A stretch of DNA of 64,000 nt from Actinomycetota bacterium (lineage in GTDB: Bacteria > Actinomycetota > Acidimicrobiia > IMCC26256 > PALSA-555). This document shows, piece by piece, positions 1-64,000 of the stretch. A program made the position numbers and the translations under genes. The stretch spans positions 1,294 through 65,293 of the forward strand of contig PLJD01000054.1 of the NCBI GenBank assembly GCA_003140175.1, given 5' to 3'. Under the pieces are notes generated by a model. That model saw only the letters and a list, made by a program, of their open reading frames with translations, searched no databases and had not been told where the DNA came from. Numbering within the stretch: position 1 is the first letter of the stretch; each line of letters begins with the position of its first letter.

Positions 1-1570
1 CTACTCGGCGTACAAGATCGCGGTGGAGCACCGGGGGAGCCCGACCGTGATTCTGGCCAAGACGGTCAAAGGCTGGACGCTCGGCACCGGTCTCGAGGCC
101 CGCAACGCGACCCATCAGATCAAGAAGCTGGACGTCGCCGCCCTGAAGCAGTTCCGCGACCGGCTCAATCTGCCCATCGCCGACAGCGACCTCGAAGATG
201 GCGACCCGCCCTACTACCACCCCGGTACCGACTCGGCCGAGTACGAGTACCTCGCCGCGCGGCGCAAGGCCCTTCACGGGCCCCTTCCCGAGCGGGTGGT
301 GCGCAAACGGCCACTCGTGCTCCCCAAGCGGGACATGTACGCCGACCTCCTGGCCGGCACGGGCGAGAAGGTCCAGGCGTCGACGACGACCGCGTTCGCC
401 CGGCTGCTCCGGAGCCTGCTGCGTGATCCCCAGATCGGTCGTCGCGTCGTCCCGATCATCCCGGACGAGGCGCGCACGTTCGGCCTCGACGCGCTGTTTC
501 GCGAGGCCAAGATCTATGCCCCCTTCGGCCAGGCCTACGAGCCCGTCGACGCCGCGTTGCTCCTCTCCTATCAAGAGGCCCGCACCGGACGTCTCCTCGA
601 GGAGGGGATCACCGAGGCGGGCGCGATGGCGAGCTTCACCGCGGCCGGCACCGCCTACGCGACGTGGGGCGAACCCATGATCCCGTTCTTCATCTTCTAC
701 TCGATGTTCGGCTTCCAGCGGGTCGGGGACCTGATCTGGAGCTTCGGTGATCAACGGGGCCGCGGGTTCCTCCTCGGAGCCACCGCGGGACGCACGACCC
801 TCGCCGGCGAGGGCCTGCAACACTGCGATGGCCAGAGCCAGCTGTACGCGACCGCCTACCCGAACTGTCGGCCCTACGATCCCGCCTTCGCGTACGAGAT
901 GGCGGTCATCGTGCGGGACGGTATCGAGCGCATGTACGGACCCGACCCCGAGGATTGCTACTACTACCTCACCCTCTATAACGAGACCTACCCGATGCCG
1001 GCCATCCCTGACGGGGTCGAGGACGGAATCGTGCGCGGCCTGTATCGGTTCCGCGCCGCGACGGCTGACACCAAGCATCGAGCGCAGCTCCTCGCCAGCG
1101 GCACCGCCATGCTCGCGGCCTTGGAAGCCCAGCGCATGCTTGCCGACGAGTTCGACGTCGGCGTCGACGTGTGGAGCGCCACCAGCTACAAGCTGCTGCG
1201 CGACGACGCGTTGAGCGCCGAGCGCTGGAACCGTCTGCATCCCACCGACGCGCCGCGCGCGCCCTTCGTCACCGAGGCGCTCGCCGATGCTGATGGTCCG
1301 ATCGTCGCGGTCAGCGACTTCCTCAAGGCGGTCCCGGATCAAATCGCCCGATTTGTCCCCGCGCCGTTCGTGTCGCTCGGCACCGACGGCTACGGATTCT
1401 CCGACACCCGGATCGCGCTCCGTCGCCACTTCGAGATCGACGCGGCCCACGTCACCATCGCGGTGCTCGAGACCCTCGCCCGCCAAGGTGAGATCAAGGC
1501 CGAGCAGGTCGCCGAGGCGATCCGGCGCTACGACATCGACACAGAACGACCCGATCCCCGGACCGCCTGA
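1..1570 (+). CDS. aceE: Pyruvate dehydrogenase E1 component (homodimeric AceE type), C-terminal part; 5' end lies outside the window
   Basis: The frame is open from the window edge (..YSAYKIAVEHRGSPTVILAKTVKGWTLG..). The long C-terminal region has an AceE-like sequence pattern through to the stop at 1570. Confidence 0.85.
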   Translation, partial: YSAYKIAVEHRGSPTVILAKTVKGWTLGTGLEARNATHQIKKLDVAALKQFRDRLNLPIADSDLEDGDPPYYHPGTDSAEYEYLAARRKALHGPLPERVVRKRPLVLPKRDMYADLLAGTGEKVQASTTTAFARLLRSLLRDPQIGRRVVPIIPDEARTFGLDALFREAKIYAPFGQAYEPVDAALLLSYQEARTGRLLEEGITEAGAMASFTAAGTAYATWGEPMIPFFIFYSMFGFQRVGDLIWSFGDQRGRGFLLGATAGRTTLAGEGLQHCDGQSQLYATAYPNCRPYDPAFAYEMAVIVRDGIERMYGPDPEDCYYYLTLYNETYPMPAIPDGVEDGIVRGLYRFRAATADTKHRAQLLASGTAMLAALEAQRMLADEFDVGVDVWSATSYKLLRDDALSAERWNRLHPTDAPRAPFVTEALADADGPIVAVSDFLKAVPDQIARFVPAPFVSLGTDGYGFSDTRIALRRHFEIDAAHVTIAVLETLARQGEIKAEQVAEAIRRYDIDTERPDPRTA

Positions 1571-1579
1571 CTGCGAGTT

Positions 1580-1789
1580 TTAGTTGCGGCGCTCGTCGAT
1601 TCGCAGGGGGTCGTCCTCGTCCCAATCGTCGCCGTGTTCCTCTTCCTCGTCGAACAACGGCGAGTCGTCGTCGCCCTTCTCCTCGAGCTCGGCGAGGGAG
1701 CGATCAGATTCTGAGAACAGGCCGTCGTCGAACCCCTGCTTGAGTTCGCGAGCCTCGCGGAACCGGCGGGCACGTCCCTTCCTGGGCAC
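1580..1789 (-). CDS. Small acidic conserved actinobacterial protein, DUF3073-like
   Basis: 69 aa with a basic N-terminus (MPRKGRARRFREARELKQ) followed by a very acidic tail. The shape is typical of DUF3073. Recognised by pattern only. Confidence 0.45.
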   Translation of the reverse strand: MPRKGRARRFREARELKQGFDDGLFSESDRSLAELEEKGDDDSPLFDEEEEHGDDWDEDDPLRIDERRN

Positions 1790-2106
1790 CTCGTCACCTA
1801 CCTCTCGCCTGGACCTCGGCTGCTCGCAGCGCCGTCTCCCCCCAGGGGCGGCCCCGGCGCCGGGTCACGACACCTTCTATTCTCCCACGCGCCGAGGACC
1901 CCTGCGGGCCCGAGGACCCCTGAAAAATCGCCGGTTCGGCCCCCGAGCCGCCCCGAGGGGAGGCCTCCCGGGCCGCCGAGGGCAGGCGATGCCGCCGTCC
2001 CGCCGCCGCGCCGCACGGGAGCCCAGGACCTCGTCGGTCAGGCGCTCACGGGATGGGGCCTTCGAACGGGAGACCGGGATGGACTGCCCCGTGGAGGTCG
2101 GTGGCG

Positions 2107-2841
2107 ATGACGCTCGAGTGTGTGCTGTGGGACGTGGGCGACACGCTGGCGGACGAGCGGTGGCTGGTCGAGGCCGGGTTGGAGTGGGAAGCCAGCTGCG
2201 TGCGCCTGATGGACGGTCGGATGGGGGACCAGTGGAACCGCGGCGCGCGCTCCGCGTGGGATGTTGCCCAGCGGGTCGCCGACGACGCGGGCTGCTCGAC
2301 CCAACACGTGTTCGACGACATGGCGGGGCGATGTCGGAGCCTCTCGTTCTTCCCCTACGCACTCGCCGGCGCACGGTCGGTGATCGTTCCCCGGGCTCTC
2401 GTCACCGTCAACCCCGACATCGTGTCCGACGTCGTCATTTCCCACTATGGACCGGCTGAGCTCTTCGACGTCATCGTGATCTCCTGGCAGGAGCACACCA
2501 CCAACCAGGCGAATCTCTGCGACACCGCGCTGACGGCGCTCAACGTGGCCAGCCGCGACCATGCGTTCCTGATCGACAATCGAGCCGACAACGTTGCGGC
2601 GTGGATCGACCGTGGTGGGCAGGGCTACCACGGTCTTGTCACCCGTGGTGAACAGGTAGATAGCACCGGACCCAGCGATCCACACCGGCGTCGCCACACC
2701 CGTGCCGCCCCGCCTATCAGTGGTCAGCGAGATATACCTCGCATCCGCCAGCTCACTCATCCGTACTCCGCACTCCCAGGACACCCCTCGCATGTTCGCG
2801 CATGTGCGGAGCATCGGGTGGTGCGTCAGTCCCAAAACTGA
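2107..2841 (+). CDS. HAD-superfamily hydrolase-like protein (3' end uncertain)
   Basis: An internal ATG gives MTLECVLWDVGDTLAD, which resembles HAD motif I. A late FLIDNRADNVAAWIDRGGQGYH resembles HAD motif IV. The tail after about 2650 shows no recognisable similarity and overlaps an opposite-strand remnant. Confidence 0.45.
   Translation: MTLECVLWDVGDTLADERWLVEAGLEWEASCVRLMDGRMGDQWNRGARSAWDVAQRVADDAGCSTQHVFDDMAGRCRSLSFFPYALAGARSVIVPRALVTVNPDIVSDVVISHYGPAELFDVIVISWQEHTTNQANLCDTALTALNVASRDHAFLIDNRADNVAAWIDRGGQGYHGLVTRGEQVDSTGPSDPHRRRHTRAAPPISGQRDIPRIRQLTHPYSALPGHPSHVRACAEHRVVRQSQN
2640..2760 (-). pseudogene. N-terminal remnant of a PPOX-class (pyridoxamine 5'-phosphate oxidase-like, F420-type) protein
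   Basis: An ATG at 2760 gives MSELADARYISLTTDRRGGTGVATPVWIAGSGAIYLFTTGDKT, a classic PPOX-family N-terminus. Similarity is lost after about 40 aa, where the frame runs into the HAD-like gene. Confidence 0.3.
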
Positions 2842-2939
2842 TGGTGAGTATCGCGGCTGCGGTCCCACGACCGAACATTCGGGATCCACATCGCCAGGCT
2901 GTAGTGTTCGGATCGTTCGCTCGGGAGGCGTCTCGGGGT

Positions 2940-3353
2940 ATGAATTCAAACGCCAAATCCCGTGAGGAAGTTCTCGGAACTGTCCGCGACCGGCTCCGCT
3001 CGAAAGACGACGTGCTTGCTGTCCTACCGTTCGCGTCGACACCCAAGCGACCAAGCGGACCCGACGGCACGACACGCGAAGGGATCTACCCGTCGTATCG
3101 CCGCTATCGGCCGCTCGTTCTCACCGATCGGCGGCTGTTCGTGCTCGACGCCGGCCGCACTCCTCATCCGCGTCGTGGAGTGCTCGCCGAGTTCTCGCTC
3201 AAGGACGTCCAGGTCGTGGAGGTAATCCCGGGCCGGTTCAACCAGACCCGCGTCCTCCTCGACCTCGCCGGGGTCGGGACCGTGCCGTTCGACGTTGGCG
3301 GCTATGAGGTCGACGATCTCGCGAGCCTCCGCGAGGCGCTCGAACGTCCATAG
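2940..3353 (+). CDS. Hypothetical protein (possible bacterial PH-like fold)
   Basis: ATG at 2940 with GGGAGG about 12 nt upstream; 137 aa. A ..RPLVLTDRRLFVLD..EFSLKDVQVVEV.. pattern is the only weak clue to a family. Confidence 0.45.
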   Translation: MNSNAKSREEVLGTVRDRLRSKDDVLAVLPFASTPKRPSGPDGTTREGIYPSYRRYRPLVLTDRRLFVLDAGRTPHPRRGVLAEFSLKDVQVVEVIPGRFNQTRVLLDLAGVGTVPFDVGGYEVDDLASLREALERP

Positions 3354-3571
3354 CGCTACAGGCCAGGCCTCGCCCGGTGAATCCAGTCGCGAGGTATGGG
3401 CCTCCCCCAAGAATCCGCTCACTGGTAGCGGTGGTTTCTATATGCCCCGCTTCACGAGCTGACGCCGAACGCCTCTCGGCCGCCCGAGGACGGCATCCGG
3501 TACGCGGCCCAGCACCGGGGGTGGTCGTGGCATACGAGGGCGAGCCGAGTGACTACCCTCACCCCGAACCC

Positions 3572-3643
3572 GGGCGCTTAGCTCAGCGGGAGAGCGCTGC
3601 CTTCACACGGCAGAGGCCGCAGGTTCGAAACCTGCAGCGCCCA
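3572..3643 (+). tRNA. tRNA-Val (anticodon CAC)
   Basis: Cloverleaf read by eye: acceptor GGGCGCT/AGCGCCC, D arm GCTC..GAGC, anticodon arm CTGCC-TTCACAC-GGCAG, variable AGGCC, T arm GCAGG-TTCGAAA-CCTGC, discriminator A. CCA is not encoded. Confidence 0.9.
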
Positions 3644-3720
3644 CACAAAGGCGCAGGTCAACAGCCTGCGCCTTCGCCGCGCCCGAACGCCATCCCTCGC
3701 GTCCCAGAAAGATCCCAGAA

Positions 3721-4926
3721 TTGTCTGGAGGGGACGTGCGAGGAAGCATTCGGACGAAGGTGCCCGGCAAGGTCTACGAGCTCCGCGTGGCGCTCGGGAA
3801 GGACCCCACCACCGGCCGCTACCGCCAGCAGTCGATCACCGTGCGAGGGTCCCGCTCCGACGCCCAACGGTCGCTGCGGCAGCTCCTCGACGAGGTCGAG
3901 TCGGGCCAGCACCAACACCCTGACGCGGGCTCCCGGACCTTCGCCGAACTGCTCGACGAGTGGCTGGCGCTCAAGGCCGCAGCCGACCGGTCGCCCACCA
4001 CGATCGCCCGCTACCGATCCTCTATCGAACGCCAGCTCAAGCCGGCGCTCGGCGACCGGCGCCTTGACCGCCTCGACACGAAGGCCTTCGACGACCTCTA
4101 CCGGACACTCGCGGCGAGGCTGAGTCCGGCCACCATCATGAAGACCCACCTGGTTGCTCGGGCCGCGCTCGACCGCGCCGTCCGCTGGGGCTGGATCATC
4201 CGGAACCCCTCGATCAACGCCGAACCACCGACGGTTCACCGCCCCATGATCCGACCGCCCACCCCCGAGGGTTTCGGGCGGCTCCTCGAGATCGCCGAGC
4301 GCGACGACCCGACTTTCGCCGTGATGCTCCGCGTGGCGGGGTCGACGGGTGCCCGCCGCGGAGAGCTCTGCGCCCTCCGTTGGAGTGATATCGACCTCGA
4401 TGGAGGGATGATCACGATCGAGCGAGCGGTCATCGTCGTCGACGGGGGAGTGCAAGAGCGCTCGACGAAGACCCACAACCGCCGTGCGGTCGCGCTCGAC
4501 GGAGGCACCGTGGACAGGCTTCGCAGGCATCTCACCGCCGAGCGGGCCAGCGCGGCGTCGTGCGGTGTGACGCTCGGCCCCGAGGCGTTCGTCTTCTCGC
4601 GCCGGCCCGGGGGATCGCTGCCACTTCGGCCCGACAATTGCACCACGACCTTCCAGAAGGTCGTCCGCCGAGCGGGCCTCTCGGGCTTCAGCTTGAAGGA
4701 CGCCACCCGACACCTCGCGGCGACCCAACTGATCGCCGGCGGGGTGGACGTGCGAACGGTCGCGGGGCGGCTCGGGCACGCTCGAGCCAGCACGACCCTC
4801 GACATCTATTCGCACTGGCTGCCAGCCCGGGATCGCGATGCGGCCGAGTTGCTCGGTCAGGTTCTCGATGGCTCAGCCGCCGGCCCGACCGGCGGCTCCA
4901 AGAGGAGGAAGGCCCGCAAGACGTGA
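3721..4926 (+). CDS. Tyrosine recombinase / phage-type integrase
   Basis: The gene begins about 80 nt after the tRNA. It has a SAM-like N-domain (ARYRSSIERQLKPALGDRRL..) and a catalytic domain with ARRGELCALRWSDIDL, ..HLAATQLIAGGVDVRTVAGRLGHARASTTLDIYSHW (R..HxxR..Y pattern). The exact start is uncertain. Confidence 0.9.
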   Translation: MSGGDVRGSIRTKVPGKVYELRVALGKDPTTGRYRQQSITVRGSRSDAQRSLRQLLDEVESGQHQHPDAGSRTFAELLDEWLALKAAADRSPTTIARYRSSIERQLKPALGDRRLDRLDTKAFDDLYRTLAARLSPATIMKTHLVARAALDRAVRWGWIIRNPSINAEPPTVHRPMIRPPTPEGFGRLLEIAERDDPTFAVMLRVAGSTGARRGELCALRWSDIDLDGGMITIERAVIVVDGGVQERSTKTHNRRAVALDGGTVDRLRRHLTAERASAASCGVTLGPEAFVFSRRPGGSLPLRPDNCTTTFQKVVRRAGLSGFSLKDATRHLAATQLIAGGVDVRTVAGRLGHARASTTLDIYSHWLPARDRDAAELLGQVLDGSAAGPTGGSKRRKARKT

Positions 4927-5120
4927 GCTGGGACCCACCGGCGGCGTGCGTAGCGCACCTCGGCAAGTTCTCCCCGATCGATCATCGCGGTGACGGTCTT
5001 GCGGTTGACGCGCAGAATGGCCGCGACCTCGTCGATCGAGAACGCAACGACTCCGCCGTCGAAGAGGGCGGCGTCGGCGAGGCTGGGTCGGTCGTGTGCG
5101 AGGAGTCGGAGTTCGGGCAT
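4857..5120 (-). CDS. Excisionase-family / MerR-like HTH DNA-binding protein
   Basis: FSIDEVAAILRVNRKTVTAMIDRGELAEVRYARRRWVPAHVL fits the excisionase-type HTH_17 pattern. The gene is convergent with the integrase and overlaps its 3' end by about 70 nt. Confidence 0.6.
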   Translation of the reverse strand: MPELRLLAHDRPSLADAALFDGGVVAFSIDEVAAILRVNRKTVTAMIDRGELAEVRYARRRWVPAHVLRAFLLLEPPVGPAAEPSRT

Positions 5121-5326
5121 CTATAGGACGCTCCTGCTGGGTTCGGGCTGGCACCGGGCGGGCCGATAGTGCGCCTGGGGCCGCCCAGGTCACCACCCGC
5201 CCGGAGCACCTGGGACCGCCCAGCTGACCACCCGGTTCGGGTCCCAATTGGTGCGTGGCGTCCTGGGAGCAAGCACGCCCCGGTCTGGGTGGTGCGATGC
5301 CCCCCGGTCGCGCACCCACCCGAAGC

Positions 5327-5353
5327 CAGGTCACGCCCGAAGGGCGTGACCTG
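5327..5353. other. Perfect 12-bp stem / 3-nt loop hairpin in the xis-to-sigma intergenic region
   Basis: CAGGTCACGCCC-gaa-GGGCGTGACCTG read directly. There is no T-tract and no upstream gene that it obviously terminates. Confidence 0.4.
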
Positions 5354-5667
5354 CAACCGTGTATACGCCTGGTGGTTGAGATCGTCGGACTTGGAGTGTC
5401 GGCTGGCAGGGTTACGGCAGTCGAAATCTTTGATCCGTCCCTAGGTGTGTTTTTCTCCGTGACTCGGCGTCATGGTCTGCGTTTCTGCACTCGGATCGCT
5501 GCGAACCCGCCTCGGGCTGCACTCCCGGGGACTTGGGCCCCAGATGGGGTGTCCATCTGCCGCGGGCTCGCCATCGACCGATGGCATCATCGAGGGATTC
5601 TCACGCGATCCAAGCCGGGACCCATTGGTCGACGCCAGGCGATGTTGTCACGCCAGTCGGCTGTGCC

Positions 5668-6642
5668 ATGACGAGGCACGATCCTCCGCCGCTAGCGCGC
5701 CTACGACGGGGCGAGCAACTGAGGGAGTACGCGGACTTCGTGAAGCGTGCGCTGCGAGCCGCGATGCGCAAGCGGCCGCACCCCGAGGGCCGGGCCTGGA
5801 CCGTGGGGGACGTCGAAGATCTCCTTCAGGACTTCTTCGAGAAGGGGAGCCATACCCACATCTTTGCCCGCTCCGCCGACGACGGTGCGCTCAGACTCCA
5901 GACGATTGTCGCTGCGCGCAACATGGTGATCGATGAACAACGAAAGTCTGACCGGGGGAAGCTGCATCGCCGACTGATCGAGATCCTGCACGTCGACTTC
6001 GACGAAGGCCCCGCCGGTTGGTGGCGAGAGAGAGGCACGTCGGAAGGCGACACTTGGGGAGGGCGGGACGCGGACCTCGTGACCGCGGCATGGGAAAGGA
6101 ACGTGCATCTTGTCTATTGGAGCCCCGAGGCGAAGCGAGATGGCCAACTCGCCGACCGCGGCCCGCTGGTGGAGGTGCTGACTGCCGTCTGCCGGCGGGC
6201 GGCCGGGGCGGTCGACATCGGAACCCTCGTGTACGTCGTCGCACGCAGGTTCAACCTGGGCCAATTGCCGCGTATCGAGTCACTCGACGTCCCCGCTCAC
6301 CGGGCAGAGGACGCCGAGGGACCTGCCCCGACCAGGGCCGACAACTCGGCGGACGCGGCAGCGGGCGACCCGGCCCTCGTGGCGCTCGCCGAGGAGATCT
6401 GGACAACCCAGCTCGACGAACGAGAGCGGATACTGGTCCCGTATTTGGCGTCTGGGGGTCGAACCGTCGAAGGGGAACTCGATATCGGGTTGCGGAAGTC
6501 GGCGGCCCACGACGCCTTGGAGCGCTTGAAGGCGAAGATGAGGCTGTTTCTAAGCGATCTCACCATCGACGAGCAGTCGGCTGTGCTCGTTTGCTTGCTC
6601 CAGCGCGTTCCTCGGGGCACGGTCCGACAAGGCGTGTCATGA
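5668..6642 (+). CDS. Divergent sigma-70/ECF-like protein with a long insertion between a region-2-like and a region-4-like segment
   Basis: ATG at 5668. The N-terminal segment ..VEDLLQDFFEK..LRLQTIVAARNMVIDEQRK.. resembles sigma region 2. The C-terminal segment LDERERILVPYLASGG..GLRKSAAHDALERLKAKM resembles the region 4 HTH. A ZAS-type anti-sigma gene follows. Confidence 0.4.
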   Translation: MTRHDPPPLARLRRGEQLREYADFVKRALRAAMRKRPHPEGRAWTVGDVEDLLQDFFEKGSHTHIFARSADDGALRLQTIVAARNMVIDEQRKSDRGKLHRRLIEILHVDFDEGPAGWWRERGTSEGDTWGGRDADLVTAAWERNVHLVYWSPEAKRDGQLADRGPLVEVLTAVCRRAAGAVDIGTLVYVVARRFNLGQLPRIESLDVPAHRAEDAEGPAPTRADNSADAAAGDPALVALAEEIWTTQLDERERILVPYLASGGRTVEGELDIGLRKSAAHDALERLKAKMRLFLSDLTIDEQSAVLVCLLQRVPRGTVRQGVS

Positions 6643-6700
6643 CAGGCGGACAGGTTCAGCCGGTGGTCCGTTCGCACGGGAAAGAGAGGAGGCGATTGCT

Positions 6701-7726
6701 ATGACGTCGTTTGAGCACCCAGACGAGCTCGCGCTATCCGACTGGGTCGACGGTCGGCTCGAGGAAGGCGAGTCGATGCGAATTGCCGACCATCTCACGG
6801 GCTGTGGCCTGTGTCAGCGCGAGATCGATCGCGAACGACACGATCTGCCTTTGACTGATGATCGATCGTTCGAGCCTGAGATCCCCATCGAATTCGCGAA
6901 CGCATTCGCGTCCGAGCCGCCCGCCCCGGAGCGGGGACAGGTCTGGCAGTTGCTCTGGGACAGCGCGGCTGAGCTCGTTGTGCTCGAAGAGACATCGCCG
7001 GACTCTGTGCGCGCGATCCCCCTTGAGCCCGATCTTGAATTAGGGGACGAGAGCGTTGTGGTGACGCCCAAGCTCGAGGTGTTGGGCTCGGCCATGGCGC
7101 TGTGGACGAGTCTGGTACGCGACGTCCCGCGCAGGGCGCTGAACGTCTGCTTCGGCTCGGTGCCAGTCCACGTTTTGGAAAGGGTCGACGACGTGCGGTC
7201 GGGCAAGAGAGCAGGACTGGGTGCACCGATCACGGCCGTGTTCGACGAGCGAGCGCAATTGCGGGTGTCCATCTCGCAGCGCCTCGACTTGCTCGCAGCC
7301 GCTGTATGGGGGCCAGGTGTGGACAATCCACCGTCCGACACCCTCGCCGATGTCGCTCGAAGCCGCGACCTTACGCCGTCGAGGATCGCTACGGTGCTCA
7401 AGATTCAACCTGGAGACGCGCGCGCCATCCTGAGCGGTTCCCGATCTATGGACGACGATGAGCGCGATGCCTTCGCGATCCTCGTCGGGATGTCGCCGAG
7501 CGATATCGACCTCTATCGCCCGAAGGTCGATCCGGAACTCGCTCTCGCGCTCGACAGGCCGAAATACCGTTCCCGACTGCGTGAGCGTGCAGAAGCCGAT
7601 GGGCGTTCCGAGGCGAACTACCGCTATTGGGTCGCTACTCACGGACTGGCGCGCGCGGCGCGCTCGGCGCGGACCACTAGCATCGACTGGGATCAGCTCA
7701 TCGAGGACTTCCTCAATGCCCGGTAG
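6701..7726 (+). CDS. Anti-sigma-like protein: N-terminal zf-HC2 (HxxxCxxC, ZAS) motif fused to a C-terminal Xre-like HTH
   Basis: H31-L-T-G-C35-G-L-C38 (nt 6791-6814) sits within LSDWVDGRLEEGESMRIADHLTGCGLCQRE. The C-terminal LADVARSRDLTPSRIATVLKIQPGDARAILSGSRSMDDDERDAFAILVGMSPSDI fits an Xre-type HTH. The 3' end overlaps the next gene by 11 nt. Confidence 0.55.
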   Translation: MTSFEHPDELALSDWVDGRLEEGESMRIADHLTGCGLCQREIDRERHDLPLTDDRSFEPEIPIEFANAFASEPPAPERGQVWQLLWDSAAELVVLEETSPDSVRAIPLEPDLELGDESVVVTPKLEVLGSAMALWTSLVRDVPRRALNVCFGSVPVHVLERVDDVRSGKRAGLGAPITAVFDERAQLRVSISQRLDLLAAAVWGPGVDNPPSDTLADVARSRDLTPSRIATVLKIQPGDARAILSGSRSMDDDERDAFAILVGMSPSDIDLYRPKVDPELALALDRPKYRSRLRERAEADGRSEANYRYWVATHGLARAARSARTTSIDWDQLIEDFLNAR

Positions 7727-8723
7727 CTACGACCAGGCGCGCCAACACGCTGAGCGCTTGGTCGCATCCATCTGCGATGACGAGCTCGAACTCTTGCGTG
7801 ACGAGCCGATCGAGGCGATCTCGGTGCTGTTTGAGGTGCCCGTCGACGTTCGCTCATCCGTCGGCAGCGGCTCCGACTGTTCAGTGGCTGGTTCGTATCG
7901 AGCAGAGCCGACGCCGCACATCACTATCGCCTCATTCCCCAGCGCGGGCCGCACCCTCTTCACCACGCTTCATGAGCTCGGCCATCACCTCTGTCGCCTC
8001 GACGGGGATATTCAGGACTGGTGCTTCGCGTGCGGCGATCCTCGCGCCGAAGAGCACGTCGCTGATGCGTTCGCTGCCGAGGCGCTGCTACCCGCCGAGC
8101 TCGTCAACGCGCGCATAGGTCCACGCGGCCCAACCGCTGCGGCCGTCGGCGACCTGTTCGGGGAGTCGAACGCGAGTCGTGAAGCGTGCTGCGTCCGTGC
8201 TGCACAGCGGCTGCTTGGCGCCGGCGCCGTGCTCGTCGCCCGCGGCCAGATCATCCAGTTCGCAGCGCAGCGCGCACTGCCCTTCTTTATCGCACGAGAG
8301 CTCGACCAGGGCCCTGACGGTCTCTTCGGTGAGCTGGCCCATGGTGGGACTGCGCGGACGGACGATCTGCGCATCCGCTTCCGCTCCGGGAACCTGAGTT
8401 CACCGCTGTTCGCCGATGCCACGGTGGTCGGGAACTACACCTTCGCCGTGCTGGTCGAGCACACCCTCCCGTGGGGTGGGCTCTCGATCCGGGCCGCCGA
8501 CGATGGCCCCATCGGCGGGGAGGTCGACTGCCAGTACTGCGACTTCGTCTTCAGCGACGTGTTCGCGCCGCCGTGCCGTCGGTGTGGGGATCGACCGTGC
8601 CCGAAATGTCGGCGCTGCGGCTGTGAGCCAAAGAGAGCGCCAGTCCGTCGCTGCACGTCCTGCTTCCTGGAGCTGCCGCGAGCGACTCCCGCCGACGTCC
8701 AGCTCTGCGAAACCTGCCGATAA
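7716..8723 (+). CDS. ImmA/IrrE-family (Peptidase_M78-like) metalloprotease with a C-terminal multi-zinc-ribbon tail
   Basis: ATG at 7716, in frame with track ORF 7458..8723. HELGH (HExxH) lies at nt 7971-7985. The tail carries six CxxC pairs: CQYC, CRRC, CPKC, CRRC, CTSC, CETC (about 8530-8720). Confidence 0.7.
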   Translation: MPGSYDQARQHAERLVASICDDELELLRDEPIEAISVLFEVPVDVRSSVGSGSDCSVAGSYRAEPTPHITIASFPSAGRTLFTTLHELGHHLCRLDGDIQDWCFACGDPRAEEHVADAFAAEALLPAELVNARIGPRGPTAAAVGDLFGESNASREACCVRAAQRLLGAGAVLVARGQIIQFAAQRALPFFIARELDQGPDGLFGELAHGGTARTDDLRIRFRSGNLSSPLFADATVVGNYTFAVLVEHTLPWGGLSIRAADDGPIGGEVDCQYCDFVFSDVFAPPCRRCGDRPCPKCRRCGCEPKRAPVRRCTSCFLELPRATPADVQLCETCR

Positions 8724-8800
8724 TCGACCGGACAGGATGGCGTGGTCTGCCGTTCAGGTGGGGTGTGAACGGATCCAGCCCCCCAGAAGGAGCCACCCCC

Positions 8801-9790
8801 ATGGACGTGCCCGACGCCTTCGACGTCCTCGACGAGAACCTCAAGCTCGACCCCGACGAGAGGGTCGCGGCACAGGACCGGCATGCCGAGATCACCGAGA
8901 CCCTCGTCTCTGCCGGCATCGCCAGCGGGTCCTTCCTGCAAGGGTCCTTCGCCCGCAAGACCATGTTGCCGCCCCTGCACGACATCGACAAGATCATCAT
9001 CCTGACCGAGGCCTACCGCGGTCAGCACCCCGACCGCGTCATGGGCGCGATCCAGGACGCGGTCGCCGCCGTGTGCTCGCCGGTGACCTTCGACCGCAGC
9101 AAGCACGCTGTGAAGATCGATATCGCTGACGACCCGTTCCTTTTCGACTGCGTTCCCGCGTTCGAGTCTGACGGCGAGGATGACGACGTACTGATCGCGA
9201 ACCGTGAGGCCCCGGCGGCGGTCGATCAGTGGACCCGCTCGAACCCCCGCGAGCTCGCCCGTCGGATCACGGAGCGTAACCAAGCAACGAACGGACGCTT
9301 CATCCACCAGGTGCGCATGGCCAAGCAGGCCGTCCGAGAGTTGCTCGGCGACAGTCTCCCAAGCCTCCACGTCGAATCGATCGCCTACATCGCGATCGAG
9401 ACCGTGCTCGAGCACCCCGACGCGATCGCGAAGTTCTTCGAAGTCGGCGCGGAACTCCTCGGCGGCGAGTACTTCGAACCCACCGGCGTCGACCAGATCT
9501 CGGATCGCCTCGACACCGCGATCGCGGACGAGGCAAAGCTCGCGTTCACCAACGCTGCTAAGCGCGCACACGAGGCGATCGATCTCGCGGCGGCCGGTGA
9601 TCACAACGAGGCCATCCGTGTGTGGGCGACGATGTTCGGGGACGTATTTCCACCGGCCCCCCCGCAGAGCGCGAACTCGGCGGTCGAGAAGTTGACACGC
9701 GGCGGCAGCGTCACCTCCGCGGCCGCCGTGAGCGCGACCCGCGCCGGGCGAACCCCGGCCCCGACGACACGGTCGTGGCGCTTGGCATGA
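8801..9790 (+). CDS. CD-NTase / SMODS-like nucleotidyltransferase (candidate cyclic-oligonucleotide synthase)
   Basis: ATG at 8801 lies 8 nt after AGAAGGAG. Pol-beta NTase signature: G48-S49 (LQGSFARKT), D61-x-D63 (HDIDKIIIL, nt 8981-8989) and a third Asp at D116 (FDCVPAF). A downstream W..SNP...NGRF...VRMAKQ helical region resembles CD-NTases. Confidence 0.6.
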   Translation: MDVPDAFDVLDENLKLDPDERVAAQDRHAEITETLVSAGIASGSFLQGSFARKTMLPPLHDIDKIIILTEAYRGQHPDRVMGAIQDAVAAVCSPVTFDRSKHAVKIDIADDPFLFDCVPAFESDGEDDDVLIANREAPAAVDQWTRSNPRELARRITERNQATNGRFIHQVRMAKQAVRELLGDSLPSLHVESIAYIAIETVLEHPDAIAKFFEVGAELLGGEYFEPTGVDQISDRLDTAIADEAKLAFTNAAKRAHEAIDLAAAGDHNEAIRVWATMFGDVFPPAPPQSANSAVEKLTRGGSVTSAAAVSATRAGRTPAPTTRSWRLA

Positions 9791-10314
9791 ACTCAGCCGC
9801 CCCCACCGAGAAGACCTGGACGTCGCCGCGTGCCGTCATTGACGGTCCGGAGGAGGTCGTTGCGTTCCTGATGAGGACCGACCTCGTGTTCGGAGTTGAC
9901 CGAATCGATGTCCCGCTCGCGGAGCCTTCATGCGTCGTTTTCTGGCTGACCATGACGCCGCTTCCGGCGGCCGCCGCCGAGGGCTACGCCGAGGAGCGAG
10001 TGAGCATTGCGATCTGGTCGCACGGCCGCATCATCGCGGTGCCGCTGGACTCGACGGGCCGCACCTGGCACCACCGGTACGGGGGACTGTTCAAAGAGCT
10101 CTGCCTCTTCGACCCCGCCGACCCTCGGCCGCTGCGCTGGAACTGGAACGATGGGCTCGCCGCCTACGTGATGATCGTCTACAAGCACCTCTTGTCCGAG
10201 GAGTACGCACGTCGCAACGGCGGACGCTGGCCGTGCGAGGACTCCCCCCACGGTTTTGGCCCGCACCCCATCCGCTCACCCGCGATGCAGACCGCAGTGC
10301 AGAGGGTCGCATGA
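9787..10314 (+). CDS. Small E2 (ubiquitin-conjugating)-like protein, candidate Cap2-short analogue
   Basis: The ATG overlaps the upstream TGA (ATGA at 9787-9790). RTWHHRYGGLFKELCLFDP..RWNWNDGLAAYVMIVYKHLL mimics the E2 HPN..G.iCl..W....i....i..ll layout, with the candidate catalytic residue C106 (nt 10102-10104). Pattern-based only. Confidence 0.4.
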   Translation: MNSAAPTEKTWTSPRAVIDGPEEVVAFLMRTDLVFGVDRIDVPLAEPSCVVFWLTMTPLPAAAAEGYAEERVSIAIWSHGRIIAVPLDSTGRTWHHRYGGLFKELCLFDPADPRPLRWNWNDGLAAYVMIVYKHLLSEEYARRNGGRWPCEDSPHGFGPHPIRSPAMQTAVQRVA

Positions 10315-10907
10315 CGGTGCTCGCCGCGTCCGATCCGAGCCTTTGGCCTGCAGTCATAGGGCTAATCGGAGTCGCCGTAGGCGGCGTGCTCACCTGGGTG
10401 CTCGGCCGACGTGGCGAGGCCGTCGATCGCCGCCGCGATGGTTACGCCGCCGCGATGACCACCTTGGTCGCGTACACGGAATACCCGTTCCGTATTCGGC
10501 GGCGCACCGGCGACGATCTCGATGCGCTCGCGGCCCTCGCCAGCACTGGACACGACCTCCAGCAGGAGCTCAGATGCCACGAAGCATGGATCGCCGCCGA
10601 GAGCAGCCGGGTCGCGGCAGTCTACGGCGAAGCGCGCCGCGGTCTGGCCACGACGCTCGGTGTCGCATGCAACCAGGCCTGGGCGAGCGAGCCGATCATG
10701 ACCGCGGCGGGCATGAACCTCGCTGGTTGGGGGCCCGACCCCGAGAGTGTCCGGGGGCACCTGGCGCGATTTGAGAGCGCTCTCGCATGTCGCTTCGGAT
10801 GGCGGCGAGCATTCAGCACCATTGGGATCTTGATCAAAGTGCCGCGCATACCCGCAATCGCGGAGATGTACACCCCGGAAGTACCCGGGCAGGCAACGGA
10901 GGAATGA
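10311..10907 (+). CDS. Single-pass membrane protein of unrecognised family (candidate effector)
   Basis: ATGA overlap at 10311-10314. The N-terminal hydrophobic helix LWPAVIGLIGVAVGGVLTWVLG is followed by about 160 aa of predicted helical soluble region with no motif I recognise. Confidence 0.5.
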   Translation: MTVLAASDPSLWPAVIGLIGVAVGGVLTWVLGRRGEAVDRRRDGYAAAMTTLVAYTEYPFRIRRRTGDDLDALAALASTGHDLQQELRCHEAWIAAESSRVAAVYGEARRGLATTLGVACNQAWASEPIMTAAGMNLAGWGPDPESVRGHLARFESALACRFGWRRAFSTIGILIKVPRIPAIAEMYTPEVPGQATEE

Positions 10908-10910
10908 GGC

Positions 10911-11111
10911 ATGGCGCAACGAGTCGTGATCGAGCGCAAGGATGGAACATGGGGTTGGCACCTCACAGCCGACAACGGGCAGATCATCGCGACGGACGGC
11001 AACCAGGGTTACGTGAACGAGGACGACGCCCGCAAGATGGCCGATCGCATCATCGGTGGGGAGTTTTCGGACGCCGACAAGCGGATCAGCCGCCAGCCGA
11101 AGAAGAGTTGA
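10911..11111 (+). CDS. DUF1508 (YegP-like) domain protein
   Basis: 66 aa. WGWHLTADNGQIIATDGNQGYVNEDDARKMADRI matches the DUF1508 repeat pattern. The gene starts 3 nt after the previous stop. Confidence 0.7.
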   Translation: MAQRVVIERKDGTWGWHLTADNGQIIATDGNQGYVNEDDARKMADRIIGGEFSDADKRISRQPKKS

Positions 11112-11353
11112 GCTCCCCTGCACTTCCCTTCCGTGACCGGCCCGTGATTCGGTCGTTGCAGAAGCGGCAGACGGAGGCAGCCTGATGGTGCCCACCCGGC
11201 GAGGGGCATCCTCGGAGATCCCCACAGGCAGTCGCGATACTCGAGCCTGCGAATTCGCTCAAGCACGTAGGTCAACGGGTCAGGAGGGTGACGGTCGCAG
11301 TCCAGCCGGGACCGCGGCCGAGCCGCGGGACAGCTCAACGCCGCGGACTCGGG

Positions 11354-12184
11354 TCAGCCATCGGATGGGCGGTTCGCCAGGACGATCTCGGTGTCACCGG
11401 GCCAGTCCCAAAACCGGCCGCTCGGAGATCTGGTGAGCAGGAGGTCTCGGACGTCGGCTTCGAAGTCCTCACGCCGGTCTGCGAAGAGGTGCGGCGCCGC
11501 GAACGACATCGAGAAGAAGTTGGCCAGCACGCCGTCGACGTCTTGGACGATGTCAGCTCGACCGGGGGCAAAGACCACCCGGTACCGATCGAAGCCGGCC
11601 CGAGTCAGGGTCTGGGCGTAGGGCTCGCCGGGTGGGGGCCGCAGGCCCCGCCCGGCGCGGCGTTGCGGCCCCAGATACTGGTCGATGAGGGCTTTGATCT
11701 CGTCGTGTGGGATTGGCGGATACCCAGGCCCCGGCGGCTGCGGTCGGCCCTCGAACGCGTGGTTGATGAGCGCGACCGCCCCGCCGGGCGCCAGCAGGCT
11801 GTGCACGGTCGCGAGGACCTGGTCGCGGTCGGTCCACCACAGTGACTGCCCGAACGTCGCGAGCCGAAAGTCTCCGAGGCTCAGGCTCGGGATGTCTTCG
11901 GCAGTGGCTCGAACCCAGTTGATGTTCGTGATGCCAGCCTGGTCGGCTCGGCGGACACCCTCGGCGAGCATGTCGGCGTCGGGGTCGAGCCCCACCGCCT
12001 CCTCGAAACTGGCTGCCAGCTCCACGGTGAGGATGCCCGGGCCGCATCCGACATCGAGGAGTCGACCCGAGCCGTCGAGGCCGACCTCTCGGGTCAGCGT
12101 GGACACGAGCTCGCGGGAGTACGCCGGCCGGCCGGCGGCGTAGTACGCGGCGCTGCCCTCATAGATCGTCGGGTCGTACGGCAT
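11354..12184 (-). CDS. Class I SAM-dependent methyltransferase
   Basis: ATG at 12184 (MPYDPTIYEGSAAYYAAGRPAY). The SAM-binding motif is LLDVGCGPGILT. Confidence 0.8.
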   Translation of the reverse strand: MPYDPTIYEGSAAYYAAGRPAYSRELVSTLTREVGLDGSGRLLDVGCGPGILTVELAASFEEAVGLDPDADMLAEGVRRADQAGITNINWVRATAEDIPSLSLGDFRLATFGQSLWWTDRDQVLATVHSLLAPGGAVALINHAFEGRPQPPGPGYPPIPHDEIKALIDQYLGPQRRAGRGLRPPPGEPYAQTLTRAGFDRYRVVFAPGRADIVQDVDGVLANFFSMSFAAPHLFADRREDFEADVRDLLLTRSPSGRFWDWPGDTEIVLANRPSDG

Positions 12185-12346
12185 TGCCAACCGATCCTGC
12201 CCGCGATTCCCACAACTTGCCGGTGCGGTGGGATCCTTCCATTTCGACGAAGCCGACGATATGTTCGCCACGACAACCAAATGCCCCCGGCGCCGGCGGT
12301 AACCGACCCGGGGGCGTGGCCAGCACCTACTTAGGAGGTACTAGCA

Positions 12347-12589
12347 ATGACGGACCCTACGCGTCCAACCCCCGACACGCCCTCGGACCCCAGCGTCCCC
12401 GATGCCCGGGAGATCCCCCTGGCCCGGGACCTCACCGACTGCGTGCTTAGCTTCGTCCACGACCGGGTCACCCCGGTCGCGGAGTGGGTCGCCTGGACCG
12501 GCGGCGACCCCGGCCTGGTCCTGATCCTCGTCGCGGAGACGCTGCGCTCGATCGCCGACGGCCTCGAGCCCGACAACGTCGCCGCCTAA
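12347..12589 (+). CDS. Hypothetical protein
   Basis: ATG preceded by AGGAGG (..cttaggaggtactagcaATG); 80 aa with no recognisable family. Confidence 0.4.
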   Translation: MTDPTRPTPDTPSDPSVPDAREIPLARDLTDCVLSFVHDRVTPVAEWVAWTGGDPGLVLILVAETLRSIADGLEPDNVAA

Positions 12590-12750
12590 GCGCTCGCGTT
12601 GCCCGTCACAGGAGCTCCAGGAGGTGTCGGGCGGCGCCTCACGACGGGCAGCGGCTCGCCCTTCATTTGCCCATCAAACCTGGCGATACTCAACCGCACG
12701 GGATAACCAGACGACACGAAGACCGAAAGTGAGCAGCCTCAACGCAACTC

Positions 12751-12781
12751 GTTGACTCCATCGCGACGTGATGGAGTCAAC
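12751..12781. terminator. Perfect 12-bp inverted repeat (GTTGACTCCATC-n7-GATGGAGTCAAC) between convergent genes
   Basis: Read directly. It lies about 80 nt beyond the stop of the minus-strand phosphotransferase gene and about 160 nt beyond the plus-strand ORF. No T-tract is present. Confidence 0.3.
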
Positions 12782-12860
12782 TAAAGCCTGGGAAAGCGAA
12801 CCACGGGGAGGCACGCCGGGAACCGAATGCAACAAACGTCAGGCTGGCGCCTCGCACAGG

Positions 12861-13916
12861 TCAGAGCAGCTCGATCGAGGCGAGGTCGCGGATCGCCGCG
12901 CACGAGCGAGTTGCCATGGCCATGAACATGCCGTCGGAGCGCTCGGTTGGGTCGGCGGTAACGTAGATACAGCCGAGCACGGTGATCAGCGGACCCTGCA
13001 GTTGCCCGAGCCGGTAGTCGTCCCAGCAGGTGTCGGCGTCGTAGCCGGAGACGCTGCGCGCGAGGAGCTGCTGGTGGTAGTGGGCGACGAGTTCTTCCTG
13101 GTGCGCGCGCCGGGCGCCGGTTGGCAGGCTCGTGCCCAGGAAGTACGCGAGGTCGCGGGCGGGCGGGGCGAGCGTCACGGTCTGCCAGTCGAGCGCGGTC
13201 ACGTCGTTACCGTCGTGCGGGAACATCAGGTTGTCGAGCCGGTAGTCGCCGTGGACGATGGCGTACGGCTCCGGCCGGGCGAGATGCCACGTTGTGATGG
13301 CATGCGCAACCGTGCGCAGCGTGGTCTTGTCGTCGTGGTCGAGCCGATCGTCGTAGCGCTTGATGAAGGAGTCCGTCGCATCGACGAGAACATCGCCGAG
13401 GAGGGCCGCCATCTCAGGGCTCGCGGGGGCGAGGAAGGCGTGGTCTCGGAGCGCCGGGTCGTTCCAGCGCGAGGCGTGGAGGCCGGCGAGGTTACGAACA
13501 GCGCCTCGTGCCTGGGCGGCGGAGCATCCCTCGGCCTGGACGCCCGGGGAGGCAGCGGTGACCTCGTCGAGGAGGAGCGTGAAGTTCGTGTTGTCATCGG
13601 TGATGGCGCTGTACCAGCAGCGTGGCGTGCGCACGTCGACCGTGGGAGCGAGGTGCGTGTAGAACCCGACCTCTTTGGCGTATCCGCCCGCGACACGCGA
13701 GCGGGCGTCGTCGTCGCCGGCGGCGAGCTTGGCCACCAGCGTGGCGGGGCCCGGCCGACCGTCGTAGGAGAGCGTGAGCCGGTGGCTCGTGCCGATCTGG
13801 CCCGTGCCGATCTGCTGAGTCGTCACCGACGACACCCTGGCGCCGCCGTTGGCCCCCAGCGCCTCGGTGAGCCAGTCGGGCGTCAGTTCGTCGAGGCTGC
13901 TCACGACAGGGTTCAC
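12861..13916 (-). CDS. Phosphotransferase (APH / choline-kinase-like) family protein
   Basis: GTG at 13916 overlaps the upstream stop (GTGA). It has the Brenner-type catalytic loop IVHGDYRLDNLMF and a downstream ALDWQ. Confidence 0.8.
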   Translation of the reverse strand: MNPVVSSLDELTPDWLTEALGANGGARVSSVTTQQIGTGQIGTSHRLTLSYDGRPGPATLVAKLAAGDDDARSRVAGGYAKEVGFYTHLAPTVDVRTPRCWYSAITDDNTNFTLLLDEVTAASPGVQAEGCSAAQARGAVRNLAGLHASRWNDPALRDHAFLAPASPEMAALLGDVLVDATDSFIKRYDDRLDHDDKTTLRTVAHAITTWHLARPEPYAIVHGDYRLDNLMFPHDGNDVTALDWQTVTLAPPARDLAYFLGTSLPTGARRAHQEELVAHYHQQLLARSVSGYDADTCWDDYRLGQLQGPLITVLGCIYVTADPTERSDGMFMAMATRSCAAIRDLASIELL

Positions 13917-14995
13917 AGCAGTGGCCGGCCCGGGTTGGCCGGCGCCGTCGTGAACCGGTCGGGTCGCGCCGCCCGGTAGGCGGGCAGGATCGGTCCGAGC
14001 TCGGCGGGCGTGGCTCCGTGGAGAATGACGCCGTTGGCGCCGAGCTCGAACTGGTGCAAGATTGTCGTCGTGCAGTTCTCGGGCGTGCCGGTCGCGGCGA
14101 CCGACGTCCACTCCTCAGGGAGGAGCGTGGCGACGTGCTCGAGCTGGGCGGTCGTCGCGTTGGAGTCGAGGCCGCCGCGGAAGTTCTGGACGAGGTCATC
14201 CTCGCAGAAACGGGCGAGCACCGCCGGGTCCCAGTCGTTGACCGTCACGAGCAGGTCGCCGTAGCCCTGGAGGTAGGTGGCCAGTCGGCCGACCGTCTTC
14301 TTGAGGCGGAGCTCCTCGCCGAGGTGGTCTCCGATCGTGGCGAGAACCGACCAGATGCGGACGGAGTCGGGGTCGCGACCCGCCAGCTCCGCGCCGCGCC
14401 GCACGGCGGCCACCGACCTCGCCACGGCCTCGTCGGTGAAGAACGTGTGCAGCACTACGCCGTCCATGACGCGCCCAGCGAGCTCGAGCGTCTTCTCACC
14501 GAGGGCGACCAACATGAGTGGGATGTCCTCGTCGAACGCCGCGTCCTGGTGGAGGTACGTGTACTTCCCGGCAGGGCCGTCGTGGCCGAGGATCATCTCG
14601 CCGTGCCATAAGCGGCGAAGGATGCCGGCGATGTCTTCGAGCTCGGCGCCAGTGATCGGTTTCAGGCCGATGGCGTTGAACAGGGCGTCGAAACCACGTC
14701 CCAGGCCGAGAGCGAAGCGGCCGCCGGTGAGCCGGTGCATGGTCGTCGCGAACGTCGCCGTGACGAGCGGGTGGCGCGTGTTGTGGTTGGTCGCCGCGGT
14801 TGCGATGCCGATCGTCTCGCTGACGGCGCCGGCCGCGCCAGACAGCGTCGCCGCGTCCTTGACGTTGAACCGCTCGGAGATGAACGCCGAACCGAGACCT
14901 AGCCGCTCCGCATCACGCACCTCCGCGACGAGGTCACGGGGCGAGTCGGAGTGCCCGGCGAGCGTGTAGAAGCCAAGCTCATTCAGTCGATCCAT
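13913..14995 (-). CDS. LLM-class (luciferase-like) F420-dependent oxidoreductase
   Basis: ATG at 14995 (MDRLNELGFYTLAGHS..). SERFNVKDAATLSGAAG..GRFALGLGRG is typical of the LLM/F420 family. Confidence 0.85.
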   Translation of the reverse strand: MDRLNELGFYTLAGHSDSPRDLVAEVRDAERLGLGSAFISERFNVKDAATLSGAAGAVSETIGIATAATNHNTRHPLVTATFATTMHRLTGGRFALGLGRGFDALFNAIGLKPITGAELEDIAGILRRLWHGEMILGHDGPAGKYTYLHQDAAFDEDIPLMLVALGEKTLELAGRVMDGVVLHTFFTDEAVARSVAAVRRGAELAGRDPDSVRIWSVLATIGDHLGEELRLKKTVGRLATYLQGYGDLLVTVNDWDPAVLARFCEDDLVQNFRGGLDSNATTAQLEHVATLLPEEWTSVAATGTPENCTTTILHQFELGANGVILHGATPAELGPILPAYRAARPDRFTTAPANPGRPLL

Positions 14996-15092
14996 GCGTC
15001 GATCGTACGCGGCGCCCGCACAACCGGTAGGTGCACCCATTTCACGCCGAAGGCGCCGCGGCAGATCGACCGCGGCGCCCCCTGCGATCGAC

Positions 15093-15180
15093 TCAGGAGG
15101 TGCTGTTGAGCTTGTAGGTCTCGACGTTCTTCGGGTTGCAGTCGAACGTGCCGGCCTTCGTGGGGAAGACCGACGCCCTT
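15093..15180 (-). pseudogene. C-terminal remnant of a Liv-type ABC substrate-binding protein
   Basis: Only ..VFPTKAGTFDCNPKNVETYKLNSTS* looks coding. It resembles the C-terminal pattern of the intact SBP at 54509-55798 (..YTCYQDFNYKTGKFLKF*). Upstream it runs into the repeat/IS stub. Confidence 0.3.
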
Positions 15181-15224
15181 CTCCAACGCTCCGCCCGTGG
15201 GGCCAGGGTCCGAGGCGGCCGCAT

Positions 15225-15281
15225 CCTCCTTATGGGGCCACTCAGGTCCATGCCAAGTCCGTGGAAGGACGAAAGACGTTG
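15225..15281 (+). repeat. Host repeat R, left arm, copy A (ends at the IS insertion point)
   Basis: CCTCCTTATGGGGCCACTCAGGTCCATGCCAAGTCCGTGGAAGGACGAAAGACGTTG aligns with 59167-59234 and with 62201-62239. It contains two 11-mer units (CAGGTCCATGC, CAAGTCCGTGG). Confidence 0.7.
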
Positions 15282-15542
15282 GGTGGGCTCAAGGGGTCCG
15301 CGCAATTCCTGGGCGAGTTGACGATGCTCGTTGACTCGACCGGGGAGGGTGGGGATGGCGCAGCTCAGTGTGGAGCAGCGGGAGTTGGCTCGAAGGCTGA
15401 GGGCACGGGGATGGCGGCTGCGGGAGATCGGCGCCCAGGTCGGCTGTTCGTTTGACACGGTTCGGCTGGTGGTGGGGGGTGCTCGGGTTCGGCCTGGGCG
15501 TCCTGATGTGTGGTGGCCGGCGCCGGGTCGTTTGAGGTTGGC
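15282..15542 (+). mobile_element. IS30-family element, 5' stub (IRL plus about the first 78 transposase codons)
   Basis: It starts with the same IRL, GGTGGGCTCAAGGGGTCCGCGCAA, and is near-identical to 59235 to about 59495. Similarity stops abruptly at about 15542. Confidence 0.8.
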
Positions 15543-16115
15543 GGAAGGTATGCGCGTGGTGTTGATCGGAAAGACGCCGAGCTGTTGAGATTCTGCTACC
15601 ACCCAGACGCGATCGACGCGCACTGGTCCTTCATCGGCAACGGGCAGGAGTTCGCCGATGAGATCCTGAAGCCCCATCAGATGAGGGCGATCCCCGTTTT
15701 CAAGCACTTCATCACGAACATTCTGATCGAGCTCGACGGCGATCGAGCGTTCTGCGAGAGCTCCTACCTCTTCACCCAGTCGTTGCAACTCGACGATCGA
15801 CGGACCGCCGCCATGACCGCCGAGGGCCGATACCTCGACGTCTTCGAACGCCGCGACGGTGAATGGCGCATCTTCCATCGGCTCCTCGTGAACGAGGCCG
15901 GCGCGTGGTCGCTCCCGATTCCGATGCCGTACGCCGCAGGCGGTGCACCGGTCGCTGACGAACGTCAACGTGTCGGAGCGTTCCCCGATGACCCCGTGTA
16001 TCGAGGTTTCGCGGTGTCGGACATCCTCCCAGAGGAGTTCCGCACGACCGAGGACACCTGGGCGGGAGCTCGAGAGCATTTGCGACAACTCGTCTCTCAC
16101 GACGAAGACCAATAG
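15510..16115 (+). CDS. NTF2/SnoaL_4-like protein whose native 5' end has been replaced by IS sequence
   Basis: Family-like sequence starts at RYARGVDRKDAELLRFCYHPDAIDAH, immediately after the IS junction. The usual roughly 15-20 aa N-terminal helix is missing. The listed start lies inside the IS stub. Confidence 0.55.
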   Translation: MVAGAGSFEVGGRYARGVDRKDAELLRFCYHPDAIDAHWSFIGNGQEFADEILKPHQMRAIPVFKHFITNILIELDGDRAFCESSYLFTQSLQLDDRRTAAMTAEGRYLDVFERRDGEWRIFHRLLVNEAGAWSLPIPMPYAAGGAPVADERQRVGAFPDDPVYRGFAVSDILPEEFRTTEDTWAGAREHLRQLVSHDEDQ

Positions 16116-16120
16116 AGCGT

Positions 16121-16915
16121 TCAGCGGGCCATGAACCCACCGTCGACGACGATCGGCTGTCCTGTGATGAACGACGCCGCGTCGGAAGCGAGAAACGTGA
16201 CGACCGCTCCGACCTCCCGGGGCTCCCCCCAACGGTCCATTGGAACGCGAAGGTCTTCGCTGATCACACGTCGGCTCGTCTCGGGATCTGCGTAGAGGAA
16301 CGACGTGATCGCGGTCTTGACATAACCCGGACACACCGCGTTGACGCGGATGTTCTGTTTGGCGTAGGCGAGCGCCATGGTCCGAGTGAGGCCGACAAGC
16401 CCATGCTTGGCCGTACCGTACCCACTGCCCTCCACATTGGAACTCACTGAGCCGGTGATACCGCCGATCGATGCGATGTTGACGATCGATCCTCCGCCAG
16501 CCCGTACCATCTCATCGACCGCGTGGAGGCAGGCGTAGTACGGGCCTTTGAGGTAGAGATCGACGAAATCGTGCCACGCCTGTCCGGGGGCGCTGTGGAG
16601 GTCGCCCGCGCCGGCGGAATTCACCAGGACTTGCAGGCGACCGAACATCGCGACGGTCGCCGCGATCGCAGCGACAACGGACGGCTCGGCCGACGCGTCC
16701 ACGAATGTGAACGCCGCGGTGCCGCCCCGCCGATTGATATCGTCCGCTGCAACCTGTCCGGCCGCTTCGTCGTTGTCGGCGAGCATTACCGTCGCCCCCG
16801 CCTCGGCAAACATCTCGGCCGACGCGAGGCCGATGCCTGACGCCGCGCCGATCACGAGGGCCACCTTGTCGTCCATCCGGAACAGGCCGCGACTCGCATC
16901 CACGAGTTCGCTCAT
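16121..16915 (-). CDS. SDR-family oxidoreductase
   Basis: ATG at 16915 lies 5 nt after GGAGA. Cofactor motif GAASGIG and catalytic YGTAKHG (YxxxK) are present. Confidence 0.85.
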   Translation of the reverse strand: MSELVDASRGLFRMDDKVALVIGAASGIGLASAEMFAEAGATVMLADNDEAAGQVAADDINRRGGTAAFTFVDASAEPSVVAAIAATVAMFGRLQVLVNSAGAGDLHSAPGQAWHDFVDLYLKGPYYACLHAVDEMVRAGGGSIVNIASIGGITGSVSSNVEGSGYGTAKHGLVGLTRTMALAYAKQNIRVNAVCPGYVKTAITSFLYADPETSRRVISEDLRVPMDRWGEPREVGAVVTFLASDAASFITGQPIVVDGGFMAR

Positions 16916-16934
16916 GTGATCTCCACTCGCAGGG

Positions 16935-18119
16935 TTAGACAACGACGGGCACCTTGGAGTAGCCGCGCACAGTGCTTGTATGCAGCCTCACCGCGGCCTT
17001 GCGGTCGACTCGCAAAGCGGGAAAACGACGCATCGTCTCCTCAAGTGCGACGCGGGCTTCCATGCGAGCAAGTGCGGCGCCGATGCAGAAATGCGCGCCG
17101 GAGCCGAACGACAAGTGATGGTCGAGCGATCGGTGGATATCGAAGCGGTCGCCGTCCGCGTAGTGGCGCTCGTCACGGTTCGCTGAACCGGCGATGAGAA
17201 GCACCTTCGACCAGGCTGGGATCTCGACGCCGTAGTACTCGAGATCGCGGGTGGTCCAGCGGCCCGTCACCGGTGACGGTGCCTCGTAACGGAGAATCTC
17301 TTCGATCGCATTCGGTATCAGCGCGGCATCGGCGACCATCTCGGCTCGCTGGTCACGATGCTCGTCGAGGAGCATCGTCGCCCATCCGAGGAGCTTCGCC
17401 ACGGTCTCGGTTCCCGCGCTGACGAGCAGGTTGCCGAAATCCGCCGCTTCGTCATCAGTGAGTTGCCGTGGCGCACCATCCTCGGTGATCTCGGCTCTGG
17501 TGAGATCGGTGAGCATGTCGTCGCGGGGATCGACACGTCGCTGCTTGAGTTGACCGAGGATATAGTCCTGAATTGCGAGACGTGCCCGCATTGACACGTC
17601 ATTGATCATGCCGACGCCCGGCTCGATATGAAAGATCGTCTCGATCTTTCCGCGCAGCATCTCCTGATCCTCGAGCGGCACCCCGAGTAGCGACGAGATC
17701 ACCAGTGACGGCAGCGGCGCAGCGAAGTCCTGGACGTAGTCGAACCGACCGCTCCCCCCGACGCGGTCGAAGAATTCGTTGCAGATCTCGCGGATGCGGA
17801 CCTCGAGCTGCTCGACGCGCCTCGGCGTGAATGCCCGCGACACGAGGGCCCGGAGACGCGTGTGATCGGGCGGATCGAGAAACATCAGCTGCCCCGTCGG
17901 AAGCGGTTCGGGTTGCATGATCTCGAGCACCGTGCCGTGTCCCGAGATGAACGTCTTCGTGTCACGGTGTGCGGGCTCGACGTCGTCGAACCGACTCAGC
18001 GCCCAGAAATCGAACCTCTCGTTTCGGTACGCGGGCGCCTCGTCGCGCAGTCGCCTCCAGATGGGATGCGGGTCGGCGTCGATGTCGGCATCGAAGGGGT
18101 CCCAATACAGACCAGCCAT
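16935..18119 (-). CDS. Cytochrome P450
   Basis: Heme-binding loop FGSGAHFCIGAALARME, plus AGTETV (I-helix) and EILRYE (ExxR). The ATG at 18119 is preferred over the GTG at 18131 because of GGAGG spacing. Confidence 0.9.
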   Translation of the reverse strand: MAGLYWDPFDADIDADPHPIWRRLRDEAPAYRNERFDFWALSRFDDVEPAHRDTKTFISGHGTVLEIMQPEPLPTGQLMFLDPPDHTRLRALVSRAFTPRRVEQLEVRIREICNEFFDRVGGSGRFDYVQDFAAPLPSLVISSLLGVPLEDQEMLRGKIETIFHIEPGVGMINDVSMRARLAIQDYILGQLKQRRVDPRDDMLTDLTRAEITEDGAPRQLTDDEAADFGNLLVSAGTETVAKLLGWATMLLDEHRDQRAEMVADAALIPNAIEEILRYEAPSPVTGRWTTRDLEYYGVEIPAWSKVLLIAGSANRDERHYADGDRFDIHRSLDHHLSFGSGAHFCIGAALARMEARVALEETMRRFPALRVDRKAAVRLHTSTVRGYSKVPVVV

Positions 18120-18421
18120 TGGCTTACGCACCTCCGAGCATTGCGCTGTCGTCGGTCATGATCTCGCTGTCCGGTCGAACGCCACGCGCTCGAGAACGTC
18201 GCCGGTGGGCTTCGGGAGGTCGAGGGTGACCGTCTGTACAGCACATCACGGATCTGATCCTTTGCGACCAGGACGTCGAGCTGTCGGCGCAGCGCGTCGA
18301 GTCGCTCATCTCTTCCCGATTCCTCGCGTGCGTTCGAGTATGACACGTCTCCGTCGCCTCCAGGGCCGGACTACGCGTGGACAAGACCATTGGGACCGAG
18401 CACGAACTTCTTGGCGGCGCC

Positions 18422-18741
18422 ATGATCGAAGTCGCGGTAACCCGCGGGAGATATCGCCGTTCGGAGCAAAGCGCTCGAAGCGCACTTCCACAAGGACGTT
18501 CATTTCCACGACCGAGACGGCGAGTTCGTCGGCTACGAAGGGCTCGAGAGATTCAGCGACTCGCTCAATCTCGATTCCCGGAAGCCGGGTTCACGCTCGC
18601 CGAGCCGCCGCGGCGACGCCATCCGCGCCTACTGGCGCTTCGGTCCGCCGGCGACGCCAGCCGCCGTGTCCGGGATGGACTTCATCATCCTCTCCGAGAA
18701 CAAGGCGAGCCGCCTGTACGCCTTCGTAGAAGTCGGCGTTT
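18422..18741 (+). pseudogene. Frameshifted NTF2/SnoaL-like gene remnant
   Basis: Family-like segments (..ALEAHFHKDVHFHDRDGEFVGYEGLERFSDS.. and ..GDAIRAYWRFGPP..VSGMDFIILSENKASRLYAFVEVGV*) have no in-frame start, and the likely N-terminus (MIEVAV..) lies in another frame. Confidence 0.3.
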
Positions 18742-19109
18742 AGCAGCGTTAGGGCGCCAATCATTCCGAGTCGATTGGACCCCTTTTCTTCGTCGCCCGA
18801 CCAGCGATAGCTGGGTACTGAGCAACACGTGCGCACGGATGAAAACGCTCTCGCTGTGCGAGGGGCAGGCACAGGTCGAGTAAGGACCTGCGTCGGTGTA
18901 TCTGCCTGGTAGTAGCTGGCATCGACGCTCGGAGTTGGCTCTAGCCTAGATGTGCTCGCCTCTCGCGTACTGGGCCAGCGATGGGGGGACATGGTTTGCG
19001 ATCGGGTTGGATATCGGCGATATCGAACGGCCGAACGAGGCCCAAACCCTGCGGGGTGACCCTTATCGAGTCACCCGAAAATGAGCCACGCGCCTAGGCG
19101 GGGAATGTT

Positions 19110-19529
19110 CTAGCTGGTAGTCCTGACGAAGGACTCGCCGGGGAGTAGGCGGCAGGTGACGTGCGCTACAGCGATCAGCCGGGAGTCCTTACCGAGGTCG
19201 ACGAGTTGCACGTCGGCTACGCCAAGTGTTTCGGAGACCCGCAGGACCTTTGCGGTGGCGCGGATGGGCCCAACGCGCGCCGCCGCCAGATACTGGATTG
19301 ATGTAGATGCCGTGGCGACTGGCCGCTCCGTCGCTCGGGCGATGCAGAATGCCCCGGCGACATCGACGAGCATCGTTACGAGACCACCGTGCATCGAGCC
19401 GGCAGGACCTCGCAGATTGTCGGTCAGATCAAGCTCGACGGCGTTTCCGCCGTTCACGTCGACGTGGCGATATGAAAGTCCATCTAAGTAGGCGCACCCG
19501 AGAGTGAAATGGCCGGCGTCGATGTCCAC
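19110..19529 (-). CDS. PaaI-family hotdog-fold thioesterase
   Basis: 139 aa; GSMHGGLVTMLVDVAG is the PaaI/4HBT class II signature region. Confidence 0.8.
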   Translation of the reverse strand: MDIDAGHFTLGCAYLDGLSYRHVDVNGGNAVELDLTDNLRGPAGSMHGGLVTMLVDVAGAFCIARATERPVATASTSIQYLAAARVGPIRATAKVLRVSETLGVADVQLVDLGKDSRLIAVAHVTCRLLPGESFVRTTS

Positions 19530-20079
19530 ATGTTGACAGTAGTAAGTAACTGCTGCGTGCGCCGCATGAAGCTGGGGTCACGGCAAGTGTGCGAGTCCCT
19601 GAGCATTGGCGAGGGACATCTGCGCGGCTATGACCCGGCGGCGATGGACCCATCGAGCCGCCGCGGGACGGGTTGCGGCGGCGCTCCAAAGATCCTTTCA
19701 GCATGTTGCCCGGTTGGGTGGACTGCTGACCGCAGCTGTGGACGCACGGCGGCCCGGCATCCGGCGTCGGGCCGTTGTGCGCCGACAACGTCGGCACGCG
19801 ACTCTCGGGATGCTCGCCCCACTCATCGTCACCAAGCTGAGTTCGTGTGGGCGTCCGCGATGTCACCTCGGACTTGAGCTCCCATGCGAGGCAGCATCAT
19901 GCGGATGTCGTCAGTCCTTTCCCGACTTCTGTACCCACGATGGAACAAAGCTGACACACATTCCTGGACGCCCGCCCAGGTTGTGGGTCAGACCCAGAGA
20001 CAGTCACCTAAGATGGACGGTCATCCCGACTGCGAACGGACGCCGCTCGGGCCCAGCCTTTGCCGGCATGGAGCCGTAG

Positions 20080-20805
20080 ATGGCTAACTCCCTGGTGGCT
20101 GGCAAGATCATCCTGGTGACTGGGGCGGCCCGCTCGCTCGGTGCGCAGATCGCCGCAACGTGTCGGGATGAGGGTGCCACGGCCATAGCCACTGACATCA
20201 CCGAAGTGTCCGAGAAGCGAGTCGTACCTCACGACGTCACGAGTCCGGCCGACTGGTCCCGTGTCGTCGCCGACGTGCTCGCTGCCCATGGGCGCATCGA
20301 CGGGCTTGTTAACAACGCGGCGATCATGTACTCGGCTCGTCCCTTTCTCGAAGAGACGCCCGAGGAATTCGCGCGTCTGGTCCAGGTCAACCTGATGGGG
20401 GTGTGGCTCGGGATGCAGGAGGTGGGTCGGGCCATGTCGCAGTCTGGCGGTGGCTCTATTGTCAATATCGCCTCGACTGCTGGCATGGTCGCGCACCCCG
20501 GTCTAGCGAGTTACGGCACCAGCAAATGGGCGGTCCGCGGTTTGAGCAAGTACGGAGCATCTGAACTTGGTCCGAGCGGCATCCGGGTGAATTCCGTTCA
20601 TCCTGGGGGGATGATGGGGACAACGATGTTCCCTGGCACCGACAACCAGGCCGTCTACGAAACCGTGAGAGAGGGTCTGCCACTTCGTCGTGTGACAGAT
20701 GCGGCGGATGCCGCCAACGCCGTTGTGTGGTTGCTCTCTGACCTCTCGCGTCAAGTGACGGGACGCGAGCTAGTCATAGATGCCGGAGCCACGCTTGGCG
20801 CCTAG
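20080..20805 (+). CDS. SDR-family oxidoreductase
   Basis: VTGAARSLG cofactor motif, NNAA, and catalytic YGTSKWAVRG (YxxxK). Confidence 0.85.
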   Translation: MANSLVAGKIILVTGAARSLGAQIAATCRDEGATAIATDITEVSEKRVVPHDVTSPADWSRVVADVLAAHGRIDGLVNNAAIMYSARPFLEETPEEFARLVQVNLMGVWLGMQEVGRAMSQSGGGSIVNIASTAGMVAHPGLASYGTSKWAVRGLSKYGASELGPSGIRVNSVHPGGMMGTTMFPGTDNQAVYETVREGLPLRRVTDAADAANAVVWLLSDLSRQVTGRELVIDAGATLGA

Positions 20806-20843
20806 ACCTTCCTCGGGACGTCAGCTGCAGACGGCTTAGGCCC

Positions 20844-23207
20844 TCAGCACGCCTGCATGTCGGCCTGGATCACCGCGCCGTCGGCGACGAGTTGGTCGAT
20901 CCGGTCGTCGTCGTACCCGAGCTCCTGGAGGATGAGGCGGGTGTGCTGCCCGGGCACCAGCGGCGGTCCCTGTACGACCCCGGGGGTGTCGGCCAGGTCG
21001 AAGAGGAGACCGAACACGTCCATATTGCCGACCCGCGGTTGCTCGTAGGAGGTGACCCAGCCCTTTTCGATCAGCTCGGGGTCGTCGAACAGGCCGAGCA
21101 CGAAGTCGGGGTCGACTACCTCGCACGGGACGCCGTTGGCGTCGAGCTCCTCGAACCAGGCCGTCGCCGTCCTCGAGCGGAGATCGCTCCCGCCACTGGT
21201 GATCCGCTGGAACGACGCCAGGTGGTCGTCGGAGACGAGGGCGATGCAGAGCCAACCGTCGGCCGTCTCATGCAGGCGGTAGCGGTCGCTCCAGCCGAGC
21301 TGCTGGGCGTCGAGCCGGGGACGGTTCCCTGGCGTCCCGTCGGCATGTACCCACGCCATCGACGTGTTGAGGAGATGCGCGTAGACGATCGACGTGTCGA
21401 GGAACTGCCCTTCGCCTGTGCGGGCCCGGTGGCGGAGCGCCTGCAGGATGCCGATGGCGGATAGGTAGCCGTTTCCGGTGTCGCCGAGGGACGTGTTCGG
21501 CCAGATCGGCCGGTTCCCGGCCTCGACGCCGGCCTCGATCCACGACGCCCCGGCCAGGGCGGCCCCGGTCTGGTCGTTCCCCGGCAACAGCATGCGGGCC
21601 GGGTCGTGGCCCCGGGTGTGGCAGTAGACGAGCCGCGGGTTGAGCTGCTTGAGCGATTCGTAGTCGACGCCTAGGCGCTCCGCGGCGTCGTAGCGCATGT
21701 TGTGCTGCACAACGTCGGCGGTGCGGACGAGGGCGTGGAGCACAGACATCCCGTCGGGTCGCTTCAGGTCGATGCCGATGCTGCGCTTCCCGCGGTTGCA
21801 GCACATGGCCCAACTCATGCGCATCCAGAAGGCGTCGAACTGGGCGTTGCTGACCTTGATGACGGTGGCGCCCAGATCGGCGAGCAGCTGCGTCCCGAAC
21901 GGCCCGGCCACGGCGAGGCCCAGGTCGAGCACAACGACGCCATCGAGCGGGTGGGAGAGGTGGCGACCGGCGCTCACCGGCGTCGCGTGGGCGGCGACCC
22001 CTGCCGCCTCGGCGCGCACCTCGGCGGTTTGCTCGCCGGGCTCGGCGACCCGCCCGATCGGCGGCGCCGGCGTCTTCTCGAACTGGTAGGTGCGGCCCAC
22101 CATGCGGATGCCGTCGACCTCTACGACGCTGCCGTCCTCGAGCAGGAGCGGGTCGAGCAGCGCCTCCTCGGGGGAGCGGACCTCCTGGACCGGTACGCCG
22201 ACCCGGGCGGCCAGGCGGACCCAGTCGGCCGCCGGGAACCTGGCCACCGCCTCGACCATCTGCTCGTGGTAGGCGTGCAGGACGACCATGTCCTCGGCGA
22301 CCGGCGAGATCCGCATGGGCGCATCCCGCGGTGCGGGAAGATCGGCGTCCGTGTCCAGCGAGTCGAGGGCAGCGGCGCCGAGGATGAAGCCAGGCAGCGG
22401 GACCCAGTGATGGGTCCACCGCCCGTCGGAGGCCCGGAAGAAGCCCTTCGGCGCGCGCGGGTCGTTGATCCAGGTGTTGAAGCCGTCCCGGTCGGCGTGC
22501 TCGACGCGCTGCCAGGCGGCCACGGTAGTGGCGAGGGCGCCCTGGAGCATCGAGGTGTGGACGTGCTGGCCCCGGCCGGTGGTCTCTCTGGCGAGGAGGG
22601 CGGCGTTGATGGCGATCGAGGCGTTGTAGAAGGTGGCGACGCTGATCCAGGGGACGCCGCTGAACAGCGGACCGTGGCGGCGGGCGCCGATGAAGCACTC
22701 CTCGGGGCAGTCGTAACCGGGGAGGACCTCGGCGTCGGAGAGCCGGCCGATGGTCGTGCCGACCACCCCGCGGCTCTCGAACTGCTGGCCGGTCCGTGCC
22801 GCCACCAGGGCGTCGTAGGCGGGGCGGTTGGCGTGGCGACCGGACTCGCCGTAGCCGGTGATTGAGCAGTGCACCAGCCGGGGGTTGGCGGCGAGCAGGG
22901 TCTCGTGGTCGACCCCGAGCGCCCTGGCCACGTCGGGCCCGAAGCTCTCGATCACGACGTCGGCCCGGCCGGCCAGGGTGAGGAACACGTCGCGGTCGGC
23001 GGCGTCGTGCAGGTCGAGGGTTGCGCGCCGCTTCCCCCGGAGCCAGACCCGAGAGCCCGACGCGCCATCGAAGGGGTCGCCTTGGGGCGGCTCGATCCGC
23101 GTCACCCGGGCGCCGTGGTCGGCGAGGAGCATGCTGGTCATGGGGCCGGCGATGCTCCACGACAGGTCGAGGACCTCGAGACCCTGCAGGATCCCCCCGT
23201 CGGTCAT
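20844..23207 (-). CDS. Tandem-fused family III CoA-transferase (two CaiB/BaiF-type modules in one 787-aa chain)
   Basis: Two copies of the family III N-terminal signature: LEVLDLSWSIAGPMTSMLLADHGARVTRIE near the N-terminus and VVVLDLGLAVAGPFGTQLLADLGATVIKV near residue 410. Confidence 0.85.
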   Translation of the reverse strand: MTDGGILQGLEVLDLSWSIAGPMTSMLLADHGARVTRIEPPQGDPFDGASGSRVWLRGKRRATLDLHDAADRDVFLTLAGRADVVIESFGPDVARALGVDHETLLAANPRLVHCSITGYGESGRHANRPAYDALVAARTGQQFESRGVVGTTIGRLSDAEVLPGYDCPEECFIGARRHGPLFSGVPWISVATFYNASIAINAALLARETTGRGQHVHTSMLQGALATTVAAWQRVEHADRDGFNTWINDPRAPKGFFRASDGRWTHHWVPLPGFILGAAALDSLDTDADLPAPRDAPMRISPVAEDMVVLHAYHEQMVEAVARFPAADWVRLAARVGVPVQEVRSPEEALLDPLLLEDGSVVEVDGIRMVGRTYQFEKTPAPPIGRVAEPGEQTAEVRAEAAGVAAHATPVSAGRHLSHPLDGVVVLDLGLAVAGPFGTQLLADLGATVIKVSNAQFDAFWMRMSWAMCCNRGKRSIGIDLKRPDGMSVLHALVRTADVVQHNMRYDAAERLGVDYESLKQLNPRLVYCHTRGHDPARMLLPGNDQTGAALAGASWIEAGVEAGNRPIWPNTSLGDTGNGYLSAIGILQALRHRARTGEGQFLDTSIVYAHLLNTSMAWVHADGTPGNRPRLDAQQLGWSDRYRLHETADGWLCIALVSDDHLASFQRITSGGSDLRSRTATAWFEELDANGVPCEVVDPDFVLGLFDDPELIEKGWVTSYEQPRVGNMDVFGLLFDLADTPGVVQGPPLVPGQHTRLILQELGYDDDRIDQLVADGAVIQADMQAC

Positions 23208-23944
23208 GGCGCGCCTCTCTCGGCCGCCCCGAGATCCGAGAGCCCGGCGGCCGCTTGTGCCACCAGCTGTCCGAGCTGTTCGTAGCGCTCGGCTGGCATC
23301 CGTGCGGTCGGGACGCTGATGGTGATCGAAGCGGTCGGTCGACCACCGGCGGCGAGGACGGCGGCACCGACGGCGCTGGCTCCGGCGGCGACCTCGCCGG
23401 CGTTGATCGACCAGCCCCGTGCCCGGTCAGCAGCGAGGGTCGCCGCAAGCTCCGCCGGTGGCGCCCCGTCGAGGAACGCCGCTGCCTCGTCCGGTGGCAG
23501 GTGGCAGAGGATCGCCCGGCCCGCCGCGCTGGTGGGTACCGGCACGAGCAGCCCGACCTGGGGCGAGGTGCGCAGGAGCTGGCGGCTGATGGCCACGTCG
23601 AGGACGACGACCCGGTCGCCGTCGGGGACGTTCAGGATGATCGTCTCGTCGGTCTCGTCTTGCAGGCGCTCCAGCACGGGGCGAGCCTGCTCGACGATGT
23701 CGGCGCCGTGCTGGGCGATATGGGCCAGCACGAGGATCCGGCTGCTTGCCTGCCATCCCGACCCTTCGTCGGCCGCCGGTGTGATCCACCCCGTGGCGGC
23801 CAGAGTGGCCAGCGCCCGCTGCACTGCGCTCTTGGGCTCGCCCAGCTGGCGGGCGAGGGCGCCCAGGCCGATCGGCTGGTTGCGGATCAGGGTCTCGAAC
23901 GCGCCGAGCACGCGCGCGGCGCTCTCCACCTGCTTGACCGCCAC
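23204..23944 (-). CDS. IclR-family transcriptional regulator
   Basis: GTG at 23944 lies 7 nt after GGAGG. The HTH is LGALARQLGEPKSAVQRALATLAATGWI, followed by a C-terminal IclR effector-domain-like region. There is a 4-nt overlap with the CoA-transferase gene. Confidence 0.8.
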   Translation of the reverse strand: MAVKQVESAARVLGAFETLIRNQPIGLGALARQLGEPKSAVQRALATLAATGWITPAADEGSGWQASSRILVLAHIAQHGADIVEQARPVLERLQDETDETIILNVPDGDRVVVLDVAISRQLLRTSPQVGLLVPVPTSAAGRAILCHLPPDEAAAFLDGAPPAELAATLAADRARGWSINAGEVAAGASAVGAAVLAAGGRPTASITISVPTARMPAERYEQLGQLVAQAAAGLSDLGAAERGAP

Positions 23945-23962
23945 GGTGGCCCCTCCTAGGGT

Positions 23963-24001
23963 GTATCGAAATAGCACCTAGAGGGTATCGCACAACGATA
24001 C
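23963..24001. promoter_or_regulatory. Candidate operator in the IclR / UGSC-trio divergent intergenic region
   Basis: Palindrome GTATCG-cacaa-CGATAC (23985-24001) plus a third GTATCG half-site at 23963-23968, inside the 91-bp divergent region. Binding is inferred only. Confidence 0.25.
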
Positions 24002-24035
24002 AGGCGCGTGCGGCCCCCGACCGGAGGACCCGCCG

Positions 24036-24569
24036 ATGCCGCTGATTACGCTCGACCCCACCGACGAGGGAACCAGTACCGGGTTCGCGCTTGCCCCTCG
24101 CCCGGCGTCGCTTCACGGCCAGACTCTCGGCATCGTGGCCAACGGGCTCGGGCTCTCCGAGTTGTTCTTCGACGCCCTTGCCGAGCAGCTGACCAAATGG
24201 GACGGCATCGCCGCCACCGAGAAGGTCGTGAAGCCCAGCGTCGCAGTCCCGCCGTGGCCGGCGCAGTGGGAGCAGATCACCGGCAGCGCCACCGTCGCGA
24301 TTACCGGCTTCGGCGGCTGCGGTAGCTGCAGCACCCGGAGTATGCGCGACGCCCTCGATCTCGAGGTCGCCGGCATCCCCGCCGTGTGCATCGTGCACAC
24401 CGCACTTGTCCCGGCCGTGCGCGCCCTAGCGCGACTCGCCGGCGTGCCCGACTACCCCATCGTCGAGGTCGGCTACCCGCTGAACCCGACGGCGATGTGG
24501 ACCCACGACGAGGCCAACGAGCTGGCCGGCCAGGTCCTCGACGGCGTGCGCGCCCGGCTCACCGCATGA
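24036..24569 (+). CDS. UGSC-family (seleno)protein homologue, Cys version
   Basis: ITGFGGCGSCSTRS carries CGSC where the selenoprotein members of the family have UGSC. 177 aa. Confidence 0.5.
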   Translation: MPLITLDPTDEGTSTGFALAPRPASLHGQTLGIVANGLGLSELFFDALAEQLTKWDGIAATEKVVKPSVAVPPWPAQWEQITGSATVAITGFGGCGSCSTRSMRDALDLEVAGIPAVCIVHTALVPAVRALARLAGVPDYPIVEVGYPLNPTAMWTHDEANELAGQVLDGVRARLTA

Positions 24570-25555
24570 CGCTGGCGTCGACCACGCTCACCCACGACGA
24601 CCACATCGAGGCGATCGAGGCCTACCACGGCCTGGGTTGGACCGACGGCCTGCCGGTGATCCCGCCGACGCCGGAGGCCGTCGAGGCCATGCTCGTCGCC
24701 GGCGGCGTCGACGGCTCGGAGGTGCTCGGAACCGTCCCGACCCGCCAAGTCACGGTGACGGCCGAGAAGGCGGGTGTCAACGCCGTGATGGCCGGATGCC
24801 TGCCGGAGCACTTCCCGGTCGTGCTGGCTGCCGTCCGCGCCCTCCTCCAGCCGCTCGCCAACCCGCATTCGACGACCGCGACCCTCGCCGGGTCGTCGCA
24901 CGCCGTCATCGTCAACGGGCCCGCGCGCGACCGGCTCGGTATCTTCGGGGGCCAGGCTTGCCTCGGACCCGGGTTCCGGGCCAACGCCAGCATCGGCCGG
25001 GCCCTGCGTCTAGTCATCCGTAACGTGTTGCGCACCGTGCCCGGCGGCCTCGATCGGGCGACCTTCAGCTCGCCGCTGCGCTACTCCTTCTGCTTCGCCG
25101 AGAACGAGCAGTTCAGCGACTGGACGCCACTGCACGTCCAGCTCGGATACCAGCGTGACGACAGCGTGGTGACGGTCCAATCGGTCATGCGGCTGTTGCC
25201 CTTCATCGAGTTCGCGACCGAGCCCGAGGGGATCGTGGAGTCGCTCTCCGACATCGCCCGTACCAACGGCATGGGACGCGACGAATTCGTCGGCGACGCC
25301 CGGAGCGTCGTTGTGCTCATCGGCCAGGAGCACCAGCTCCGGATGCTCGACAGCGGGTGGACCAAGGAAGCCGTGCAGGCGGCGCTGTGGGAGCAGATGA
25401 CCCAGCCCACCCGCGGCAAGATCGACAAGCAGCTCGTGCTGGCCCATCCGGCGAACGTGCTGGTCGTGGCGGCCGGTGGCCCCGGGCTGGCCGAGTCGTG
25501 TGTCATCACCCCTCATCTGAGCGCGCCGACCCATGAGCGGGTCGTCTTCCCGTGA
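24566..25555 (+). CDS. Conserved hypothetical protein, translationally coupled to the UGSC-family gene
   Basis: ATGA overlap at 24566-24569; 329 aa (MTLASTTLTHDDHIEAIEAYHGLGWTDGLPVIPPT..). I do not recognise a named family. Confidence 0.5.
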   Translation: MTLASTTLTHDDHIEAIEAYHGLGWTDGLPVIPPTPEAVEAMLVAGGVDGSEVLGTVPTRQVTVTAEKAGVNAVMAGCLPEHFPVVLAAVRALLQPLANPHSTTATLAGSSHAVIVNGPARDRLGIFGGQACLGPGFRANASIGRALRLVIRNVLRTVPGGLDRATFSSPLRYSFCFAENEQFSDWTPLHVQLGYQRDDSVVTVQSVMRLLPFIEFATEPEGIVESLSDIARTNGMGRDEFVGDARSVVVLIGQEHQLRMLDSGWTKEAVQAALWEQMTQPTRGKIDKQLVLAHPANVLVVAAGGPGLAESCVITPHLSAPTHERVVFP

Positions 25556-25812
25556 GCATGGTCGCCCCGGTCGTCGAGGAGCTCAACGAGATCGTGCGCC
25601 TCGACGGCGCCGAACTCGTCGTGCGGGCGGAGTCGCTCACCAGCGTTCTACTCGAGCTCGACCTCTCGCGCTCGGAGTGCCCGGAGTGCGTGGTCCCCAA
25701 GGACCTGATTGTCGAGCTCATCCGATCGAAGTTGGCCACGGCCGCGCCGGACGTCAGCACCGTCAAGCTGATCGACCCACGCGAGGACGAGGGAGCGCCC
25801 CAACAGCACTAA
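25552..25812 (+). CDS. NifU-C-terminal-like small protein
   Basis: GTGA overlap at 25552-25555. ..LELDLSRSECPECVVPKDLI.. has the CxxC spacing seen in NifU-like domains. Confidence 0.5.
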   Translation: MSMVAPVVEELNEIVRLDGAELVVRAESLTSVLLELDLSRSECPECVVPKDLIVELIRSKLATAAPDVSTVKLIDPREDEGAPQQH

Positions 25813-25967
25813 GCGGCGTGAGCCCCTGCCCGTCTTCTACCATCCGCGCACGTTTGCTGCGCTCGGCATCGACGAACAAGCGGAACAGGGCTACCGGCTT
25901 CCACATGTCTGGTGCCACGACATGAAATGGAAGTCGAAGTTCTCGACCGAATCGCGGTGTCCGTCTA

Positions 25968-27368
25968 TCACCCGGGTTGTGACAAGTCGGCCCGCACCGC
26001 CCGCCGCAGCACCTTGCCGGTTGGGGTGTGCGGCAGCTCCGTGACAACGACGAGGACCTCGGGCGTCTTGAGCGTACCGAGTCGCGCCAGCACGAACCCT
26101 CGTAGCTCTTCGGCGTCGATCGTGTCGCCGTCGCGAGGCACCACCATCGCCCCGATCCGTTCCCCCCATTCCTCGTCGGGGACGCCCACCACCGCCGCGG
26201 CGGCGACGCTCGGGTGGCGCAATAGCGTGTCCTCAATCTCGGCAGGCGCCAGGTTCTCGCCGCCGCGGATGATGGTGTCGTCGGCGCGCCCGTCGACGAA
26301 GACGTAGCCGTCTTCGTCGATCCGCCCGCGGTCGCCGGTGCGTAGCCATTCCTCTTTGTCACGCTGTGGGCCGTTCCCGAGGTAGTCGCCCGACACCTGG
26401 TCGCCGCGCACCTGGATCTCGCCATCGACGACGCGCAACTCGACCCCGGGCACCGGACGGCCGACCGATCCGAGCCGTGACCGTGCTGCCGGGTCGCCTG
26501 CCGCGAGCGCTGCCCGGTGATCGTCAGGGCCGAGGACACACACAGTGCTACTGGTCTCGGTCAAGCCGTAGGCGTTCGCGAACGCGGTGTCTGGGAACAG
26601 TTCGAGGGCCCGCTCGATCACCGGCATTGGCATGCGTGCGCCGCCGTACGCAAGGTGACGCAACGACGGCGCGCGCAGCGCGGGGTCGGCTTCCATCGCG
26701 GCAATTATGCGGGCAAGCATCGTCGGGACAAGGAAAGCGTGGGTGACCCGCTCGTCCCGGGCGAGCCGGAGCCATGCCTCGGGAGCGAAGTGGGGGAGCG
26801 GCACCATCCGCCGCCCGGCGTACGTCGATGAGAGCACCGCTGCCACCCCGGCGACGTGGAACGGCGGGACCGCGACGAGGACGGCTTCGTCTTCGGCCGC
26901 AGCGGCGAACTCGACCGTGTTGAGAATGTACGCGGTCAGCTGGTCGTGCCGCAGCGCCGCAGCTTTCGGCTCCGCGGTCGTGCCGCTCGTGTAGAGCAAG
27001 ACCGCCGGCAGCTCGGGGTCGTCCGGGAAGGTCCGGCCAGGGTCCGGCGGCAGCGCGAGCCATGCCTCCTCGGCGACGGTGACGGGAGCGAGCCGCCTGA
27101 CCAGCTCCTCTCGGCTGGCCGGTGGTAAGCGGTAGTTCAGGGGCGCGTACGGGACGCCGGCCCAAGCTGACCCGAACAGTGCGGCGGGGACGAGCGCCGA
27201 AAGTTCGCCGTCGAGCGCGACTGTCTGCGGTTCGGCCGCGAGCGCAGCCGCGATAGCGGTGGCCTGCCAGCGCAGCTCCGCGTAGGTCACGCTCCGGTCG
27301 TGTCCGCCCATCGCGATCCGGTCGCCGAATCCGTCGGCGGCCATCTCGAGGAGCATGGCGATGTTCAT
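25968..27368 (-). CDS. AMP-dependent synthetase/ligase (acyl-CoA synthetase)
   Basis: YTSGTTAEPKAA (A3 core), TGDRGRIDEDGYVFVDGRADDTIIRGGENL (A8) and PTGKVLRR (A10). Confidence 0.85.
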   Translation of the reverse strand: MNIAMLLEMAADGFGDRIAMGGHDRSVTYAELRWQATAIAAALAAEPQTVALDGELSALVPAALFGSAWAGVPYAPLNYRLPPASREELVRRLAPVTVAEEAWLALPPDPGRTFPDDPELPAVLLYTSGTTAEPKAAALRHDQLTAYILNTVEFAAAAEDEAVLVAVPPFHVAGVAAVLSSTYAGRRMVPLPHFAPEAWLRLARDERVTHAFLVPTMLARIIAAMEADPALRAPSLRHLAYGGARMPMPVIERALELFPDTAFANAYGLTETSSTVCVLGPDDHRAALAAGDPAARSRLGSVGRPVPGVELRVVDGEIQVRGDQVSGDYLGNGPQRDKEEWLRTGDRGRIDEDGYVFVDGRADDTIIRGGENLAPAEIEDTLLRHPSVAAAAVVGVPDEEWGERIGAMVVPRDGDTIDAEELRGFVLARLGTLKTPEVLVVVTELPHTPTGKVLRRAVRADLSQPG

Positions 27369-27386
27369 GACCGAATGTTCGGTCGG

Positions 27387-27530
27387 TCAGTCAGACGAGG
27401 GCAAGGGTTTGGCCTGGGCGACCTCCATGGCCTCGCCGTGGCAGGTGAGTTGTCCGTCACCGGCCTTGGTGATCAGCACCGTCGCGCCGCACGCCGCGCA
27501 CTGGTAGCGCTTCCCAAGCAGGTTCGACAC
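27387..27530 (-). CDS. Mini zinc-ribbon protein, desulfoferrodoxin-N-terminal-like (not in the ORF track, 47 aa)
   Basis: My own translation gives VSNLLGKRYQCAACGATVLITKAGDGQLTCHGEAMEVAQAKPLPSSD* with GAGGAG just upstream. It has a CxxC...C-H metal-site layout. Confidence 0.5.
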   Translation of the reverse strand: MSNLLGKRYQCAACGATVLITKAGDGQLTCHGEAMEVAQAKPLPSSD

Positions 27531-27536
27531 GGCTCC

Positions 27537-27662
27537 TCAATCCTCGCGGAGGCTCATCGGCTCGTTGCAGCAATGGAGCTCAGTTTCGCTGCTCGTCACG
27601 ACGATGATCTCGGTGCTGCAGCGTTGGCAACGCAGGCGCGTGCCCACCTCTGTCGGCGTCAT
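27537..27662 (-). CDS. Mini zinc-ribbon protein, paralogue of the downstream 47-aa gene (41 aa)
   Basis: MTPTEVGTRLRCQRCSTEIIVVTSSETELHCCNEPMSLRED* has a CxxC...CC layout. Its stop lies 6 nt before the next start. Confidence 0.45.
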   Translation of the reverse strand: MTPTEVGTRLRCQRCSTEIIVVTSSETELHCCNEPMSLRED

Positions 27663-27738
27663 CGAGTTAGCTGCGTTATCAGATCCGTCGCCGCCGGACC
27701 GCCCGAGTTCGGTCGACCGTCCCTTTGGCGTGCGAGCG

Positions 27739-29037
27739 TCATGGTCTCGAGCGTGCGCCGACGGCGGCGGCGCCGCCCGCGAACGCCTGAAATGCTTCGA
27801 TGTCACTGGCATCTGGCTGCCGGCCGACCCTCGTCACCGTGTCGACGTCGGCCGCTTCCGCGCGCAGTGACCCCGCCGTCGCGGACTCCCTCGACCGCGA
27901 CGCGAAGGGATCGAACTGGAAGTGACGCATCGCGTTCCCGTACGTGATCTTGGCAACGGTCTCGGCATCGACCTTGTCCATCAGCTCGGCAACACATTCC
28001 GGACCGTGCGGCCAGAGGGAGTCGCTGTGCGGGAAATCGGACTCCCAGCAGACGTTCTCGATGTTCAAACGGTCGAGCAACTGCACGCCGACCTCGTCGG
28101 TGATGAAGCACGTGATGATCCGTTCGAGGAAGAGCTCGCTTGGACGTCGGCCGTCCGCGAACTTCTGGCCGGTCCAACCGGAGTGACGGTCCTGCACGTG
28201 GTCGGCCCGCTGGAGGAAATAGGGGATCCAGCCGATGTCACCTTCCGTGAGGGCGAAGCGCAGGTCGGGATAGCGCGCCCAGAAGTCGGCCCAGATCAGG
28301 TCCGCCAACGTGAAGGCGGCTGCGACCGCGGGGAGCGTCATCGCCACGCTCGGTGGGGCATCCGGCGTCGTGGTGGTGCGCTTCGCCGACGAGCCCACGT
28401 GACAGCAGAGGACGGTGCCGGTGTCGCTCGCCGCGGCGAACACTGGGTCCCAGAATCCGCTGTGAATCGAGGGCGCGCCGAAGGCCGTCGGGTTCTCGGA
28501 GAACGTCACGGCATGGCAGCCCGCAGCCGCGAGTCGACGGATCTCGGCCGCGGCAAGGTCGGCATCCCACATCGGCAGGACTCCGCAGGGGATGAAGCGA
28601 TCGGGATATGCCGCGCACCACTCGTCCAGATGCCAGTCGTTGTAGGCGCGGATCATCACGAGGTTGGTGTCCCGGTCGGGTCCTTGGCTCAACACCGGCG
28701 CCGCGAAGCCTGGCCAGTTCGGGAAGTTCAGCCCCGCGAGCTGACCTCCGGCGGACATGTCTCGAACCCGCTCGTGGACGTCGTAGCAGCCCGGCCGCAT
28801 CTCCTCGTAGCGTGCCGGGTTCACGTTGAACATCTCGCGCGGCTTGCCGGCGACGGCATTCAGCCCGAGATTGCGGCCGCGGACTTCGCCGTACCACCAC
28901 TGCTGGTTGCCGTCGTCGTCGGTGAGCACGCGGGGCGCGTGCTCGCGGTAGCGCTCCGGGACGTGACCATCGAACATGTCGGGGGGCTCGCAGATGTGAT
29001 CATCGACGCTGATGAGAATCAGTTCATCGGGCTGCAT
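27739..29037 (-). CDS. Amidohydrolase_2 (ACMSD-type metal-dependent hydrolase/decarboxylase) family protein
   Basis: N-terminal ISVDDHICEP (metal-binding D/H-x-H-like motif) and a ..CWESDFPHSD.. C-terminal motif. Confidence 0.8.
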   Translation of the reverse strand: MQPDELILISVDDHICEPPDMFDGHVPERYREHAPRVLTDDDGNQQWWYGEVRGRNLGLNAVAGKPREMFNVNPARYEEMRPGCYDVHERVRDMSAGGQLAGLNFPNWPGFAAPVLSQGPDRDTNLVMIRAYNDWHLDEWCAAYPDRFIPCGVLPMWDADLAAAEIRRLAAAGCHAVTFSENPTAFGAPSIHSGFWDPVFAAASDTGTVLCCHVGSSAKRTTTTPDAPPSVAMTLPAVAAAFTLADLIWADFWARYPDLRFALTEGDIGWIPYFLQRADHVQDRHSGWTGQKFADGRRPSELFLERIITCFITDEVGVQLLDRLNIENVCWESDFPHSDSLWPHGPECVAELMDKVDAETVAKITYGNAMRHFQFDPFASRSRESATAGSLRAEAADVDTVTRVGRQPDASDIEAFQAFAGGAAAVGARSRP

Positions 29038-29143
29038 TTGCCTGAGCCTCCGTCGTCGAGGTGTCGACGCCGGAACGAGTGGGCAGCGTCGACGGGTACA
29101 CGTACGCCTCTATAGTGCACCGATACAATTGGACAGAAAGCCG

Positions 29144-29788
29144 ATGCGATTCCATCCGGGTGTTCAGGGTCGCGCCACCGAGATGGCAGACCTCGCGCAG
29201 GCCGTTCGCCGCCTCGTCGCGGCTACCATGCTCAACCGAGGCGAGCCTGCTGAGCTCGTGGCTTGCACGCGCGAGCTCGCGATGCTCGCGGATCGACTCG
29301 AGGCGCAGATCCCGAGTCCACCACCGCCGCTGACCGACGTCGAGGCGGGCGGCACGATGGTCGACGGCGCCTCGATGTCCGAGGCGCTGGCCTTCGACGT
29401 CGTCATCGGTCGCTACAGTCCGTTGGCGCTCCCGGTGGAGATCGAGTTCGACCCGCCACGCGCGTTGGGTCGGGCAGTGTTCACGGCGCCCTACGAGGGA
29501 CCTCCCGGCTGCGTGCATGGCGCAGTCATCGCGGCCACGTTCGACATCGTCCTGACGGCCGCGAACGTCGTGGGCGGCATGCCGGGGCTCACCGCATCGT
29601 TGAGCACGAGGTTCGCCCGCCCGATCCTCCTGAACGAGCCGACCACGTTCGAAGCGACAGTCGTGCGCATGGAAGGTCGGCGTATCCACACGCGCGGACA
29701 GGCGGTCCAGCATGGAGTCGTGGCTGCCGACTCCGAAGGAGTGTTCGTGCACGTCGATCGGGAGCCCGATCGGCCGCGTTCGACCTGA
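29144..29788 (+). CDS. Hotdog-fold (PaaI-like) thioesterase, long form
   Basis: ..PPGCVHGAVIAATFDIVL.. core with a C-terminal beta-sheet region. The start (29144 or 29183) is uncertain. Confidence 0.65.
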   Translation: MRFHPGVQGRATEMADLAQAVRRLVAATMLNRGEPAELVACTRELAMLADRLEAQIPSPPPPLTDVEAGGTMVDGASMSEALAFDVVIGRYSPLALPVEIEFDPPRALGRAVFTAPYEGPPGCVHGAVIAATFDIVLTAANVVGGMPGLTASLSTRFARPILLNEPTTFEATVVRMEGRRIHTRGQAVQHGVVAADSEGVFVHVDREPDRPRST

Positions 29789-29911
29789 GCGCCATCGCTC
29801 CATGGTGGGGCTGCTGCACTCGTGGCGGCCTCGGCGCCCGAGAGGCGTCCAACTGGGCTTGCGACAACTATGGGATACGCGCAGCGGGTGCCGTCGTGAG
29901 GAGCGAAACCA

Positions 29912-31036
29912 GTGGATCGGGACCTGACCGAAGACCAGGTGATGTTCCACGCGACGACGCGGAAGTTCCTCGAGCGAGTGTCGCCGATGGCGCGTGTTCG
30001 AGAGCTCTGGGCGAGCGAGGTCGGATACGACCGGGCCGCGTGGAAGCAGGCCGCTGATCTGGGTTGGTTCGCGGCTTTCGTTCCGGAGCAGGACGGTGGC
30101 GGAAGTGTCTCCGGTCGTCCCGTCGCGGATGCGAGCATCGTGATCGAGGAGGTGGGCCGGGCGCTCTTCCCCGGTCCGGTCGTGCCGACGAACGTCGTCG
30201 CGTATGCCATCGCCCAGAACGGCTCGGCCGGACAGCGATCGGAGCACCTTCCCGCCATCGTCGCCGGCGAGAGTACCGGTGCGTGGGCGTTCGCCGAATC
30301 GAACGACCGCTGGGACGGCGAAGGGGTCCAGCTCGAGGCGACGCCGGTGGACGGCGGATTCCGGCTCACGGGAACCAAGTCGTGCGTCCAGGACGCTGTG
30401 TCCGCCGATCTTCTGCTTGTCAGTGCTCGTAGCCCCGCGGGGCTGACACAGTTTCTCGTTCCCGACGGAACGCCGGGTGTCCGAATGACGCCGCTCGACT
30501 CGTTGGATGTCGGCCGCCGGTTCGCGAGCGTCGTGTTCGACGGCGCGCTGCTGCCACCGCACGCTGTGCTCGGCGAGGTCGGCCATGCAAGCGCAGCGAT
30601 CGAGCAGCAGCGAGACATCGCGGCTGTCCTCGTCTGCGCGGAGACTGTTGGCGCGGTGGATCAGGTCTTCGACATGACACTTGAATACGCGCGTATGCGC
30701 AAGGCATTCGGCCGGCCGATCGGCTCGTACCAGGCGATCAAGCATCGATTCGCGGATATGCTCCTCTGGCTGGAGACCTCGAAGGCCATTACCGTCGCCG
30801 CGGTCGGCGCGGTGGACCACGATGCTGATCGTGCGGAGTACGCCAGCAGCGCGAAGTCGTACGTCAGTGATCGCGGGCCGGCGATCGTGCGGGATTGCCT
30901 GCAGATCCACGGCGGCATCGGCTACACGTGGGAGTACGACCTCCATGCCTTCCTTCGACGGATCGATTCGAACGCAGCTCTCTTCGGCGGGTCGGCGCGC
31001 CATGAAGACCGGATTGCCGAGCTCGTCGGATTGTGA
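29912..31036 (+). CDS. Acyl-CoA dehydrogenase family protein (GG-I-GYTWE type)
   Basis: Acyl-CoA dehydrogenase N-terminal, middle and C-terminal pattern. The C-terminal IHGGIGYTWEYDLHAFLRR resembles the gene at 34183-35325. Confidence 0.85.
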   Translation: MDRDLTEDQVMFHATTRKFLERVSPMARVRELWASEVGYDRAAWKQAADLGWFAAFVPEQDGGGSVSGRPVADASIVIEEVGRALFPGPVVPTNVVAYAIAQNGSAGQRSEHLPAIVAGESTGAWAFAESNDRWDGEGVQLEATPVDGGFRLTGTKSCVQDAVSADLLLVSARSPAGLTQFLVPDGTPGVRMTPLDSLDVGRRFASVVFDGALLPPHAVLGEVGHASAAIEQQRDIAAVLVCAETVGAVDQVFDMTLEYARMRKAFGRPIGSYQAIKHRFADMLLWLETSKAITVAAVGAVDHDADRAEYASSAKSYVSDRGPAIVRDCLQIHGGIGYTWEYDLHAFLRRIDSNAALFGGSARHEDRIAELVGL

Positions 31037-31122
31037 CTTGTCGAGGCGGGCCCGCCTAGTGCGTTCGTTGCACATTTCCGTGCCGAAGTCGGGGATCTGA
31101 CCTCCGCACGGCGGCGTAGCGG

Positions 31123-32133
31123 TCAGTAGCACGCCCTTCGCGATCGGTTCTCGACCGAGTCGGCGAAGCGAAGCCAGAACGCCGCCCGGCGACGCGCTTC
31201 GTCCGCCACCTCGTAGATCCGGCTCAGCGGGACGGCCCTCGAGCGCTCCTCCGGGTCCACCGCCGAGGTATCGGTCCGCTCGAAGAACTCTGCGACCTCG
31301 GCCGCGTCGTTTCGGGACGTGAAGGCGCTGTCGGCACGCCATGTCCGTTCCCTGCGACGCGTGAACGCGCCTTGCACGACGGCAGGAGCCCGCGGGTCCC
31401 GGTCAAGGCAACCTTGCTCAGCCATCGAAGCCCGGACCCTGCGCACTGTCTCGGGCGAGACGCCGATTGGTCCGGCGATGGCCCGCAACGAGCCCCGTGG
31501 GTTCTCCTTGATCGCCGCCGCGATCCTGGCGCGCTGGGCTCGCGCGTCGAGCGGTCGAACCCTACCGTCGCGCCCGATCCGTGCTTCGGTACCGTTGACG
31601 CGGATGCCACCGACGGTCTCACGCAGCGTCGCTCGCACGTCGCCGACCGTCTTCGGCGGGATGCGACACAGCTCGCCGATCCTGCGATCGGACCAGTCCG
31701 GGTGCAGGCAGAGCATGCGCCGCGCGGCCTCGCAGCGTTCGGATCGGCCCAGTCCGACCTCGCCGCTCATGTTTAAGCGGATGAACTCGACGATGGCGTC
31801 CGCCTCGTCGCCGTCGAACCAGCGGACGTTCATCCGAGAGATCCCTAGCGCCTTGGCGGTGCGAACTCGCCGGTGACCGTCGACGACGGCACGGGTCGCA
31901 CGGGCAACGACGATGGGCTGCCAGCCCGCCGGGTCGGTGAGTGTCGTCGGTTCGCTCTCGGCACCCGCCTGGTCCCGGATCGACAGACCGGTCGTCAACG
32001 AGGCGACCGACACGACCCCGGTCTCGTCGGGTGCCGGATCCCCGTCGCCACATCGGTCCGGTACGCCGTAGAGATGACGGTAGGTGGTCGCGATGGCTCG
32101 TTCCGAAGTACTCACGTCGAACTCCCCCGGCAC
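31123..32133 (-). CDS. ParB/Srx N-terminal-domain protein with C-terminal HTH segments (StrR-like regulator architecture)
   Basis: PIVVARATRAVVDGHRRVRTAKALG carries the ParB-box DGHHR-like motif, followed by HTH-like IGELCRIPPKTVGDV and LRAIAGPIGVSPETVRRV. Confidence 0.6.
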   Translation of the reverse strand: MPGEFDVSTSERAIATTYRHLYGVPDRCGDGDPAPDETGVVSVASLTTGLSIRDQAGAESEPTTLTDPAGWQPIVVARATRAVVDGHRRVRTAKALGISRMNVRWFDGDEADAIVEFIRLNMSGEVGLGRSERCEAARRMLCLHPDWSDRRIGELCRIPPKTVGDVRATLRETVGGIRVNGTEARIGRDGRVRPLDARAQRARIAAAIKENPRGSLRAIAGPIGVSPETVRRVRASMAEQGCLDRDPRAPAVVQGAFTRRRERTWRADSAFTSRNDAAEVAEFFERTDTSAVDPEERSRAVPLSRIYEVADEARRRAAFWLRFADSVENRSRRACY

Positions 32134-32271
32134 ACGATTCTAACTGTAGTTTGACAGATGAAGGTCCGATTTGGCAAGGGATTTGGGGGGTCCGGCCGCC
32201 GTGGGCGGCCACGACAGACCCCGTAACCAGGGTGCCGATCCGTCTACATTGACGGCGCAGACGGGAGGCGC

Positions 32272-32937
32272 GTGGCAAGAAGACGACGGTCCGTCGACGA
32301 GCTGGACGACCTCAGCACTAAGCGAGGGACGCTCAACGAAAAGCGCTGGGAGGAGATCCTCGACGCTGCGGCGGAGGAGTTCAACGAGCGCGGGTATCGG
32401 GCGGCGAGGCTCCAGGACATCGGCTGCCGCGTCGGCCTACTGACCGGGAGTCTCTACTACTACATCGACTCCAAGGAAGACCTGCTCTTCGCGCTCGCGA
32501 AATCCAGCCTGGAGCTCGGTCTCGCAGCCGCCGTCGAGGACGAGGTGATCGCGAACAGCGACGCAGTCACCCGGCTTCACTCGTTCATCCAGCGGCAGAT
32601 GCAGATCATGGGCCGCCTGCGAGGTCCCGCTGGGGGCATGCTGCGCGAGCTCGCTTCGCTCTCAGCGGAGCATCGAGAGCAGATCGACTCGATGCGACGT
32701 CAGCTGCACGCCTTCGTGCGCGGGATCATCGAGCAGGGGATGGAAGACAGCGACTTCGATCCTGCCGTAGACGTCGGCGTCGCGACGAACACGCTATTCG
32801 AGCTCCTCAACACCACGCGGGAGTGGGTCAAGCAGGGACGTCTGGGGATGTCGGAGATCGGCGACTGGTACACGCGCATGCTGGTTCGCGGCCTCGTGCG
32901 ACGGGAGTCCCTCGACCGCCTGCCCTCGTCGATCTGA
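32272..32937 (+). CDS. TetR/AcrR-family transcriptional regulator
   Basis: ILDAAAEEFNERGYRAARLQDIGCRVGLLTGSLYYYIDSKEDLL is a canonical TetR N-terminal HTH. Confidence 0.85.
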   Translation: MARRRRSVDELDDLSTKRGTLNEKRWEEILDAAAEEFNERGYRAARLQDIGCRVGLLTGSLYYYIDSKEDLLFALAKSSLELGLAAAVEDEVIANSDAVTRLHSFIQRQMQIMGRLRGPAGGMLRELASLSAEHREQIDSMRRQLHAFVRGIIEQGMEDSDFDPAVDVGVATNTLFELLNTTREWVKQGRLGMSEIGDWYTRMLVRGLVRRESLDRLPSSI

Positions 32938-32953
32938 GTACGCTCGCTCTGGA

Positions 32954-34186
32954 TCAAACCCGGCGGGCGTTCCGCAGCACCTCGCTGAACGGGACGTCAC
33001 GGTCGGGGGCCGATTCCCGAGGAAGCCCGAGCAGGCGCTCGCTGATGATGTTGCGCTGCATCTCGTTGGTGCCTCCGGAAATAGTGCCGCCGCGGGATTC
33101 GAGCCAGGTCGTACCGACGTTGTCGTATTGCACTTCTTCGCCGTCCCAGATGACACCGTCGGCGCCCCACGCGGCGAGGGCGGTCCGCACTGACGCCTGC
33201 GCGGCGACCGTCGACTGCAGCTTCGTGAGCGATCCCCACCGCCCACTGTGGGTGCCTACGCGGAGCCCTGCCATCACCCGGGTGCTCGTCAGCGGCGCGA
33301 CGACCGACTCGATGTAGGTCTCGACGATCGCCTCACCGACGGAATCGAGTGCCGAACGTCGTCTCGCCGCCGCGAGGGATCTCATCGCCGGTTCGCCACC
33401 GAACATCCGCTTCGGGCCGCGATCGCGTCGACCGAGATAGCCGTAGCCGATGTTACCGACGGTGTTCCGCTCGTGCAGGAGGAGCGTCTGCGCGACGGCC
33501 CACCCGTCGTTCTCCTCACCGATTAGGTACTCGATAGGAAGGACGACGTTGTCGAAGAACTCCTCGGAGAAGTCGCTCGTGAGCCCGCTCGCCGAACGCG
33601 TCTGCTGGATCGTGATACCTGGGACGCCCTTGAGCGGCACCGCGATCATTGACAGGCCGCGATGCTTGGGCGCGTCCCAGTCGGAACGGCAGAGGCAGAG
33701 GCCGAAGTCGGCCTCATGGGCACCGCTGCTCCACATCTTCGACCCGTGCAGGACGTAGGTGTCGCCGTCGCGTGTCAGCCGCGTCGTCGCCCCGGCCATG
33801 TCCGACCCGCCTTGTGGCTCGGAGAGCAACTGCACCCAGAGCGTGTCCCCGCGCAGCAGTGGTGGCAGGAACCGCAGCTGCGCGTCCTCCGAGCCGTGGT
33901 CGAGGATCGTGGGACCGAGCATCCCGATCGAGACGCGGTTGCCGGTCGGAACCTGCCGGTCCTGTGCGGTGGCCTCGTCGTAGAACGCCTTCTGATGGTC
34001 GAGCGTCAGACCGGCACCACCGTATGCACGCGGAAACGCGATGCCGGCGAAACCGTGGTCGAACAGGAGACGTTGCAGGTCGCGGGTTTCGACATGCTCG
34101 TCGTTCCAGCGGGGCAGGTCGCGCTCGATCCAGCGTGCCGCACGAGCACGGAAGGCCTCGACCGACTCGGTCTCCTGGGCGTTCAT
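32954..34186 (-). CDS. Acyl-CoA dehydrogenase family protein (GGTNEMQRN type)
   Basis: Acyl-CoA dehydrogenase pattern with C-terminal GGTNEMQRNIISERLLGLPRE. It overlaps the upstream acyl-CoA dehydrogenase gene by 4 nt. Confidence 0.85.
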   Translation of the reverse strand: MNAQETESVEAFRARAARWIERDLPRWNDEHVETRDLQRLLFDHGFAGIAFPRAYGGAGLTLDHQKAFYDEATAQDRQVPTGNRVSIGMLGPTILDHGSEDAQLRFLPPLLRGDTLWVQLLSEPQGGSDMAGATTRLTRDGDTYVLHGSKMWSSGAHEADFGLCLCRSDWDAPKHRGLSMIAVPLKGVPGITIQQTRSASGLTSDFSEEFFDNVVLPIEYLIGEENDGWAVAQTLLLHERNTVGNIGYGYLGRRDRGPKRMFGGEPAMRSLAAARRRSALDSVGEAIVETYIESVVAPLTSTRVMAGLRVGTHSGRWGSLTKLQSTVAAQASVRTALAAWGADGVIWDGEEVQYDNVGTTWLESRGGTISGGTNEMQRNIISERLLGLPRESAPDRDVPFSEVLRNARRV

Positions 34187-35325
34187 GCCGTCTCCTCACT
34201 CGTCGACAGAAGGCTCAGTAGGTGGTGCTTGTGCTCCTCGGGCGTCCCGAATATGGCTCGGTCGACGACCGCCCGGCGGTTGTAGAGGTGGATGTCGTGC
34301 TCCCACGTAACGCCCATGCCGCCGGTGATCTGGACGCAGTCGTCGACGGTGTCCAGGGCATGGGTGCCTACGTAGGCCTTCGTCACGCTGGAGAAGCGTT
34401 CGACGTCGGCAGCATCACCGTCAATCGCGTCGGCGAGCGCGTCGGTGACGGCCTTGGAGCCTTCGAGATGCACCGTCATGTCTGCGATCCGATGTTTCAG
34501 GGCTTGGAACGACATGATCGGCCGGCCGAAGGCGAGGCGCTCCAGGCCGTATTCGATCGTGAACTCCAGCGTGCGGTCTGCGACGCCCACGAGTTCGGCG
34601 CACTGCAGCGCGAGCGCGAGCCGGAGCTGCTGGGCGATCCGATCGGCGGCCTCACCAACGTTGCCGACGACGGCGCTCCTCGGCAGACGCACACCCTCGA
34701 ACCGCACTGAGCCGAATCGCCGAGTCGCGTCGAGGCTTCGCCCGAGCGTCGCGTGGACGCCGGGCGCATCGAGAGGGACGAGCACCTGGGTGAGCCCGGC
34801 AGCCGAACGTGCCGAGACGAGCACCTGCTCGGCAGCACCGAGCGCTTCGACGTACGCCTTCGCGCCTTCGACGACGATGTCGCCGCCGGACGCGGTCGCC
34901 GTGGTCCTGACCGCGTCGACGTCCCATCGGCCATGCGGTTCGCAGAGGGCCCACGTCGCGACCAGCTCTCCCGAGATCAGACCGGGTAGTACCGACGACT
35001 GCTGCTCGTCGCTTCCCTCGGCCGCGAGCGTGGCTGCGACGACGTTCACCGGGAGGAACGGCCCGGGTGCCACGAGTCGACCCATCTCCTCGGCCACGAT
35101 GACGGCGTCGGCCACCGGCCGACCCGACAGCGTCCCGCCGCCCAGTCGATCGGGGACCAGTACCGACGTCCACCCGAGCTCGGCGGCCCGGCGCCACCAG
35201 GCGCGATCGAAGCCCTCGCGGGAGTCGTAGAGCTCGCGGACGACCGTGAGCGGCGCCTCCGCTTCGAGAAACCTGCGGCTTGAGCTGCGAAAGAGTTCCT
35301 GCGCCTCGCTCAGCTCAACCTGCAT
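34183..35325 (-). CDS. Acyl-CoA dehydrogenase family protein (GGMGVTWE type)
   Basis: ATG at 35325 (MQVELSEAQELFRSSSRRFLE). The C-terminus has ITGGMGVTWEHDIHLYNRR. Confidence 0.85.
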   Translation of the reverse strand: MQVELSEAQELFRSSSRRFLEAEAPLTVVRELYDSREGFDRAWWRRAAELGWTSVLVPDRLGGGTLSGRPVADAVIVAEEMGRLVAPGPFLPVNVVAATLAAEGSDEQQSSVLPGLISGELVATWALCEPHGRWDVDAVRTTATASGGDIVVEGAKAYVEALGAAEQVLVSARSAAGLTQVLVPLDAPGVHATLGRSLDATRRFGSVRFEGVRLPRSAVVGNVGEAADRIAQQLRLALALQCAELVGVADRTLEFTIEYGLERLAFGRPIMSFQALKHRIADMTVHLEGSKAVTDALADAIDGDAADVERFSSVTKAYVGTHALDTVDDCVQITGGMGVTWEHDIHLYNRRAVVDRAIFGTPEEHKHHLLSLLSTSEETA

Positions 35326-35609
35326 CTGGTCGTCCCCTCGCCGGTCTGAGGCGTCGGTTCTGGCGCCGCGCTTCTCGCTCGTGCCACTCGTCCACGGGCA
35401 GCGCTCCTCGATCGCCCCGACATGTGCAGCGAAGTCTGCTGCGTCGAGGGCAGACGCATGCGGCGGCCAGGGATCATCCCGTACGGCGGCTGGCCCACCT
35501 CCCAGCGCCGTCCAACTGCGCGTGCCTCGGTGGCCGCTCGTCGGGTGACCAACTGGGCCTCCGCACTTCGCTCCTAGTGTGCGTCGTATGGGGCAGAGGT
35601 GCACGACGG

Positions 35610-37118
35610 ATGGCGTTCGACGGGTCGACTGATCGGGCGCCGATCTTCGAACGTGCAGCCGAGGTCCCGGACGACCCCGCGATCGTGGAGCCGTCCGGTG
35701 TCTGGACGTGGTCGGAGGCGGCAGCCGCCGTCGCTCGCGTCGCCGACGCCCTCACCACGCTGCCCCTCAAGCACGGGGAACGGGTCGCGGTGCTTGGCGA
35801 CAACGACTCGGCGACACTGCTGTTCTATGCGGGCGCGTTGCTCGCCGGCGTGGGAACGATCATGGTTAACCAGCACCTCACGGCGTCCGAGGTCGTGTAC
35901 ATCCTCGACGACGGCGATGCTCGAGCGGTCTGGGCCAGTGCTGGCCAGATGACGCTGGCCCGGGAGGCGGCACGCGAGCTCTCGGAGATCGCAGTCATCG
36001 GTCCGGGCGAGGCGACCTGGGACCGGGCCGTCGCCGGCGCTTCGACCGCGCCGCCGGTGTCGGAGCGCCTGGCGACCACAGATCTGGGCTACACGTCAGG
36101 GACGACAGGTCGTCCCAAGGGCGTCATCGTCCCGAAGGAGCCGGCGTTCACGGTGCGGGAACGGCTCCAGCTCGCCGCTCGGCACCACTCCGTCGGACTG
36201 GGCCCCCATCTGGTCGCGGGGCCGCTCTACCACGGAGGCCCGCACGCGGCGGTCGGCCTGCTCCTGATGGGCACTCCGATCGTCTTGATCGGGAGGTTCG
36301 GTGCCCGTGAGGCGCTCGAAGCGATCGAGCGGTACGGGGTTGCCACTTCGGTCATGGTTCCAACCCACCTGTCGCGGATTCTCCAGCTTGACGAGACCGA
36401 ACGGCGGTCGTACGACACGTCGTCGTTGCGCTTGGTGGTGCACACAGGCAGTCCGTGTCCGCCGGCAGTGAAGCGGGCCGTGATCGACTGGTTCGGGCCG
36501 ATCGTCCGGGAGACCTACGGAGGCATCGAATCGGGACCGATCGCGTCCATCTCCACCGACGAATGGCTTGCGCATCCCGGGTCGACGGGACGAGCGGTCC
36601 CACCCTACGAGATCGTGATCGTGCGCGAGGACGGCACCCACTGCGCAGTCGGTGAAGACGGGCTCGTCTACGCACGTGACCTGACGGGCGAAGGCATCTC
36701 CTACCGCAATGATCCCGATAAGACCATTGCGTCGCATCTCGCGCCCGGTCTCTTCACGCTCGGTGACTACGGCCACCTCGACGCGGAAAGCTACCTGTAC
36801 CTCACGTCCAGGCGCGATGGCCTCGTCCTCTGCGGCGGTGTGAACCTCTACCCGGCCGAGGCCGAGTCGGTCCTTCTCGAACACCCCGGTGTCGTCGACG
36901 CCGCGTGCATTGGCGTTCCCGACGCCGATCTCGGCGAACGGCTCGTGGGCGTGGTCGTCGTCTCGGCCAGCGACGTCACCGTCGAGAACGTGCTCGCGTT
37001 CTGCGGGAGCCGACTGGCACGACACAAGACCCCGCGCGAGCTTCGCATCGTGGCCGAGATCAAGCGGAACCACATGGGAAAGGTCGAGCGGCGCCACCTC
37101 CGGGCGGAGCTCTCCTGA
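35610..37118 (+). CDS. AMP-dependent synthetase/ligase (acyl-CoA synthetase)
   Basis: ATG at 35610. YTSGTTGRPKGV, ETYGGIE, GDYGHLDAESYLYLTSRRDGLVLCGGVNLYP and the terminal K in HMGKVERR. Confidence 0.85.
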   Translation: MAFDGSTDRAPIFERAAEVPDDPAIVEPSGVWTWSEAAAAVARVADALTTLPLKHGERVAVLGDNDSATLLFYAGALLAGVGTIMVNQHLTASEVVYILDDGDARAVWASAGQMTLAREAARELSEIAVIGPGEATWDRAVAGASTAPPVSERLATTDLGYTSGTTGRPKGVIVPKEPAFTVRERLQLAARHHSVGLGPHLVAGPLYHGGPHAAVGLLLMGTPIVLIGRFGAREALEAIERYGVATSVMVPTHLSRILQLDETERRSYDTSSLRLVVHTGSPCPPAVKRAVIDWFGPIVRETYGGIESGPIASISTDEWLAHPGSTGRAVPPYEIVIVREDGTHCAVGEDGLVYARDLTGEGISYRNDPDKTIASHLAPGLFTLGDYGHLDAESYLYLTSRRDGLVLCGGVNLYPAEAESVLLEHPGVVDAACIGVPDADLGERLVGVVVVSASDVTVENVLAFCGSRLARHKTPRELRIVAEIKRNHMGKVERRHLRAELS

Positions 37119-37258
37119 CGCCGACCCCCCGGCCATGCGGGTTTTGACGACGGCCTTTCCCCCGGGGGACCAAAACCGTTGTCCAATCGCGTCCCGGCCG
37201 GGCAGGTCGTAGCGTGGGCGTCGAAGCCGAGGAGGCCCCGAAGTTGAGGGAGGCCGCA

Positions 37259-38401
37259 ATGATCAGGGTGATCGATGCCGACTCGCATATGTTCGAGCAA
37301 CCCGGCCTGTGGCGCGACTACATGCCGGCGAACCAGCACGATCTCGCGCTCGACCTCGAAGAGGACGAGCTCGGCTACACCTGGCTGACGCACAAGGGCA
37401 ATCGCCTGATCCAGTGCTATATCAGCGAGCCGGGGAAGCTCTGGGAGTCCTACGGGCTCCCTCACCAACGCCAGCGCGAGGGTCAGCCAGCGCTCCGCAG
37501 GTACACCGAGATGCCTCCGACGTACCGCGATCCGGCGGCCCGCCGCGATGCGCTAGACGGCTGGGGCGTTGACGAGCAGGTGGTCTTTCCGAATTGGGGC
37601 CTGAATTTCGGCTGGTACCTCCAGGGTGACCGCGAGTCGGAGCTCGCGAACATCAGCGCGTGGAACCGTTGGGCGCGCCAGATGCACGCCGAGGGTCGTG
37701 GCCGGCTTCGGCCCGTGGGTCACCTCACCCTCCGAGGCGACGCCGGCTGGATCCGCCAGGAGCTGGATCTCCTCGCCGAGGGCGGGATCACACAGGTCTT
37801 CCTCCCCGCCGGCCTCGTAGACGGCCGGCGCATGTCACATCCGGACTTCGACCCGGTATGGACACACATGGTCGAACTCGGGCTCGCTCCTACCTTCCAC
37901 ATCGGGGCGTTCGCCGAGCGGATCATCGATGACGGGTGGCAGGCCAACGACGTGATCCAGTACATGACGACGCAGAGTCTCGTGATGAACGGACTCGACG
38001 CGCAGATCTCACTTGCGGATCTGATCCTGAACGGCGTGTTCGATCGCCATCCCGAGCTCATCTGGCTCGTCACCGAGTACTCCGTCGGGTGGCTCCCCGA
38101 GCTGCAGTTTCGCCTCGACATGGGCTTCGACACGCACTACCAGGTGACTGCCAAGAATAACGTCGACCTGGCCCTCCGCCCGTCCGAATACGTCACTCGA
38201 AACCTGCGATGCGTCTCGTTCCCGCACGAGCAGCCCCAGAAGGTGATGGACGTCGTCGGCGACATCCTGATGTTTGGAAGCGACTACCCCCACGCCGAAG
38301 GAGTGGCCAACCCGGTCAGCGACTATGAGGCGCAGGTCGGGGACATGGGGGCTCGTCAGGAAAGCTTCTACGGAGGCACGTTCGCAACCGCCCTCGCCTG
38401 A
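37259..38401 (+). CDS. Amidohydrolase_2 family protein
   Basis: ATG at 37259 after GGGAGG. MIRVIDADSHMFE N-terminal metal motif and a late MFGSDYPHAEG. Confidence 0.8.
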   Translation: MIRVIDADSHMFEQPGLWRDYMPANQHDLALDLEEDELGYTWLTHKGNRLIQCYISEPGKLWESYGLPHQRQREGQPALRRYTEMPPTYRDPAARRDALDGWGVDEQVVFPNWGLNFGWYLQGDRESELANISAWNRWARQMHAEGRGRLRPVGHLTLRGDAGWIRQELDLLAEGGITQVFLPAGLVDGRRMSHPDFDPVWTHMVELGLAPTFHIGAFAERIIDDGWQANDVIQYMTTQSLVMNGLDAQISLADLILNGVFDRHPELIWLVTEYSVGWLPELQFRLDMGFDTHYQVTAKNNVDLALRPSEYVTRNLRCVSFPHEQPQKVMDVVGDILMFGSDYPHAEGVANPVSDYEAQVGDMGARQESFYGGTFATALA

Positions 38402-38493
38402 GGCACCACGGGTGTCCCGTACGACCACGGCGTCGCGGGTTCGACGCGCAGCTCAGCTGTTGGACCTGCCCTCCGATCGAAACGAGGATTTCG

Positions 38494-39900
38494 GTGAACG
38501 CACAATCCAGGACAGTCGTTCCGTCCTTCCTGACGCGATGCGCCAATGACGAGTTCGTGCCGCCGCCGCTGAACGACGTCGAACGCGCCGCCGCGAGGTG
38601 GTCGGCCGAGGCGATCGAAGCGGCGAGTGAGCGTCTGCGCATGTCGGTCGTGGACTTCGCGGAGTCACGACAGGGCCTCGCAACCGGGCTGCTCGGCGTC
38701 AACCGAGCCAACGGTGATCAGTTCTTCTCCGTGCCCGAGCAGGCTTCGCTGGACTCGGCCGCCGCGGACGACGCGCTGGGCGGCGAGGAGCTGGTGATCG
38801 ACGTCCAGACGCACTACATCGCGAACCGTCCCGCATGCGAAGCGAACCGGCAGCTCATCCACACGGTCTTCCCGAAGTACGGCCCGGATTGGTGGGACGG
38901 TCTACCGGACGAGGCGAAGCTTGACTTCGTCGACTACCTCCGATGCGTTTACGTGGAAAGCGACACCGCCGTCGCGGTCCTCAGCTCGGCGCCAGGTATC
39001 TCGGACGAGCGGATGCTGTTCAACAACGAAATGGCGGGCACGAGATTGCTCCTCGAGCGCCTGGGCGCACAAGACCGCATGTTGAACCATGCAGTGGTCC
39101 ACCCCGACATCGACGGCGAGATCGCCGGAATGCCCGAGGTGGTCGATCGGCTCGGACCGGCCGGCTGGAAGGTGTACACGCTCGGCGCCACGACGGCGAG
39201 CGACATGGGAAAGATCCGGGGCTGGTACCTCGACGACGACCTCGGCGTGCAGTTTCTCGAGGCTGTTCGCGCATCGGGGGTCAAGCTCCTCTGCGCGCAC
39301 AAAGGCCTCAGTGGTCTCGTCGATACCGGTTCACCCCGTGACTTCGGGCCCGCCGCATCGATGTTCCCCGACATCACCTTCATCGCGTACCACTCGGGGT
39401 TCGAGCCCGGTGAAGGCGAGCCCACCGACGAGACCCGGGAAGGCCCGTACAGGGAGGAGACGGCCCACATCGGCGTCAATCGCCTGGTGCACTCGCTGCT
39501 CGGATCCGGGATCGCACCAGGCTCGAACGTCTACGCCGAGCTCGGCACGACGTGGTACTGCCTCATCAAGCGCCCGGTCGAGGCTGCCCACGTGCTCGGC
39601 AAGCTGCTCAACGCGGTCGGTCACGACAACGTGCTCTGGGGCACGGACGGGATCTGGTATGGGCCGACCCAAGCCGCCGTCGACACCTTCCGCGCGTTCC
39701 AGATCCCCGAGTGGATGCAGGATGAGTTCGGCTACCCCGAGCTCACGCCCGAACTCAAGGCCAAGATCCTCGGCCTCAACTCAGCCAAGGTCTACGACAT
39801 TGATCTGGAGACGGCGCGCTCGAACATGGGTGTCAACGACATGGCGTGGGTACGCGAGGCGTGGGACGACTTCAAAGCCAACGGCACACCGACGGCCTGA
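38494..39900 (+). CDS. Amidohydrolase-family protein (long N-terminal extension)
   Basis: LVIDVQTHYI, LLCAHKG, FIAYHSGF and NVLWGTDGIW resemble the metal-ligand strands of TIM-barrel amidohydrolases. Confidence 0.7.
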   Translation: MNAQSRTVVPSFLTRCANDEFVPPPLNDVERAAARWSAEAIEAASERLRMSVVDFAESRQGLATGLLGVNRANGDQFFSVPEQASLDSAAADDALGGEELVIDVQTHYIANRPACEANRQLIHTVFPKYGPDWWDGLPDEAKLDFVDYLRCVYVESDTAVAVLSSAPGISDERMLFNNEMAGTRLLLERLGAQDRMLNHAVVHPDIDGEIAGMPEVVDRLGPAGWKVYTLGATTASDMGKIRGWYLDDDLGVQFLEAVRASGVKLLCAHKGLSGLVDTGSPRDFGPAASMFPDITFIAYHSGFEPGEGEPTDETREGPYREETAHIGVNRLVHSLLGSGIAPGSNVYAELGTTWYCLIKRPVEAAHVLGKLLNAVGHDNVLWGTDGIWYGPTQAAVDTFRAFQIPEWMQDEFGYPELTPELKAKILGLNSAKVYDIDLETARSNMGVNDMAWVREAWDDFKANGTPTA

Positions 39901-39914
39901 GGCGCGAGGGCGAG

Positions 39915-41153
39915 ATGAGCACCGAAGGCCTGGAGTCCTCCGACGTACGCCGGTTCCGGCTCAAAGCGCGCGAGTGGCTCCAAGCCAACGTCCCGCGCTT
40001 GGAACGAGCGGACGACGGGGCGTGCCTCCCGCCGGACCGGGACGAGCCCGAGAAGACTCGGATCGACTTCGCCCGGCAGACCCAGGCGCAGGTGTTCGAA
40101 GCGGGTTACGCCGGGATCACGTACCCGGTCGAGTACGGAGGCGCCGGACTCAGCCTGGATCACGAGCGCGCGTACCTCGAGGAGTCAGCCGACTACAACG
40201 TGCCGACGCAGGTCTTCGCGGTGTCTCTCAACATCCTCGGCAAGACGTTGCTCAAGTACGGGTCGGCCCAGCAGAAGCTACATCACCTCCCGCGGATGCT
40301 GCGGGGTGACGAGATCTGGCTGCAGCTGCTCTCGGAGCCATCCGGCGGTTCCGACCTCGCGGGTCTCGTTACCCGCGCCGACCGCGATGGTGACGTGTAC
40401 ATCCTGAACGGGCAAAAGACATGGAGTACCGGAGCGGATTCCGCCGACTTCGCGATGTGCCCGGCGCGCACCAGCTGGGATGTCCCGAAGCACAAGGGCA
40501 TCTCCATGTTCATCGTCGATCTGCAACTTCCTGGGATCGAGGTTCGACCGATCAAGCAGATCAACAGCGAGTCGGACTTCTGCGAGGAGTTCCTCACCGA
40601 CGTCGTCGTGCCCTCTGACTGCATGATCGGGGACGAAAACGAGGGCTGGAGAGTCGTGCGAGGTCTCTTGGAGATCGAGCACGAGTGGGTCGGCCGAACA
40701 GGCGGCGTCTACATGCCTCGGACCGACGTCGACGACCTCGTCGCGCTCCTCAAGCAACGTGGTCTCGACAAGGACAGCGGTGCCCGACGACAGGTCGCGG
40801 CGATCTTCACGCTGCAGGCGGCGCAGCGTGCTCTCGCGATTCGTGTGGGCCAAGCGATCGCCGACGGCCATCTGACGCCCGCGCACGGGGGACTCCTGAA
40901 GCTCGGGAACGACACCTTGCGCCAGCGTCGGTCGGAGACGGCCCTCACCCTTGCCGGGTCGAGCGGCATTACCTGGGAGCCCGCTGCGTTTGGACATGAG
41001 TGCACAGCCATCTATCTACGTGCTCGCAGCGCGTCTATCGCCGGCGGAACGGCCGAGATCCAGCGCAACAACGTAAGCGAGCGAGCGCTTGGACTCCCGC
41101 GCGAGCCGGACGCAGATCGTGATCGCCCTTTCAGCGAGGTGCCGCGGAACTGA
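39915..41153 (+). CDS. Acyl-CoA dehydrogenase family protein (GGTAEIQRN type)
   Basis: ATG at 39915. The C-terminus has AGGTAEIQRNNVSERALGLPRE. It is a paralogue of 32954-34186. Confidence 0.85.
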   Translation: MSTEGLESSDVRRFRLKAREWLQANVPRLERADDGACLPPDRDEPEKTRIDFARQTQAQVFEAGYAGITYPVEYGGAGLSLDHERAYLEESADYNVPTQVFAVSLNILGKTLLKYGSAQQKLHHLPRMLRGDEIWLQLLSEPSGGSDLAGLVTRADRDGDVYILNGQKTWSTGADSADFAMCPARTSWDVPKHKGISMFIVDLQLPGIEVRPIKQINSESDFCEEFLTDVVVPSDCMIGDENEGWRVVRGLLEIEHEWVGRTGGVYMPRTDVDDLVALLKQRGLDKDSGARRQVAAIFTLQAAQRALAIRVGQAIADGHLTPAHGGLLKLGNDTLRQRRSETALTLAGSSGITWEPAAFGHECTAIYLRARSASIAGGTAEIQRNNVSERALGLPREPDADRDRPFSEVPRN

Positions 41154-41258
41154 GCTCCGGTGCCGAGCTAGCGCGACCAGAGCCCTTTGAGACCGACCCA
41201 TCAGCAAAACTGGAGTTCGACCTCGCGAGAGAGCGAACGACGCAAAGGAGTGAGATCG

Positions 41259-42161
41259 ATGTCCGACTACGAGAACCTGCAAGTCGAGACGTTGGACGAC
41301 GGGAAGGTGGTCCGGATCCTCCTGGATCGGCCCGACGCTCGCAACGCGCAGAACCGAGCGCTGCTCGTGGAGCTCGATCACGCCATGCTTGCCGCGGAGG
41401 CGGACGACCAGGCGCGGGTCGTCATCCTCGGCGGCACTGGCACGCTCTTCTCGTCGGGACACGACATGGGCTCGCCCGCCGCGGTGGCCGACCGCACCCC
41501 GGGGCCCGGGCAGCACCCGTCCTACCGGATCAACGGCGGTACTCGCAATGGTGCGGAGAGCCGCATGCTTCAGGAATGGCACTACTTCTTCGCGAACACG
41601 ATGCGGTGGCGCAACTTGCGCAAGATCACGATCGCGCAGGTCAACGGCAAGGTTTACGCGGCAGGGCTCATGCTGATGTGGGCCTGCGACCTGATCGTGG
41701 CTGCGGACGGAACTGAGTTCGCCGACGTGGTTGGCACACGTCTCGGCATGTGCGGGGTCGAGTACTTCGCCCACCCCTGGGAGCTCGGACCGCGGAGGAC
41801 CAAGGAGCTGATGCTCACTGGCGATTCTCTGTCCGTCGACGAGGCCCATGCGCTGGGCATGATCTCCAAGGTCTTCCCGGCATCAGATCTCTCGGATCGC
41901 ACGCTCGAGTTCGCGTCGCGGATCGCCGAGCTGCCGACGGTGACGAGTCTGCTCGTCAAGGAGTCGGTCAATCAGACCGTCGACAACATGGGCTTCTACA
42001 ACGCACTCCAAGCGTGCTTCACCCTCCATCAGCTGAACCACTCCCATTGGGCCGAGGTGCACGACGACAAGACGCCCCGCGGCCTTCCCGAGGACGGTGT
42101 GGTTGACTGGCGTGAGGCGCCTCGCGTTGTTCCGGCCGTGAAGGGCAAAGTGCGGTCCTGA
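41259..42161 (+). CDS. Enoyl-CoA hydratase/isomerase (crotonase) family protein
   Basis: ATG at 41259 after AAAGGAG. VRILLDRPDARNAQN, ..VILGGTGTLFSSGHDMG.. and ..VNGKVYAAGLMLMWACD.. match crotonase-family patterns. Confidence 0.85.
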   Translation: MSDYENLQVETLDDGKVVRILLDRPDARNAQNRALLVELDHAMLAAEADDQARVVILGGTGTLFSSGHDMGSPAAVADRTPGPGQHPSYRINGGTRNGAESRMLQEWHYFFANTMRWRNLRKITIAQVNGKVYAAGLMLMWACDLIVAADGTEFADVVGTRLGMCGVEYFAHPWELGPRRTKELMLTGDSLSVDEAHALGMISKVFPASDLSDRTLEFASRIAELPTVTSLLVKESVNQTVDNMGFYNALQACFTLHQLNHSHWAEVHDDKTPRGLPEDGVVDWREAPRVVPAVKGKVRS

Positions 42162-42372
42162 CGCTGTTCGCGAACGCGAACGCCGCCAGCGTCGGTCGAA
42201 CCCGGCTGGGCGAGACTTCCCAGCTCGACGCGTAAGAGGTCGCGACCTCGATCGCTCATGTCACCCATCGCCGCATTGACTGAACGTCTGGTTTCGCGCA
42301 GTTGGTCAAGAGGGCGGAAGGTACCGTCCGTGCTCGTTACCGTTCGACGCATCACCGACCGCGGAGTATGCG

Positions 42373-43581
42373 ATGCGATTCTTCACCTTCCACTACATGC
42401 CATACCAGGGCCTCGACGCAGTCCAGGCCATCGATGACTATGGCGTGGGATGGTGCACGCTCCCGAACTCGATGTGTGACCCTGGGGTCATGGCGTCGAA
42501 CTACCGGGACTACGTCGATCAGGCGGCGCTGGCTGACGAGCTGGGCTTCGACGGCGTCACGCTCAACGAGCACCACCAAACGCCCTTCGGTACGATGCCG
42601 AGTCCCAACGTCATGGCCGGCGCGATCGCGGAGCGCACGACACGCGCTCGGATCGCCGTGTTCGGGAACGCGCTCCCGCTGCGATCGACCCCGCTGTCGT
42701 CGATCGAGGAGTACACCATGATCGATCTCCTCAGCAACGGTCGGTTGGAGGCGGGATTCGTCGTCGGCGGTGGTCCCGAGTACTACAGCTTCGCGCTCTC
42801 GCCGACCAATGCCCGCGACCGGTTCGCCGAGGGACTTGCACTCGTTCGTCGTGCGTGGTCAGAGCCGGGGCCGTTCCGCTGGGACGGTGAGTACTATCAA
42901 CTCGATTGCGTAAATCCATGGCCGCGGCCTGTGCAGCAGCCACACCCGCCGATCTGGGTCTGCGGCATTGGGAGTCCGTCGACGCTTGAGATGTGTGCCA
43001 GGGAGGACATCGGCTACATGGGCGTCAACGCGAGTCAGGGCCATGTCGACTTCGTGGGACAGTGCGAGTATCTGCGCAAGGCGGCCGACGAGTACGGCCG
43101 CCAGTACGACCCGGCGAGGATGGGCTGGCTCACGCACATCCACGTGGCGGACAGCGACGAGCAGGCCCTCGAGGAGTTCGGTGCGCACGCTGCGTACGGC
43201 GGACTCCTGACGCGCGGCTTCGGCGGTCCAGCGAAGACCTTCTACCCGCCTGGCCACCTCCCCCCCGACCGGCTGGCGAAATGGGAACGTCAGACCCGTG
43301 AGAGCTACGTGGCCAAGCCGATGCCCGGCGACGCACCGCTCATGGGGAAACCCCAGACCGTCGCTAACCGGCTGATTTCTCGGCTCAAGGACTACAAGAT
43401 CGGCAACGTCGCGATGGCGTTCCAGTGGGGGACAATGCCGCACGACATGGTGACCCGCAGCATGAGGATGTTCGCGGAGCAGGTCATGCCGATCGTGCGA
43501 GCGGAGCTGGACGCGTACCTTGACGACCTGTATCCGCAGCGGACCCAGTCCGCCATGGCAACTGGGGTGGGAGCGAAGTGA
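42373..43581 (+). CDS. LLM-class flavin-dependent oxidoreductase
   Basis: MRFFTFHYMPY.., GFDGVTLNEHHQTPFG, RLEAGFVVGGG. Confidence 0.8.
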   Translation: MRFFTFHYMPYQGLDAVQAIDDYGVGWCTLPNSMCDPGVMASNYRDYVDQAALADELGFDGVTLNEHHQTPFGTMPSPNVMAGAIAERTTRARIAVFGNALPLRSTPLSSIEEYTMIDLLSNGRLEAGFVVGGGPEYYSFALSPTNARDRFAEGLALVRRAWSEPGPFRWDGEYYQLDCVNPWPRPVQQPHPPIWVCGIGSPSTLEMCAREDIGYMGVNASQGHVDFVGQCEYLRKAADEYGRQYDPARMGWLTHIHVADSDEQALEEFGAHAAYGGLLTRGFGGPAKTFYPPGHLPPDRLAKWERQTRESYVAKPMPGDAPLMGKPQTVANRLISRLKDYKIGNVAMAFQWGTMPHDMVTRSMRMFAEQVMPIVRAELDAYLDDLYPQRTQSAMATGVGAK

Positions 43582-44405
43582 TCGCGGAGATGTCGCAGGT
43601 GCGGACCCCTGCCATGAAGGTGTCCGTCGCCGAACTCGGAAGTGGTGTGCCGTTGGTCTACCTGCACGATGTGCTGTTCGACCTCGTCGCCGTCGACGGG
43701 GACGCACCCGTCCTGCTCGAGCTGCTGGCAGGATCGCACCGCGTATTCGCGCCCGCGCTCCCCGGATTTCGTGACCTCAAGCAGCTCGCGGCGTTCTCGT
43801 CGGTCACGGACTACGTGCTCGTCGTGAGCGACCTCCTCTCGTCGCTGGGGCTCGACCGACCGCACGTCGTCGGCACGGGCCTCGGTGGCTGGTTCGCCGC
43901 GGAGCTGGCGGCCTTCTATCCCGACAGCGTCGGGACGCTAACCCTCGTCAACGCGTTCGGTCTACGGGTCGAGGGTCACCCGACTGCTCGCTTCTTCGAC
44001 GCCGCGGCGCCCAATGCCCTGGGCGGCCGCCGCGAGATCCGTGAGCTCCTCTTTGCCGCCCCGGACGGCCCGCCGGGGATCGACCTCGTTCCCGACTTCC
44101 CGGACGACGAGACCAACGAGCGGTACTTCGCGCACATCCACGCTTCGGCCCGAATCGGCTGGGAGCCACCCGCGTTCTACGACCCGCGGCTCCTCGGCCG
44201 CCTCGATCGGATCTCAGCACCGACACACATTGTCTGGGGTGCCGAGAACGCGGTCGTCGACGTATCGCACGGCCGAGCCTACGAAGCAGGCATCGAGAAC
44301 GCGGTGTTGACGGTGCTTGACGGCGCCGGTCACGCCGTTACGGTCGAGCAGCCAGAGGAGCTGGCCAAGTCCGTGGTGGCGTTCCTCGAGATGCATGATC
44401 GCTGA
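43578..44405 (+). CDS. Alpha/beta-hydrolase fold protein
   Basis: Nucleophile-elbow-like VVGTGLGGWFA (G-x-nucleophile-x-G position) and a late GAGHAV (catalytic His region). The start overlaps the upstream stop. Confidence 0.75.
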   Translation: MIAEMSQVRTPAMKVSVAELGSGVPLVYLHDVLFDLVAVDGDAPVLLELLAGSHRVFAPALPGFRDLKQLAAFSSVTDYVLVVSDLLSSLGLDRPHVVGTGLGGWFAAELAAFYPDSVGTLTLVNAFGLRVEGHPTARFFDAAAPNALGGRREIRELLFAAPDGPPGIDLVPDFPDDETNERYFAHIHASARIGWEPPAFYDPRLLGRLDRISAPTHIVWGAENAVVDVSHGRAYEAGIENAVLTVLDGAGHAVTVEQPEELAKSVVAFLEMHDR

Positions 44406-44449
44406 CGTAGCCGCGTCACCAGTGTCGAGCTCCACGATTCGATGCGGAA

Positions 44450-45667
44450 ATGTCGACTGACAGGAGATACGACGGTGATGGTGCGTCGGGGCTGGCGCTG
44501 GAGGGTGTTCGGGTGCTCGATCTCAGCAGTCGAGTCGGTGCCTACTGCGGGAAGCTGCTGGCCGACCTCGGTGCAGACGTCATCAAGGTCGAACGACCGA
44601 CTGGTGACCGGCTTCGCCGGGTGCCACCCTTCCGTCGCGGCGCGCACGACGACGAACCCGGGCTCCTGTTCGCTTGGTACAACAACAACAAGCGCGGGAT
44701 CACGCTCGACTGGATGCGGACCGACGCGGTGCCACTGTTGGCCGAGCTCGCGAGTTCTGCCAATGTTGTCGTCGTCTCTCCCGACGCACGTGAGCGCCTG
44801 GCGACGTTCGCAGAGAAGTCGCCGCACCTCGCGTGGGTTCCAGCAGGGACGACGCTGTGCTCAATCACGCCGTTCGGGTTGACAGGCCCCTGGCGGCATT
44901 GGCGTGCGACGCCGTTCACGACGTTCGCGTCGAGCGGTCAGATGCATGCCGTTGGTCCCGACGAGGGGCCTCCGTGGGCGATGCCGGGACAGCAGCTCTA
45001 CGACCAGGCGTCGACGAGGGCGGCCACCATGGTTGTGGCCATCCTCGCCGGCAATGTCGCCGCGCAGACGGTTGACGTCTCTGCCCAGGAGGTCGGAGCG
45101 TGGCAGTACCACGTCATCCAGCGGTTCGGCAGCTCCGGCAGGATCCTGACGCGGGCGACGAACTTCGGACCGCCGCCGGGCGGCGTGTGGAAGTGCCGTG
45201 ACGGGTCCATCGACATCGCCGCGCACTCGACGCACCACTGGGACGTGTTTGTCGAGCTGCTCGGGAGCCCGGAGGACCTCGTCGAGCCCCTCTACCGCGA
45301 GCGCGAGATGCGGGCCCAGCTCTTCGACGTCCTGACACTCATCATCGCCGACCACCTGGCCGACCAGAGCGCGTCCGAGCTGGTGCGACGCGGTCAGGCC
45401 ATGGGCCTGCCCTGCGCGCTGCGCTACCAGCCGGAGGAGTTTCTCCAGGACGAGCAGCCGCGGGCGAGGGGAGCGTTCGTCGACGTCCACCATCCCGACC
45501 TGGGCGACATCAGGCTGCCCGGTCCGATCGTCCAGACCGTGCCGCCGCTCCTCGCCTACCGACGACCCGCCCCTTCGCTTGGCGGCTCCAACCGTGAGGT
45601 GTTCGTAGACGAACTCGGCCACGACCCGAGTGAGCTCGAGGAATGGAGCGCTTGTGGTCTCGTCTGA
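44450..45667 (+). CDS. Family III CoA-transferase (CaiB/BaiF type)
   Basis: VRVLDLSSRVGAYCGKLLADLGADVIKVE N-terminal signature. Confidence 0.85.
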   Translation: MSTDRRYDGDGASGLALEGVRVLDLSSRVGAYCGKLLADLGADVIKVERPTGDRLRRVPPFRRGAHDDEPGLLFAWYNNNKRGITLDWMRTDAVPLLAELASSANVVVVSPDARERLATFAEKSPHLAWVPAGTTLCSITPFGLTGPWRHWRATPFTTFASSGQMHAVGPDEGPPWAMPGQQLYDQASTRAATMVVAILAGNVAAQTVDVSAQEVGAWQYHVIQRFGSSGRILTRATNFGPPPGGVWKCRDGSIDIAAHSTHHWDVFVELLGSPEDLVEPLYREREMRAQLFDVLTLIIADHLADQSASELVRRGQAMGLPCALRYQPEEFLQDEQPRARGAFVDVHHPDLGDIRLPGPIVQTVPPLLAYRRPAPSLGGSNREVFVDELGHDPSELEEWSACGLV

Positions 45668-46892
45668 GCCGACTGCGTCCGAGTCGCGCCAGCCGCTGAG
45701 CGGGGTCCGTGTCGTCGCGTTGGGTGCATTCGTGGCCGGCAACGTCTGTCCGCTTGTCCTCGCCGAGCTCGGAGCAGACGTGGTGAAGATCGAGTCACGG
45801 CAGCGCCCCGAGTCGCTTCGGTCGTACTTCTCGCCGGATCACGACGTGATCCTCGAACCCTCCGGGATCCAGACCACGGCGATGTTCTCGTGCCTCACGA
45901 GGAGCATGCGCAGCGTCTGCGTCGAGGCAGACCAACCCGGTGGCGTCGCCACGCTCCGTTCGCTCGCCCGGCGGGCCGACATCCTGATCGAAAACATGGG
46001 GCCGGGGGTGATGGAGCGGTGGGGCTGCTCATACAGTGAGCTCGCAGCCGAGAACCCCCGGTTGGTGATGCTCTCGATCTCCGGGTACGGGCGCAGCGGT
46101 CCACGCGGTGACTACCGGGCGTATGGCTCGAGCATCGCCAACTACCTCGGGTTGGCGAGCGTCTGGGCGCACGATGGCGTTCATTTTGACTTCGTCGCCG
46201 CCTACCACGGGGCTCTTGTCGCGCTCGGCGCGTGGGCGCGTGCGGCCCGTACGGGTCTCGGCACCTATCTGGACCTGTCGCAGGTCGAGTCGGGCATGGC
46301 ACCAATGGCGCCCTTGTACCTCGACGCGCTCGTGAACGGTAGACCGTGGTCGTACGGACCGAACGAGGTGCCGGGCGCGGTGCTGTCCGCAGCCGTCCGT
46401 TGCGCAGGAGAGGATGCCTGGGCTGCCGTGGAGATCGAGGACCTTGACGACCTCCGAGTGCTTGCCGACGTGCTCGATCGACCGGAGCTGGTGGCATCGA
46501 ACGACGACGACGCCCGTGCGGTTGCGGCCGATGCGCGCGCGTGCCTCGAGGAGTGGGCGAAGACACTCACCCCGATGCAGGTGAGCTTCAAGCTGCAGCA
46601 AGCGGGCCTGGCCGCTGCTCCCGTGCAGAACACAGAGGATCTGTGGCGCGATCCTCAACTTCGTGCGCGAGCCGCGTTCGTAGAGATCGAGCATCCGGAC
46701 GTCGGCCTGCTGGAGCACCCCGAGTCGCCTGACCGGATGTCGGTAACTCCCGGTCGCGTCCGCGGTCGCGCTCGACGGCTGGGTGAGGACACCGTCGCGG
46801 TGCTTGAGGAGTGGCTCGACCTGGACGGAGCCGAGATCGAGGCGCTGCGACGCGGCGGCGCCGTCTTTCAGGTCGACGACGCGGGTACCTAA
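45630..46892 (+). CDS. Family III CoA-transferase (CaiB/BaiF type)
   Basis: VRVVALGAFVAGNVCPLVLAELGADVVKIE. The start is uncertain (45630 or GTG at 45654) and overlaps the upstream gene. Confidence 0.8.
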   Translation: MSSRNGALVVSSEPTASESRQPLSGVRVVALGAFVAGNVCPLVLAELGADVVKIESRQRPESLRSYFSPDHDVILEPSGIQTTAMFSCLTRSMRSVCVEADQPGGVATLRSLARRADILIENMGPGVMERWGCSYSELAAENPRLVMLSISGYGRSGPRGDYRAYGSSIANYLGLASVWAHDGVHFDFVAAYHGALVALGAWARAARTGLGTYLDLSQVESGMAPMAPLYLDALVNGRPWSYGPNEVPGAVLSAAVRCAGEDAWAAVEIEDLDDLRVLADVLDRPELVASNDDDARAVAADARACLEEWAKTLTPMQVSFKLQQAGLAAAPVQNTEDLWRDPQLRARAAFVEIEHPDVGLLEHPESPDRMSVTPGRVRGRARRLGEDTVAVLEEWLDLDGAEIEALRRGGAVFQVDDAGT

Positions 46893-47338
46893 GCGGGAGT
46901 GGACGAGCCTTCGAGCGTCTCGACCGGATGGCCCTCGAACGACTCGACTGCTTCCCAGAGCGCCGCCCGGATCGGCGCCGCTCGGCCCGTCTCGGGATCG
47001 ACGCTCGCCATCACGACCCACGACGTGGCGACGAGCCTGGCCGTCGTCGCATCCCAGAGGGCTTCCTCAAGCACGTACGAACGCCGAGTCCGATGGAGGG
47101 CTCGGACGCCGCGGACTAGCCGGTCGCCGCCGTGGCACTCGCTCTCGAACGACGTGGTGATCTTGCGAACAGCGACACCGTGGTCGTCGCCGGCGGCATC
47201 CCGGACGAGCGCGACGTACTGCTGCCACCCACGAGAGAGCAGCTTCTGGATCTCGAAGTCGACGACGTGCGCACCCGGAGGCTGCGTATCCTCCGGCGCG
47301 ACGACGTCCTCGATCAGCGAAAAGGCAGCCACATCCAC
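46889..47338 (-). CDS. Hotdog-fold acyl-CoA thioesterase-like protein
   Basis: 149 aa with a 4HBT/YbgC-like layout (..VAVRKITTSFESECHGGDRL..). Convergent 4-nt overlap with the CoA-transferase gene. Confidence 0.6.
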   Translation of the reverse strand: MDVAAFSLIEDVVAPEDTQPPGAHVVDFEIQKLLSRGWQQYVALVRDAAGDDHGVAVRKITTSFESECHGGDRLVRGVRALHRTRRSYVLEEALWDATTARLVATSWVVMASVDPETGRAAPIRAALWEAVESFEGHPVETLEGSSTPA

Positions 47339-47455
47339 TCTGAGAGCGTACGCAGTACCTCGGTGCCGACCTCATGGCGGCTGTCCAACTGGGGCGCCAG
47401 GTGGGCAACAGGTCTGTGCGACAGTTGCCTACCCGGGCGAATCGCGAGGCGAGTC

Positions 47456-48322
47456 ATGGTCGAACTGACAACTCTGGCGAGCGGGCTGGGTTTCGTCGAG
47501 GCGCCCCGATGGCACGAGGGCCGACTGTGGTTCTCCGACTTCTCGTCACGGACCGTCAACTCCGTCGACGAGTCGGGTGAGGTTCGCAGGCACGCCTACG
47601 TGGCAGGCCAGCCGTCGGGCCTCGGGTTCACACCGGACGGCGAGCTGCTCGTGGTTTCGACGCACGAAGGGCACGTCCTCCGCATCGACGACGAGGGCAC
47701 GACGCTCGTCGCAGACATCGGTGCGATTTACCGAGGCGGCCTCAACGACATGATCGTCGACGATCGTGGACGAGCCTATGTGTCGGCCTTCCCCGCCCAC
47801 GTCCCCGGGCAGCGGACCGGCCAAGTGCACGGCGAGCCGTCGGTGCCGCTGTTCCTCGTCTCCCCCGATGTCGGCGCGCAGGTGGCGGCGGAGGGCCTCG
47901 CCGTCCCGAACGGGATGGCGCTCGGTCACGACGGTGCGATGCTGGTCGTCGCCGAGACGCTAGGGCGACGGCTCACGGCGTTCGACGTCGCCAACGACGG
48001 CACGTTGACTGGCCGTCGGGTATTCGCTGACCTCGGCGAGCGGAGGCCCGACGGCATCTGCATGGACCCGTCCGGGGCGATCTGGGTCGGTTGTCCGTTC
48101 ACCTCGGAGTACGTGCTGGTGCAGGAGGGCGGCACCATCCTCGCGACTATTGCGACACCCGACCGCTGGGCCGTGTCCTGCGCGCTGGGGAGCGCCGACG
48201 GCGGGACGCTGTGGTGTGCCACCGTCGCGGTGACGTTGGACGAGTATCGGCAGGGTGGCGGGCGAGGAGCCATCGAGAGGTGCCGGCCGGGGGACAACGT
48301 CCCGGCGTCAGGCGCGCGCTAG
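47456..48322 (+). CDS. SMP-30/gluconolactonase/LRE-like beta-propeller protein
   Basis: ATG at 47456. GLGFVEAPRWHEGRLWFSD, ..PSGLGFTPDG.., ..LNDMIVDDRGRAYV.., ..PNGMALGHDG.., ..PDGICMDPSGAIW.. are repeated propeller-blade motifs. Confidence 0.75.
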   Translation: MVELTTLASGLGFVEAPRWHEGRLWFSDFSSRTVNSVDESGEVRRHAYVAGQPSGLGFTPDGELLVVSTHEGHVLRIDDEGTTLVADIGAIYRGGLNDMIVDDRGRAYVSAFPAHVPGQRTGQVHGEPSVPLFLVSPDVGAQVAAEGLAVPNGMALGHDGAMLVVAETLGRRLTAFDVANDGTLTGRRVFADLGERRPDGICMDPSGAIWVGCPFTSEYVLVQEGGTILATIATPDRWAVSCALGSADGGTLWCATVAVTLDEYRQGGGRGAIERCRPGDNVPASGAR

Positions 48323-48337
48323 GGGAAGGTGCGAAGC

Positions 48338-49084
48338 ATGGAGCTCGACTTCAGCGGCCTGGGCTTCCAGCGGGACGAGGTTGCCGTCGTGACCGGTGCC
48401 GGGAACGGCATCGGACGCGCGACCGCACTGATGCTGGCACGAGCGGGCGTCACGGTCGCCGCATGGGACCTCGACGAGGAGGGGCTGGAAGCCCTCAGCA
48501 AGGAGATCGACGGGATGGGAGGTCACGCTCACCTCGAGAGCGGAGACCTCGCCGACCAGCGGTTCGTCGACCACGCCTGGCAGCAGGCGGCGCAGATCGG
48601 GGAGCCCGTTCGATATCTCGTGAACAACGCCGGTCCCGCGGCCACGACTGACATGACGGTCAGCGAGGGAATCCAGGTCGCGATCGGTTCGTATGCCGCG
48701 GTCGCTGAAGGCTTCGTCGCGACGTCGGGGCAGGCGGCGGCGAGTATGACGTTCACCGCATCGATCGCCGGCACCTTCTACGTTGGCCCGACGCCTGACT
48801 GGTACCCGACCGCGAAGGCGGGCATCGCTGGGCTCATGAGACATCTCGCGGTCAAGCATCGTGGCCACCCGAGGTCCAACGGCGTCGCGCCCGCCGCCAT
48901 CCGGACCCAACGAACCGCGGATCCGCCGGCGACGTTCGCGGAGAAGATCGCGCGGCGTCCGCTCGGTCGAATCGGCGAACCGGAAGAGGTCGCTGCGCTC
49001 ATCTGCTTCCTGCTCTCGCCCGCCGCCTCGTTCATCAACGGTGTGCTGGTGCCGGTTGACGGAGCAGCGACGTGGACCGACTAG
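48338..49084 (+). CDS. SDR-family oxidoreductase
   Basis: VTGAGNGIGRATA cofactor motif and NNAG. A YPTAKAG (YxxxK) is present. Confidence 0.8.
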   Translation: MELDFSGLGFQRDEVAVVTGAGNGIGRATALMLARAGVTVAAWDLDEEGLEALSKEIDGMGGHAHLESGDLADQRFVDHAWQQAAQIGEPVRYLVNNAGPAATTDMTVSEGIQVAIGSYAAVAEGFVATSGQAAASMTFTASIAGTFYVGPTPDWYPTAKAGIAGLMRHLAVKHRGHPRSNGVAPAAIRTQRTADPPATFAEKIARRPLGRIGEPEEVAALICFLLSPAASFINGVLVPVDGAATWTD

Positions 49085-50304
49085 TGGACGGGAGCGGTGG
49101 CGTGGACGCGTGGATGTTCGACGCCGACAACCACTACTACGAGGCAGAGGACGCGTTCACTCGCCACGGTGACGCCGCGGTCAAGGGGTACGTGCGGTGG
49201 GTCTCGAACGGGCACCGGCGCTACATCATGTTCGGCCCACGCATGGCGACGAGTCTGCCGAACCCCACGTTCGATCCGATCGCGAAACCCGGCGTCTTCC
49301 ACGACCGGTTGATCGAGCTGGAGTCCGGCAACGGGAACCGCGCGCTCTCGAGGGCGGCGAAGCAGCGGTACGGCGAGCTCGAGCCCATCGCGCCCGCGTA
49401 TCGGGACCGTGACGTTCGCCTGCGGATGATGGACGAGCAGGGCGTCGACCGGTGCCTGCTGTTCCCGACGCTCGGGGTCGGGGTGGAAGGGCTCATGAGC
49501 CACGACGTGGAGATGGCCTACAAGGTCTTCCACGCCTTCAACCTCTGGCTCGACGATGACTGGGGCTACGCGTACAAGAACCGGATCCACGCGGCGCCGC
49601 ACATCCCGCTGCTCGACCCGCAGCTGGCGGCCCGGGAGCTCGACGCGGTGCTCGGGCGCGGCGCGGCGCTGATCGCACTCAGGCCCGGTCCCGCGAACGG
49701 TCGGTCCCCCGCCGACCCGGTGTGGGATCCCTTCTGGGCGCGAATCGACGAATCCGGCGTTCCCGTGGCGTATCACGCGTCCGCGGGCCCCGACGACTAC
49801 GACGTCGCGTTCCGGCATCTCTGGGAGCGACAGCAGGTGACCGACGTGCGGTACCAGGCCACCCTGGCTGCAGCGCTGCGAGACTCGCGCGGGATCCTCG
49901 ACACGGTCCTCGCGCTGATCCTCGGCAACCTGTTCGGTCGCTTCCCGAACGTGCGGGTCTCTTCGGTCGAGCTCGGGTGTGCGTGGGTGCCCTACTGCCT
50001 CCACGTGCTCGACCATGCGGGCACGCTCCTCGACCGGAACATCGTCGCGTTCGGGTCGGCCGTCGACGACCGTCCCTCGGACATCTTCAAGGCCCGGGTG
50101 AGCGTCTCACCGTTCCCGGAGGAGGACGTCCTCGCCTTGATCGATCTCATCGGCGTCGATCGAGTGCTCTTCGGCTCGGATTGGCCGCATCCAGAGGGCA
50201 ACAAAACGCCGCGCGACTACGTCGCGTGCCTGCAAGGTGCTGCACCCGAGGTGGTCCGGAAGGTGATGCGTGAGAACGCACTCGCCCTCTTCGGTGTCGC
50301 TTGA
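49072..50304 (+). CDS. Amidohydrolase_2 family protein
   Basis: MFDADNHYYE N-terminal metal motif and a late LFGSDWPHPEG. The true start is probably 49102 or 49114. Confidence 0.8.
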   Translation: MDRLVDGSGGVDAWMFDADNHYYEAEDAFTRHGDAAVKGYVRWVSNGHRRYIMFGPRMATSLPNPTFDPIAKPGVFHDRLIELESGNGNRALSRAAKQRYGELEPIAPAYRDRDVRLRMMDEQGVDRCLLFPTLGVGVEGLMSHDVEMAYKVFHAFNLWLDDDWGYAYKNRIHAAPHIPLLDPQLAARELDAVLGRGAALIALRPGPANGRSPADPVWDPFWARIDESGVPVAYHASAGPDDYDVAFRHLWERQQVTDVRYQATLAAALRDSRGILDTVLALILGNLFGRFPNVRVSSVELGCAWVPYCLHVLDHAGTLLDRNIVAFGSAVDDRPSDIFKARVSVSPFPEEDVLALIDLIGVDRVLFGSDWPHPEGNKTPRDYVACLQGAAPEVVRKVMRENALALFGVA

Positions 50305-50318
50305 CCAAGGAGAAGACG

Positions 50319-50519
50319 ATGCGGGTTCACATCGACGCGAAGGTCTGCGAGGGGCACGGGCGATGCTACGTCCTGTCGCCTCTGGTGTTCGCGGCCGATG
50401 AGGAGGGCAACGGCGAGGTGCTCGTGGAGGAGCTCGACTCGCCGGACCTGATCGCGGCCGCCGACCTTGCGTCGAAGAACTGTCCGGAAGGTGCGATCAC
50501 GGTCTCGGACGGCGCATAG
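50319..50519 (+). CDS. Small ferredoxin (P450-associated 3Fe-4S/4Fe-4S type)
   Basis: ATG at 50319 after AAGGAG. MRVHIDAKVCEGHGRCYVLSP...KNCPEGAITV shows a CxxxxxC....C-P cluster-ligand pattern. Confidence 0.75.
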   Translation: MRVHIDAKVCEGHGRCYVLSPLVFAADEEGNGEVLVEELDSPDLIAAADLASKNCPEGAITVSDGA

Positions 50520-50706
50520 CGCTGCGGTCCCGGTGATACTCCTCAGTTAGACGCGTCTCGGTCTTGCAGCCCATATTCGACTGTTACCTTCCGACTGTGG
50601 AAGGGCGCTCCGCGTTGATGCCTTGGCCTCGAACGAAAAGATCTACCTTCCGACACATTCCTTTGATGCTTGGCGTTTTGCCATGCACATCGAGAGAGGT
50701 CGCTTC

Positions 50707-51984
50707 ATGATCGAGGTCGAACTCGAGTACAAGATCCTCGACGCAGATAATCACTTCAACGAGCCGCTCGACTGCTACGAGCGGTACATCGACCCGAAGC
50801 TCCAGCATCTAGCGATCCGCCATGTCGACGGCCCGGACGGCAAGCCGATTCAGCTGTTTGCGGGGCGACCTTCACGGTTCTCGACCGAGCAGGTCATCTA
50901 TTCGGCTGATGAGCTCCAGAAGATGCTGGGCTCCAACCCGACGCACGAGATCGAACCGACGGTCGCTCCGGGAATCTTCCTGAACCGCATGAACTCGATG
51001 CGCGGCCTCTCGGACGAGGAGAAGTCGGAGCTTCTCGCCACCTTCCGCGATCAGCGGGAGTCGTACGGGAACCGCGATCTGCGGCTGGCCTTGATGGATG
51101 AGCAGGGGATTGAGGCGGCGCTGATGTTCCCCGCGTCCGCCCACGACATCGAGTACGAGTTCGCCGACAACGTCGAAGCGTTATACGCGAATGTCCGAGC
51201 CTTCAATCGCTGGATGCACGACGAGGTGGGCTTCGCGTACCAGAGCAGGCTCTACCTCCCGCCGTACATCCCCCTCGCCGACGTCGATCTCGCCGTCGTC
51301 GAACTGGAGACGGTGCTCGAGCAGGGTGCGCCTGTCGTACAGCTCAAGGCGGGCCACGCGCACGGTGGCGCAGCGAATCCAGACGGCGGCAGGTCGGTCG
51401 CCGATCCGATGTTCGACCCGATCTGGGCCCGGATCAACGAGGCGGGGATCCGGGTGTCGACGCACCTTGGCGGCACCGACTACCAGAAGTACGGCGCGGA
51501 CTGGTCGGAGGACCCGGAGGCGACGTTCGGCCAGTTCGACGCTTTCCAGTGGGCCATGTACTGGGGGGACCGGCCGGCCATGGAGTTCACTGCCGGCACG
51601 ATCCTCCACAACCTCTTCGGACGCTTCCCGAACGTCAAGGTCTGTCTCGCGGAACAAGGAACGGTCTGGCTTCCGTACACCCTGCGGAAGGCGGACCACG
51701 CGTTTCTGATGGGTCGGAAGGGAAAGTGGGGCGACCTCGGCCGCCGGCCCTCCGAGATCTTCCGTGAGCACTTCGTTGTGGCGCCCTTCCCGGAGGAGAA
51801 CGTCCGTCGCGTCGTGGACGAGGTCGGCATCGACTCGATCGTGTTCGGTTCGGACTTCCCGCACGGTGAAGGCCTCGCCTGGCCGAAGCAGTATGTCCCG
51901 AACCAGCTCGGCGGGTTCAACGACGACGAGACGCGCAAGATCATGCGCGACAACCTGGCCGGCTTCCTCAGACTGGCGGCCTGA
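50707..51984 (+). CDS. Amidohydrolase_2 family protein
   Basis: ATG at 50707. KILDADNHFNEP and a late VFGSDFPHGEG. It is a paralogue of 49072-50304. Confidence 0.8.
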   Translation: MIEVELEYKILDADNHFNEPLDCYERYIDPKLQHLAIRHVDGPDGKPIQLFAGRPSRFSTEQVIYSADELQKMLGSNPTHEIEPTVAPGIFLNRMNSMRGLSDEEKSELLATFRDQRESYGNRDLRLALMDEQGIEAALMFPASAHDIEYEFADNVEALYANVRAFNRWMHDEVGFAYQSRLYLPPYIPLADVDLAVVELETVLEQGAPVVQLKAGHAHGGAANPDGGRSVADPMFDPIWARINEAGIRVSTHLGGTDYQKYGADWSEDPEATFGQFDAFQWAMYWGDRPAMEFTAGTILHNLFGRFPNVKVCLAEQGTVWLPYTLRKADHAFLMGRKGKWGDLGRRPSEIFREHFVVAPFPEENVRRVVDEVGIDSIVFGSDFPHGEGLAWPKQYVPNQLGGFNDDETRKIMRDNLAGFLRLAA

Positions 51985-51986
51985 CG

Positions 51987-52337
51987 GTGGGCGGCGTCGG
52001 ATGGATCTATACGTTCTGGGCGGACCCCGAGAAGGACGACGAGATCGTCCGCATCATGAACGAGATCTTCGAGGCAATGGAGGAGGAGGAGTTCCCCACG
52101 GGAAACGTGATCACCTACACGCTGTATCGGGTGCCTGAGGAGCCCGGGAAGTGGGTGATGTTTGAGCACTTCACGCAAGAAGGCTCTGACCTCCACGCCA
52201 AGGGGCCGCGTGTCCGCGAGATTGGGTTGCGCAAGCTCGAGCTGATGGTGAAGCCATACACGCGGATGCAGCTGGAGCCAGTGCTGATCAGGGGCTGTGG
52301 CGAGCCCATCAACGCGAGCAAGGGCGACGATGGATGA
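51987..52337 (+). CDS. ABM-like (dimeric alpha/beta-barrel) small protein
   Basis: 116 aa. ..YTLYRVPEEPGKWVMFEHFTQEGSDLHAKGP.. resembles antibiotic-biosynthesis-monooxygenase-fold proteins. ATGA-coupled to the P450 gene. Confidence 0.5.
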   Translation: MGGVGWIYTFWADPEKDDEIVRIMNEIFEAMEEEEFPTGNVITYTLYRVPEEPGKWVMFEHFTQEGSDLHAKGPRVREIGLRKLELMVKPYTRMQLEPVLIRGCGEPINASKGDDG

Positions 52338-53506
52338 CCACCGCTCCCGAACGCTCGCCGGTGCAGCAGTTCACGATGCTGGCCGGCGTCCAGTCTGAGG
52401 ATCCGTTCGAGGTCTACGCGCGCGTTGGTTGCGTCCCGCCGTTCTGGACCGACAACCCAAATGACGTCGATGGCTTCTGGGTCGTTACGCGCTACTCAGA
52501 TGTGCGCGCCGTGCTCCAGGACGCGGACTCCTTTTCTTCTGTCGAGGCGTTCATCCCCAAGATCGCGATGCCAAACCCGATGCTGCCGACGGAATCGGAT
52601 CCGCCCGCAACCAGGAAGTACCGCAGCATCCTTCTCCCGGAGATGACTCCGGAAAAGATCGATCCACTTGAACCGCGGATGCACGCCGTGTGTGCCGAAA
52701 TCATCGACTCGTTCCGGGATCGCGGCCACTGCGACGTCGTGTCAGACTTCGCCCGGGAGTACCCCATCCGGATCTTTGTGGAGTTCTTCGGGCTTCCGCC
52801 GGAGCGGCGCGAGGAGTTCAGGGGGCACGCGCACACATTCCTGCACTCGCCTCCGCAGCGCCCGACCGAGTGGACCGCGATCCGAACGATCGTCAAGGAG
52901 GAGCTGTCCGCTAAGCGCGAGTCGCCGGCACGTGATCTACTGAGCTCGATCGCCAACGGGCAGATCGACGGCGAGCTCATCGATATCGAGAGCGCGACAA
53001 ACGTTGCCGCGACCGTGTTCCTCGGAGGTCTCGACACATTGCCGTCGAACATCGGCTGGTCCCTGGGTTTCCTGGCGTCTCATCCCCAGATGCGCAGACG
53101 GCTGATCGAGGACCTGAGCGTCATTCCGCACGTCGTCGAGGAGTTTCTCCGCTTCTACTCGGTCGCTAACCCGGTGCGACGTGCGAGCCGGGACATCGAA
53201 GTGGGTGGCTCGCTGATCCGCCAGGGCGACCGGCTCTTTCTCATCGCGGGGCGGGCGGATCGCGACGATGCCGAGTTCGAGGAGGCCAGTTGCGTGCGAT
53301 TCGACCGAGGCGTCAACCGTCACCTGGCGTTCGGCGCCGGCGCACACCGGTGTCTGGGCTCCCACCTCGCCCGTCACGAGCTCGCCGTTGCACTGGCCGA
53401 ATGGCACGAGCGCATCCCGGAGTACCGGATCCCCGAGGACGTCGAGGTGTCGTTCCACGGCGGCGTGCTCGCGATGGGCTCGCTTCCCCTGGTCTGGGAC
53501 GTCTGA
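52334..53506 (+). CDS. Cytochrome P450
   Basis: Heme loop FGAGAHRCLGSHLARHE, plus GGLDT (I-helix) and EEFLRF (ExxR). Confidence 0.9.
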   Translation: MTTAPERSPVQQFTMLAGVQSEDPFEVYARVGCVPPFWTDNPNDVDGFWVVTRYSDVRAVLQDADSFSSVEAFIPKIAMPNPMLPTESDPPATRKYRSILLPEMTPEKIDPLEPRMHAVCAEIIDSFRDRGHCDVVSDFAREYPIRIFVEFFGLPPERREEFRGHAHTFLHSPPQRPTEWTAIRTIVKEELSAKRESPARDLLSSIANGQIDGELIDIESATNVAATVFLGGLDTLPSNIGWSLGFLASHPQMRRRLIEDLSVIPHVVEEFLRFYSVANPVRRASRDIEVGGSLIRQGDRLFLIAGRADRDDAEFEEASCVRFDRGVNRHLAFGAGAHRCLGSHLARHELAVALAEWHERIPEYRIPEDVEVSFHGGVLAMGSLPLVWDV

Positions 53507-53658
53507 CAGTCCGCTCCGGCGCAACAGGCGCCCGAGTCCGTTCCGGTCCACCCCGGTCGGCTCCTGACCGCGGTTTTCGGACTCGGTTGGACGGGGCGCG
53601 ACCCGCGAGCACTCGCCAAACTGATATATGTTAGAACCGGATAGGGGGGAGTTCCGCA

Positions 53659-54471
53659 GTGACGGCTGTAGATTGCGAGTTCGACGGCGCGCCGGCCAAC
53701 GACCCTGGCCCGGCGCTCTCGCTCACCGACGTCACGGTCCGTTTCGGCGGAATCACCGCCCTCGAAGACGTCAGCCTGAGCGTCGAGGCAGGAGAGGTTC
53801 GGGGCCTCATCGGCCCGAACGGAGCCGGCAAGACGACGCTGTTCGATGTCATCTCGGGGGTGCGGGCGCCGGACTCCGGACGGGTCATCCTGGCCGGCGA
53901 GGACGTGACACGCCGTTCCTCGATCTCCCGCTCCCGGCTCGGCCTCCGGCGCACCTTCCAGCGGGTCCAGGCGTTCGGCTGGCTCACCGTCGAGGACAAC
54001 GTCCTGACCGCCCTCGAGTGGCACGGCGGGGGCGGCGGTCTGGCCGCCGACCTGGTGTCCCTCCCGACCCGCCGCCGACGGGAACGGGAACGGCGAGCCC
54101 GGGTCGCCGAGGTGCTGGAGCTGTGCGGTCTGACCGCGATGCGAGGAGAGCTGGCGGGGTCACTGCCGATTGGCCTGGCCCGCATGATGGAGCTGGCCCG
54201 TGCCATCGTGGACCGCCCGCGGGTGCTGTTGCTGGACGAGCCGACCTCGGGCCTCGATGAGACCGAGGCCACGCGGCTGGGCGAGCGAATCCAGGCCATC
54301 CGTCGCGACGAGGCGTGCGCGGTGCTCCTCGTCGAGCACGACGTCGGGTTCGTGATGCAGCACTGCGACCGCATTGTCGTGCTTGACCTCGGGCAGGTGC
54401 TGACGGTCGGAGCGCCACACGAGGTGCAGTCCAACCCCGCGGTGCGCGCCGCGTACCTGGGTGAGGACTGA
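53659..54471 (+). CDS. Branched-chain-amino-acid-type ABC transporter ATP-binding protein (LivG-like)
   Basis: Walker A GPNGAGKTT, a signature-like LPIGLARMMELA region, Walker B LLLDEPTSGLD and the terminal NPAVRAAYLG. Confidence 0.85.
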   Translation: MTAVDCEFDGAPANDPGPALSLTDVTVRFGGITALEDVSLSVEAGEVRGLIGPNGAGKTTLFDVISGVRAPDSGRVILAGEDVTRRSSISRSRLGLRRTFQRVQAFGWLTVEDNVLTALEWHGGGGGLAADLVSLPTRRRRERERRARVAEVLELCGLTAMRGELAGSLPIGLARMMELARAIVDRPRVLLLDEPTSGLDETEATRLGERIQAIRRDEACAVLLVEHDVGFVMQHCDRIVVLDLGQVLTVGAPHEVQSNPAVRAAYLGED

Positions 54472-54508
54472 AGTGAGAATCACACCTAGCCAAGCACAAG
54501 GGGGAACC

Positions 54509-55798
54509 GTGAAACGAAGAAAGTGGGTCGCCGCAACTGCGGTTGTAGCCGTCACCGGCGCATTCGCGTTAGTGGGGGCCGCCGCGGGTGGCACGGCCGG
54601 CGCGGCCGGTTCAAGTGGCGGCAGCGTGCGCGGAGTGACGAGCACTTCGATCACCGTCGCCGGGATCTCACAGGCCGAGCAGTTCCCGGGCAGCGATATG
54701 GAAACCGGGGCGAAGGCTGCCTTCGCGCTTGTGAACGCGAAGGGTGGTGTCTATGGGCGCAAGATCAACTACGTCGAGAGCGCCGACGACCAGGGCAGCG
54801 TGAGCGTCGACCTCAGCCAGGTTCAACGGCTCGTGGAGCAGGACCAGGTCTTCGCGCTCGTGCCGGTACTCGACCCATTTCTCGACGAGGCCGGGCCGTA
54901 CCTGGAGGCTCAGAAGGTTCCGTTCTTCGGGTGGGGGGTCGACCACGCGTTCTGCGACAACCCCTACGCCTTCGCCTTCACGGGCTGCATCGTGCCGCCG
55001 CCGAACATTCCCACAACGGGAACCACCTGGGGGGCGTTACTGAACGCCTACTTCAAGGCCAACGGCAGCCCCGGCGGGAGCAAGGGCAAGACCGCGGCGG
55101 TGATCTCGGAAGACAACGCGACAGGGATCAGCGGCGCGCAGGTCATCGAGGCGCAGGTCAAGAAGGCGGGCTTCAAGTCGGTGTACCTGCAGCACACGCT
55201 TCCGGCGCCGCCGGCAGTGGTGGGTGACTACACGCCGTTCGTCCAGGCGATGATGACGAGTGCGAACGGGCAGCAGCCTGACGCGATCTTCCTGGTCACC
55301 ACGGTCAACAACACTGAGAAGCTCGTGTCGGCGCTGCCCGCGGCGGGCTACAAGGGCGTCCTCACCAACGCGGTTCTCTACGACCCACGGGCAGTGGGGC
55401 TCACGAAGGACAACTTCGAGTTCACGCAGTTCGACACACCCGTGGACACGACGAACCCCGCGATGAACCAGATCGTGGCGAACATCAAGGCCGTGGGTGG
55501 CCCGAACGTGGTGATCACTCAAGGCATGCTCTCGGCCTACTTCTCGGCCGATGCCTTCGTGAAGGTCCTGCAAAAGACTGGGAAGAACCTCACGCCGGAG
55601 ACCTTTGCTGCGGTGATGAAGAACTTCACCTACCAGATCCCCGGTGTCGTCGGGCCGACGGTCTATCCCGAGGCTGAGACCGAGGGGTCACCGTGCGGCT
55701 CGCTGATCGGGAGCAACGGGACCACGTTCAGCATCGCGGTGAAATACACCTGCTACCAGGACTTCAACTACAAGACAGGCAAGTTCCTGAAGTTCTAG
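54509..55798 (+). CDS. Liv-type ABC transporter substrate-binding protein
   Basis: GTG at 54509. A signal-like KRRKWVAATAVVAVTGAFALVGAAAG is followed by GVTSTSITVAGIS.., typical of type I periplasmic binding-fold (LivK-like) proteins. Confidence 0.85.
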   Translation: MKRRKWVAATAVVAVTGAFALVGAAAGGTAGAAGSSGGSVRGVTSTSITVAGISQAEQFPGSDMETGAKAAFALVNAKGGVYGRKINYVESADDQGSVSVDLSQVQRLVEQDQVFALVPVLDPFLDEAGPYLEAQKVPFFGWGVDHAFCDNPYAFAFTGCIVPPPNIPTTGTTWGALLNAYFKANGSPGGSKGKTAAVISEDNATGISGAQVIEAQVKKAGFKSVYLQHTLPAPPAVVGDYTPFVQAMMTSANGQQPDAIFLVTTVNNTEKLVSALPAAGYKGVLTNAVLYDPRAVGLTKDNFEFTQFDTPVDTTNPAMNQIVANIKAVGGPNVVITQGMLSAYFSADAFVKVLQKTGKNLTPETFAAVMKNFTYQIPGVVGPTVYPEAETEGSPCGSLIGSNGTTFSIAVKYTCYQDFNYKTGKFLKF

Positions 55799-55899
55799 GT
55801 ATCCCATCGGACGGACTACGGCAGCGGTGGTCGGGCAATCTGCCCGGCTACCGCCGCCGGGCCGTCCGCCTTGGCGTAGTGCACCTCGAGGGCTGACCG

Positions 55900-58797
55900 T
55901 TGCAGAAGTTCTTCAATCTCTTGCTCTCTGGGACGGTCACCGGCGGCATCTACGCGATCATGGCCTCGATCCTCGTCCTGACCTACGAGACGTCGGGGAT
56001 CTTCAACTTCGCGCAGGGCGCAACAGCGTTCGTCACCGCGTACTTCTATTACCAGCTGCACACCGGCCAGGGCATTCCCATCGTGCCGGCGGCGGTCCTG
56101 AGCATCTTCGTCTTCGCTCCCCTGATGGGCTTCGTGCTCGATCGGGTCATGCTCCGCCGCCTCGCGACTGCCCCGGTGTACGCGCGGATCGTCGGCACGA
56201 TCGGCCTGCTGGTGGCGCTGCCCCAGCTGGCGCTGTGGCTGGTGGAGGTCCTCGGCGACCAGGTGCTCGGCCTCAGCCTCCCGAAGCTGTCGAACACCGT
56301 GGCCGTGAGCGGGTCGACGCCGGGCCTCGGCCCGACCCCGGCGAAGGTCTTCGGCTTCGGATGGCTGGGTCTGTCCGGCGTTCACCTCAACAGCGACCAG
56401 CTCGCGGTGTTCGTCGCGGCCGCGGTCGCCGCGTTCGTCCTCTGGTTCCTGGTCCGGCGCACCCGAACCGGCCTGGAGATGCGGGCCGTCGTCGACCGCA
56501 AGAGCCTCGCAGCCCTCCGAGGTGTGAACGAGCGTCGCACCTCCGCCACCGCCTGGATCCTCACCATGATGCTGGCCGGACTCGGGGGGATCCTCATCGC
56601 CCCGCTGTTCCAGCTCAATCCCGACATCATGACCCTGATCGTGTTCGGGTCACTGTCTGCGGTCTGCTTGAGTGGCCTGCGTTCGATCCCGATCGCCTTC
56701 CTCGGCGGCCTGGCCCTCGGCGTAGTCCAAGACCTCGTGGCCGGATACGGGAACAGCTTCCTCCCCGGGTTCCTGAACAACCTCAGCGGCTTCCGGTCCG
56801 CGATTCCGTTCATCATGACACTGGCGCTCGTGTTCCTCATCCGGGAGGCACCCGCCGAAGAGACGCCGCGACCGGACCACCGGGCTGGACTGCCAGCGTG
56901 GCGAAGACGCCTCCCCTGGGTCGTCGGCACGATCGTCCTGCTCGCCTACGCGCTGCAGTGGATCAACGTTCCCGCACTCCAAGCCGACAACTACGAGCAA
57001 GGAGTCATCGCCAAGGGCATCGTCTTCGGGATCATCTTCTTGTCGTTCGTCGTCGTCACGGGCCTCGGTGGCATGGTCAGCCTCGCCCAGGCGTCGTTCG
57101 TCATTGCGGGGAGCTTCGCCGCGGGGTGGGCGCTCGACCGGAACTGGGGACACCTGGCCCTGCTCGCGCCGCACGGCCACCTCAACTTCGCGATCGCATC
57201 GGTGATCGGCGCGCTGGCTGGCGCCGGACTGGGCCTCGCCATCGCGCTCGTGGTCGGCGTTCGACGTCTCGGCGCGGTCTCACTCGCCGTCGCCACCTTC
57301 GCGCTGGCGTTCTTCCTCGCGCTCGTGCCCTTCGACACCCAGACCATCGCCCACGGCGACGTCGGATACCCGATCGCTTCCCCCTCGGTGAGCATTCCGG
57401 GTCTCAACTGGCTCAACCGCCAGCTCGTGCCGGGGGCCGGGGCACACTTCGACTTCTCACAACCGGGACAGCAAGTCGTCTTGCTGCTCGCGCTCTTCGG
57501 GCTCCTCACCCTCGTCGTGTACAGCCTGACCCGATCGCCGTCGGGACGAGCCATGCTCGCAGCTCGCAGCACCGAGGTCGGGGCGAGAACATCCGGGCTG
57601 TCTCCCGCCCGCACCCGGCTGATGATCTTCGCAGTGTCAGCCGGGATCGCGGGCTTCGGCGGCGTGATGCTCGCCATGGTGACGAACTCCGCGACGAGCA
57701 GCAACGCCCTCCCGACCGACGGGCTGATCTGGCTGGCCGTCGCGGTCGTCTTCGGTGTGCGTCGCCCCGGCGGTGCGCTGCTCGCCGGCATTGCCTATGT
57801 CGCGACCCCAGTGATCATGCTGTGGATCGGACAGGACTTCCTGACCGGCTCGTCCGGCGGCCTCTTGACCTCCGCCTTTTTCGCTCCGATCCTCTTCGGG
57901 CTTGGCGCGATCAACCTCGCCCAGAACCCCGACGGGCTCCTCGCCCTCGTCGGCTCTCAGCGTCGCGCACGGGCCGTGGCGCGCCGTCGCAAAGTCCAAC
58001 TGGCGGCCGAACAGGCGGCTGAAGCCCCCGCCGTTCCGGCGGCGACGGGAGTTCCCGCGACGATCGCAGTCACCCCGGCGAGCGGGCGAGACGGCGTCGT
58101 ACCGACGGTCGCGTTAGGGATCCAGGGCGTCGTCGGTGGCTACGGCGAGGTCGATGTCCTGCACGGCGTGGACGTCACCGTGGCGGCCGGATCGATCGTG
58201 GCCCTGCTCGGCGCCAACGGAGCCGGGAAGTCGACGCTGTGCAACGTCGCTGCCGGGCTGATCATCCCGCACCAGGGCCGCGTGCTCCTCGCCGGCGAGG
58301 ACATCACCGCGGTCCCACCGCACGAGCGGGCTCGCCGAGGCATGCTCGTCGTGCCCGAGGCGCGAGGTATCTTTCCAGACCTCACCGTCGAAGAGAACCT
58401 CCGCCTCTCGCTCCGAGACGCCGGATTGCGTGAGCGGGCGTACGGCCGGTTCCCGATCCTCGCCGACCGGCGCAGCCAGCACGCCGGGTCGCTGTCCGGT
58501 GGCGAGCAGCAGATGCTCAGCCTCGCCCCCGCGCTCGCCAACCCGCCGAAGGTGTTCATTGCCGACGAGCCAACGTTGGGCCTCGCGCCGCTCGCCGCCG
58601 AAGAGGTCCTGCACGCGCTCCGAGAGTTGCGCGAGCTGGGATCGGCGATCATGCTCGTCGAGGAGAAGGCCCACGCGGTGCTGTCCCTCGCGGATACGGT
58701 CGCCTTCATGGAGCTCGGTCGAATCACCTGGTCCGGGCCTCGAGCCGAGGCCGACGAGGAGCGACTCGCCGCCACCTACCTAGGGGCCAGCTCTTGA
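55900..58797 (+). CDS. Triple fusion: LivH-like permease + LivM-like permease + LivF-like ATPase (965 aa)
   Basis: N-terminal LLSGTVTGGIYAIMASILVLTYETSGIFNFAQGA (LivH-like). Middle ..FLSFVVVTGLGGMVSLAQASF.. (LivM-like). C-terminal GANGAGKSTL...LSGGEQQMLSLAPAL...FIADEPTLGLAP (LivF-like). One uninterrupted frame. Confidence 0.8.
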   Translation: MQKFFNLLLSGTVTGGIYAIMASILVLTYETSGIFNFAQGATAFVTAYFYYQLHTGQGIPIVPAAVLSIFVFAPLMGFVLDRVMLRRLATAPVYARIVGTIGLLVALPQLALWLVEVLGDQVLGLSLPKLSNTVAVSGSTPGLGPTPAKVFGFGWLGLSGVHLNSDQLAVFVAAAVAAFVLWFLVRRTRTGLEMRAVVDRKSLAALRGVNERRTSATAWILTMMLAGLGGILIAPLFQLNPDIMTLIVFGSLSAVCLSGLRSIPIAFLGGLALGVVQDLVAGYGNSFLPGFLNNLSGFRSAIPFIMTLALVFLIREAPAEETPRPDHRAGLPAWRRRLPWVVGTIVLLAYALQWINVPALQADNYEQGVIAKGIVFGIIFLSFVVVTGLGGMVSLAQASFVIAGSFAAGWALDRNWGHLALLAPHGHLNFAIASVIGALAGAGLGLAIALVVGVRRLGAVSLAVATFALAFFLALVPFDTQTIAHGDVGYPIASPSVSIPGLNWLNRQLVPGAGAHFDFSQPGQQVVLLLALFGLLTLVVYSLTRSPSGRAMLAARSTEVGARTSGLSPARTRLMIFAVSAGIAGFGGVMLAMVTNSATSSNALPTDGLIWLAVAVVFGVRRPGGALLAGIAYVATPVIMLWIGQDFLTGSSGGLLTSAFFAPILFGLGAINLAQNPDGLLALVGSQRRARAVARRRKVQLAAEQAAEAPAVPAATGVPATIAVTPASGRDGVVPTVALGIQGVVGGYGEVDVLHGVDVTVAAGSIVALLGANGAGKSTLCNVAAGLIIPHQGRVLLAGEDITAVPPHERARRGMLVVPEARGIFPDLTVEENLRLSLRDAGLRERAYGRFPILADRRSQHAGSLSGGEQQMLSLAPALANPPKVFIADEPTLGLAPLAAEEVLHALRELRELGSAIMLVEEKAHAVLSLADTVAFMELGRITWSGPRAEADEERLAATYLGASS

Positions 58798-58970
58798 GCA
58801 CTCCCCAGCGCGTCGCGACCGGCGCGCTGGTCGGCGCTCCCGTCGTCGGCTAGGCCGTGGCCACCGTCGCGCTCGCCGCGCGCCGCGACCGAGACCCGGG
58901 CCACCCGGGCGTGACGTCCTCCACGGTGACGGTGACCGGCCTCGACTACTCCGAGGATGAGCCCGATGTG
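58794..58970 (+). pseudogene. Remnant of a second Liv-type substrate-binding protein gene (in-frame TAG, 3' truncated)
   Basis: TTG overlaps the upstream stop (TTGA). A signal-like ..RVATGALVGAPVVG is followed by an in-frame TAG (58851-58853), then AVATVALAA..GVTSSTVTVTGLDYSE, which parallels GVTSTSITVAGISQAE of the intact SBP. Similarity is then lost. Confidence 0.3.
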
Positions 58971-59166
58971 TCGACCGGAAACGAACTTGCACCCAATCCC
59001 TGGGGCTCCTGGCGAGGCCGGCGATCGAACCCCACCGCCCGCCCTGAGGCCCCAGGCCGGGCGGCCAGAGAACAGCTTCCCTGGAGCGGCGGCCCGATGA
59101 GATCCCCGCCCCGGCCCGCGCTTGGCCTCGCGGACCGCTGGCCGGCCCGATTGGGCGCAACCGCAA

Positions 59167-59234
59167 CCTCCTGATGGGGCCGCTCAAGTCCGTGCCAAGT
59201 CCGTGCCAAGTCCGTGGAATGTCGAGAAACGTTG
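59167..59234 (+). repeat. Host repeat R, left arm, copy B (three tandem 11-mers, ends in TTG)
   Basis: CAAGTCCGTGC CAAGTCCGTGC CAAGTCCGTGG at 59185-59217. It aligns with 15225-15281 and 62201-62239, which have two units each. Confidence 0.7.
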
Positions 59235-60460
59235 GGTGGGCTCAAGGGGTCCGCGCAATTCCTGGGCGAGTTGACGATGCTCGTTGACTCGATTGGGGAG
59301 GGTGTGGATGGCACAGCTCACGGTGGAACAGCGGGAGCTGGCTCGAAGGCTGAGGGCACGGGGATGGCGGCTGCGGGAGATCGGCGCCCAGGTCGGCTGT
59401 TCGTTTGACACGGTTCGGCTGGTGGTGGGCGGTGCTCGGGTTCGACCCGGTCGTCCCGATGTGTGGTCGCCCGCCCCGGGCCACTTGACGTTGGCCGATC
59501 GGGAGGAGATCAGTCTCGGTCTGCACGGCGCTGAAACCTTCACGGCGATCGCGGCCCGGGTGGGCCGTGCGGTGTCGAGCGTGTCTCGAGAGGTGGCCGC
59601 CAACGGCGGGCGGGGCGGATATCGGGCATGGCGAGCGCATCAGCGGGCCCGGGAACGCACGCGGCGGCCCAAGCCCTCGAAGTTCGCCGACCGGCGGCTG
59701 GTGACCCAGGTGCAGCGGTGGCTGAAGGAGTGGTGGTCACCGGAGGCGATCGCTCGCCGCTTGCGCATCGAGTTCCCGGACGATCCGATGATGTGGGTGT
59801 CGCACGAGACCATTTACCAGTCGCTGTTCGTGCAGGGCCGCGGCGAGTTGCGACGGGAGCTGACCCGGTGTTTGCGGACCGGGCGGGCCCAGCGTCGACC
59901 TCGAGCCCGGGTGGAGCGCCGAGGCCGGCTTCCCGGCATGGTGATGATCAGCGAACGTCCCGCCGAGGTCGCCGACCGGGCGATGCCGGGCCACTGGGAA
60001 GGCGACCTGATCCTCGGCAAGGGCAACCGATCCGCGGTCGGGACGCTCGTCGAGCGGTCGACTCGCTACCTGTTGCTGCTGCACCTGCCGGAGGGTCGAG
60101 AGGCCGACAAAGTCGATGCGGCGATGCGAGCCGCGATCGCCAGGCTGCCCGGCGAGCTGTTCCGCAGCATCACCTGGGACCAAGGCAAGGAGATGGCCTT
60201 CCACGCCGACTTCACGATCGACACCGGCATCCAGATCTACTTCTGTGACCCCGCAAGCCCCTGGCAGCGAGGCTCGAACGAGAACACCAACGGCCTGCTC
60301 CGCCAATACATGCCCAAGGGAACCGACCTATCCGAACTGACCCAACAAGACCTCGACCGGTTCGCCCGCAGTCTCAACAACCGACCCCGCAAGACCCTCG
60401 ACTATATGAAACCATCAGAGCGACTCGCCGAGCTCCTTGCGCACACCAGTTGAGCCCACC
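59235..60460 (+). mobile_element. Intact IS30-family insertion sequence (1226 bp)
   Basis: IRL is GGTGGGCTCAAGGGGTCCGCGCAA (59235-59258). The reverse complement of 60437-60460 is GGTGGGCTCAACTGGTGTGCGCAA, 20/24 identical by my count. TTG flanks both ends (59232-59234, 60461-60463). A single transposase ORF fills the element. Confidence 0.85.
59308..60453 (+). CDS. IS30-family DDE transposase
   Basis: ATG at 59308 after GGGGAGGG. N-terminal HTH (LREIGAQVGCSFDTVRLV), a second HTH (FTAIAARVGRAVSSVSREV) and catalytic HWEGDLI....ITWDQGKEM....PWQRGSNENTNGLLRQY, typical of IS30. The stop lies inside IRR. Confidence 0.9.
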   Translation: MAQLTVEQRELARRLRARGWRLREIGAQVGCSFDTVRLVVGGARVRPGRPDVWSPAPGHLTLADREEISLGLHGAETFTAIAARVGRAVSSVSREVAANGGRGGYRAWRAHQRARERTRRPKPSKFADRRLVTQVQRWLKEWWSPEAIARRLRIEFPDDPMMWVSHETIYQSLFVQGRGELRRELTRCLRTGRAQRRPRARVERRGRLPGMVMISERPAEVADRAMPGHWEGDLILGKGNRSAVGTLVERSTRYLLLLHLPEGREADKVDAAMRAAIARLPGELFRSITWDQGKEMAFHADFTIDTGIQIYFCDPASPWQRGSNENTNGLLRQYMPKGTDLSELTQQDLDRFARSLNNRPRKTLDYMKPSERLAELLAHTS

Positions 60461-60548
60461 TTGCAAACCAATGACAAACAACGACAAACATCACCGCAGG
60501 TCAGAGCCGCTTTCGAGCCTCTGACCAGCCCTCTCGCGACCACCTGAC
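60461..60548 (+). repeat. Host repeat R, right arm, copy B (contains an 8-bp-stem hairpin at 60499-60526)
   Basis: TTGCAAACCAATGACAAACAACGACAAACA..GGTCAGAGccgctttcgagcCTCTGACC.. aligns with 62237 to about 62330. Confidence 0.7.
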
Positions 60549-60598
60549 TCGCCCTTACAAGGCGGAGGACGGGGGTTCGAGCCCCTCAGCGCTCACCA
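60549..60598 (+). pseudogene. tRNA-Val(UAC)-like 3' fragment (anticodon arm to CCA; no 5' acceptor/D arm)
   Basis: TCGCC-CTTACAA-GGCGG (anticodon TAC), variable AGGAC, T arm GGGGG-TTCGAGC-CCCTC, acceptor 3' strand AGCGCTC, discriminator A, then CCA. The 26 nt upstream contain no GAGCGCT or D-arm. Confidence 0.4.
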
Positions 60599-60839
60599 GC
60601 AAAGGAAACATTCTGCGGGGATGTGACGTACCCGGGGAGGGCTCGGCTCAGCTCGAAGTCCGCCAGGAGTCCGTGCGCGTTCCAAATGCTCCAACGATCG
60701 CCCTTAGGCGGCGAGTCGTGGCGCGAGTCCTGCCGAGAGGTGCGCACCGATCATCCCGCTTGCAGAGGGATGGTCTGAGCGAGGTGCGCATGTCATTCGG
60801 TGATTTGGGGGTGGCGTGACGCCCGACCGGGTACACGGG

Positions 60840-61157
60840 ACGCGGCAACGGCCCGCGCTTGCAGCGCGGACGTCCGCTGGGCAAGAGGCGGTAACTGTCC
60901 GGGCGGTGGACTGACCGAGCGTGCGACGAAGCACCCCACCCGGGCGGAACGCTGCTACGGTTCGAGGAGGTGGCGGGGGCGTCGGGCTCGCGACGACCAG
61001 CTCGGCGGGCGGCGGTGGTTCATCGTTCGTCACGCCCGGCACGGCTGTGCTCTCGACCGGCCCCAACCACGGTGCCGGATCGGTCATCGTCAGCTACGAC
61101 CCAAGCACGGATTCCTGCCCGACACCGATCGTCGTCACACCGAGGTTCACCGGGTAA
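60840..61157 (+). pseudogene. Frameshifted C-terminal fragment of a glycine-rich (ALK/LTK-type Gly-rich-domain-like) protein
   Basis: ..GGGGGVGLATTSSAGGGGSSFVTPGTAVLSTGPNHGAGSVIVSYD.. ends like the C-termini of Gly-rich secreted proteins. An upstream ..SADVR..GG.CPGGG.. piece lies in another frame, with a TGA at 60912. Confidence 0.3.
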
Positions 61158-61481
61158 GCACTGAGCGGGGCGCGTGACGGCAGACCAATAGGTCATTGTC
61201 CGCTCGTTTGGACGGCCGCCGATTTGGCTCGAACGTGTGGTGTTGGATGATCTCGGCGTGCTCTCCGCGTGCCCATCGCAAGGTCAGACTGCGTTCAGCC
61301 GCCTGCGAGAAAAGCGAGCGATCCCGTCGCCCTTGCAGGTGGATGGCTAGAGGCGTAAGAGAGCGCGATCGAACCCGACGGGCCGCGGTGAGGGGCTTGG
61401 GTCAGAGTAGGTTTCGAGACTGTGTACGAACAGTGCGCCATTAGCGGCTGAGCGGTTTGGCCGCGCCACGAGCCGGCCGGG

Positions 61482-61736
61482 TCAACCAAAGCGCTGTTGG
61501 GCGGCTTGCTTTGAGACGCCGAGCGCCGCGCCGATGGCCGCCCAGGAATAGTCGGCGGCTCGAGCGGCTCGGACCGTCTCGCGGAGGTGTGCGTCAGCCG
61601 AGGCAGCGGTTTCGAGCGCCGCTTCGATGCGACGGAGCTCAGCTCCGCTTCGCCATTGGCGCTGCGAAGGGTCGGTGTGGGCGAGTCTGTCAGCGACGTG
61701 TTCGGCTCGCTGGCGGCTTGTGGTCGTGCGTGGCAT
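61482..61736 (-). CDS. Small HTH protein (antitoxin-like partner)
   Basis: ATG at 61736; 84 aa. The C-terminal ADYSWAAIGAALGVSKQAAQQRFG is a sigma-region-4/HTH_23-like motif. Confidence 0.5.
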   Translation of the reverse strand: MPRTTTSRQRAEHVADRLAHTDPSQRQWRSGAELRRIEAALETAASADAHLRETVRAARAADYSWAAIGAALGVSKQAAQQRFG

Positions 61737-61987
61737 CACGGTCCTTCCGGTGGGAACTTGAAGGGTCGGGCTGGTCGCATCGCGTGAATGATGGCTGGCC
61801 CGTCTTGGGTGTCGAGCACGCCGACTTCGATCAGGTTGCCGGCCCGGTCGGGGCCGAGGAAGAGGGTGACGTCGTCGTCTTCGTCGTTGAGTGCCATCCA
61901 GTTGCGCAGCGCATGGCGTATGTCGGCATCGTGGACCTGGTGACGTCGTGCCGTCTGCCAGATCGGCGCGTCGACGAGTCCAATGTG
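61736..61987 (-). CDS. Small toxin-like protein lacking a canonical start codon (possible pseudogene)
   Basis: My translation gives ..GLVDAPIWQTARRHQVHDADIRHALRNWMALNDEDDDVTLFLGPDRAGNLIEVGVLDTQDGPAIIHAMRPARPFKF..*. The layout resembles small actinobacterial toxin-type proteins. The open frame starts right after a TGA, and the first ATG/GTG/TTG is 30 codons in. Its stop overlaps the downstream ATG. Confidence 0.35.
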   Translation of the reverse strand, partial: HIGLVDAPIWQTARRHQVHDADIRHALRNWMALNDEDDDVTLFLGPDRAGNLIEVGVLDTQDGPAIIHAMRPARPFKFPPEGP

Positions 61988-62200
61988 TCAACCCTACCTT
62001 GACGCTGACAGGTGGTCAAGCAACCCTTGACCTCCAGATCGGCTGTCCTGGCCTGGGGGCTCGATCCTGGCTGGTGTCGGCGCCTGGTCTGGAGCTGAGC
62101 ATGCGGTACACCGCGGCCTCGTGCGCTGGCCTCAGGACTGGTATCGCCACGGCGGATGGCCTGCCGTTCGCGGTGTGGCACTCCATCGCGAACGCTTCGC

Positions 62201-62352
62201 CAAGTCCGTGCCAGGTCCGTGGAATGACGAGAAACGTTGCGCACCAACGACAAACAACGACAAACGTCTGCGCAGGTCAGAGCAGGTTTCGAGCCCGTGA
62301 CCAGCACCTTCGCGGGCCCCTGAATCGCCCTTTGAGAGCGGTGTTCGCTTCA
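62201..62352 (+). repeat. Host repeat R, copy C: uninterrupted (unoccupied IS30 target site)
   Basis: Left arm (two 11-mers) and right arm are contiguous. The junction ..GAAACGTTGCGCACCAACGAC.. holds a single TTG (62237-62239) inside the palindrome CGTTG-cgcac-CAACG. Confidence 0.7.
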
Positions 62353-62524
62353 CTCCCTCGCCTAACGCGTCTCACAGGTGGCTTCCCAGGACGTGGTTGG
62401 CGGTCAGGATCACGGCGAGCTGCTGTTGCGATAGGCCGATGAGGAACGGTGCGTCGACGCGATCGCAGCTTCGGAGGGCGCGGCCGTGAGGTAGCCGGCC
62501 ACGACGGCGCCGTTCTGCCCGAAC

Positions 62525-64000
62525 TCAGCGTCCTCGGCGGGGGAGGTGTGGGCGAACTCGGATGACGACCCGCACCATTTCCTCTGCTAGCTCATCGGTT
62601 GGAGCGCGAGGATTGTTGTAGACCACGTACTCCTTGGCGACGAGTGTGGCGAGATAGTCGAGGAGCGCGGACTCGTCGTCCTTGACGAGCAGGTAGTCAG
62701 TGTGACGCTCGTTGTATAGGACGATGTTCGAGTCAGGGTCGTATCGGCTGCGGCCAGCGCCGGGTGCGGGATCAGGTTCGAGGCGAGGGAGGGACCGGTT
62801 ACGGGTCTGGTCAGGGCGAGCCGAGTTGGGCGCTTGGTCAGGAAGAGGTTCGGCAAGATCTGGCGCTCGTTCCTCGAGATCGTTGAGCGGAGGTAGTCCT
62901 TCTGCGGGAGCAGTGTCGCCGTTTGAGCCCGGCGCCGATGGTGGCGCGACGGGTTCGAGAAGTGCTCCATCGCCCGGGAGAGCACCGAGCGGGGTGCGCA
63001 TCGGGTTGTCGAGATCGCTGAGCTCGTCGAGGACGCGCTTGAAGATCCGCTGGATCGTGTCGGCGAGTCGGTCGGCCTGCCGAGCGTCGACGTCACGGTT
63101 GACGCGCTCCAGCGCCTTGGTCACCGTAGGTTCGACCGCCCGGAGTGCGTCGACGAAGATCCCGAAAGCGCTGTCGAAGAGGACGCCGCGGCGTCCCGAG
63201 GCCTGTTGAAGCCCATCGAAGACGACATGCCCAGAGATTTGATCGCTGGACCACGGCGGATTGCTGAAGGGATCGAGTTCACTGAGATCATCCAGGATGG
63301 TGGTCCCGGCTCGCCCAACGACCGCGACCCGCCGCTTTCGCTCGTCGCGGGGTGCGACATAGAACCCAAACTCGATACGACCCCAGAGCGTCTGGTGCGC
63401 CGGGATCGCGACCCGAATGCCCTCGGGCTCCTCGGGCGTGACCAATTCGCTGCGCCTACCCTCAACGACTTCGATGGTGTAGTCGCCCCGGGCCAGCGCT
63501 GTACCTCGCCGTCGACGGAGATAGTCAACGACCTTGCGTTGCGTCAGCACGCGTAAGACCTCGGGATCGAGGTCGCTGAGATACACCGTCGTTCCGGACT
63601 CCGGGCGGGCCCGCCGTCGCTCCGGTTCGAGCAACCCGACCGCTCGGCCTCGTTCGAGTCGCAGCGTGTACGTCTGGTTCTCACCGACTGCGCGAGACAC
63701 GATCTCGCAGCGTCCGGCGAGCTGCTGGAAACCCAACAGGCCGATCGCTTTCTCGCCGAGAGTCCGCTCGTCTCCGGATTTGGCTGACTCGAAGAGGTTG
63801 CGGGCGATCTCACGGAGCCGGTCTGGATTCATGCCACGGCCGAGGTCGTCGATGGCGACAACTGGTCGCTTGCCTTTGCGTCGGAGCACGATGCGGATCC
63901 GGGCGCCGCGCTGACCGCTCTGCGCGTATTCATCAGCTGCGTTCGACACGAATTCGTTGAGCGCATCCTTCGGGTCGCGGTACACCTGTCCGGTGACGAG
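62525..64000 (-). CDS. GHKL-superfamily (HATPase_c_3 / MORC-like) ATP-binding protein; 5' end lies outside the window
   Basis: The frame is open to the window edge (..LVTGQVYRDPKDALNEFVSNAADEYA..). The N-box-like NEFVSNAADE and G1-box-like DDLGRGM are typical of the GHKL Bergerat fold. The C-terminal half is long and low-complexity. Confidence 0.7.
   Translation of the reverse strand, partial: LVTGQVYRDPKDALNEFVSNAADEYAQSGQRGARIRIVLRRKGKRPVVAIDDLGRGMNPDRLREIARNLFESAKSGDERTLGEKAIGLLGFQQLAGRCEIVSRAVGENQTYTLRLERGRAVGLLEPERRRARPESGTTVYLSDLDPEVLRVLTQRKVVDYLRRRRGTALARGDYTIEVVEGRRSELVTPEEPEGIRVAIPAHQTLWGRIEFGFYVAPRDERKRRVAVVGRAGTTILDDLSELDPFSNPPWSSDQISGHVVFDGLQQASGRRGVLFDSAFGIFVDALRAVEPTVTKALERVNRDVDARQADRLADTIQRIFKRVLDELSDLDNPMRTPLGALPGDGALLEPVAPPSAPGSNGDTAPAEGLPPLNDLEERAPDLAEPLPDQAPNSARPDQTRNRSLPRLEPDPAPGAGRSRYDPDSNIVLYNERHTDYLLVKDDESALLDYLATLVAKEYVVYNNPRAPTDELAEEMVRVVIRVRPHLPRRGR

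Follow-up and report, generated by a model that had tools for sequence, protein, structure and literature searches.

The CBASS anti-phage systems closest to the operon described here are of the E2 type ('type II short'). CBASS with E2 only is a form described in the literature, SmCdnG-SmE2 of Serratia marcescens being one example, and clade G CD-NTases are said to dominate E2-CBASS, which is typical of the class but does not define it. On the effector side, the CBASS literature gives TM-type membrane-disrupting proteins as the commonest effector class, names '1TM' as one class of effector and attributes that class to Millman et al., 2020. In the same literature, Cap15 (two TM segments plus a β-barrel), Cap13, Cap14 and Cap16 appear as small membrane-anchored effectors encoded beside a cyclase, with cyclic dinucleotides activating Cap15; the logic expected to be shared is nucleotide-triggered oligomerisation and disruption of the inner membrane. 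Our literature search returned no experimental study of any 1TM effector. Expression of CBASS operons has been connected with CapH-CapP regulators, which respond to DNA damage, and a sigma70-family sigma factor accompanies capH and capP in 24 systems (Lau et al.). The DUF1508 proteins (UPF0339; YegP, HVO_2922, NMB1088) have also been met in immune loci. In the literature, yegP follows capK+capS pairs in 57 cases, DUF1508 domains predicted to be Whirly/PC4-like form the N-termini of Menshen NsnA in 'sensor' positions, and further copies occur in Bub ubiquitin-like proteins.

The stretch of actinobacterial DNA analysed here, 64,000 nucleotides long and referred to as the window, carries a tight operon that runs from a sigma-like gene through zf-HC2, CapP peptidase, CD-NTase, stand-alone E2 and 1-TM genes to a DUF1508 gene (Table 1). 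PADLOC calls consecutive genes as capP, Cyclase, E2 and Effector-1TM, and ATGA overlaps couple the 1TM gene to the E2 and CD-NTase genes, the ATG of the 198-aa ORF overlapping the upstream stop at 10311–10314. The 66-aa ORF starts 3 nt past the stop of the 198-aa ORF and is preceded, at a distance of about 8 nt, by a GGAGGA Shine-Dalgarno-like motif. In this DNA of 67% GC, both ORFs have a coding-like composition, with GC contents at codon positions 1/2/3 of 0.69/0.57/0.76 for the 198-aa and 0.60/0.43/0.81 for the 66-aa ORF. Because each has many conserved homologues, neither is a chance ORF. The sequence-only reading of this DNA had delimited both genes correctly, and its conjecture that the genes upstream of them form a signalling module is borne out by the CD-NTase and E2 matches and by CapP lying 5' of the core. 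A consensus scan of positions 4900–11500 for promoters and terminators returned none, a result that carries no information in a high-GC actinobacterium. Taking gene order, family membership, the TM segment, predicted folds and phylogenetic distribution together, we consider it probable that the operon is an E2-type ('type II short') CBASS anti-phage system located on a tRNA-Val-integrated island, with the 198-aa protein as a 1TM-family effector and the DUF1508 protein outside the core mechanism.

Table 1. Features of the island and the operon in window coordinates, with the evidence for each.
Feature	Position	Strand	Evidence
tRNA-Val (CAC)	3572..3644	+	ARAGORN
Tyrosine integrase of the island	3760..4926	+	Pfam Phage_integrase on the matching gene (1450-2616) of the identical contig L001; L001 coordinates + 2310 = window coordinates
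HTH_17 (excisionase-like) small gene, 87 aa	4857..5120	-	called 87-aa gene with PF12728 in L004 and L002
First operon gene, 324 aa; ORF extends to 5533	5668..6642	+	no family match
zf-HC2 (anti-sigma-type zinc finger) protein, 341 aa	6701..7726	+	Pfam zf-HC2 5.4e-5, 23.6 bits, cut-off 22.2
CapP-like M78 metallopeptidase, 335 aa	7716..8723	+	PADLOC capP 5.8e-15; Pfam Peptidase_M78 8.2e-7; HELGHH motif in translation
CD-NTase; gene callers' start = 8801	8765..9790	+	PADLOC Cyclase 4.1e-44; Pfam SMODS 1.5e-13
Stand-alone E2-like protein, 175 aa	9787..10314	+	PADLOC CBASS E2 models 2.5e-11, 6.5e-11, 8.7e-11; start overlaps CD-NTase stop (ATGA)
CBASS '1TM' effector, 198 aa	10311..10907	+	PADLOC Effector 1TM 2.6e-16 (PDLC00666) and 1.9e-15 (PDLC00665); gene linkage; AF2 model
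DUF1508/YegP-family small protein, 66 aa, single domain, last gene	10911..11111	+	Pfam DUF1508 29.9 bits; AF2; Foldseek

As in the Serratia system, a stand-alone E2 gene follows the CD-NTase gene without an E1 or JAB gene, and no operon gene gave a JAB or E1 match. The E2 gene does not encode an E1-E2 fusion, because its product is too short for one; this protein has no PDB sequence match and no match in Pfam or NCBIfam. The CD-NTase scores 131 bits against NCBIfam CBASS_cyclase_b, under the equivalog cut-off of 200. Among solved structures, 6P82, 6P8U and 6P8J come nearest to it (1e-14), whereas the clade-G-type entries 7LJM and 7LJL reach only about 1e-3; by these sequence scores, the nearest solved enzymes are not the clade G ones said to dominate E2-CBASS. 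A further likeness to E2-CBASS is the conserved Gly-containing C-terminal tail of the CD-NTase. In the window, this tail reads LTRGG-SVTS about 27 aa from the C-terminus, and most loci keep the (A/G)G-S(I/V)TS pattern together with a terminal RSWR. As far as can be judged from the motif, the Gly-bearing tail is consistent with E2-mediated processing or conjugation. The operon differs from SmCdnG-SmE2 in its actinobacterial host and in its 1TM effector.

The integrase gene sits immediately 3' of tRNA-Val, which is likely the integration site of the operon-bearing island. A repeat of the tRNA-Val 3' end marking attR was sought and not found; the only 13-mer in common (3649/55149) cannot be extended and was set aside as a chance match. 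Between the island's integration genes and the CBASS core lie the presumptive regulators. As in CapH-CapP systems, a CapP-type M78 peptidase (HExxH) is encoded 5' of the core genes, and this peptidase module appears to control operon expression. In contrast to those systems, a zf-HC2 anti-sigma-type protein takes the place of a recognisable small HTH CapH, the genes all point the same way instead of diverging, and the first gene belongs to no recognisable family. The zf-HC2 gene adjoins the CapP gene in 16 of the 53 genome loci assembled for this study (see below), and its product has no PADLOC capH and no Pfam HTH match. Read by eye, the C-terminal part of the zf-HC2 protein contains an XRE-like stretch. 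The first operon gene, whose homologues lie 5' of zf-HC2 and capP at 12 of the 16 loci with that pair and also in L058-L060, has no match in Pfam, PADLOC or NCBIfam. A profile search against the PDB gave a NarL-type HTH as sole match (E=0.33). The gene possibly encodes a divergent sigma-like or HTH regulator; as to a sigma factor specifically, neither Pfam nor the PDB lends support.

The 198-aa protein had been proposed to be an effector of unrecognised type. This part of the proposal does not hold: the two PADLOC 'Effector 1TM' HMMs listed in Table 1 match not only this protein but all 60 aligned homologues (best 1.6e-56), and a profile of the family matches 896 clusters at 50% identity. By HMM membership, the protein is therefore a member of a catalogued single-pass CBASS effector family. 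Like the rest of the family, it combines the HMM match with one N-terminal TM helix and a gene placed right after CD-NTase and E2, and no feature sets it apart. Pfam and NCBIfam contain no match for it. The single N-terminal hydrophobic helix seen by the sequence-only reading was recovered as one stretch at about residues 11–32, followed by RR (Kyte-Doolittle maximum 2.18), and the 60 family members each have one such N-terminal stretch, with P0032 alone showing a second hydrophobic window (112–130). Across the family, net charge averages -0.8 on the N-terminal side of the stretch and +1.4 on its C-terminal side; this positive-inside pattern, which the window protein shares, suggests an N-out/C-in topology in the inner membrane, with a short N-terminus outside. 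The AF2 model (pLDDT 91.6, pTM 0.80) predicts one TM helix and a cytoplasmic helical bundle, with a long helix spanning residues 9–63. The bundle comprises about 165 aa and contains the invariant Arg-rich motifs RRRDGYA, EYPxRIRRR and RFGWRR; in the family alignment, the invariant or near-invariant residues include R41, R42, E57, R61, R63-65, W124, R161 and R165-166. A Foldseek search with the model, which had been suggested as a way to place the soluble region, found no credible relative (best E=0.77 in the PDB, E=0.61 in BFVD), and comparing a profile with PDB sequences gave none either (best E=0.36). In line with the sequence-only reading, no SAVED, STING, CARF or cNMP-binding domain was detected in the 198-aa or the 66-aa protein with Pfam and NCBIfam at E<=0.1. 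Compared to Cap15, Cap13, Cap14 and Cap16, the protein has one TM helix instead of two to four, and an all-helical cytoplasmic bundle in place of a β-barrel, SAVED or NUDIX domain.

To place the gene in its wider context, genomes were scanned with a profile built from 12 of the 60 aligned sequences, giving 53 actinobacterial loci with 1TM homologues. At 46 of these Actinomycetota loci, CD-NTase, E2 and 1TM genes follow one another in that order, as in the window, so the effector position ascribed to the 198-aa gene recurs across the family. At one further locus (L035), a GGDEF cyclase gene stands directly 5' of the 1TM homologue in place of CD-NTase and E2, and at another (L046) a different CD-NTase gene lies beside it. 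Homologues are thus found mostly inside, and not outside, NTase neighbourhoods. The genes 3' of the 1TM effector are heterogeneous across loci and include no further conserved gene. Because its homologues almost always adjoin a nucleotide cyclase, the 198-aa protein is, on the strength of this linkage, a genuine cyclase-linked membrane effector.

The 66-aa protein had been named a DUF1508 protein, and both profile and fold agree. Its match to PF07411 lies above the Pfam cut-off of 22 bits (E=5.2e-7), and it reaches 29.2 bits against NCBIfam HVO_2922, under the cut-off of 90. The AF2 model (pLDDT 91.9) shows the family fold, a three-stranded sheet plus helix; the top Foldseek matches are 6Q2Z (probability 1.00, rmsd 1.1 Å), 3BID, 2K8E, 2K7I and 2K49, and the model superposes on HVO_2922, NMB1088 and YegP. 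With these proteins it shares the Pfam match, the predicted fold and the single-domain form. This form has been reported to homodimerise, and the 66-aa protein is probably a homodimer. It differs from them in being encoded by the tail gene of a CBASS operon and in its subfamily, which is actinobacterial/phage and is marked by a conserved MADRIIGGEF extension, one more strand at the C-terminus and a basic tail.

The proposal that the two proteins form an effector pair, with the DUF1508 protein as sensor or adaptor, did not withstand the comparison of loci. With tblastn, DUF1508 is absent from all 53 related genome loci, and a custom HMM run over all six-frame ORFs of these loci found nothing better than E=0.19. 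Behind the effector gene, DUF1508 occurs solely in the window lineage and in the sister lineage nearest to it (L058, L060), and operons with effectors of 64% and 54% identity lack it. Relatives of this DUF1508 at 60–82% identity are found away from CBASS, in prophages (near genes for HNH, terminase and portal proteins) and in unrelated defence islands. Within the range of 82–70% identity, relatives lie by the type I R-M gene HsdR (L069), by a KAP NTPase, and by EC042_2821 or SLFN-AlbA_2 genes. Among 86 distinct DUF1508 loci, a CD-NTase gene is nearby in one, and 1TM, E2 and capP genes in none. Judged by this distribution, the DUF1508 gene is a lineage-specific, mostly phage-borne add-on and not a conserved partner. 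It probably stems from a pool residing mainly in prophages and defence islands and, in one shallow sub-clade, was added behind the effector gene, where it is co-expressed. We infer that the DUF1508 protein most likely acts alone, as a small protein that is induced by stress or infection and may bind nucleic acid.

The likeliest of the alternatives makes DUF1508 a genuine accessory within this CBASS sub-clade, either a buffer or antitoxin that restrains 1TM or sequesters the signal and so sets the activation threshold, or an adaptor or sensor that links the system to a phage cue such as ssDNA. We regard this as rather unlikely. In two diverged operon lineages with different genomic flanks, the gene keeps the same position and its translational coupling, through a 16-nt overlap in L058 and L060 versus the 3-nt gap in the window, and it encodes the best conserved protein, at 82% identity compared to 54–71% for the others. 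A related DUF1508 gene was also found 1.7 kb from an unrelated S_4TM CBASS (L067), and the sensor positions in Menshen NsnA and the yegP genes behind capK+capS regulators fit an accessory role as well. However, the association amounts to a single evolutionary event, given its absence from the other loci and from the more distant operons; near-identical DUF1508 proteins occur in contexts without CBASS, CD-NTase or 1TM; and the high conservation belongs to the whole subfamily, not to the CBASS-linked copies. A broader version of the idea, which we consider unlikely, is that DUF1508 is a working small dimeric module, perhaps binding ssDNA, RNA or nucleotides, that tunes or triggers CBASS, for instance by restraining 1TM or buffering the signal, and that free-standing DUF1508 proteins are portable sensor or regulator modules for many defence systems. 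Finally, DUF1508 might be a captured phage gene whose native role lies in phage biology, perhaps where HNH, terminase and portal genes form a packaging junction or in counter-defence, and which in the operon is neutral cargo or near loss. The 26 DUF1508 loci in IMG/VR, the commonest neighbours (HNH endonuclease, with 11 members of phrog_338, small and large terminase subunits, and portal) and a 78% identical prophage copy beside terminase (L062) are in keeping with a phage origin of this kind. Nevertheless, the gene is intact, coding-like at third codon positions and strongly conserved between the two operon lineages, which speaks against decay, and no known anti-CBASS family was matched, making this explanation very improbable.

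Returning to the preferred reading, in which the 198-aa protein is the effector of the operon and DUF1508 stands outside the core mechanism, the mode of action can be outlined by analogy with Cap15, Cap13, Cap14 and Cap16. The cyclic oligonucleotide that the neighbouring CD-NTase makes would bind to the cytoplasmic domain; the 1TM protein would then oligomerise, and the oligomer would disrupt or depolarise the inner membrane, so that infection would be aborted. Ligand binding, oligomerisation and membrane damage are what we infer for this protein, and any activity of DUF1508 has the same standing. That the 198-aa protein would instead be a membrane anchor or regulator, with the real killing effector encoded elsewhere, is scarcely credible: the idea draws on its having no enzymatic, known pore-forming or recognised nucleotide-sensor domain, but its gene is the only conserved one besides CD-NTase and E2 at the 46 loci, no other conserved gene comes after it, the homologue in L035 pairs with the GGDEF cyclase alone, and effectors with only TM segments are the most abundant CBASS class.

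The locus itself is an ordinary E2-type CBASS that could already be classified. For DUF1508, the result mainly averts a wrong annotation as 'effector partner', and it adds one more DUF1508/YegP gene to those found in damage-regulated immune operons, a pattern noted in the literature and left unexplained there. Should the doubtful view of DUF1508 proteins as portable modules be true, they would plug into CBASS, KAP NTPases, EC042_2821 nucleases, Menshen, Bub and CapK/CapS cargo. The 1TM family, in turn, is large and tightly cyclase-linked, yet has neither a Pfam entry nor a structural relative, which marks a real gap. With a confident model and few invariant Arg, Trp and Glu residues to probe, the family lends itself to study, and such work could reveal the way in which a minimal single-pass protein detects a cyclic nucleotide and brings about cell death.

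Both open reading frames (ORFs) proposed by the sequence-only reading are confirmed at the positions listed in the table below: they exhibit a gene-like pattern of GC content over codon positions 1/2/3 (0.69/0.57/0.76 for the 198-aa and 0.60/0.43/0.81 for the 66-aa ORF, in DNA of ~67% GC), and both proteins have many conserved homologues. The two genes close a single operon of co-directional, closely packed genes that extends from ~5668 to 11111. The upstream genes, previously suspected to constitute a signalling module, matched the CD-NTase, E2 and CapP families of CBASS in PADLOC and Pfam. The system belongs to E2-type (type II short) CBASS; its 1TM effector is a catalogued one, its regulator is of the CapP type, and each of these components is of a known kind.

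Features of the CBASS operon and its surroundings
Feature	Position	Strand	Remarks
tRNA-Val (CAC)	3572-3644		upstream of operon
Tyrosine integrase	3760-4926		between tRNA-Val and operon
HTH_17 excisionase-like gene	4857-5120	-	
Three-gene upstream module	5533-8723		324-369-aa protein, zf-HC2 anti-sigma-type protein, CapP M78 peptidase
Operon gene 1	from ~5668	+	without classifiable family
Operon gene 2			zf-HC2 (anti-sigma-type) protein
Operon gene 3			CapP-like M78 peptidase; PADLOC capP 5.8e-15
Operon gene 4			CD-NTase; PADLOC Cyclase 4.1e-44, Pfam SMODS
Operon gene 5			stand-alone E2, 175 aa; PADLOC CBASS E2 2.5e-11
Operon gene 6, 198-aa ORF	10311-10907	+	ATG overlaps stop of upstream gene (ATGA)
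Operon gene 7, 66-aa ORF (DUF1508)	10911-11111	+	begins 3 nt past the 198-aa stop; preceded by GGAGGA
SAM-dependent methyltransferase	11354-12280	-	convergent, downstream of operon

The tRNA-Val, tyrosine integrase and HTH_17 genes upstream indicate that the operon is carried by an island integrated at tRNA-Val; an attR repeat was not found within the window. The downstream methyltransferase matches PADLOC 'mad2' (2.8e-16) over its generic methyltransferase domain only. It occupies the same position in the identical contigs L001-L004, whereas in the sister lineage (L058 and L060) the operon is followed by a phosphoesterase or a TrwC relaxase gene, and it is therefore probably flanking host DNA. 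In otherwise identical or closely related operon copies, the CD-NTase is broken into two ORFs of 106 and 239 aa (L004:6499-7480) and a frameshift splits the E2 (L058:6476-6998), reflecting either assembly errors or inactivated copies.

The 198-aa protein had been regarded as a candidate effector of unrecognised type. This view does not hold, because it matches both PADLOC CBASS 'Effector 1TM' models (2.6e-16 and 1.9e-15), as do all 60 aligned homologues (best 1.6e-56), and the '1TM' class is in use in the CBASS literature (10.1101/2022.04.27.489752; PMC12480259). The family is large: a word-index search returned 90 homologues, those with organism names being actinomycetes, and an exhaustive profile search yielded 896 clusters at 50% identity, 648 of them at E<=1e-10. 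Scanning one genome per species uncovered 53 loci across Actinomycetota; in 46 of them, tblastn showed the 1TM gene to be directly preceded by homologues of the CD-NTase and the E2. Among the seven exceptions to this order, the Catenuloplanes japonicus locus (L035:6921-8552) has neither CD-NTase nor E2 beside its 1TM-family gene, but a GGDEF-domain protein (Pfam 1.2e-11) directly upstream, so the effector family seems to have been reused there with a GGDEF-type cyclase. In another locus (L046), a different CD-NTase on the opposite strand (PADLOC 1.2e-12) and a 507-aa unknown protein are arranged divergently to the 1TM gene. The proposed effector position beside an NTase is thereby upheld. The refuting condition set by the sequence-only reading, that homologues should reside mostly outside NTase neighbourhoods, clearly does not apply, and the 198-aa protein is therefore a cyclase-linked effector.

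The anticipated single N-terminal hydrophobic helix corresponds to residues 11-32, followed directly by RR, and, as anticipated, no SAVED, STING, CARF or cyclic-nucleotide-binding domain is present. The N-terminal stretch is found in 60/60 aligned family members, of which only one (P0032) has an additional hydrophobic window, at 112-130. Across the alignment, net charge averages -0.8 before the stretch and +1.4 after it, predicting an N-out/C-in topology. An AlphaFold2 model computed with the 60-sequence alignment was confident (pLDDT 91.6, pTM 0.80), with a long helix (residues 9-63) that includes the TM segment and projects into the cytoplasm, followed by helices 70-97, 99-125, 144-159 and 163-170. 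Invariant or near-invariant positions are R41, R42, Y45, E57, R61, R63-R65, G80, H81, Q84, W93, E97, W124, M135, G141 and R161-F-G-W-R-R166. Foldseek gave nothing credible against the PDB (best E=0.77) and against BFVD (best E=0.61), PDB sequences searched by profile yielded no relative, and experimental studies of 1TM effectors were not found in the literature searched. In Cap15 and other TM effectors, nucleotide binding leads to oligomerisation and disruption of the inner membrane (PMC10419184). By analogy, the CD-NTase product would dock on the Arg-rich bundle in the cytoplasm, and the protein would then assemble into oligomers and breach or depolarise the membrane.

E2-only CBASS has been described before; one paper reports it from 616 genomes, with covalent regulation of the CD-NTase by the E2 via the C-terminal tail of the former (PMC12948482). 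The window CD-NTase ends in ...KLTRGG-SVTS...RSWRLA, and the (A/G)G-S(I/V)TS motif and terminal RSWR are kept across the tails of related loci, which fits E2-mediated cleavage or conjugation at the Gly, as reported for the E2-CBASS mechanism. In these tails (window 9690-9790; same region in L005-L060), (A/G)G-S(I/V)TS(T/A)G lies ~27 aa before the end; the window version, KLTRGG-SVTS, recalls the LRGG of ubiquitin. The nearest solved relatives of the window CD-NTase are 6P82, 6P8U and 6P8J rather than clade-G enzymes. The upstream module also differs from CapH-CapP, as CapP is accompanied by the zf-HC2 protein and the unclassifiable first gene instead of a recognisable small HTH protein CapH. 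Homologues of zf-HC2 and CapP precede the core genes (CD-NTase-E2-1TM) in 16/53 loci; 12 of these 16, as well as L058-L060, also have the first gene. The first gene has a sigma-r4/LuxR-like C-terminal stretch, but its PDB profile search gave only a NarL HTH (E=0.33), which does not confirm a sigma factor. The module may constitute a sigma/anti-sigma/protease switch.

The 66-aa protein is, as had been called, a bona fide DUF1508 protein (Pfam 29.9 bits vs threshold 22), its AF2 model (pLDDT 91.9) best matching HVO_2922 (6Q2Z; prob 1.00, rmsd 1.1 A), NMB1088 (3BID) and YegP (2K8E). It is not a conserved partner of the 1TM effector. Within 8 kb on either side of the effector, tblastn located a DUF1508 gene in none of the 53 genome loci, and a 30-member subfamily HMM run on their six-frame ORFs found no DUF1508 (best E=0.19); the genes 3' of the effector are mixed and frequently on the opposite strand. 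Among the closest operons, DUF1508 occurs only in the sister lineage (effector 71% identical), where it overlaps the effector gene by 16 nt, and it is missing from operons with 64% and 54% identical effectors. This distribution is consistent with a single gain.

Scans for the DUF1508 subfamily yielded 65 loci from metagenomes and 26 viral loci from IMG/VR, and none of 86 distinct DUF1508 loci had a 1TM, E2 or CapP homologue nearby. DUF1508 proteins that are equally or almost equally close occupy unrelated sites, next to a type I restriction gene (HsdR) and the gene of an ECF sigma factor (82% identical, L069), a terminase in a Cellulomonas prophage (78%), a KAP NTPase (74%), or EC042_2821 or SLFN-AlbA_2 genes; another (70%) is part of an operon that diverges from an HTH+M78 pair. 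Phage genes dominate the 150 flanking proteins censused, including HNH endonucleases (11 members of phrog_338), terminase small and large subunits, portal, ParB, DNA methyltransferase and SSB. A CD-NTase was near DUF1508 in one locus (L067:5001-9583). There, an unrelated CBASS, made up of an S_4TM effector and two SMODS genes, follows 1.7 kb downstream of a DUF1508 gene (71% identical) in the same orientation, with two unknown genes in between; this is the sole further DUF1508-CBASS proximity among the distinct loci. Genes of defence type recur beside free-standing DUF1508 genes (L066:612-2345, L068:5001-6238, L065:5001-7832, L063:2360-6440), namely DUF3644+EC042_2821, SLFN_AlbA_2+EC042_2821, a KAP NTPase, and DUF2971 together with an HTH+M78 pair, echoing published accounts of yegP as cargo of capK+capS regulators.

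We consider it improbable that DUF1508 is a true accessory of the CBASS operon. It is kept and translationally coupled in the window and the sister lineage, and is the most conserved operon protein between the two (82% identical vs 54-71% for the other six), but such conservation is a trait of the whole subfamily. The literature also places DUF1508 repeatedly in immune or stress operons: a yegP homologue comes after 57 capK+capS regulator pairs (PMC13373217), the putative sensor at the N-terminus of Menshen NsnA consists of tandem DUF1508 and is predicted to be Whirly/PC4-like (PMC12065111), and Bub operons encode DUF1508-ubiquitin-like fusions (10.1101/2024.11.21.623966).

In sum, the window operon differs from a textbook CBASS in small ways, namely the nearest solved CD-NTases, the partners of CapP and the appended DUF1508 gene, and the evidence does not support the idea of a new effector pair. 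The 1TM effector family itself, being abundant and mechanistically blank, is a worthwhile experimental target.

What the first reader, a model, noticed from the sequence alone, without database searches (positions are those of the whole stretch)
59167..60598. Intact IS30-family element inserted at a defined palindromic site inside a host repeat
The element is sharply delimited by 24-bp imperfect IRs (20/24 by my count) at 59235-59258 and 60437-60460. A TTG duplication lies on both sides, and IRR overlaps the transposase stop.

Both flanks are themselves repeated elsewhere: the left arm at 15225-15281, and both arms at 62201-62352. The truncated copy at 15282 sits at exactly the same position after ..ACGTTG.

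IS30-type elements are known to prefer symmetric hot-spot sequences. Here the hot spot appears to be embedded in a dispersed repeat of about 150-190 bp. Copy B has three tandem CAAGTCCGTGC/G 11-mers in the left arm, where the other copies have two.
Basis: partly seen in the sequence, partly recalled or inferred. Interest (0 to 1): 0.6.

Follow-up and report, generated by a model that had tools for sequence, protein, structure and literature searches.

The report
IS30 element in tRNA-island attachment-site repeat
An intact IS30-family jumping gene has repeatedly landed at one exact position in a ~150-bp repeat that looks like the attachment-site arm of genomic islands that integrate into valine tRNA genes; this is ordinary IS30 hot-spot behaviour with an unusual target.

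Summary
Window 59235-60460 is an intact 1226-bp IS30-family element: 20/24 terminal inverted repeats, a 3-bp TTG duplication, and a 381-aa HTH+DD(33)E transposase.

It splits a repeat, R. An empty copy lies at 62194-62347. A third copy at 15219-15281 is broken at the same nucleotide by a 264-bp IS fragment.

Near-identical IS copies (88-96% nt) from other metagenomes resolve, by matching duplications, into six insertion sites. Three are in three different R copies, at the same position and orientation. Three are in unrelated DNA. Six other R copies are empty. So R is an independent unit carrying a real hot spot, and it does not travel with the IS.

R is probably not a plain host repeat. In copy B it is followed by the 3' half of a tRNA-Val(TAC). 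In another contig a diverged R precedes a 48-nt tRNA-Val(GAC) 3' half and an integrase gene. Intact relatives of that integrase abut intact tRNA-Val(GAC). The 11-mer pair recurs about 60 nt 3' of the tRNA, including in such an integrated element. R therefore looks like the P arm of an attP-like site.

The palindrome idea is weakly supported. The verdict is a new member of a known kind, of moderate interest.

The parts
59235..60460 (+). Intact IS30-family insertion sequence, 1226 bp
   Evidence: Full-length copies 88-96% identical occur in eight other contigs with the same ends. The ends are delimited by IRs and a TSD.
59235..59258 (+). Left terminal inverted repeat (IRL), GGTGGGCTCAAGGGGTCCGCGCAA
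   Evidence: 20/24 match to the reverse complement of IRR. It fits the clade consensus GGCGGnTTCAAGGGGTCnGCGCAA.
60437..60460 (+). Right terminal inverted repeat (IRR); contains the transposase stop codon at 60451-60453
59232..59234 (.). Target-site duplication TTG, left copy (right copy at 60461-60463)
   Evidence: 3-bp TSDs are also seen at non-R sites of the same IS: GTA in L091 and GGC in L096.
59308..60453 (+). Transposase CDS, 381 aa (ATG start; an in-frame TTG lies at 59284)
   Evidence: Pfam HTH_38 and rve. NCBIfam NF033563 IS30 equivalog at 297.8 bits against a cut-off of 80. An exact protein is on record. 33 residues separate the second D (TWDQG) from E (SNEN), counted from the translation.
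59161..59234 (+). Repeat R, copy B, left arm, with three tandem 11-mers CAAGTCCGTGC/G at 59185-59217 (proposed arm-type integrase sites)
60464..60548 (+). Repeat R, copy B, right arm (two AAYGACAAAC 10-mers, GGTCAG...TGACCAG segment)
60549..60598 (+). 3' half of a tRNA-Val(TAC): anticodon arm TCGCC/CTTACAA/GGCGG, variable loop, T arm GGGGG/TTCGAGC/CCCTC, acceptor strand AGCGCTC, discriminator A, CCA. There is no 5' half. Proposed att core.
   Evidence: It matches a real tRNA-Val(TAC) found in one of the loci element by element. BLAST of this stretch hits places of which the one annotated is a tRNA gene. ARAGORN and Rfam find no complete tRNA there.
60657..60675 (+). Second pair of 11-spaced AGTCCGYS motifs, about 60 nt 3' of the tRNA half (proposed P' arm). 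Similarity to the empty module in L085 runs to about 60747.
   Evidence: The same pair sits at the same offset between an intact tRNA-Val(GAC) and the integrase gene in L100.
62194..62347 (+). Repeat R, copy C: empty, uninterrupted, and the tRNA-like part is decayed after the anticodon-like hairpin
   Evidence: The identical locus occurs in another sample (L083).
15219..15281 (+). Repeat R, copy A: left arm only
   Evidence: The same flank carries a full-length IS in L094.
15282..15545 (+). 5' fragment (IRL plus the transposase N-terminus) of a second copy of the same IS, truncated by deletion
   Evidence: 92% identical to IS positions 1-264

Best explanation
Window 59235-60460 is an intact copy of an unnamed IS30-family insertion sequence from an uncultured, probably Acidimicrobiia-type, actinobacterium. 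It inserted with a 3-bp duplication into a ~150-bp sequence, R.

R is not ordinary host DNA. It is the arm of an attP-like recombination site belonging to integrative elements that target tRNA-Val genes. The proposed layout is:
- a pair or triplet of 11-mers (candidate arm-type integrase sites);
- about 125 bp of spacer;
- a core formed by the 3' half of a tRNA-Val;
- a second 11-mer pair about 60 nt further on.

Such modules are left in the chromosome as relics or junctions of islands that pile up at tRNA-Val genes. This IS species has a hot spot at one fixed nucleotide position of the arm, ACG-YTG-CAAACC, between the 11-mers and the 10-mers, and it has hit at least three different R copies there. 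The insertion moves the 11-mers 1.2 kb away from the core, so it would disable the site for integrase-mediated recombination.

Status of each step:
- Shown: the IS anatomy and family, the repeat, the recurrence of insertion at one position, the empty copies, the tRNA halves, and the integrase and 11-mer associations.
- Inferred: that the 11-mers bind integrase, that R is a P arm, and that the hot spot is recognised by the transposase.
For: IS family and anatomy.

Hot spot. The junction inventory of IS copies at least 88% identical pairs by TSD into six sites:
- R copy B (TTG/TTG);
- R copy A (left junction only, TTG);
- a third R copy (L088 left junction and L093 right junction, both CTG);
- three non-R sites (GTA, GAG, GGC).

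The R arms differ right up to the junction and differ in the TSD itself, so the hits are independent. A profile search breaks every occupied copy at model positions 50-52. Six empty copies exist: window copy C (also seen as L083), L082 R1, L082 R2, L084, L085 and L086.

att nature of R:
- Copy B, L085 and L084 carry a tRNA-Val(TAC) 3' half directly after R.
- L082 R2 is followed by 48 nt identical to positions 26-73 of tRNA-Val(GAC), and then by the stop of a tyrosine integrase gene.
- Three intact homologues of that integrase (60-78% identity) each abut an intact tRNA-Val(GAC).
- The 11-spaced motif pair occurs in 708 kb only in R, at +60 nt from the tRNA half in B and L085, and at +60 nt from the intact tRNA in L100. 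L100 was retrieved through the integrase alone, not through R.
- There is no covariation support for an RNA apart from the tRNA anticodon hairpin.

IS30 hot-spot targeting is established behaviour for the family's type element (PMC9333248).
Against: - No cognate integrase or integrase relic lies near copies B or C in the window.
- No attL/attR pair with R at the distal end of an intact element was found. L097 and L100 show no second copy of the tRNA half and no R within 10 kb.
- Integrase binding to the 11-mers is untested.
- The left neighbour of copy B is an ABC-transporter operon, not obvious island DNA.
- All sequences are metagenome contigs. Assemblers can mis-join across a 1.2-kb repeat, so only flank-IS junctions, not whole arrangements, can be trusted.
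- Only three R hits and six sites are known.
Confidence: 0.62

Rival explanations
1. R is a host-encoded dispersed intergenic repeat (REP/MITE-like, or a small RNA or regulatory element). Its adjacency to tRNA halves and to an integrase is incidental.
For: - R copies sit in varied contexts with different flanks on both sides.
- Window copies have no integrase nearby.
- R is more conserved than the tRNA-like tail in copies C, L082 R1 and L086.
Against: - Four of the eight R copies whose 3' side is present (B, L084, L085, L082 R2) are followed in register by a tRNA-Val 3' half starting at the anticodon stem. Two different isoacceptors are represented.
- One copy is followed by an integrase whose homologues are tRNA-Val(GAC)-specific.
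- The 11-mer pair recurs in the attL of an element found independently of R.
- There is no RNA covariation and no Rfam hit.
- The 11-nt copy-number change rules out coding.
- No terminal inverted repeats define a MITE.
Confidence: 0.22
2. The IS did not target R repeatedly. It inserted once, and the R+IS unit was then copied, either by duplication or by gene conversion between R copies using the arms as homology. Alternatively, the apparent extra occupied copies are assembly chimeras.
For: - Several contigs have mismatched TSDs (L088, L093, L094), showing IS-IS recombination or mis-assembly.
- Both occupied copies with a known right arm share CAAACC next to the IS, unlike all the empty copies.
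- L087 has flanks identical to the window but an IS 3.8% different, so IS sequence does move between copies or is collapsed by assemblers.
Against: - The left arms of A, B and L088 differ within the 20 nt next to the junction and upstream of the 11-mers.
- TSDs are TTG in copy B but CTG at both the L088 left junction and the L093 right junction. That requires a separate target with CTG before insertion.
- Flank-IS junctions are short enough to be spanned by reads, so they are not created by mis-joins.
- The A arm is about 80-89% identical to the B arm, while the IS parts are about 92% identical.
Confidence: 0.1
3. The R arms are the outer parts of a larger mobile element that always carries the IS.
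For: Left arm plus IS is seen at three places.
Against: - Uninterrupted R copies without any IS exist in six places.
- The IS with clean 3-bp TSDs sits in non-R DNA in L091 and L096.
- There is no similarity between R and the IS.
Confidence: 0.02

Closest known systems
IS30 (E. coli) and the IS30 family
   Same: - Single HTH+DDE transposase with DD(33)E spacing, filling a ~1.2-kb element.
- 20-30-bp IRs and a 2-3-bp duplication.
- Pronounced preference for particular hot-spot sequences rather than random insertion. IS30's dual specificity for nearly palindromic hot spots and for its own IRs is described in PMC9333248.
- Association with deletions and rearrangements, as in the truncated copy A.
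   Different: - 3-bp rather than 2-bp duplication.
- The hot spot is not a 24-bp symmetric consensus; the occupied targets are at best a 6-bp palindrome.
- The hot spot lies in another mobile element's recombination site.
- No IR-targeting (IR-IR junction) was seen.
- Fewer than 60% of transposase residues are identical to any transposase in the plasmid collection.
Insertion sequences that target repeated extragenic or recombination sites: REP-targeting IS (for example ISPpu9 of the IS110 family, PMC12288879; survey in PMC1525189), the IS1111-attC group, and the res-site-hunting Tn5053/Tn402 family (the last two from my own knowledge)
   Same: A transposable element that repeatedly lands at one position and in one orientation within a short dispersed sequence. 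In the attC and res cases, that sequence is the site of a site-specific recombinase.
   Different: - Those elements use different transposase families (IS110/DEDD, or TniABQ).
- Here the targeting is partial (3 of 6 sites).
- There is no evidence that the recombinase bound at the site is needed.
attP/attR sites of tyrosine-integrase elements in tRNA genes (lambda-type arm and core organisation; identity block from the anticodon stem to the tRNA 3' end; tandem accretion of islands or CIMEs) - my own knowledge of the literature
   Same: - A core equal to a tRNA 3' half starting at the anticodon stem.
- Repeated 10-11-mers on both sides at arm-like distances (-130, +60).
- An integrase gene abutting the core in L082, L097, L100 and L101.
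- Several modules in tandem, 1.7-1.8 kb apart.
   Different: - No functional pair of att sites or cognate integrase for the window copies.
- The arm is unusually conserved between elements that use different tRNA-Val isoacceptors.
- Binding and recombination are untested.

Membership tests
IS30 family | Transposase matches the curated IS30-family profile | tested here: met
   NF033563 transpos_IS30 equivalog, 297.8 bits against a cut-off of 80. The IS481, IS21 and IS3 models score far below their cut-offs.
IS30 family | N-terminal HTH plus a DDE (rve) catalytic domain with DD(33)E spacing | tested here: met
   HTH_38 at residues 67-106 and rve at 233-326. 33 residues separate D of TWDQG from E of SNEN, counted on the translation.
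IS30 family | One ORF spanning almost the whole ~1.0-1.25-kb element; terminal IRs of 20-30 bp | tested here: met
   1226 bp, CDS 59308-60453, IRs 20/24
IS30 family | 2-3-bp target duplication | tested here: met
   TTG in the window; GTA in L091; GGC in L096; 3 bp in 26 of 40 related insertions
IS30 family | Copy-out-paste-in transposition through an IR-IR junction (minicircle or dimer) | not testable with these tools
   No IR-IR junction was seen in any locus. This needs reads or an experiment.
IS30 family | Hot-spot target preference | tested here: met
   3 of 6 distinct sites lie at the same nucleotide of three different R copies
IS30 family | Hot spot is a long symmetric (palindromic) consensus, as for IS30 itself | tested here: not met
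   Occupied targets read ACG-YTG-CAAACC. The 10-bp palindrome is present only in three of the empty copies. The clade shows no symmetric consensus, and only 5 of 40 sites are in strong hairpins.
Tyrosine-integrase attachment site at a tRNA gene (attP/attR) | Core identical to the 3' part of a tRNA, from the anticodon stem to the 3' end | tested here: met
   L082 R2: 48/48 nt identical to tRNA-Val(GAC) of L100 and L101. Window copy B: a complete Val(TAC) 3' half with no 5' half.
Tyrosine-integrase attachment site at a tRNA gene (attP/attR) | Adjacent cognate integrase gene | tested here: inconclusive
   Met for L082/L098, where a frameshifted integrase follows. Homologues abut an intact tRNA-Val(GAC) in three of three cases. 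Not met for window copies A, B and C.
Tyrosine-integrase attachment site at a tRNA gene (attP/attR) | Repeated arm-type sites on both sides of the core | tested here: inconclusive
   11-spaced RGTCCGYS pairs lie at about -130 and +60 in B and L085, and at +60 in the attL of L100. There are none elsewhere in 708 kb. Protein binding is not testable here.
Tyrosine-integrase attachment site at a tRNA gene (attP/attR) | A second copy of the core at the other end of an integrated element (attL/attR pair) | tested here: not met
   No second tRNA half and no R within the 10-kb flanks of L097 and L100. The elements may be longer than the flanks held.
REP/MITE-type dispersed repeat | Terminal inverted repeats or a palindromic unit, with own target duplication | tested here: not met
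   No terminal IRs bound R in L085 or copy C. Only an imperfect 22-nt inverted match to the core lies at the left edge of L085.
Structured small RNA / tRNA-like RNA / tmRNA | Conserved secondary structure with covariation, or a match to a known model | tested here: not met
   The RNAalifold covariation term is +1.21, and the only compensated helix is the anticodon hairpin. The fold z-score is -1.5. ARAGORN and Rfam are negative on the reconstructed empty site and the right arm.

The most novel reading that the evidence does not exclude
This IS30-family element may be an 'att hunter'. On this reading its transposase is directed, by sequence or by the bent integrase-bound arm, to the P arm of attP-type sites of tRNA-Val integrative elements. 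By separating the arm sites from the core it would immobilise islands. This would be analogous to res-site-hunting Tn5053 transposons or to attC-targeting IS1111 elements, but with an IS30 transposase and a tyrosine-integrase att arm as the target. A related possibility is that the R-core modules spaced 1.7-1.8 kb apart around small toxin-antitoxin-like gene sets are the recombination sites of an integron-like cassette array at tRNA-Val.
Probability: 0.15. Interest if true: 0.6.

Novelty: new member of a known kind. Interest (0 to 1): 0.38.

Why it matters
The finding gives a concrete, testable example of one mobile element using another's recombination site as its landing pad in an uncultured actinobacterial lineage. 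If the preference is real and mechanistic, it would be a route by which insertion sequences lock genomic islands in place. The short R sequence would also be a convenient natural target for studying IS30-family target choice.

It also flags tRNA-Val genes in these genomes as sites where island remnants accumulate: defence genes, toxin-antitoxin genes and att relics. As it stands, the finding is a well-behaved IS30 relative with a hot spot. That is useful for annotation but does not change concepts.

Tried and rejected
1. tmRNA or tRNA-like RNA spanning R plus the tRNA half. Rejected: no 5' acceptor partner exists in any copy, and ARAGORN and Rfam are negative on the spliced empty site and the flanks.
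2. Structured sRNA. Rejected: no covariation and a weak fold z-score.
3. Protein-coding R. Rejected: the 11-nt copy-number difference shifts the frame, and translations of the flanks are not conserved.
4. Phage or plasmid origin of R. BLAST against the phage and plasmid collections hits only the tRNA-like 50 nt. Three pattern scans of viral contigs gave nothing.
5. R around more distant relatives of the IS. None of 80 loci with 53-78% identical transposases has R.
6. Clade-wide palindrome preference. Only marginal: 5 of 40 sites below the 5th percentile of control folding energies (binomial p about 0.05), and a median site less structured than background. There is no positional consensus except AT-richness and a G at the first duplicated base.
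7. The 10-bp palindrome GTTGCGCAAC as the target. It is found only in empty copies.
8. Searches for an attL/attR pair and for integrase relics near B and C. Both negative.
9. GC profile as an island boundary marker. Uninformative.
10. Cluster look-up for the organism name. No information.
Full report
**The element**

Window 59235-60460 is a 1226-bp insertion sequence. Its ends, GGTGGGCTCAAGGGGTCCGCGCAA and the reverse complement of TTGCGCACACCAGTTGAGCCCACC, match at 20 of 24 positions. TTG is present on both sides.

One ORF (59308-60453, 381 aa) fills the element and ends inside the right repeat. It has an HTH_38 domain and an rve (DDE) domain. It scores 297.8 bits on NCBI's IS30-family equivalog model, against a cut-off of 80. 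Counting on the translation gives 33 residues between the second aspartate and the glutamate, which is the family's DD(33)E signature.

The exact protein is encoded on a 249-kb JGI metagenome contig that contains the window. The 80 closest transposases among species-representative genomes are 53-78% identical, and most come from Acidimicrobiia-type MAGs. Eight further contigs carry full-length copies 88-96% identical in DNA, with the same ends. The element is therefore an intact member of a young, probably active IS species of the IS30 family.

**The repeat**

Removing the IS and one TTG joins 59161-59234 to 60464 onward into a sequence I call R. R recurs uninterrupted at 62194-62347 (copy C). 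Its left arm recurs at 15219-15281 (copy A), where a 264-bp 5' fragment of the same IS begins at the same nucleotide.

Copy B has three CAAGTCCGTGC 11-mers and the other copies have two. A degenerate left-arm pattern found five more R copies in public metagenome contigs, all uninterrupted. A sixth, more diverged copy lies in one of those contigs (L082 R2).

The conserved core is about 155 nt and contains:
- the 11-mer pair;
- GGAATGTCGAAAAACGTTGCGCAAC;
- two AACGACAAAC 10-mers;
- a GGTCAG...TGACCAG segment;
- a hairpin CGCC-CTTACAA-GGCG.

**Is R a hot spot, or does it travel with the IS?**

The flank-IS junctions of the near-identical copies can be paired by their 3-bp duplications into six insertion sites:
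- R copy B (TTG/TTG; also L087);
- R copy A (left junction TTG; also L094);
- a third R copy (L088 left junction ...ACGCTG and L093 right junction CTGCAAACC...);
- three sites in unrelated DNA, with GTA (L091), GAG (L088 right, L089 left) and GGC (L096).

A profile of R breaks every occupied copy at model positions 50-52, and the IS always has the same orientation. The three occupied arms differ from one another within the 20 nt next to the junction, upstream of the 11-mers, and in the duplicated triplet itself. They are therefore separate targets, not copies of one event.

Uninterrupted R copies and clean non-R insertions together exclude the idea that the arms belong to a larger element carrying the IS. 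R thus carries a real but not exclusive hot spot.

Several contigs have non-matching duplications (L088, L093, L094). These are either IS-IS recombination products or assembler mis-joins across the 1.2-kb repeat. Only the junctions themselves are relied on here.

**What R is**

In copy B the 50 nt after R (60549-60598) are the 3' half of a tRNA-Val(TAC): anticodon arm, variable loop, T arm, acceptor strand, discriminator A and CCA. This stretch matches a genuine tRNA-Val(TAC) from one of the loci element by element. It is the only part of R that hits phage and plasmid records, and the one annotated hit is a tRNA gene. There is no 5' half, and ARAGORN and Rfam call no gene there. L085 and L084 have the same arrangement.

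The decisive locus is L082/L098. There the diverged copy R2 is followed by 48 nt identical to positions 26-73 of tRNA-Val(GAC), and then directly by the stop codon of a frameshifted tyrosine integrase gene. Three intact homologues of that integrase (60-78% identity) each abut an intact tRNA-Val(GAC) in the same geometry. So in L082 the 5' half of the tRNA has been replaced by R. That is the configuration expected for P arm-core-P' arm, meaning an attP or the junction between two elements integrated in tandem.

A second, independent line of evidence comes from the 11-mers. The 11-spaced motif pair RGTCCGYS-N3-RGTCCGYS occurs in 708 kb of window plus loci only in three kinds of place:
- the R left arms;
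- about 60 nt 3' of the tRNA half in copy B (60657-60675) and in L085;
- 60 nt 3' of the intact tRNA-Val(GAC) in L100, between the tRNA and the integrase gene.

L100 was retrieved through the integrase alone, not through R. This is the pattern expected of arm-type integrase sites on both arms.

The similarity between copy B and L085 covers about 330 bp, a typical attP size, and stops on both sides. Copies C, L082 R1 and L086 keep R and the anticodon-like hairpin, but the remainder of the tRNA half is decayed or replaced. That fits old relics or secondary-site products.

An RNA function is not supported. The only compensated helix is the tRNA anticodon stem, and the covariation term is unfavourable.

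Weak points remain:
- no integrase or integrase relic lies near copies B or C;
- no attL/attR pair with R at the far end of an intact element was found within the 10 kb available;
- protein binding is untested.

I put the att-arm reading at roughly two in three.

**How the targeting might work**

IS30 itself is known for dual specificity, towards nearly palindromic hot spots and towards its own inverted repeats (PMC9333248). A strong site preference in a relative is therefore expected.
- The 10-bp palindrome GTTGCGCAAC is present in three of the six empty copies (L082 R1, L084, L085).
- The two occupied copies with a known right arm read YTG-CAAACC. This is 2 of 2 against 0 of 6, which is suggestive of sequence choice but rests on tiny numbers.
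- Among 40 distinct insertions of related IS, 26 have 3-bp duplications, and there is no symmetric consensus. The flanks are AT-rich for these genomes. Only five sites lie in unusually stable hairpins, while nine are among the least structured 7% of control windows.

The three non-R sites of this IS also have A3 or T3 tracts 2-5 nt from the duplication. The best guess is recognition of a short sequence or shape feature present in the AT-rich centre of the arm. Whether integrase or host bending proteins bound to the arm contribute is open.

The consequence of the insertion is clearer. It puts 1.2 kb between the 11-mers and the core, which should abolish any arm-core bridging at that site.

**Comparison and verdict**

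The element passes every sequence-level test for IS30-family membership. The long symmetric hot-spot consensus of IS30 itself is not reproduced. The situation resembles other cases where transposable elements home in on dispersed repeats or recombination sites (REP-targeting IS, attC-targeting IS1111, res-hunting Tn5053), but with a different transposase family and only partial specificity.

The interpretation needs two corrections: the target is mobile-element att DNA, not a host repeat, and the palindrome is not shown to be the determinant. This is a new member of a known kind, of moderate interest.

Noticed in passing
window 3572-10907: An intact tRNA-Val(CAC) (3572-3644) is followed by a tyrosine integrase gene (3721-4926). 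After that come a zf-HC2 protein, an IrrE/M78-peptidase-like protein and a SMODS nucleotidyltransferase (8765-9790). This looks like a defence island integrated at a second tRNA-Val gene. Its integrase is only about 28-30% identical to the L082/L100 clade. R copy A (15219) could be its distal end, but that could not be shown.
   Followed up: partly
L087 2928-4153 versus window 59235-60460: L087 comes from another sample and has flanks 100% identical to the window over 2927 + 2993 bp. The IS between them differs at 47 of 1226 positions and is 99.6-99.7% identical to the copies in L091, L093 and L094. Possible causes are assembler collapse of a multicopy repeat, gene conversion between IS copies, or a second insertion at the same site.
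   Followed up: partly
L088, L089, L093, L094: These contigs have left and right flanks of the IS with non-matching duplications: TTG/GTA, GTA/CTG and CTG/GAG. They are either IS-IS recombination products or metagenome mis-assemblies across the IS.
   Followed up: partly
L082 4841-6965 (= L098 1222-3346); window 60599-62193: Two R modules 1.8 kb apart bracket DUF3024 plus a nucleotidyltransferase/HEPN pair in L082. In the window, copies B and C, 1.7 kb apart, bracket an 84-aa HTH-like ORF and a 53-aa ORF (61482-61897, minus strand). The arrangement resembles a cassette array next to an integrase.
   Followed up: partly
L010, L013, L036, L041, L049, L055, L076 (coordinates): Some related IS30-family copies sit exactly in the centre or at the foot of long, near-perfect palindromes (for example GGGCTTGATCC|GGATCAAGCCC in L049). 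Four others (L004, L005, L040, L043) lie next to a GGTCAGTTTTCRA / TCGAAAACTGACC motif. This suggests that other species of this clade have their own repeat hot spots.
   Followed up: partly
copy B 60461-60472, L093 1617-1628, versus empty copies (alignment A1): The six bases to the right of the duplicated triplet are CAAACC in both occupied R copies with a known right arm. They are CGCAAC or CGCACC in five empty copies and CGAAAT in the diverged L082 R2. Apart from this stretch, the L093 right arm is identical to the empty L082 R1 over 33 nt.
   Followed up: partly
L084 (reverse strand) about 690-790, L085 (reverse strand) about 3040-3260, L088 5861-6115, window 12233-12756: A small conserved gene (...WVAWTGGDPxLV...ETLRSIADGL...) lies just upstream of R in L084 and L085. 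It also occurs 1.7 kb from the IS in L088, and inside the putative tRNA-Val(CAC) island of the window. No Pfam family was tested for it.
   Followed up: no
L085 2888-2909 and 3052-3073: A 22-nt inverted match (77%) links the core (CAAGGCGGAGGACGGGGGTTCG) to the sequence just outside the 11-mers at the left edge of R. A similar CCCCAAGGAnGTGGA motif lies at the left edge in A, B and L084. It may be a second core-type site or it may be chance.
   Followed up: no
window 62525-63985 and L001 14988-15615: To the right of copy C lie a 486-508-aa HATPase_c_3 protein on the minus strand and a VapB/PIN (VapC) pair. These are typical island cargo, with no integrase.
   Followed up: no
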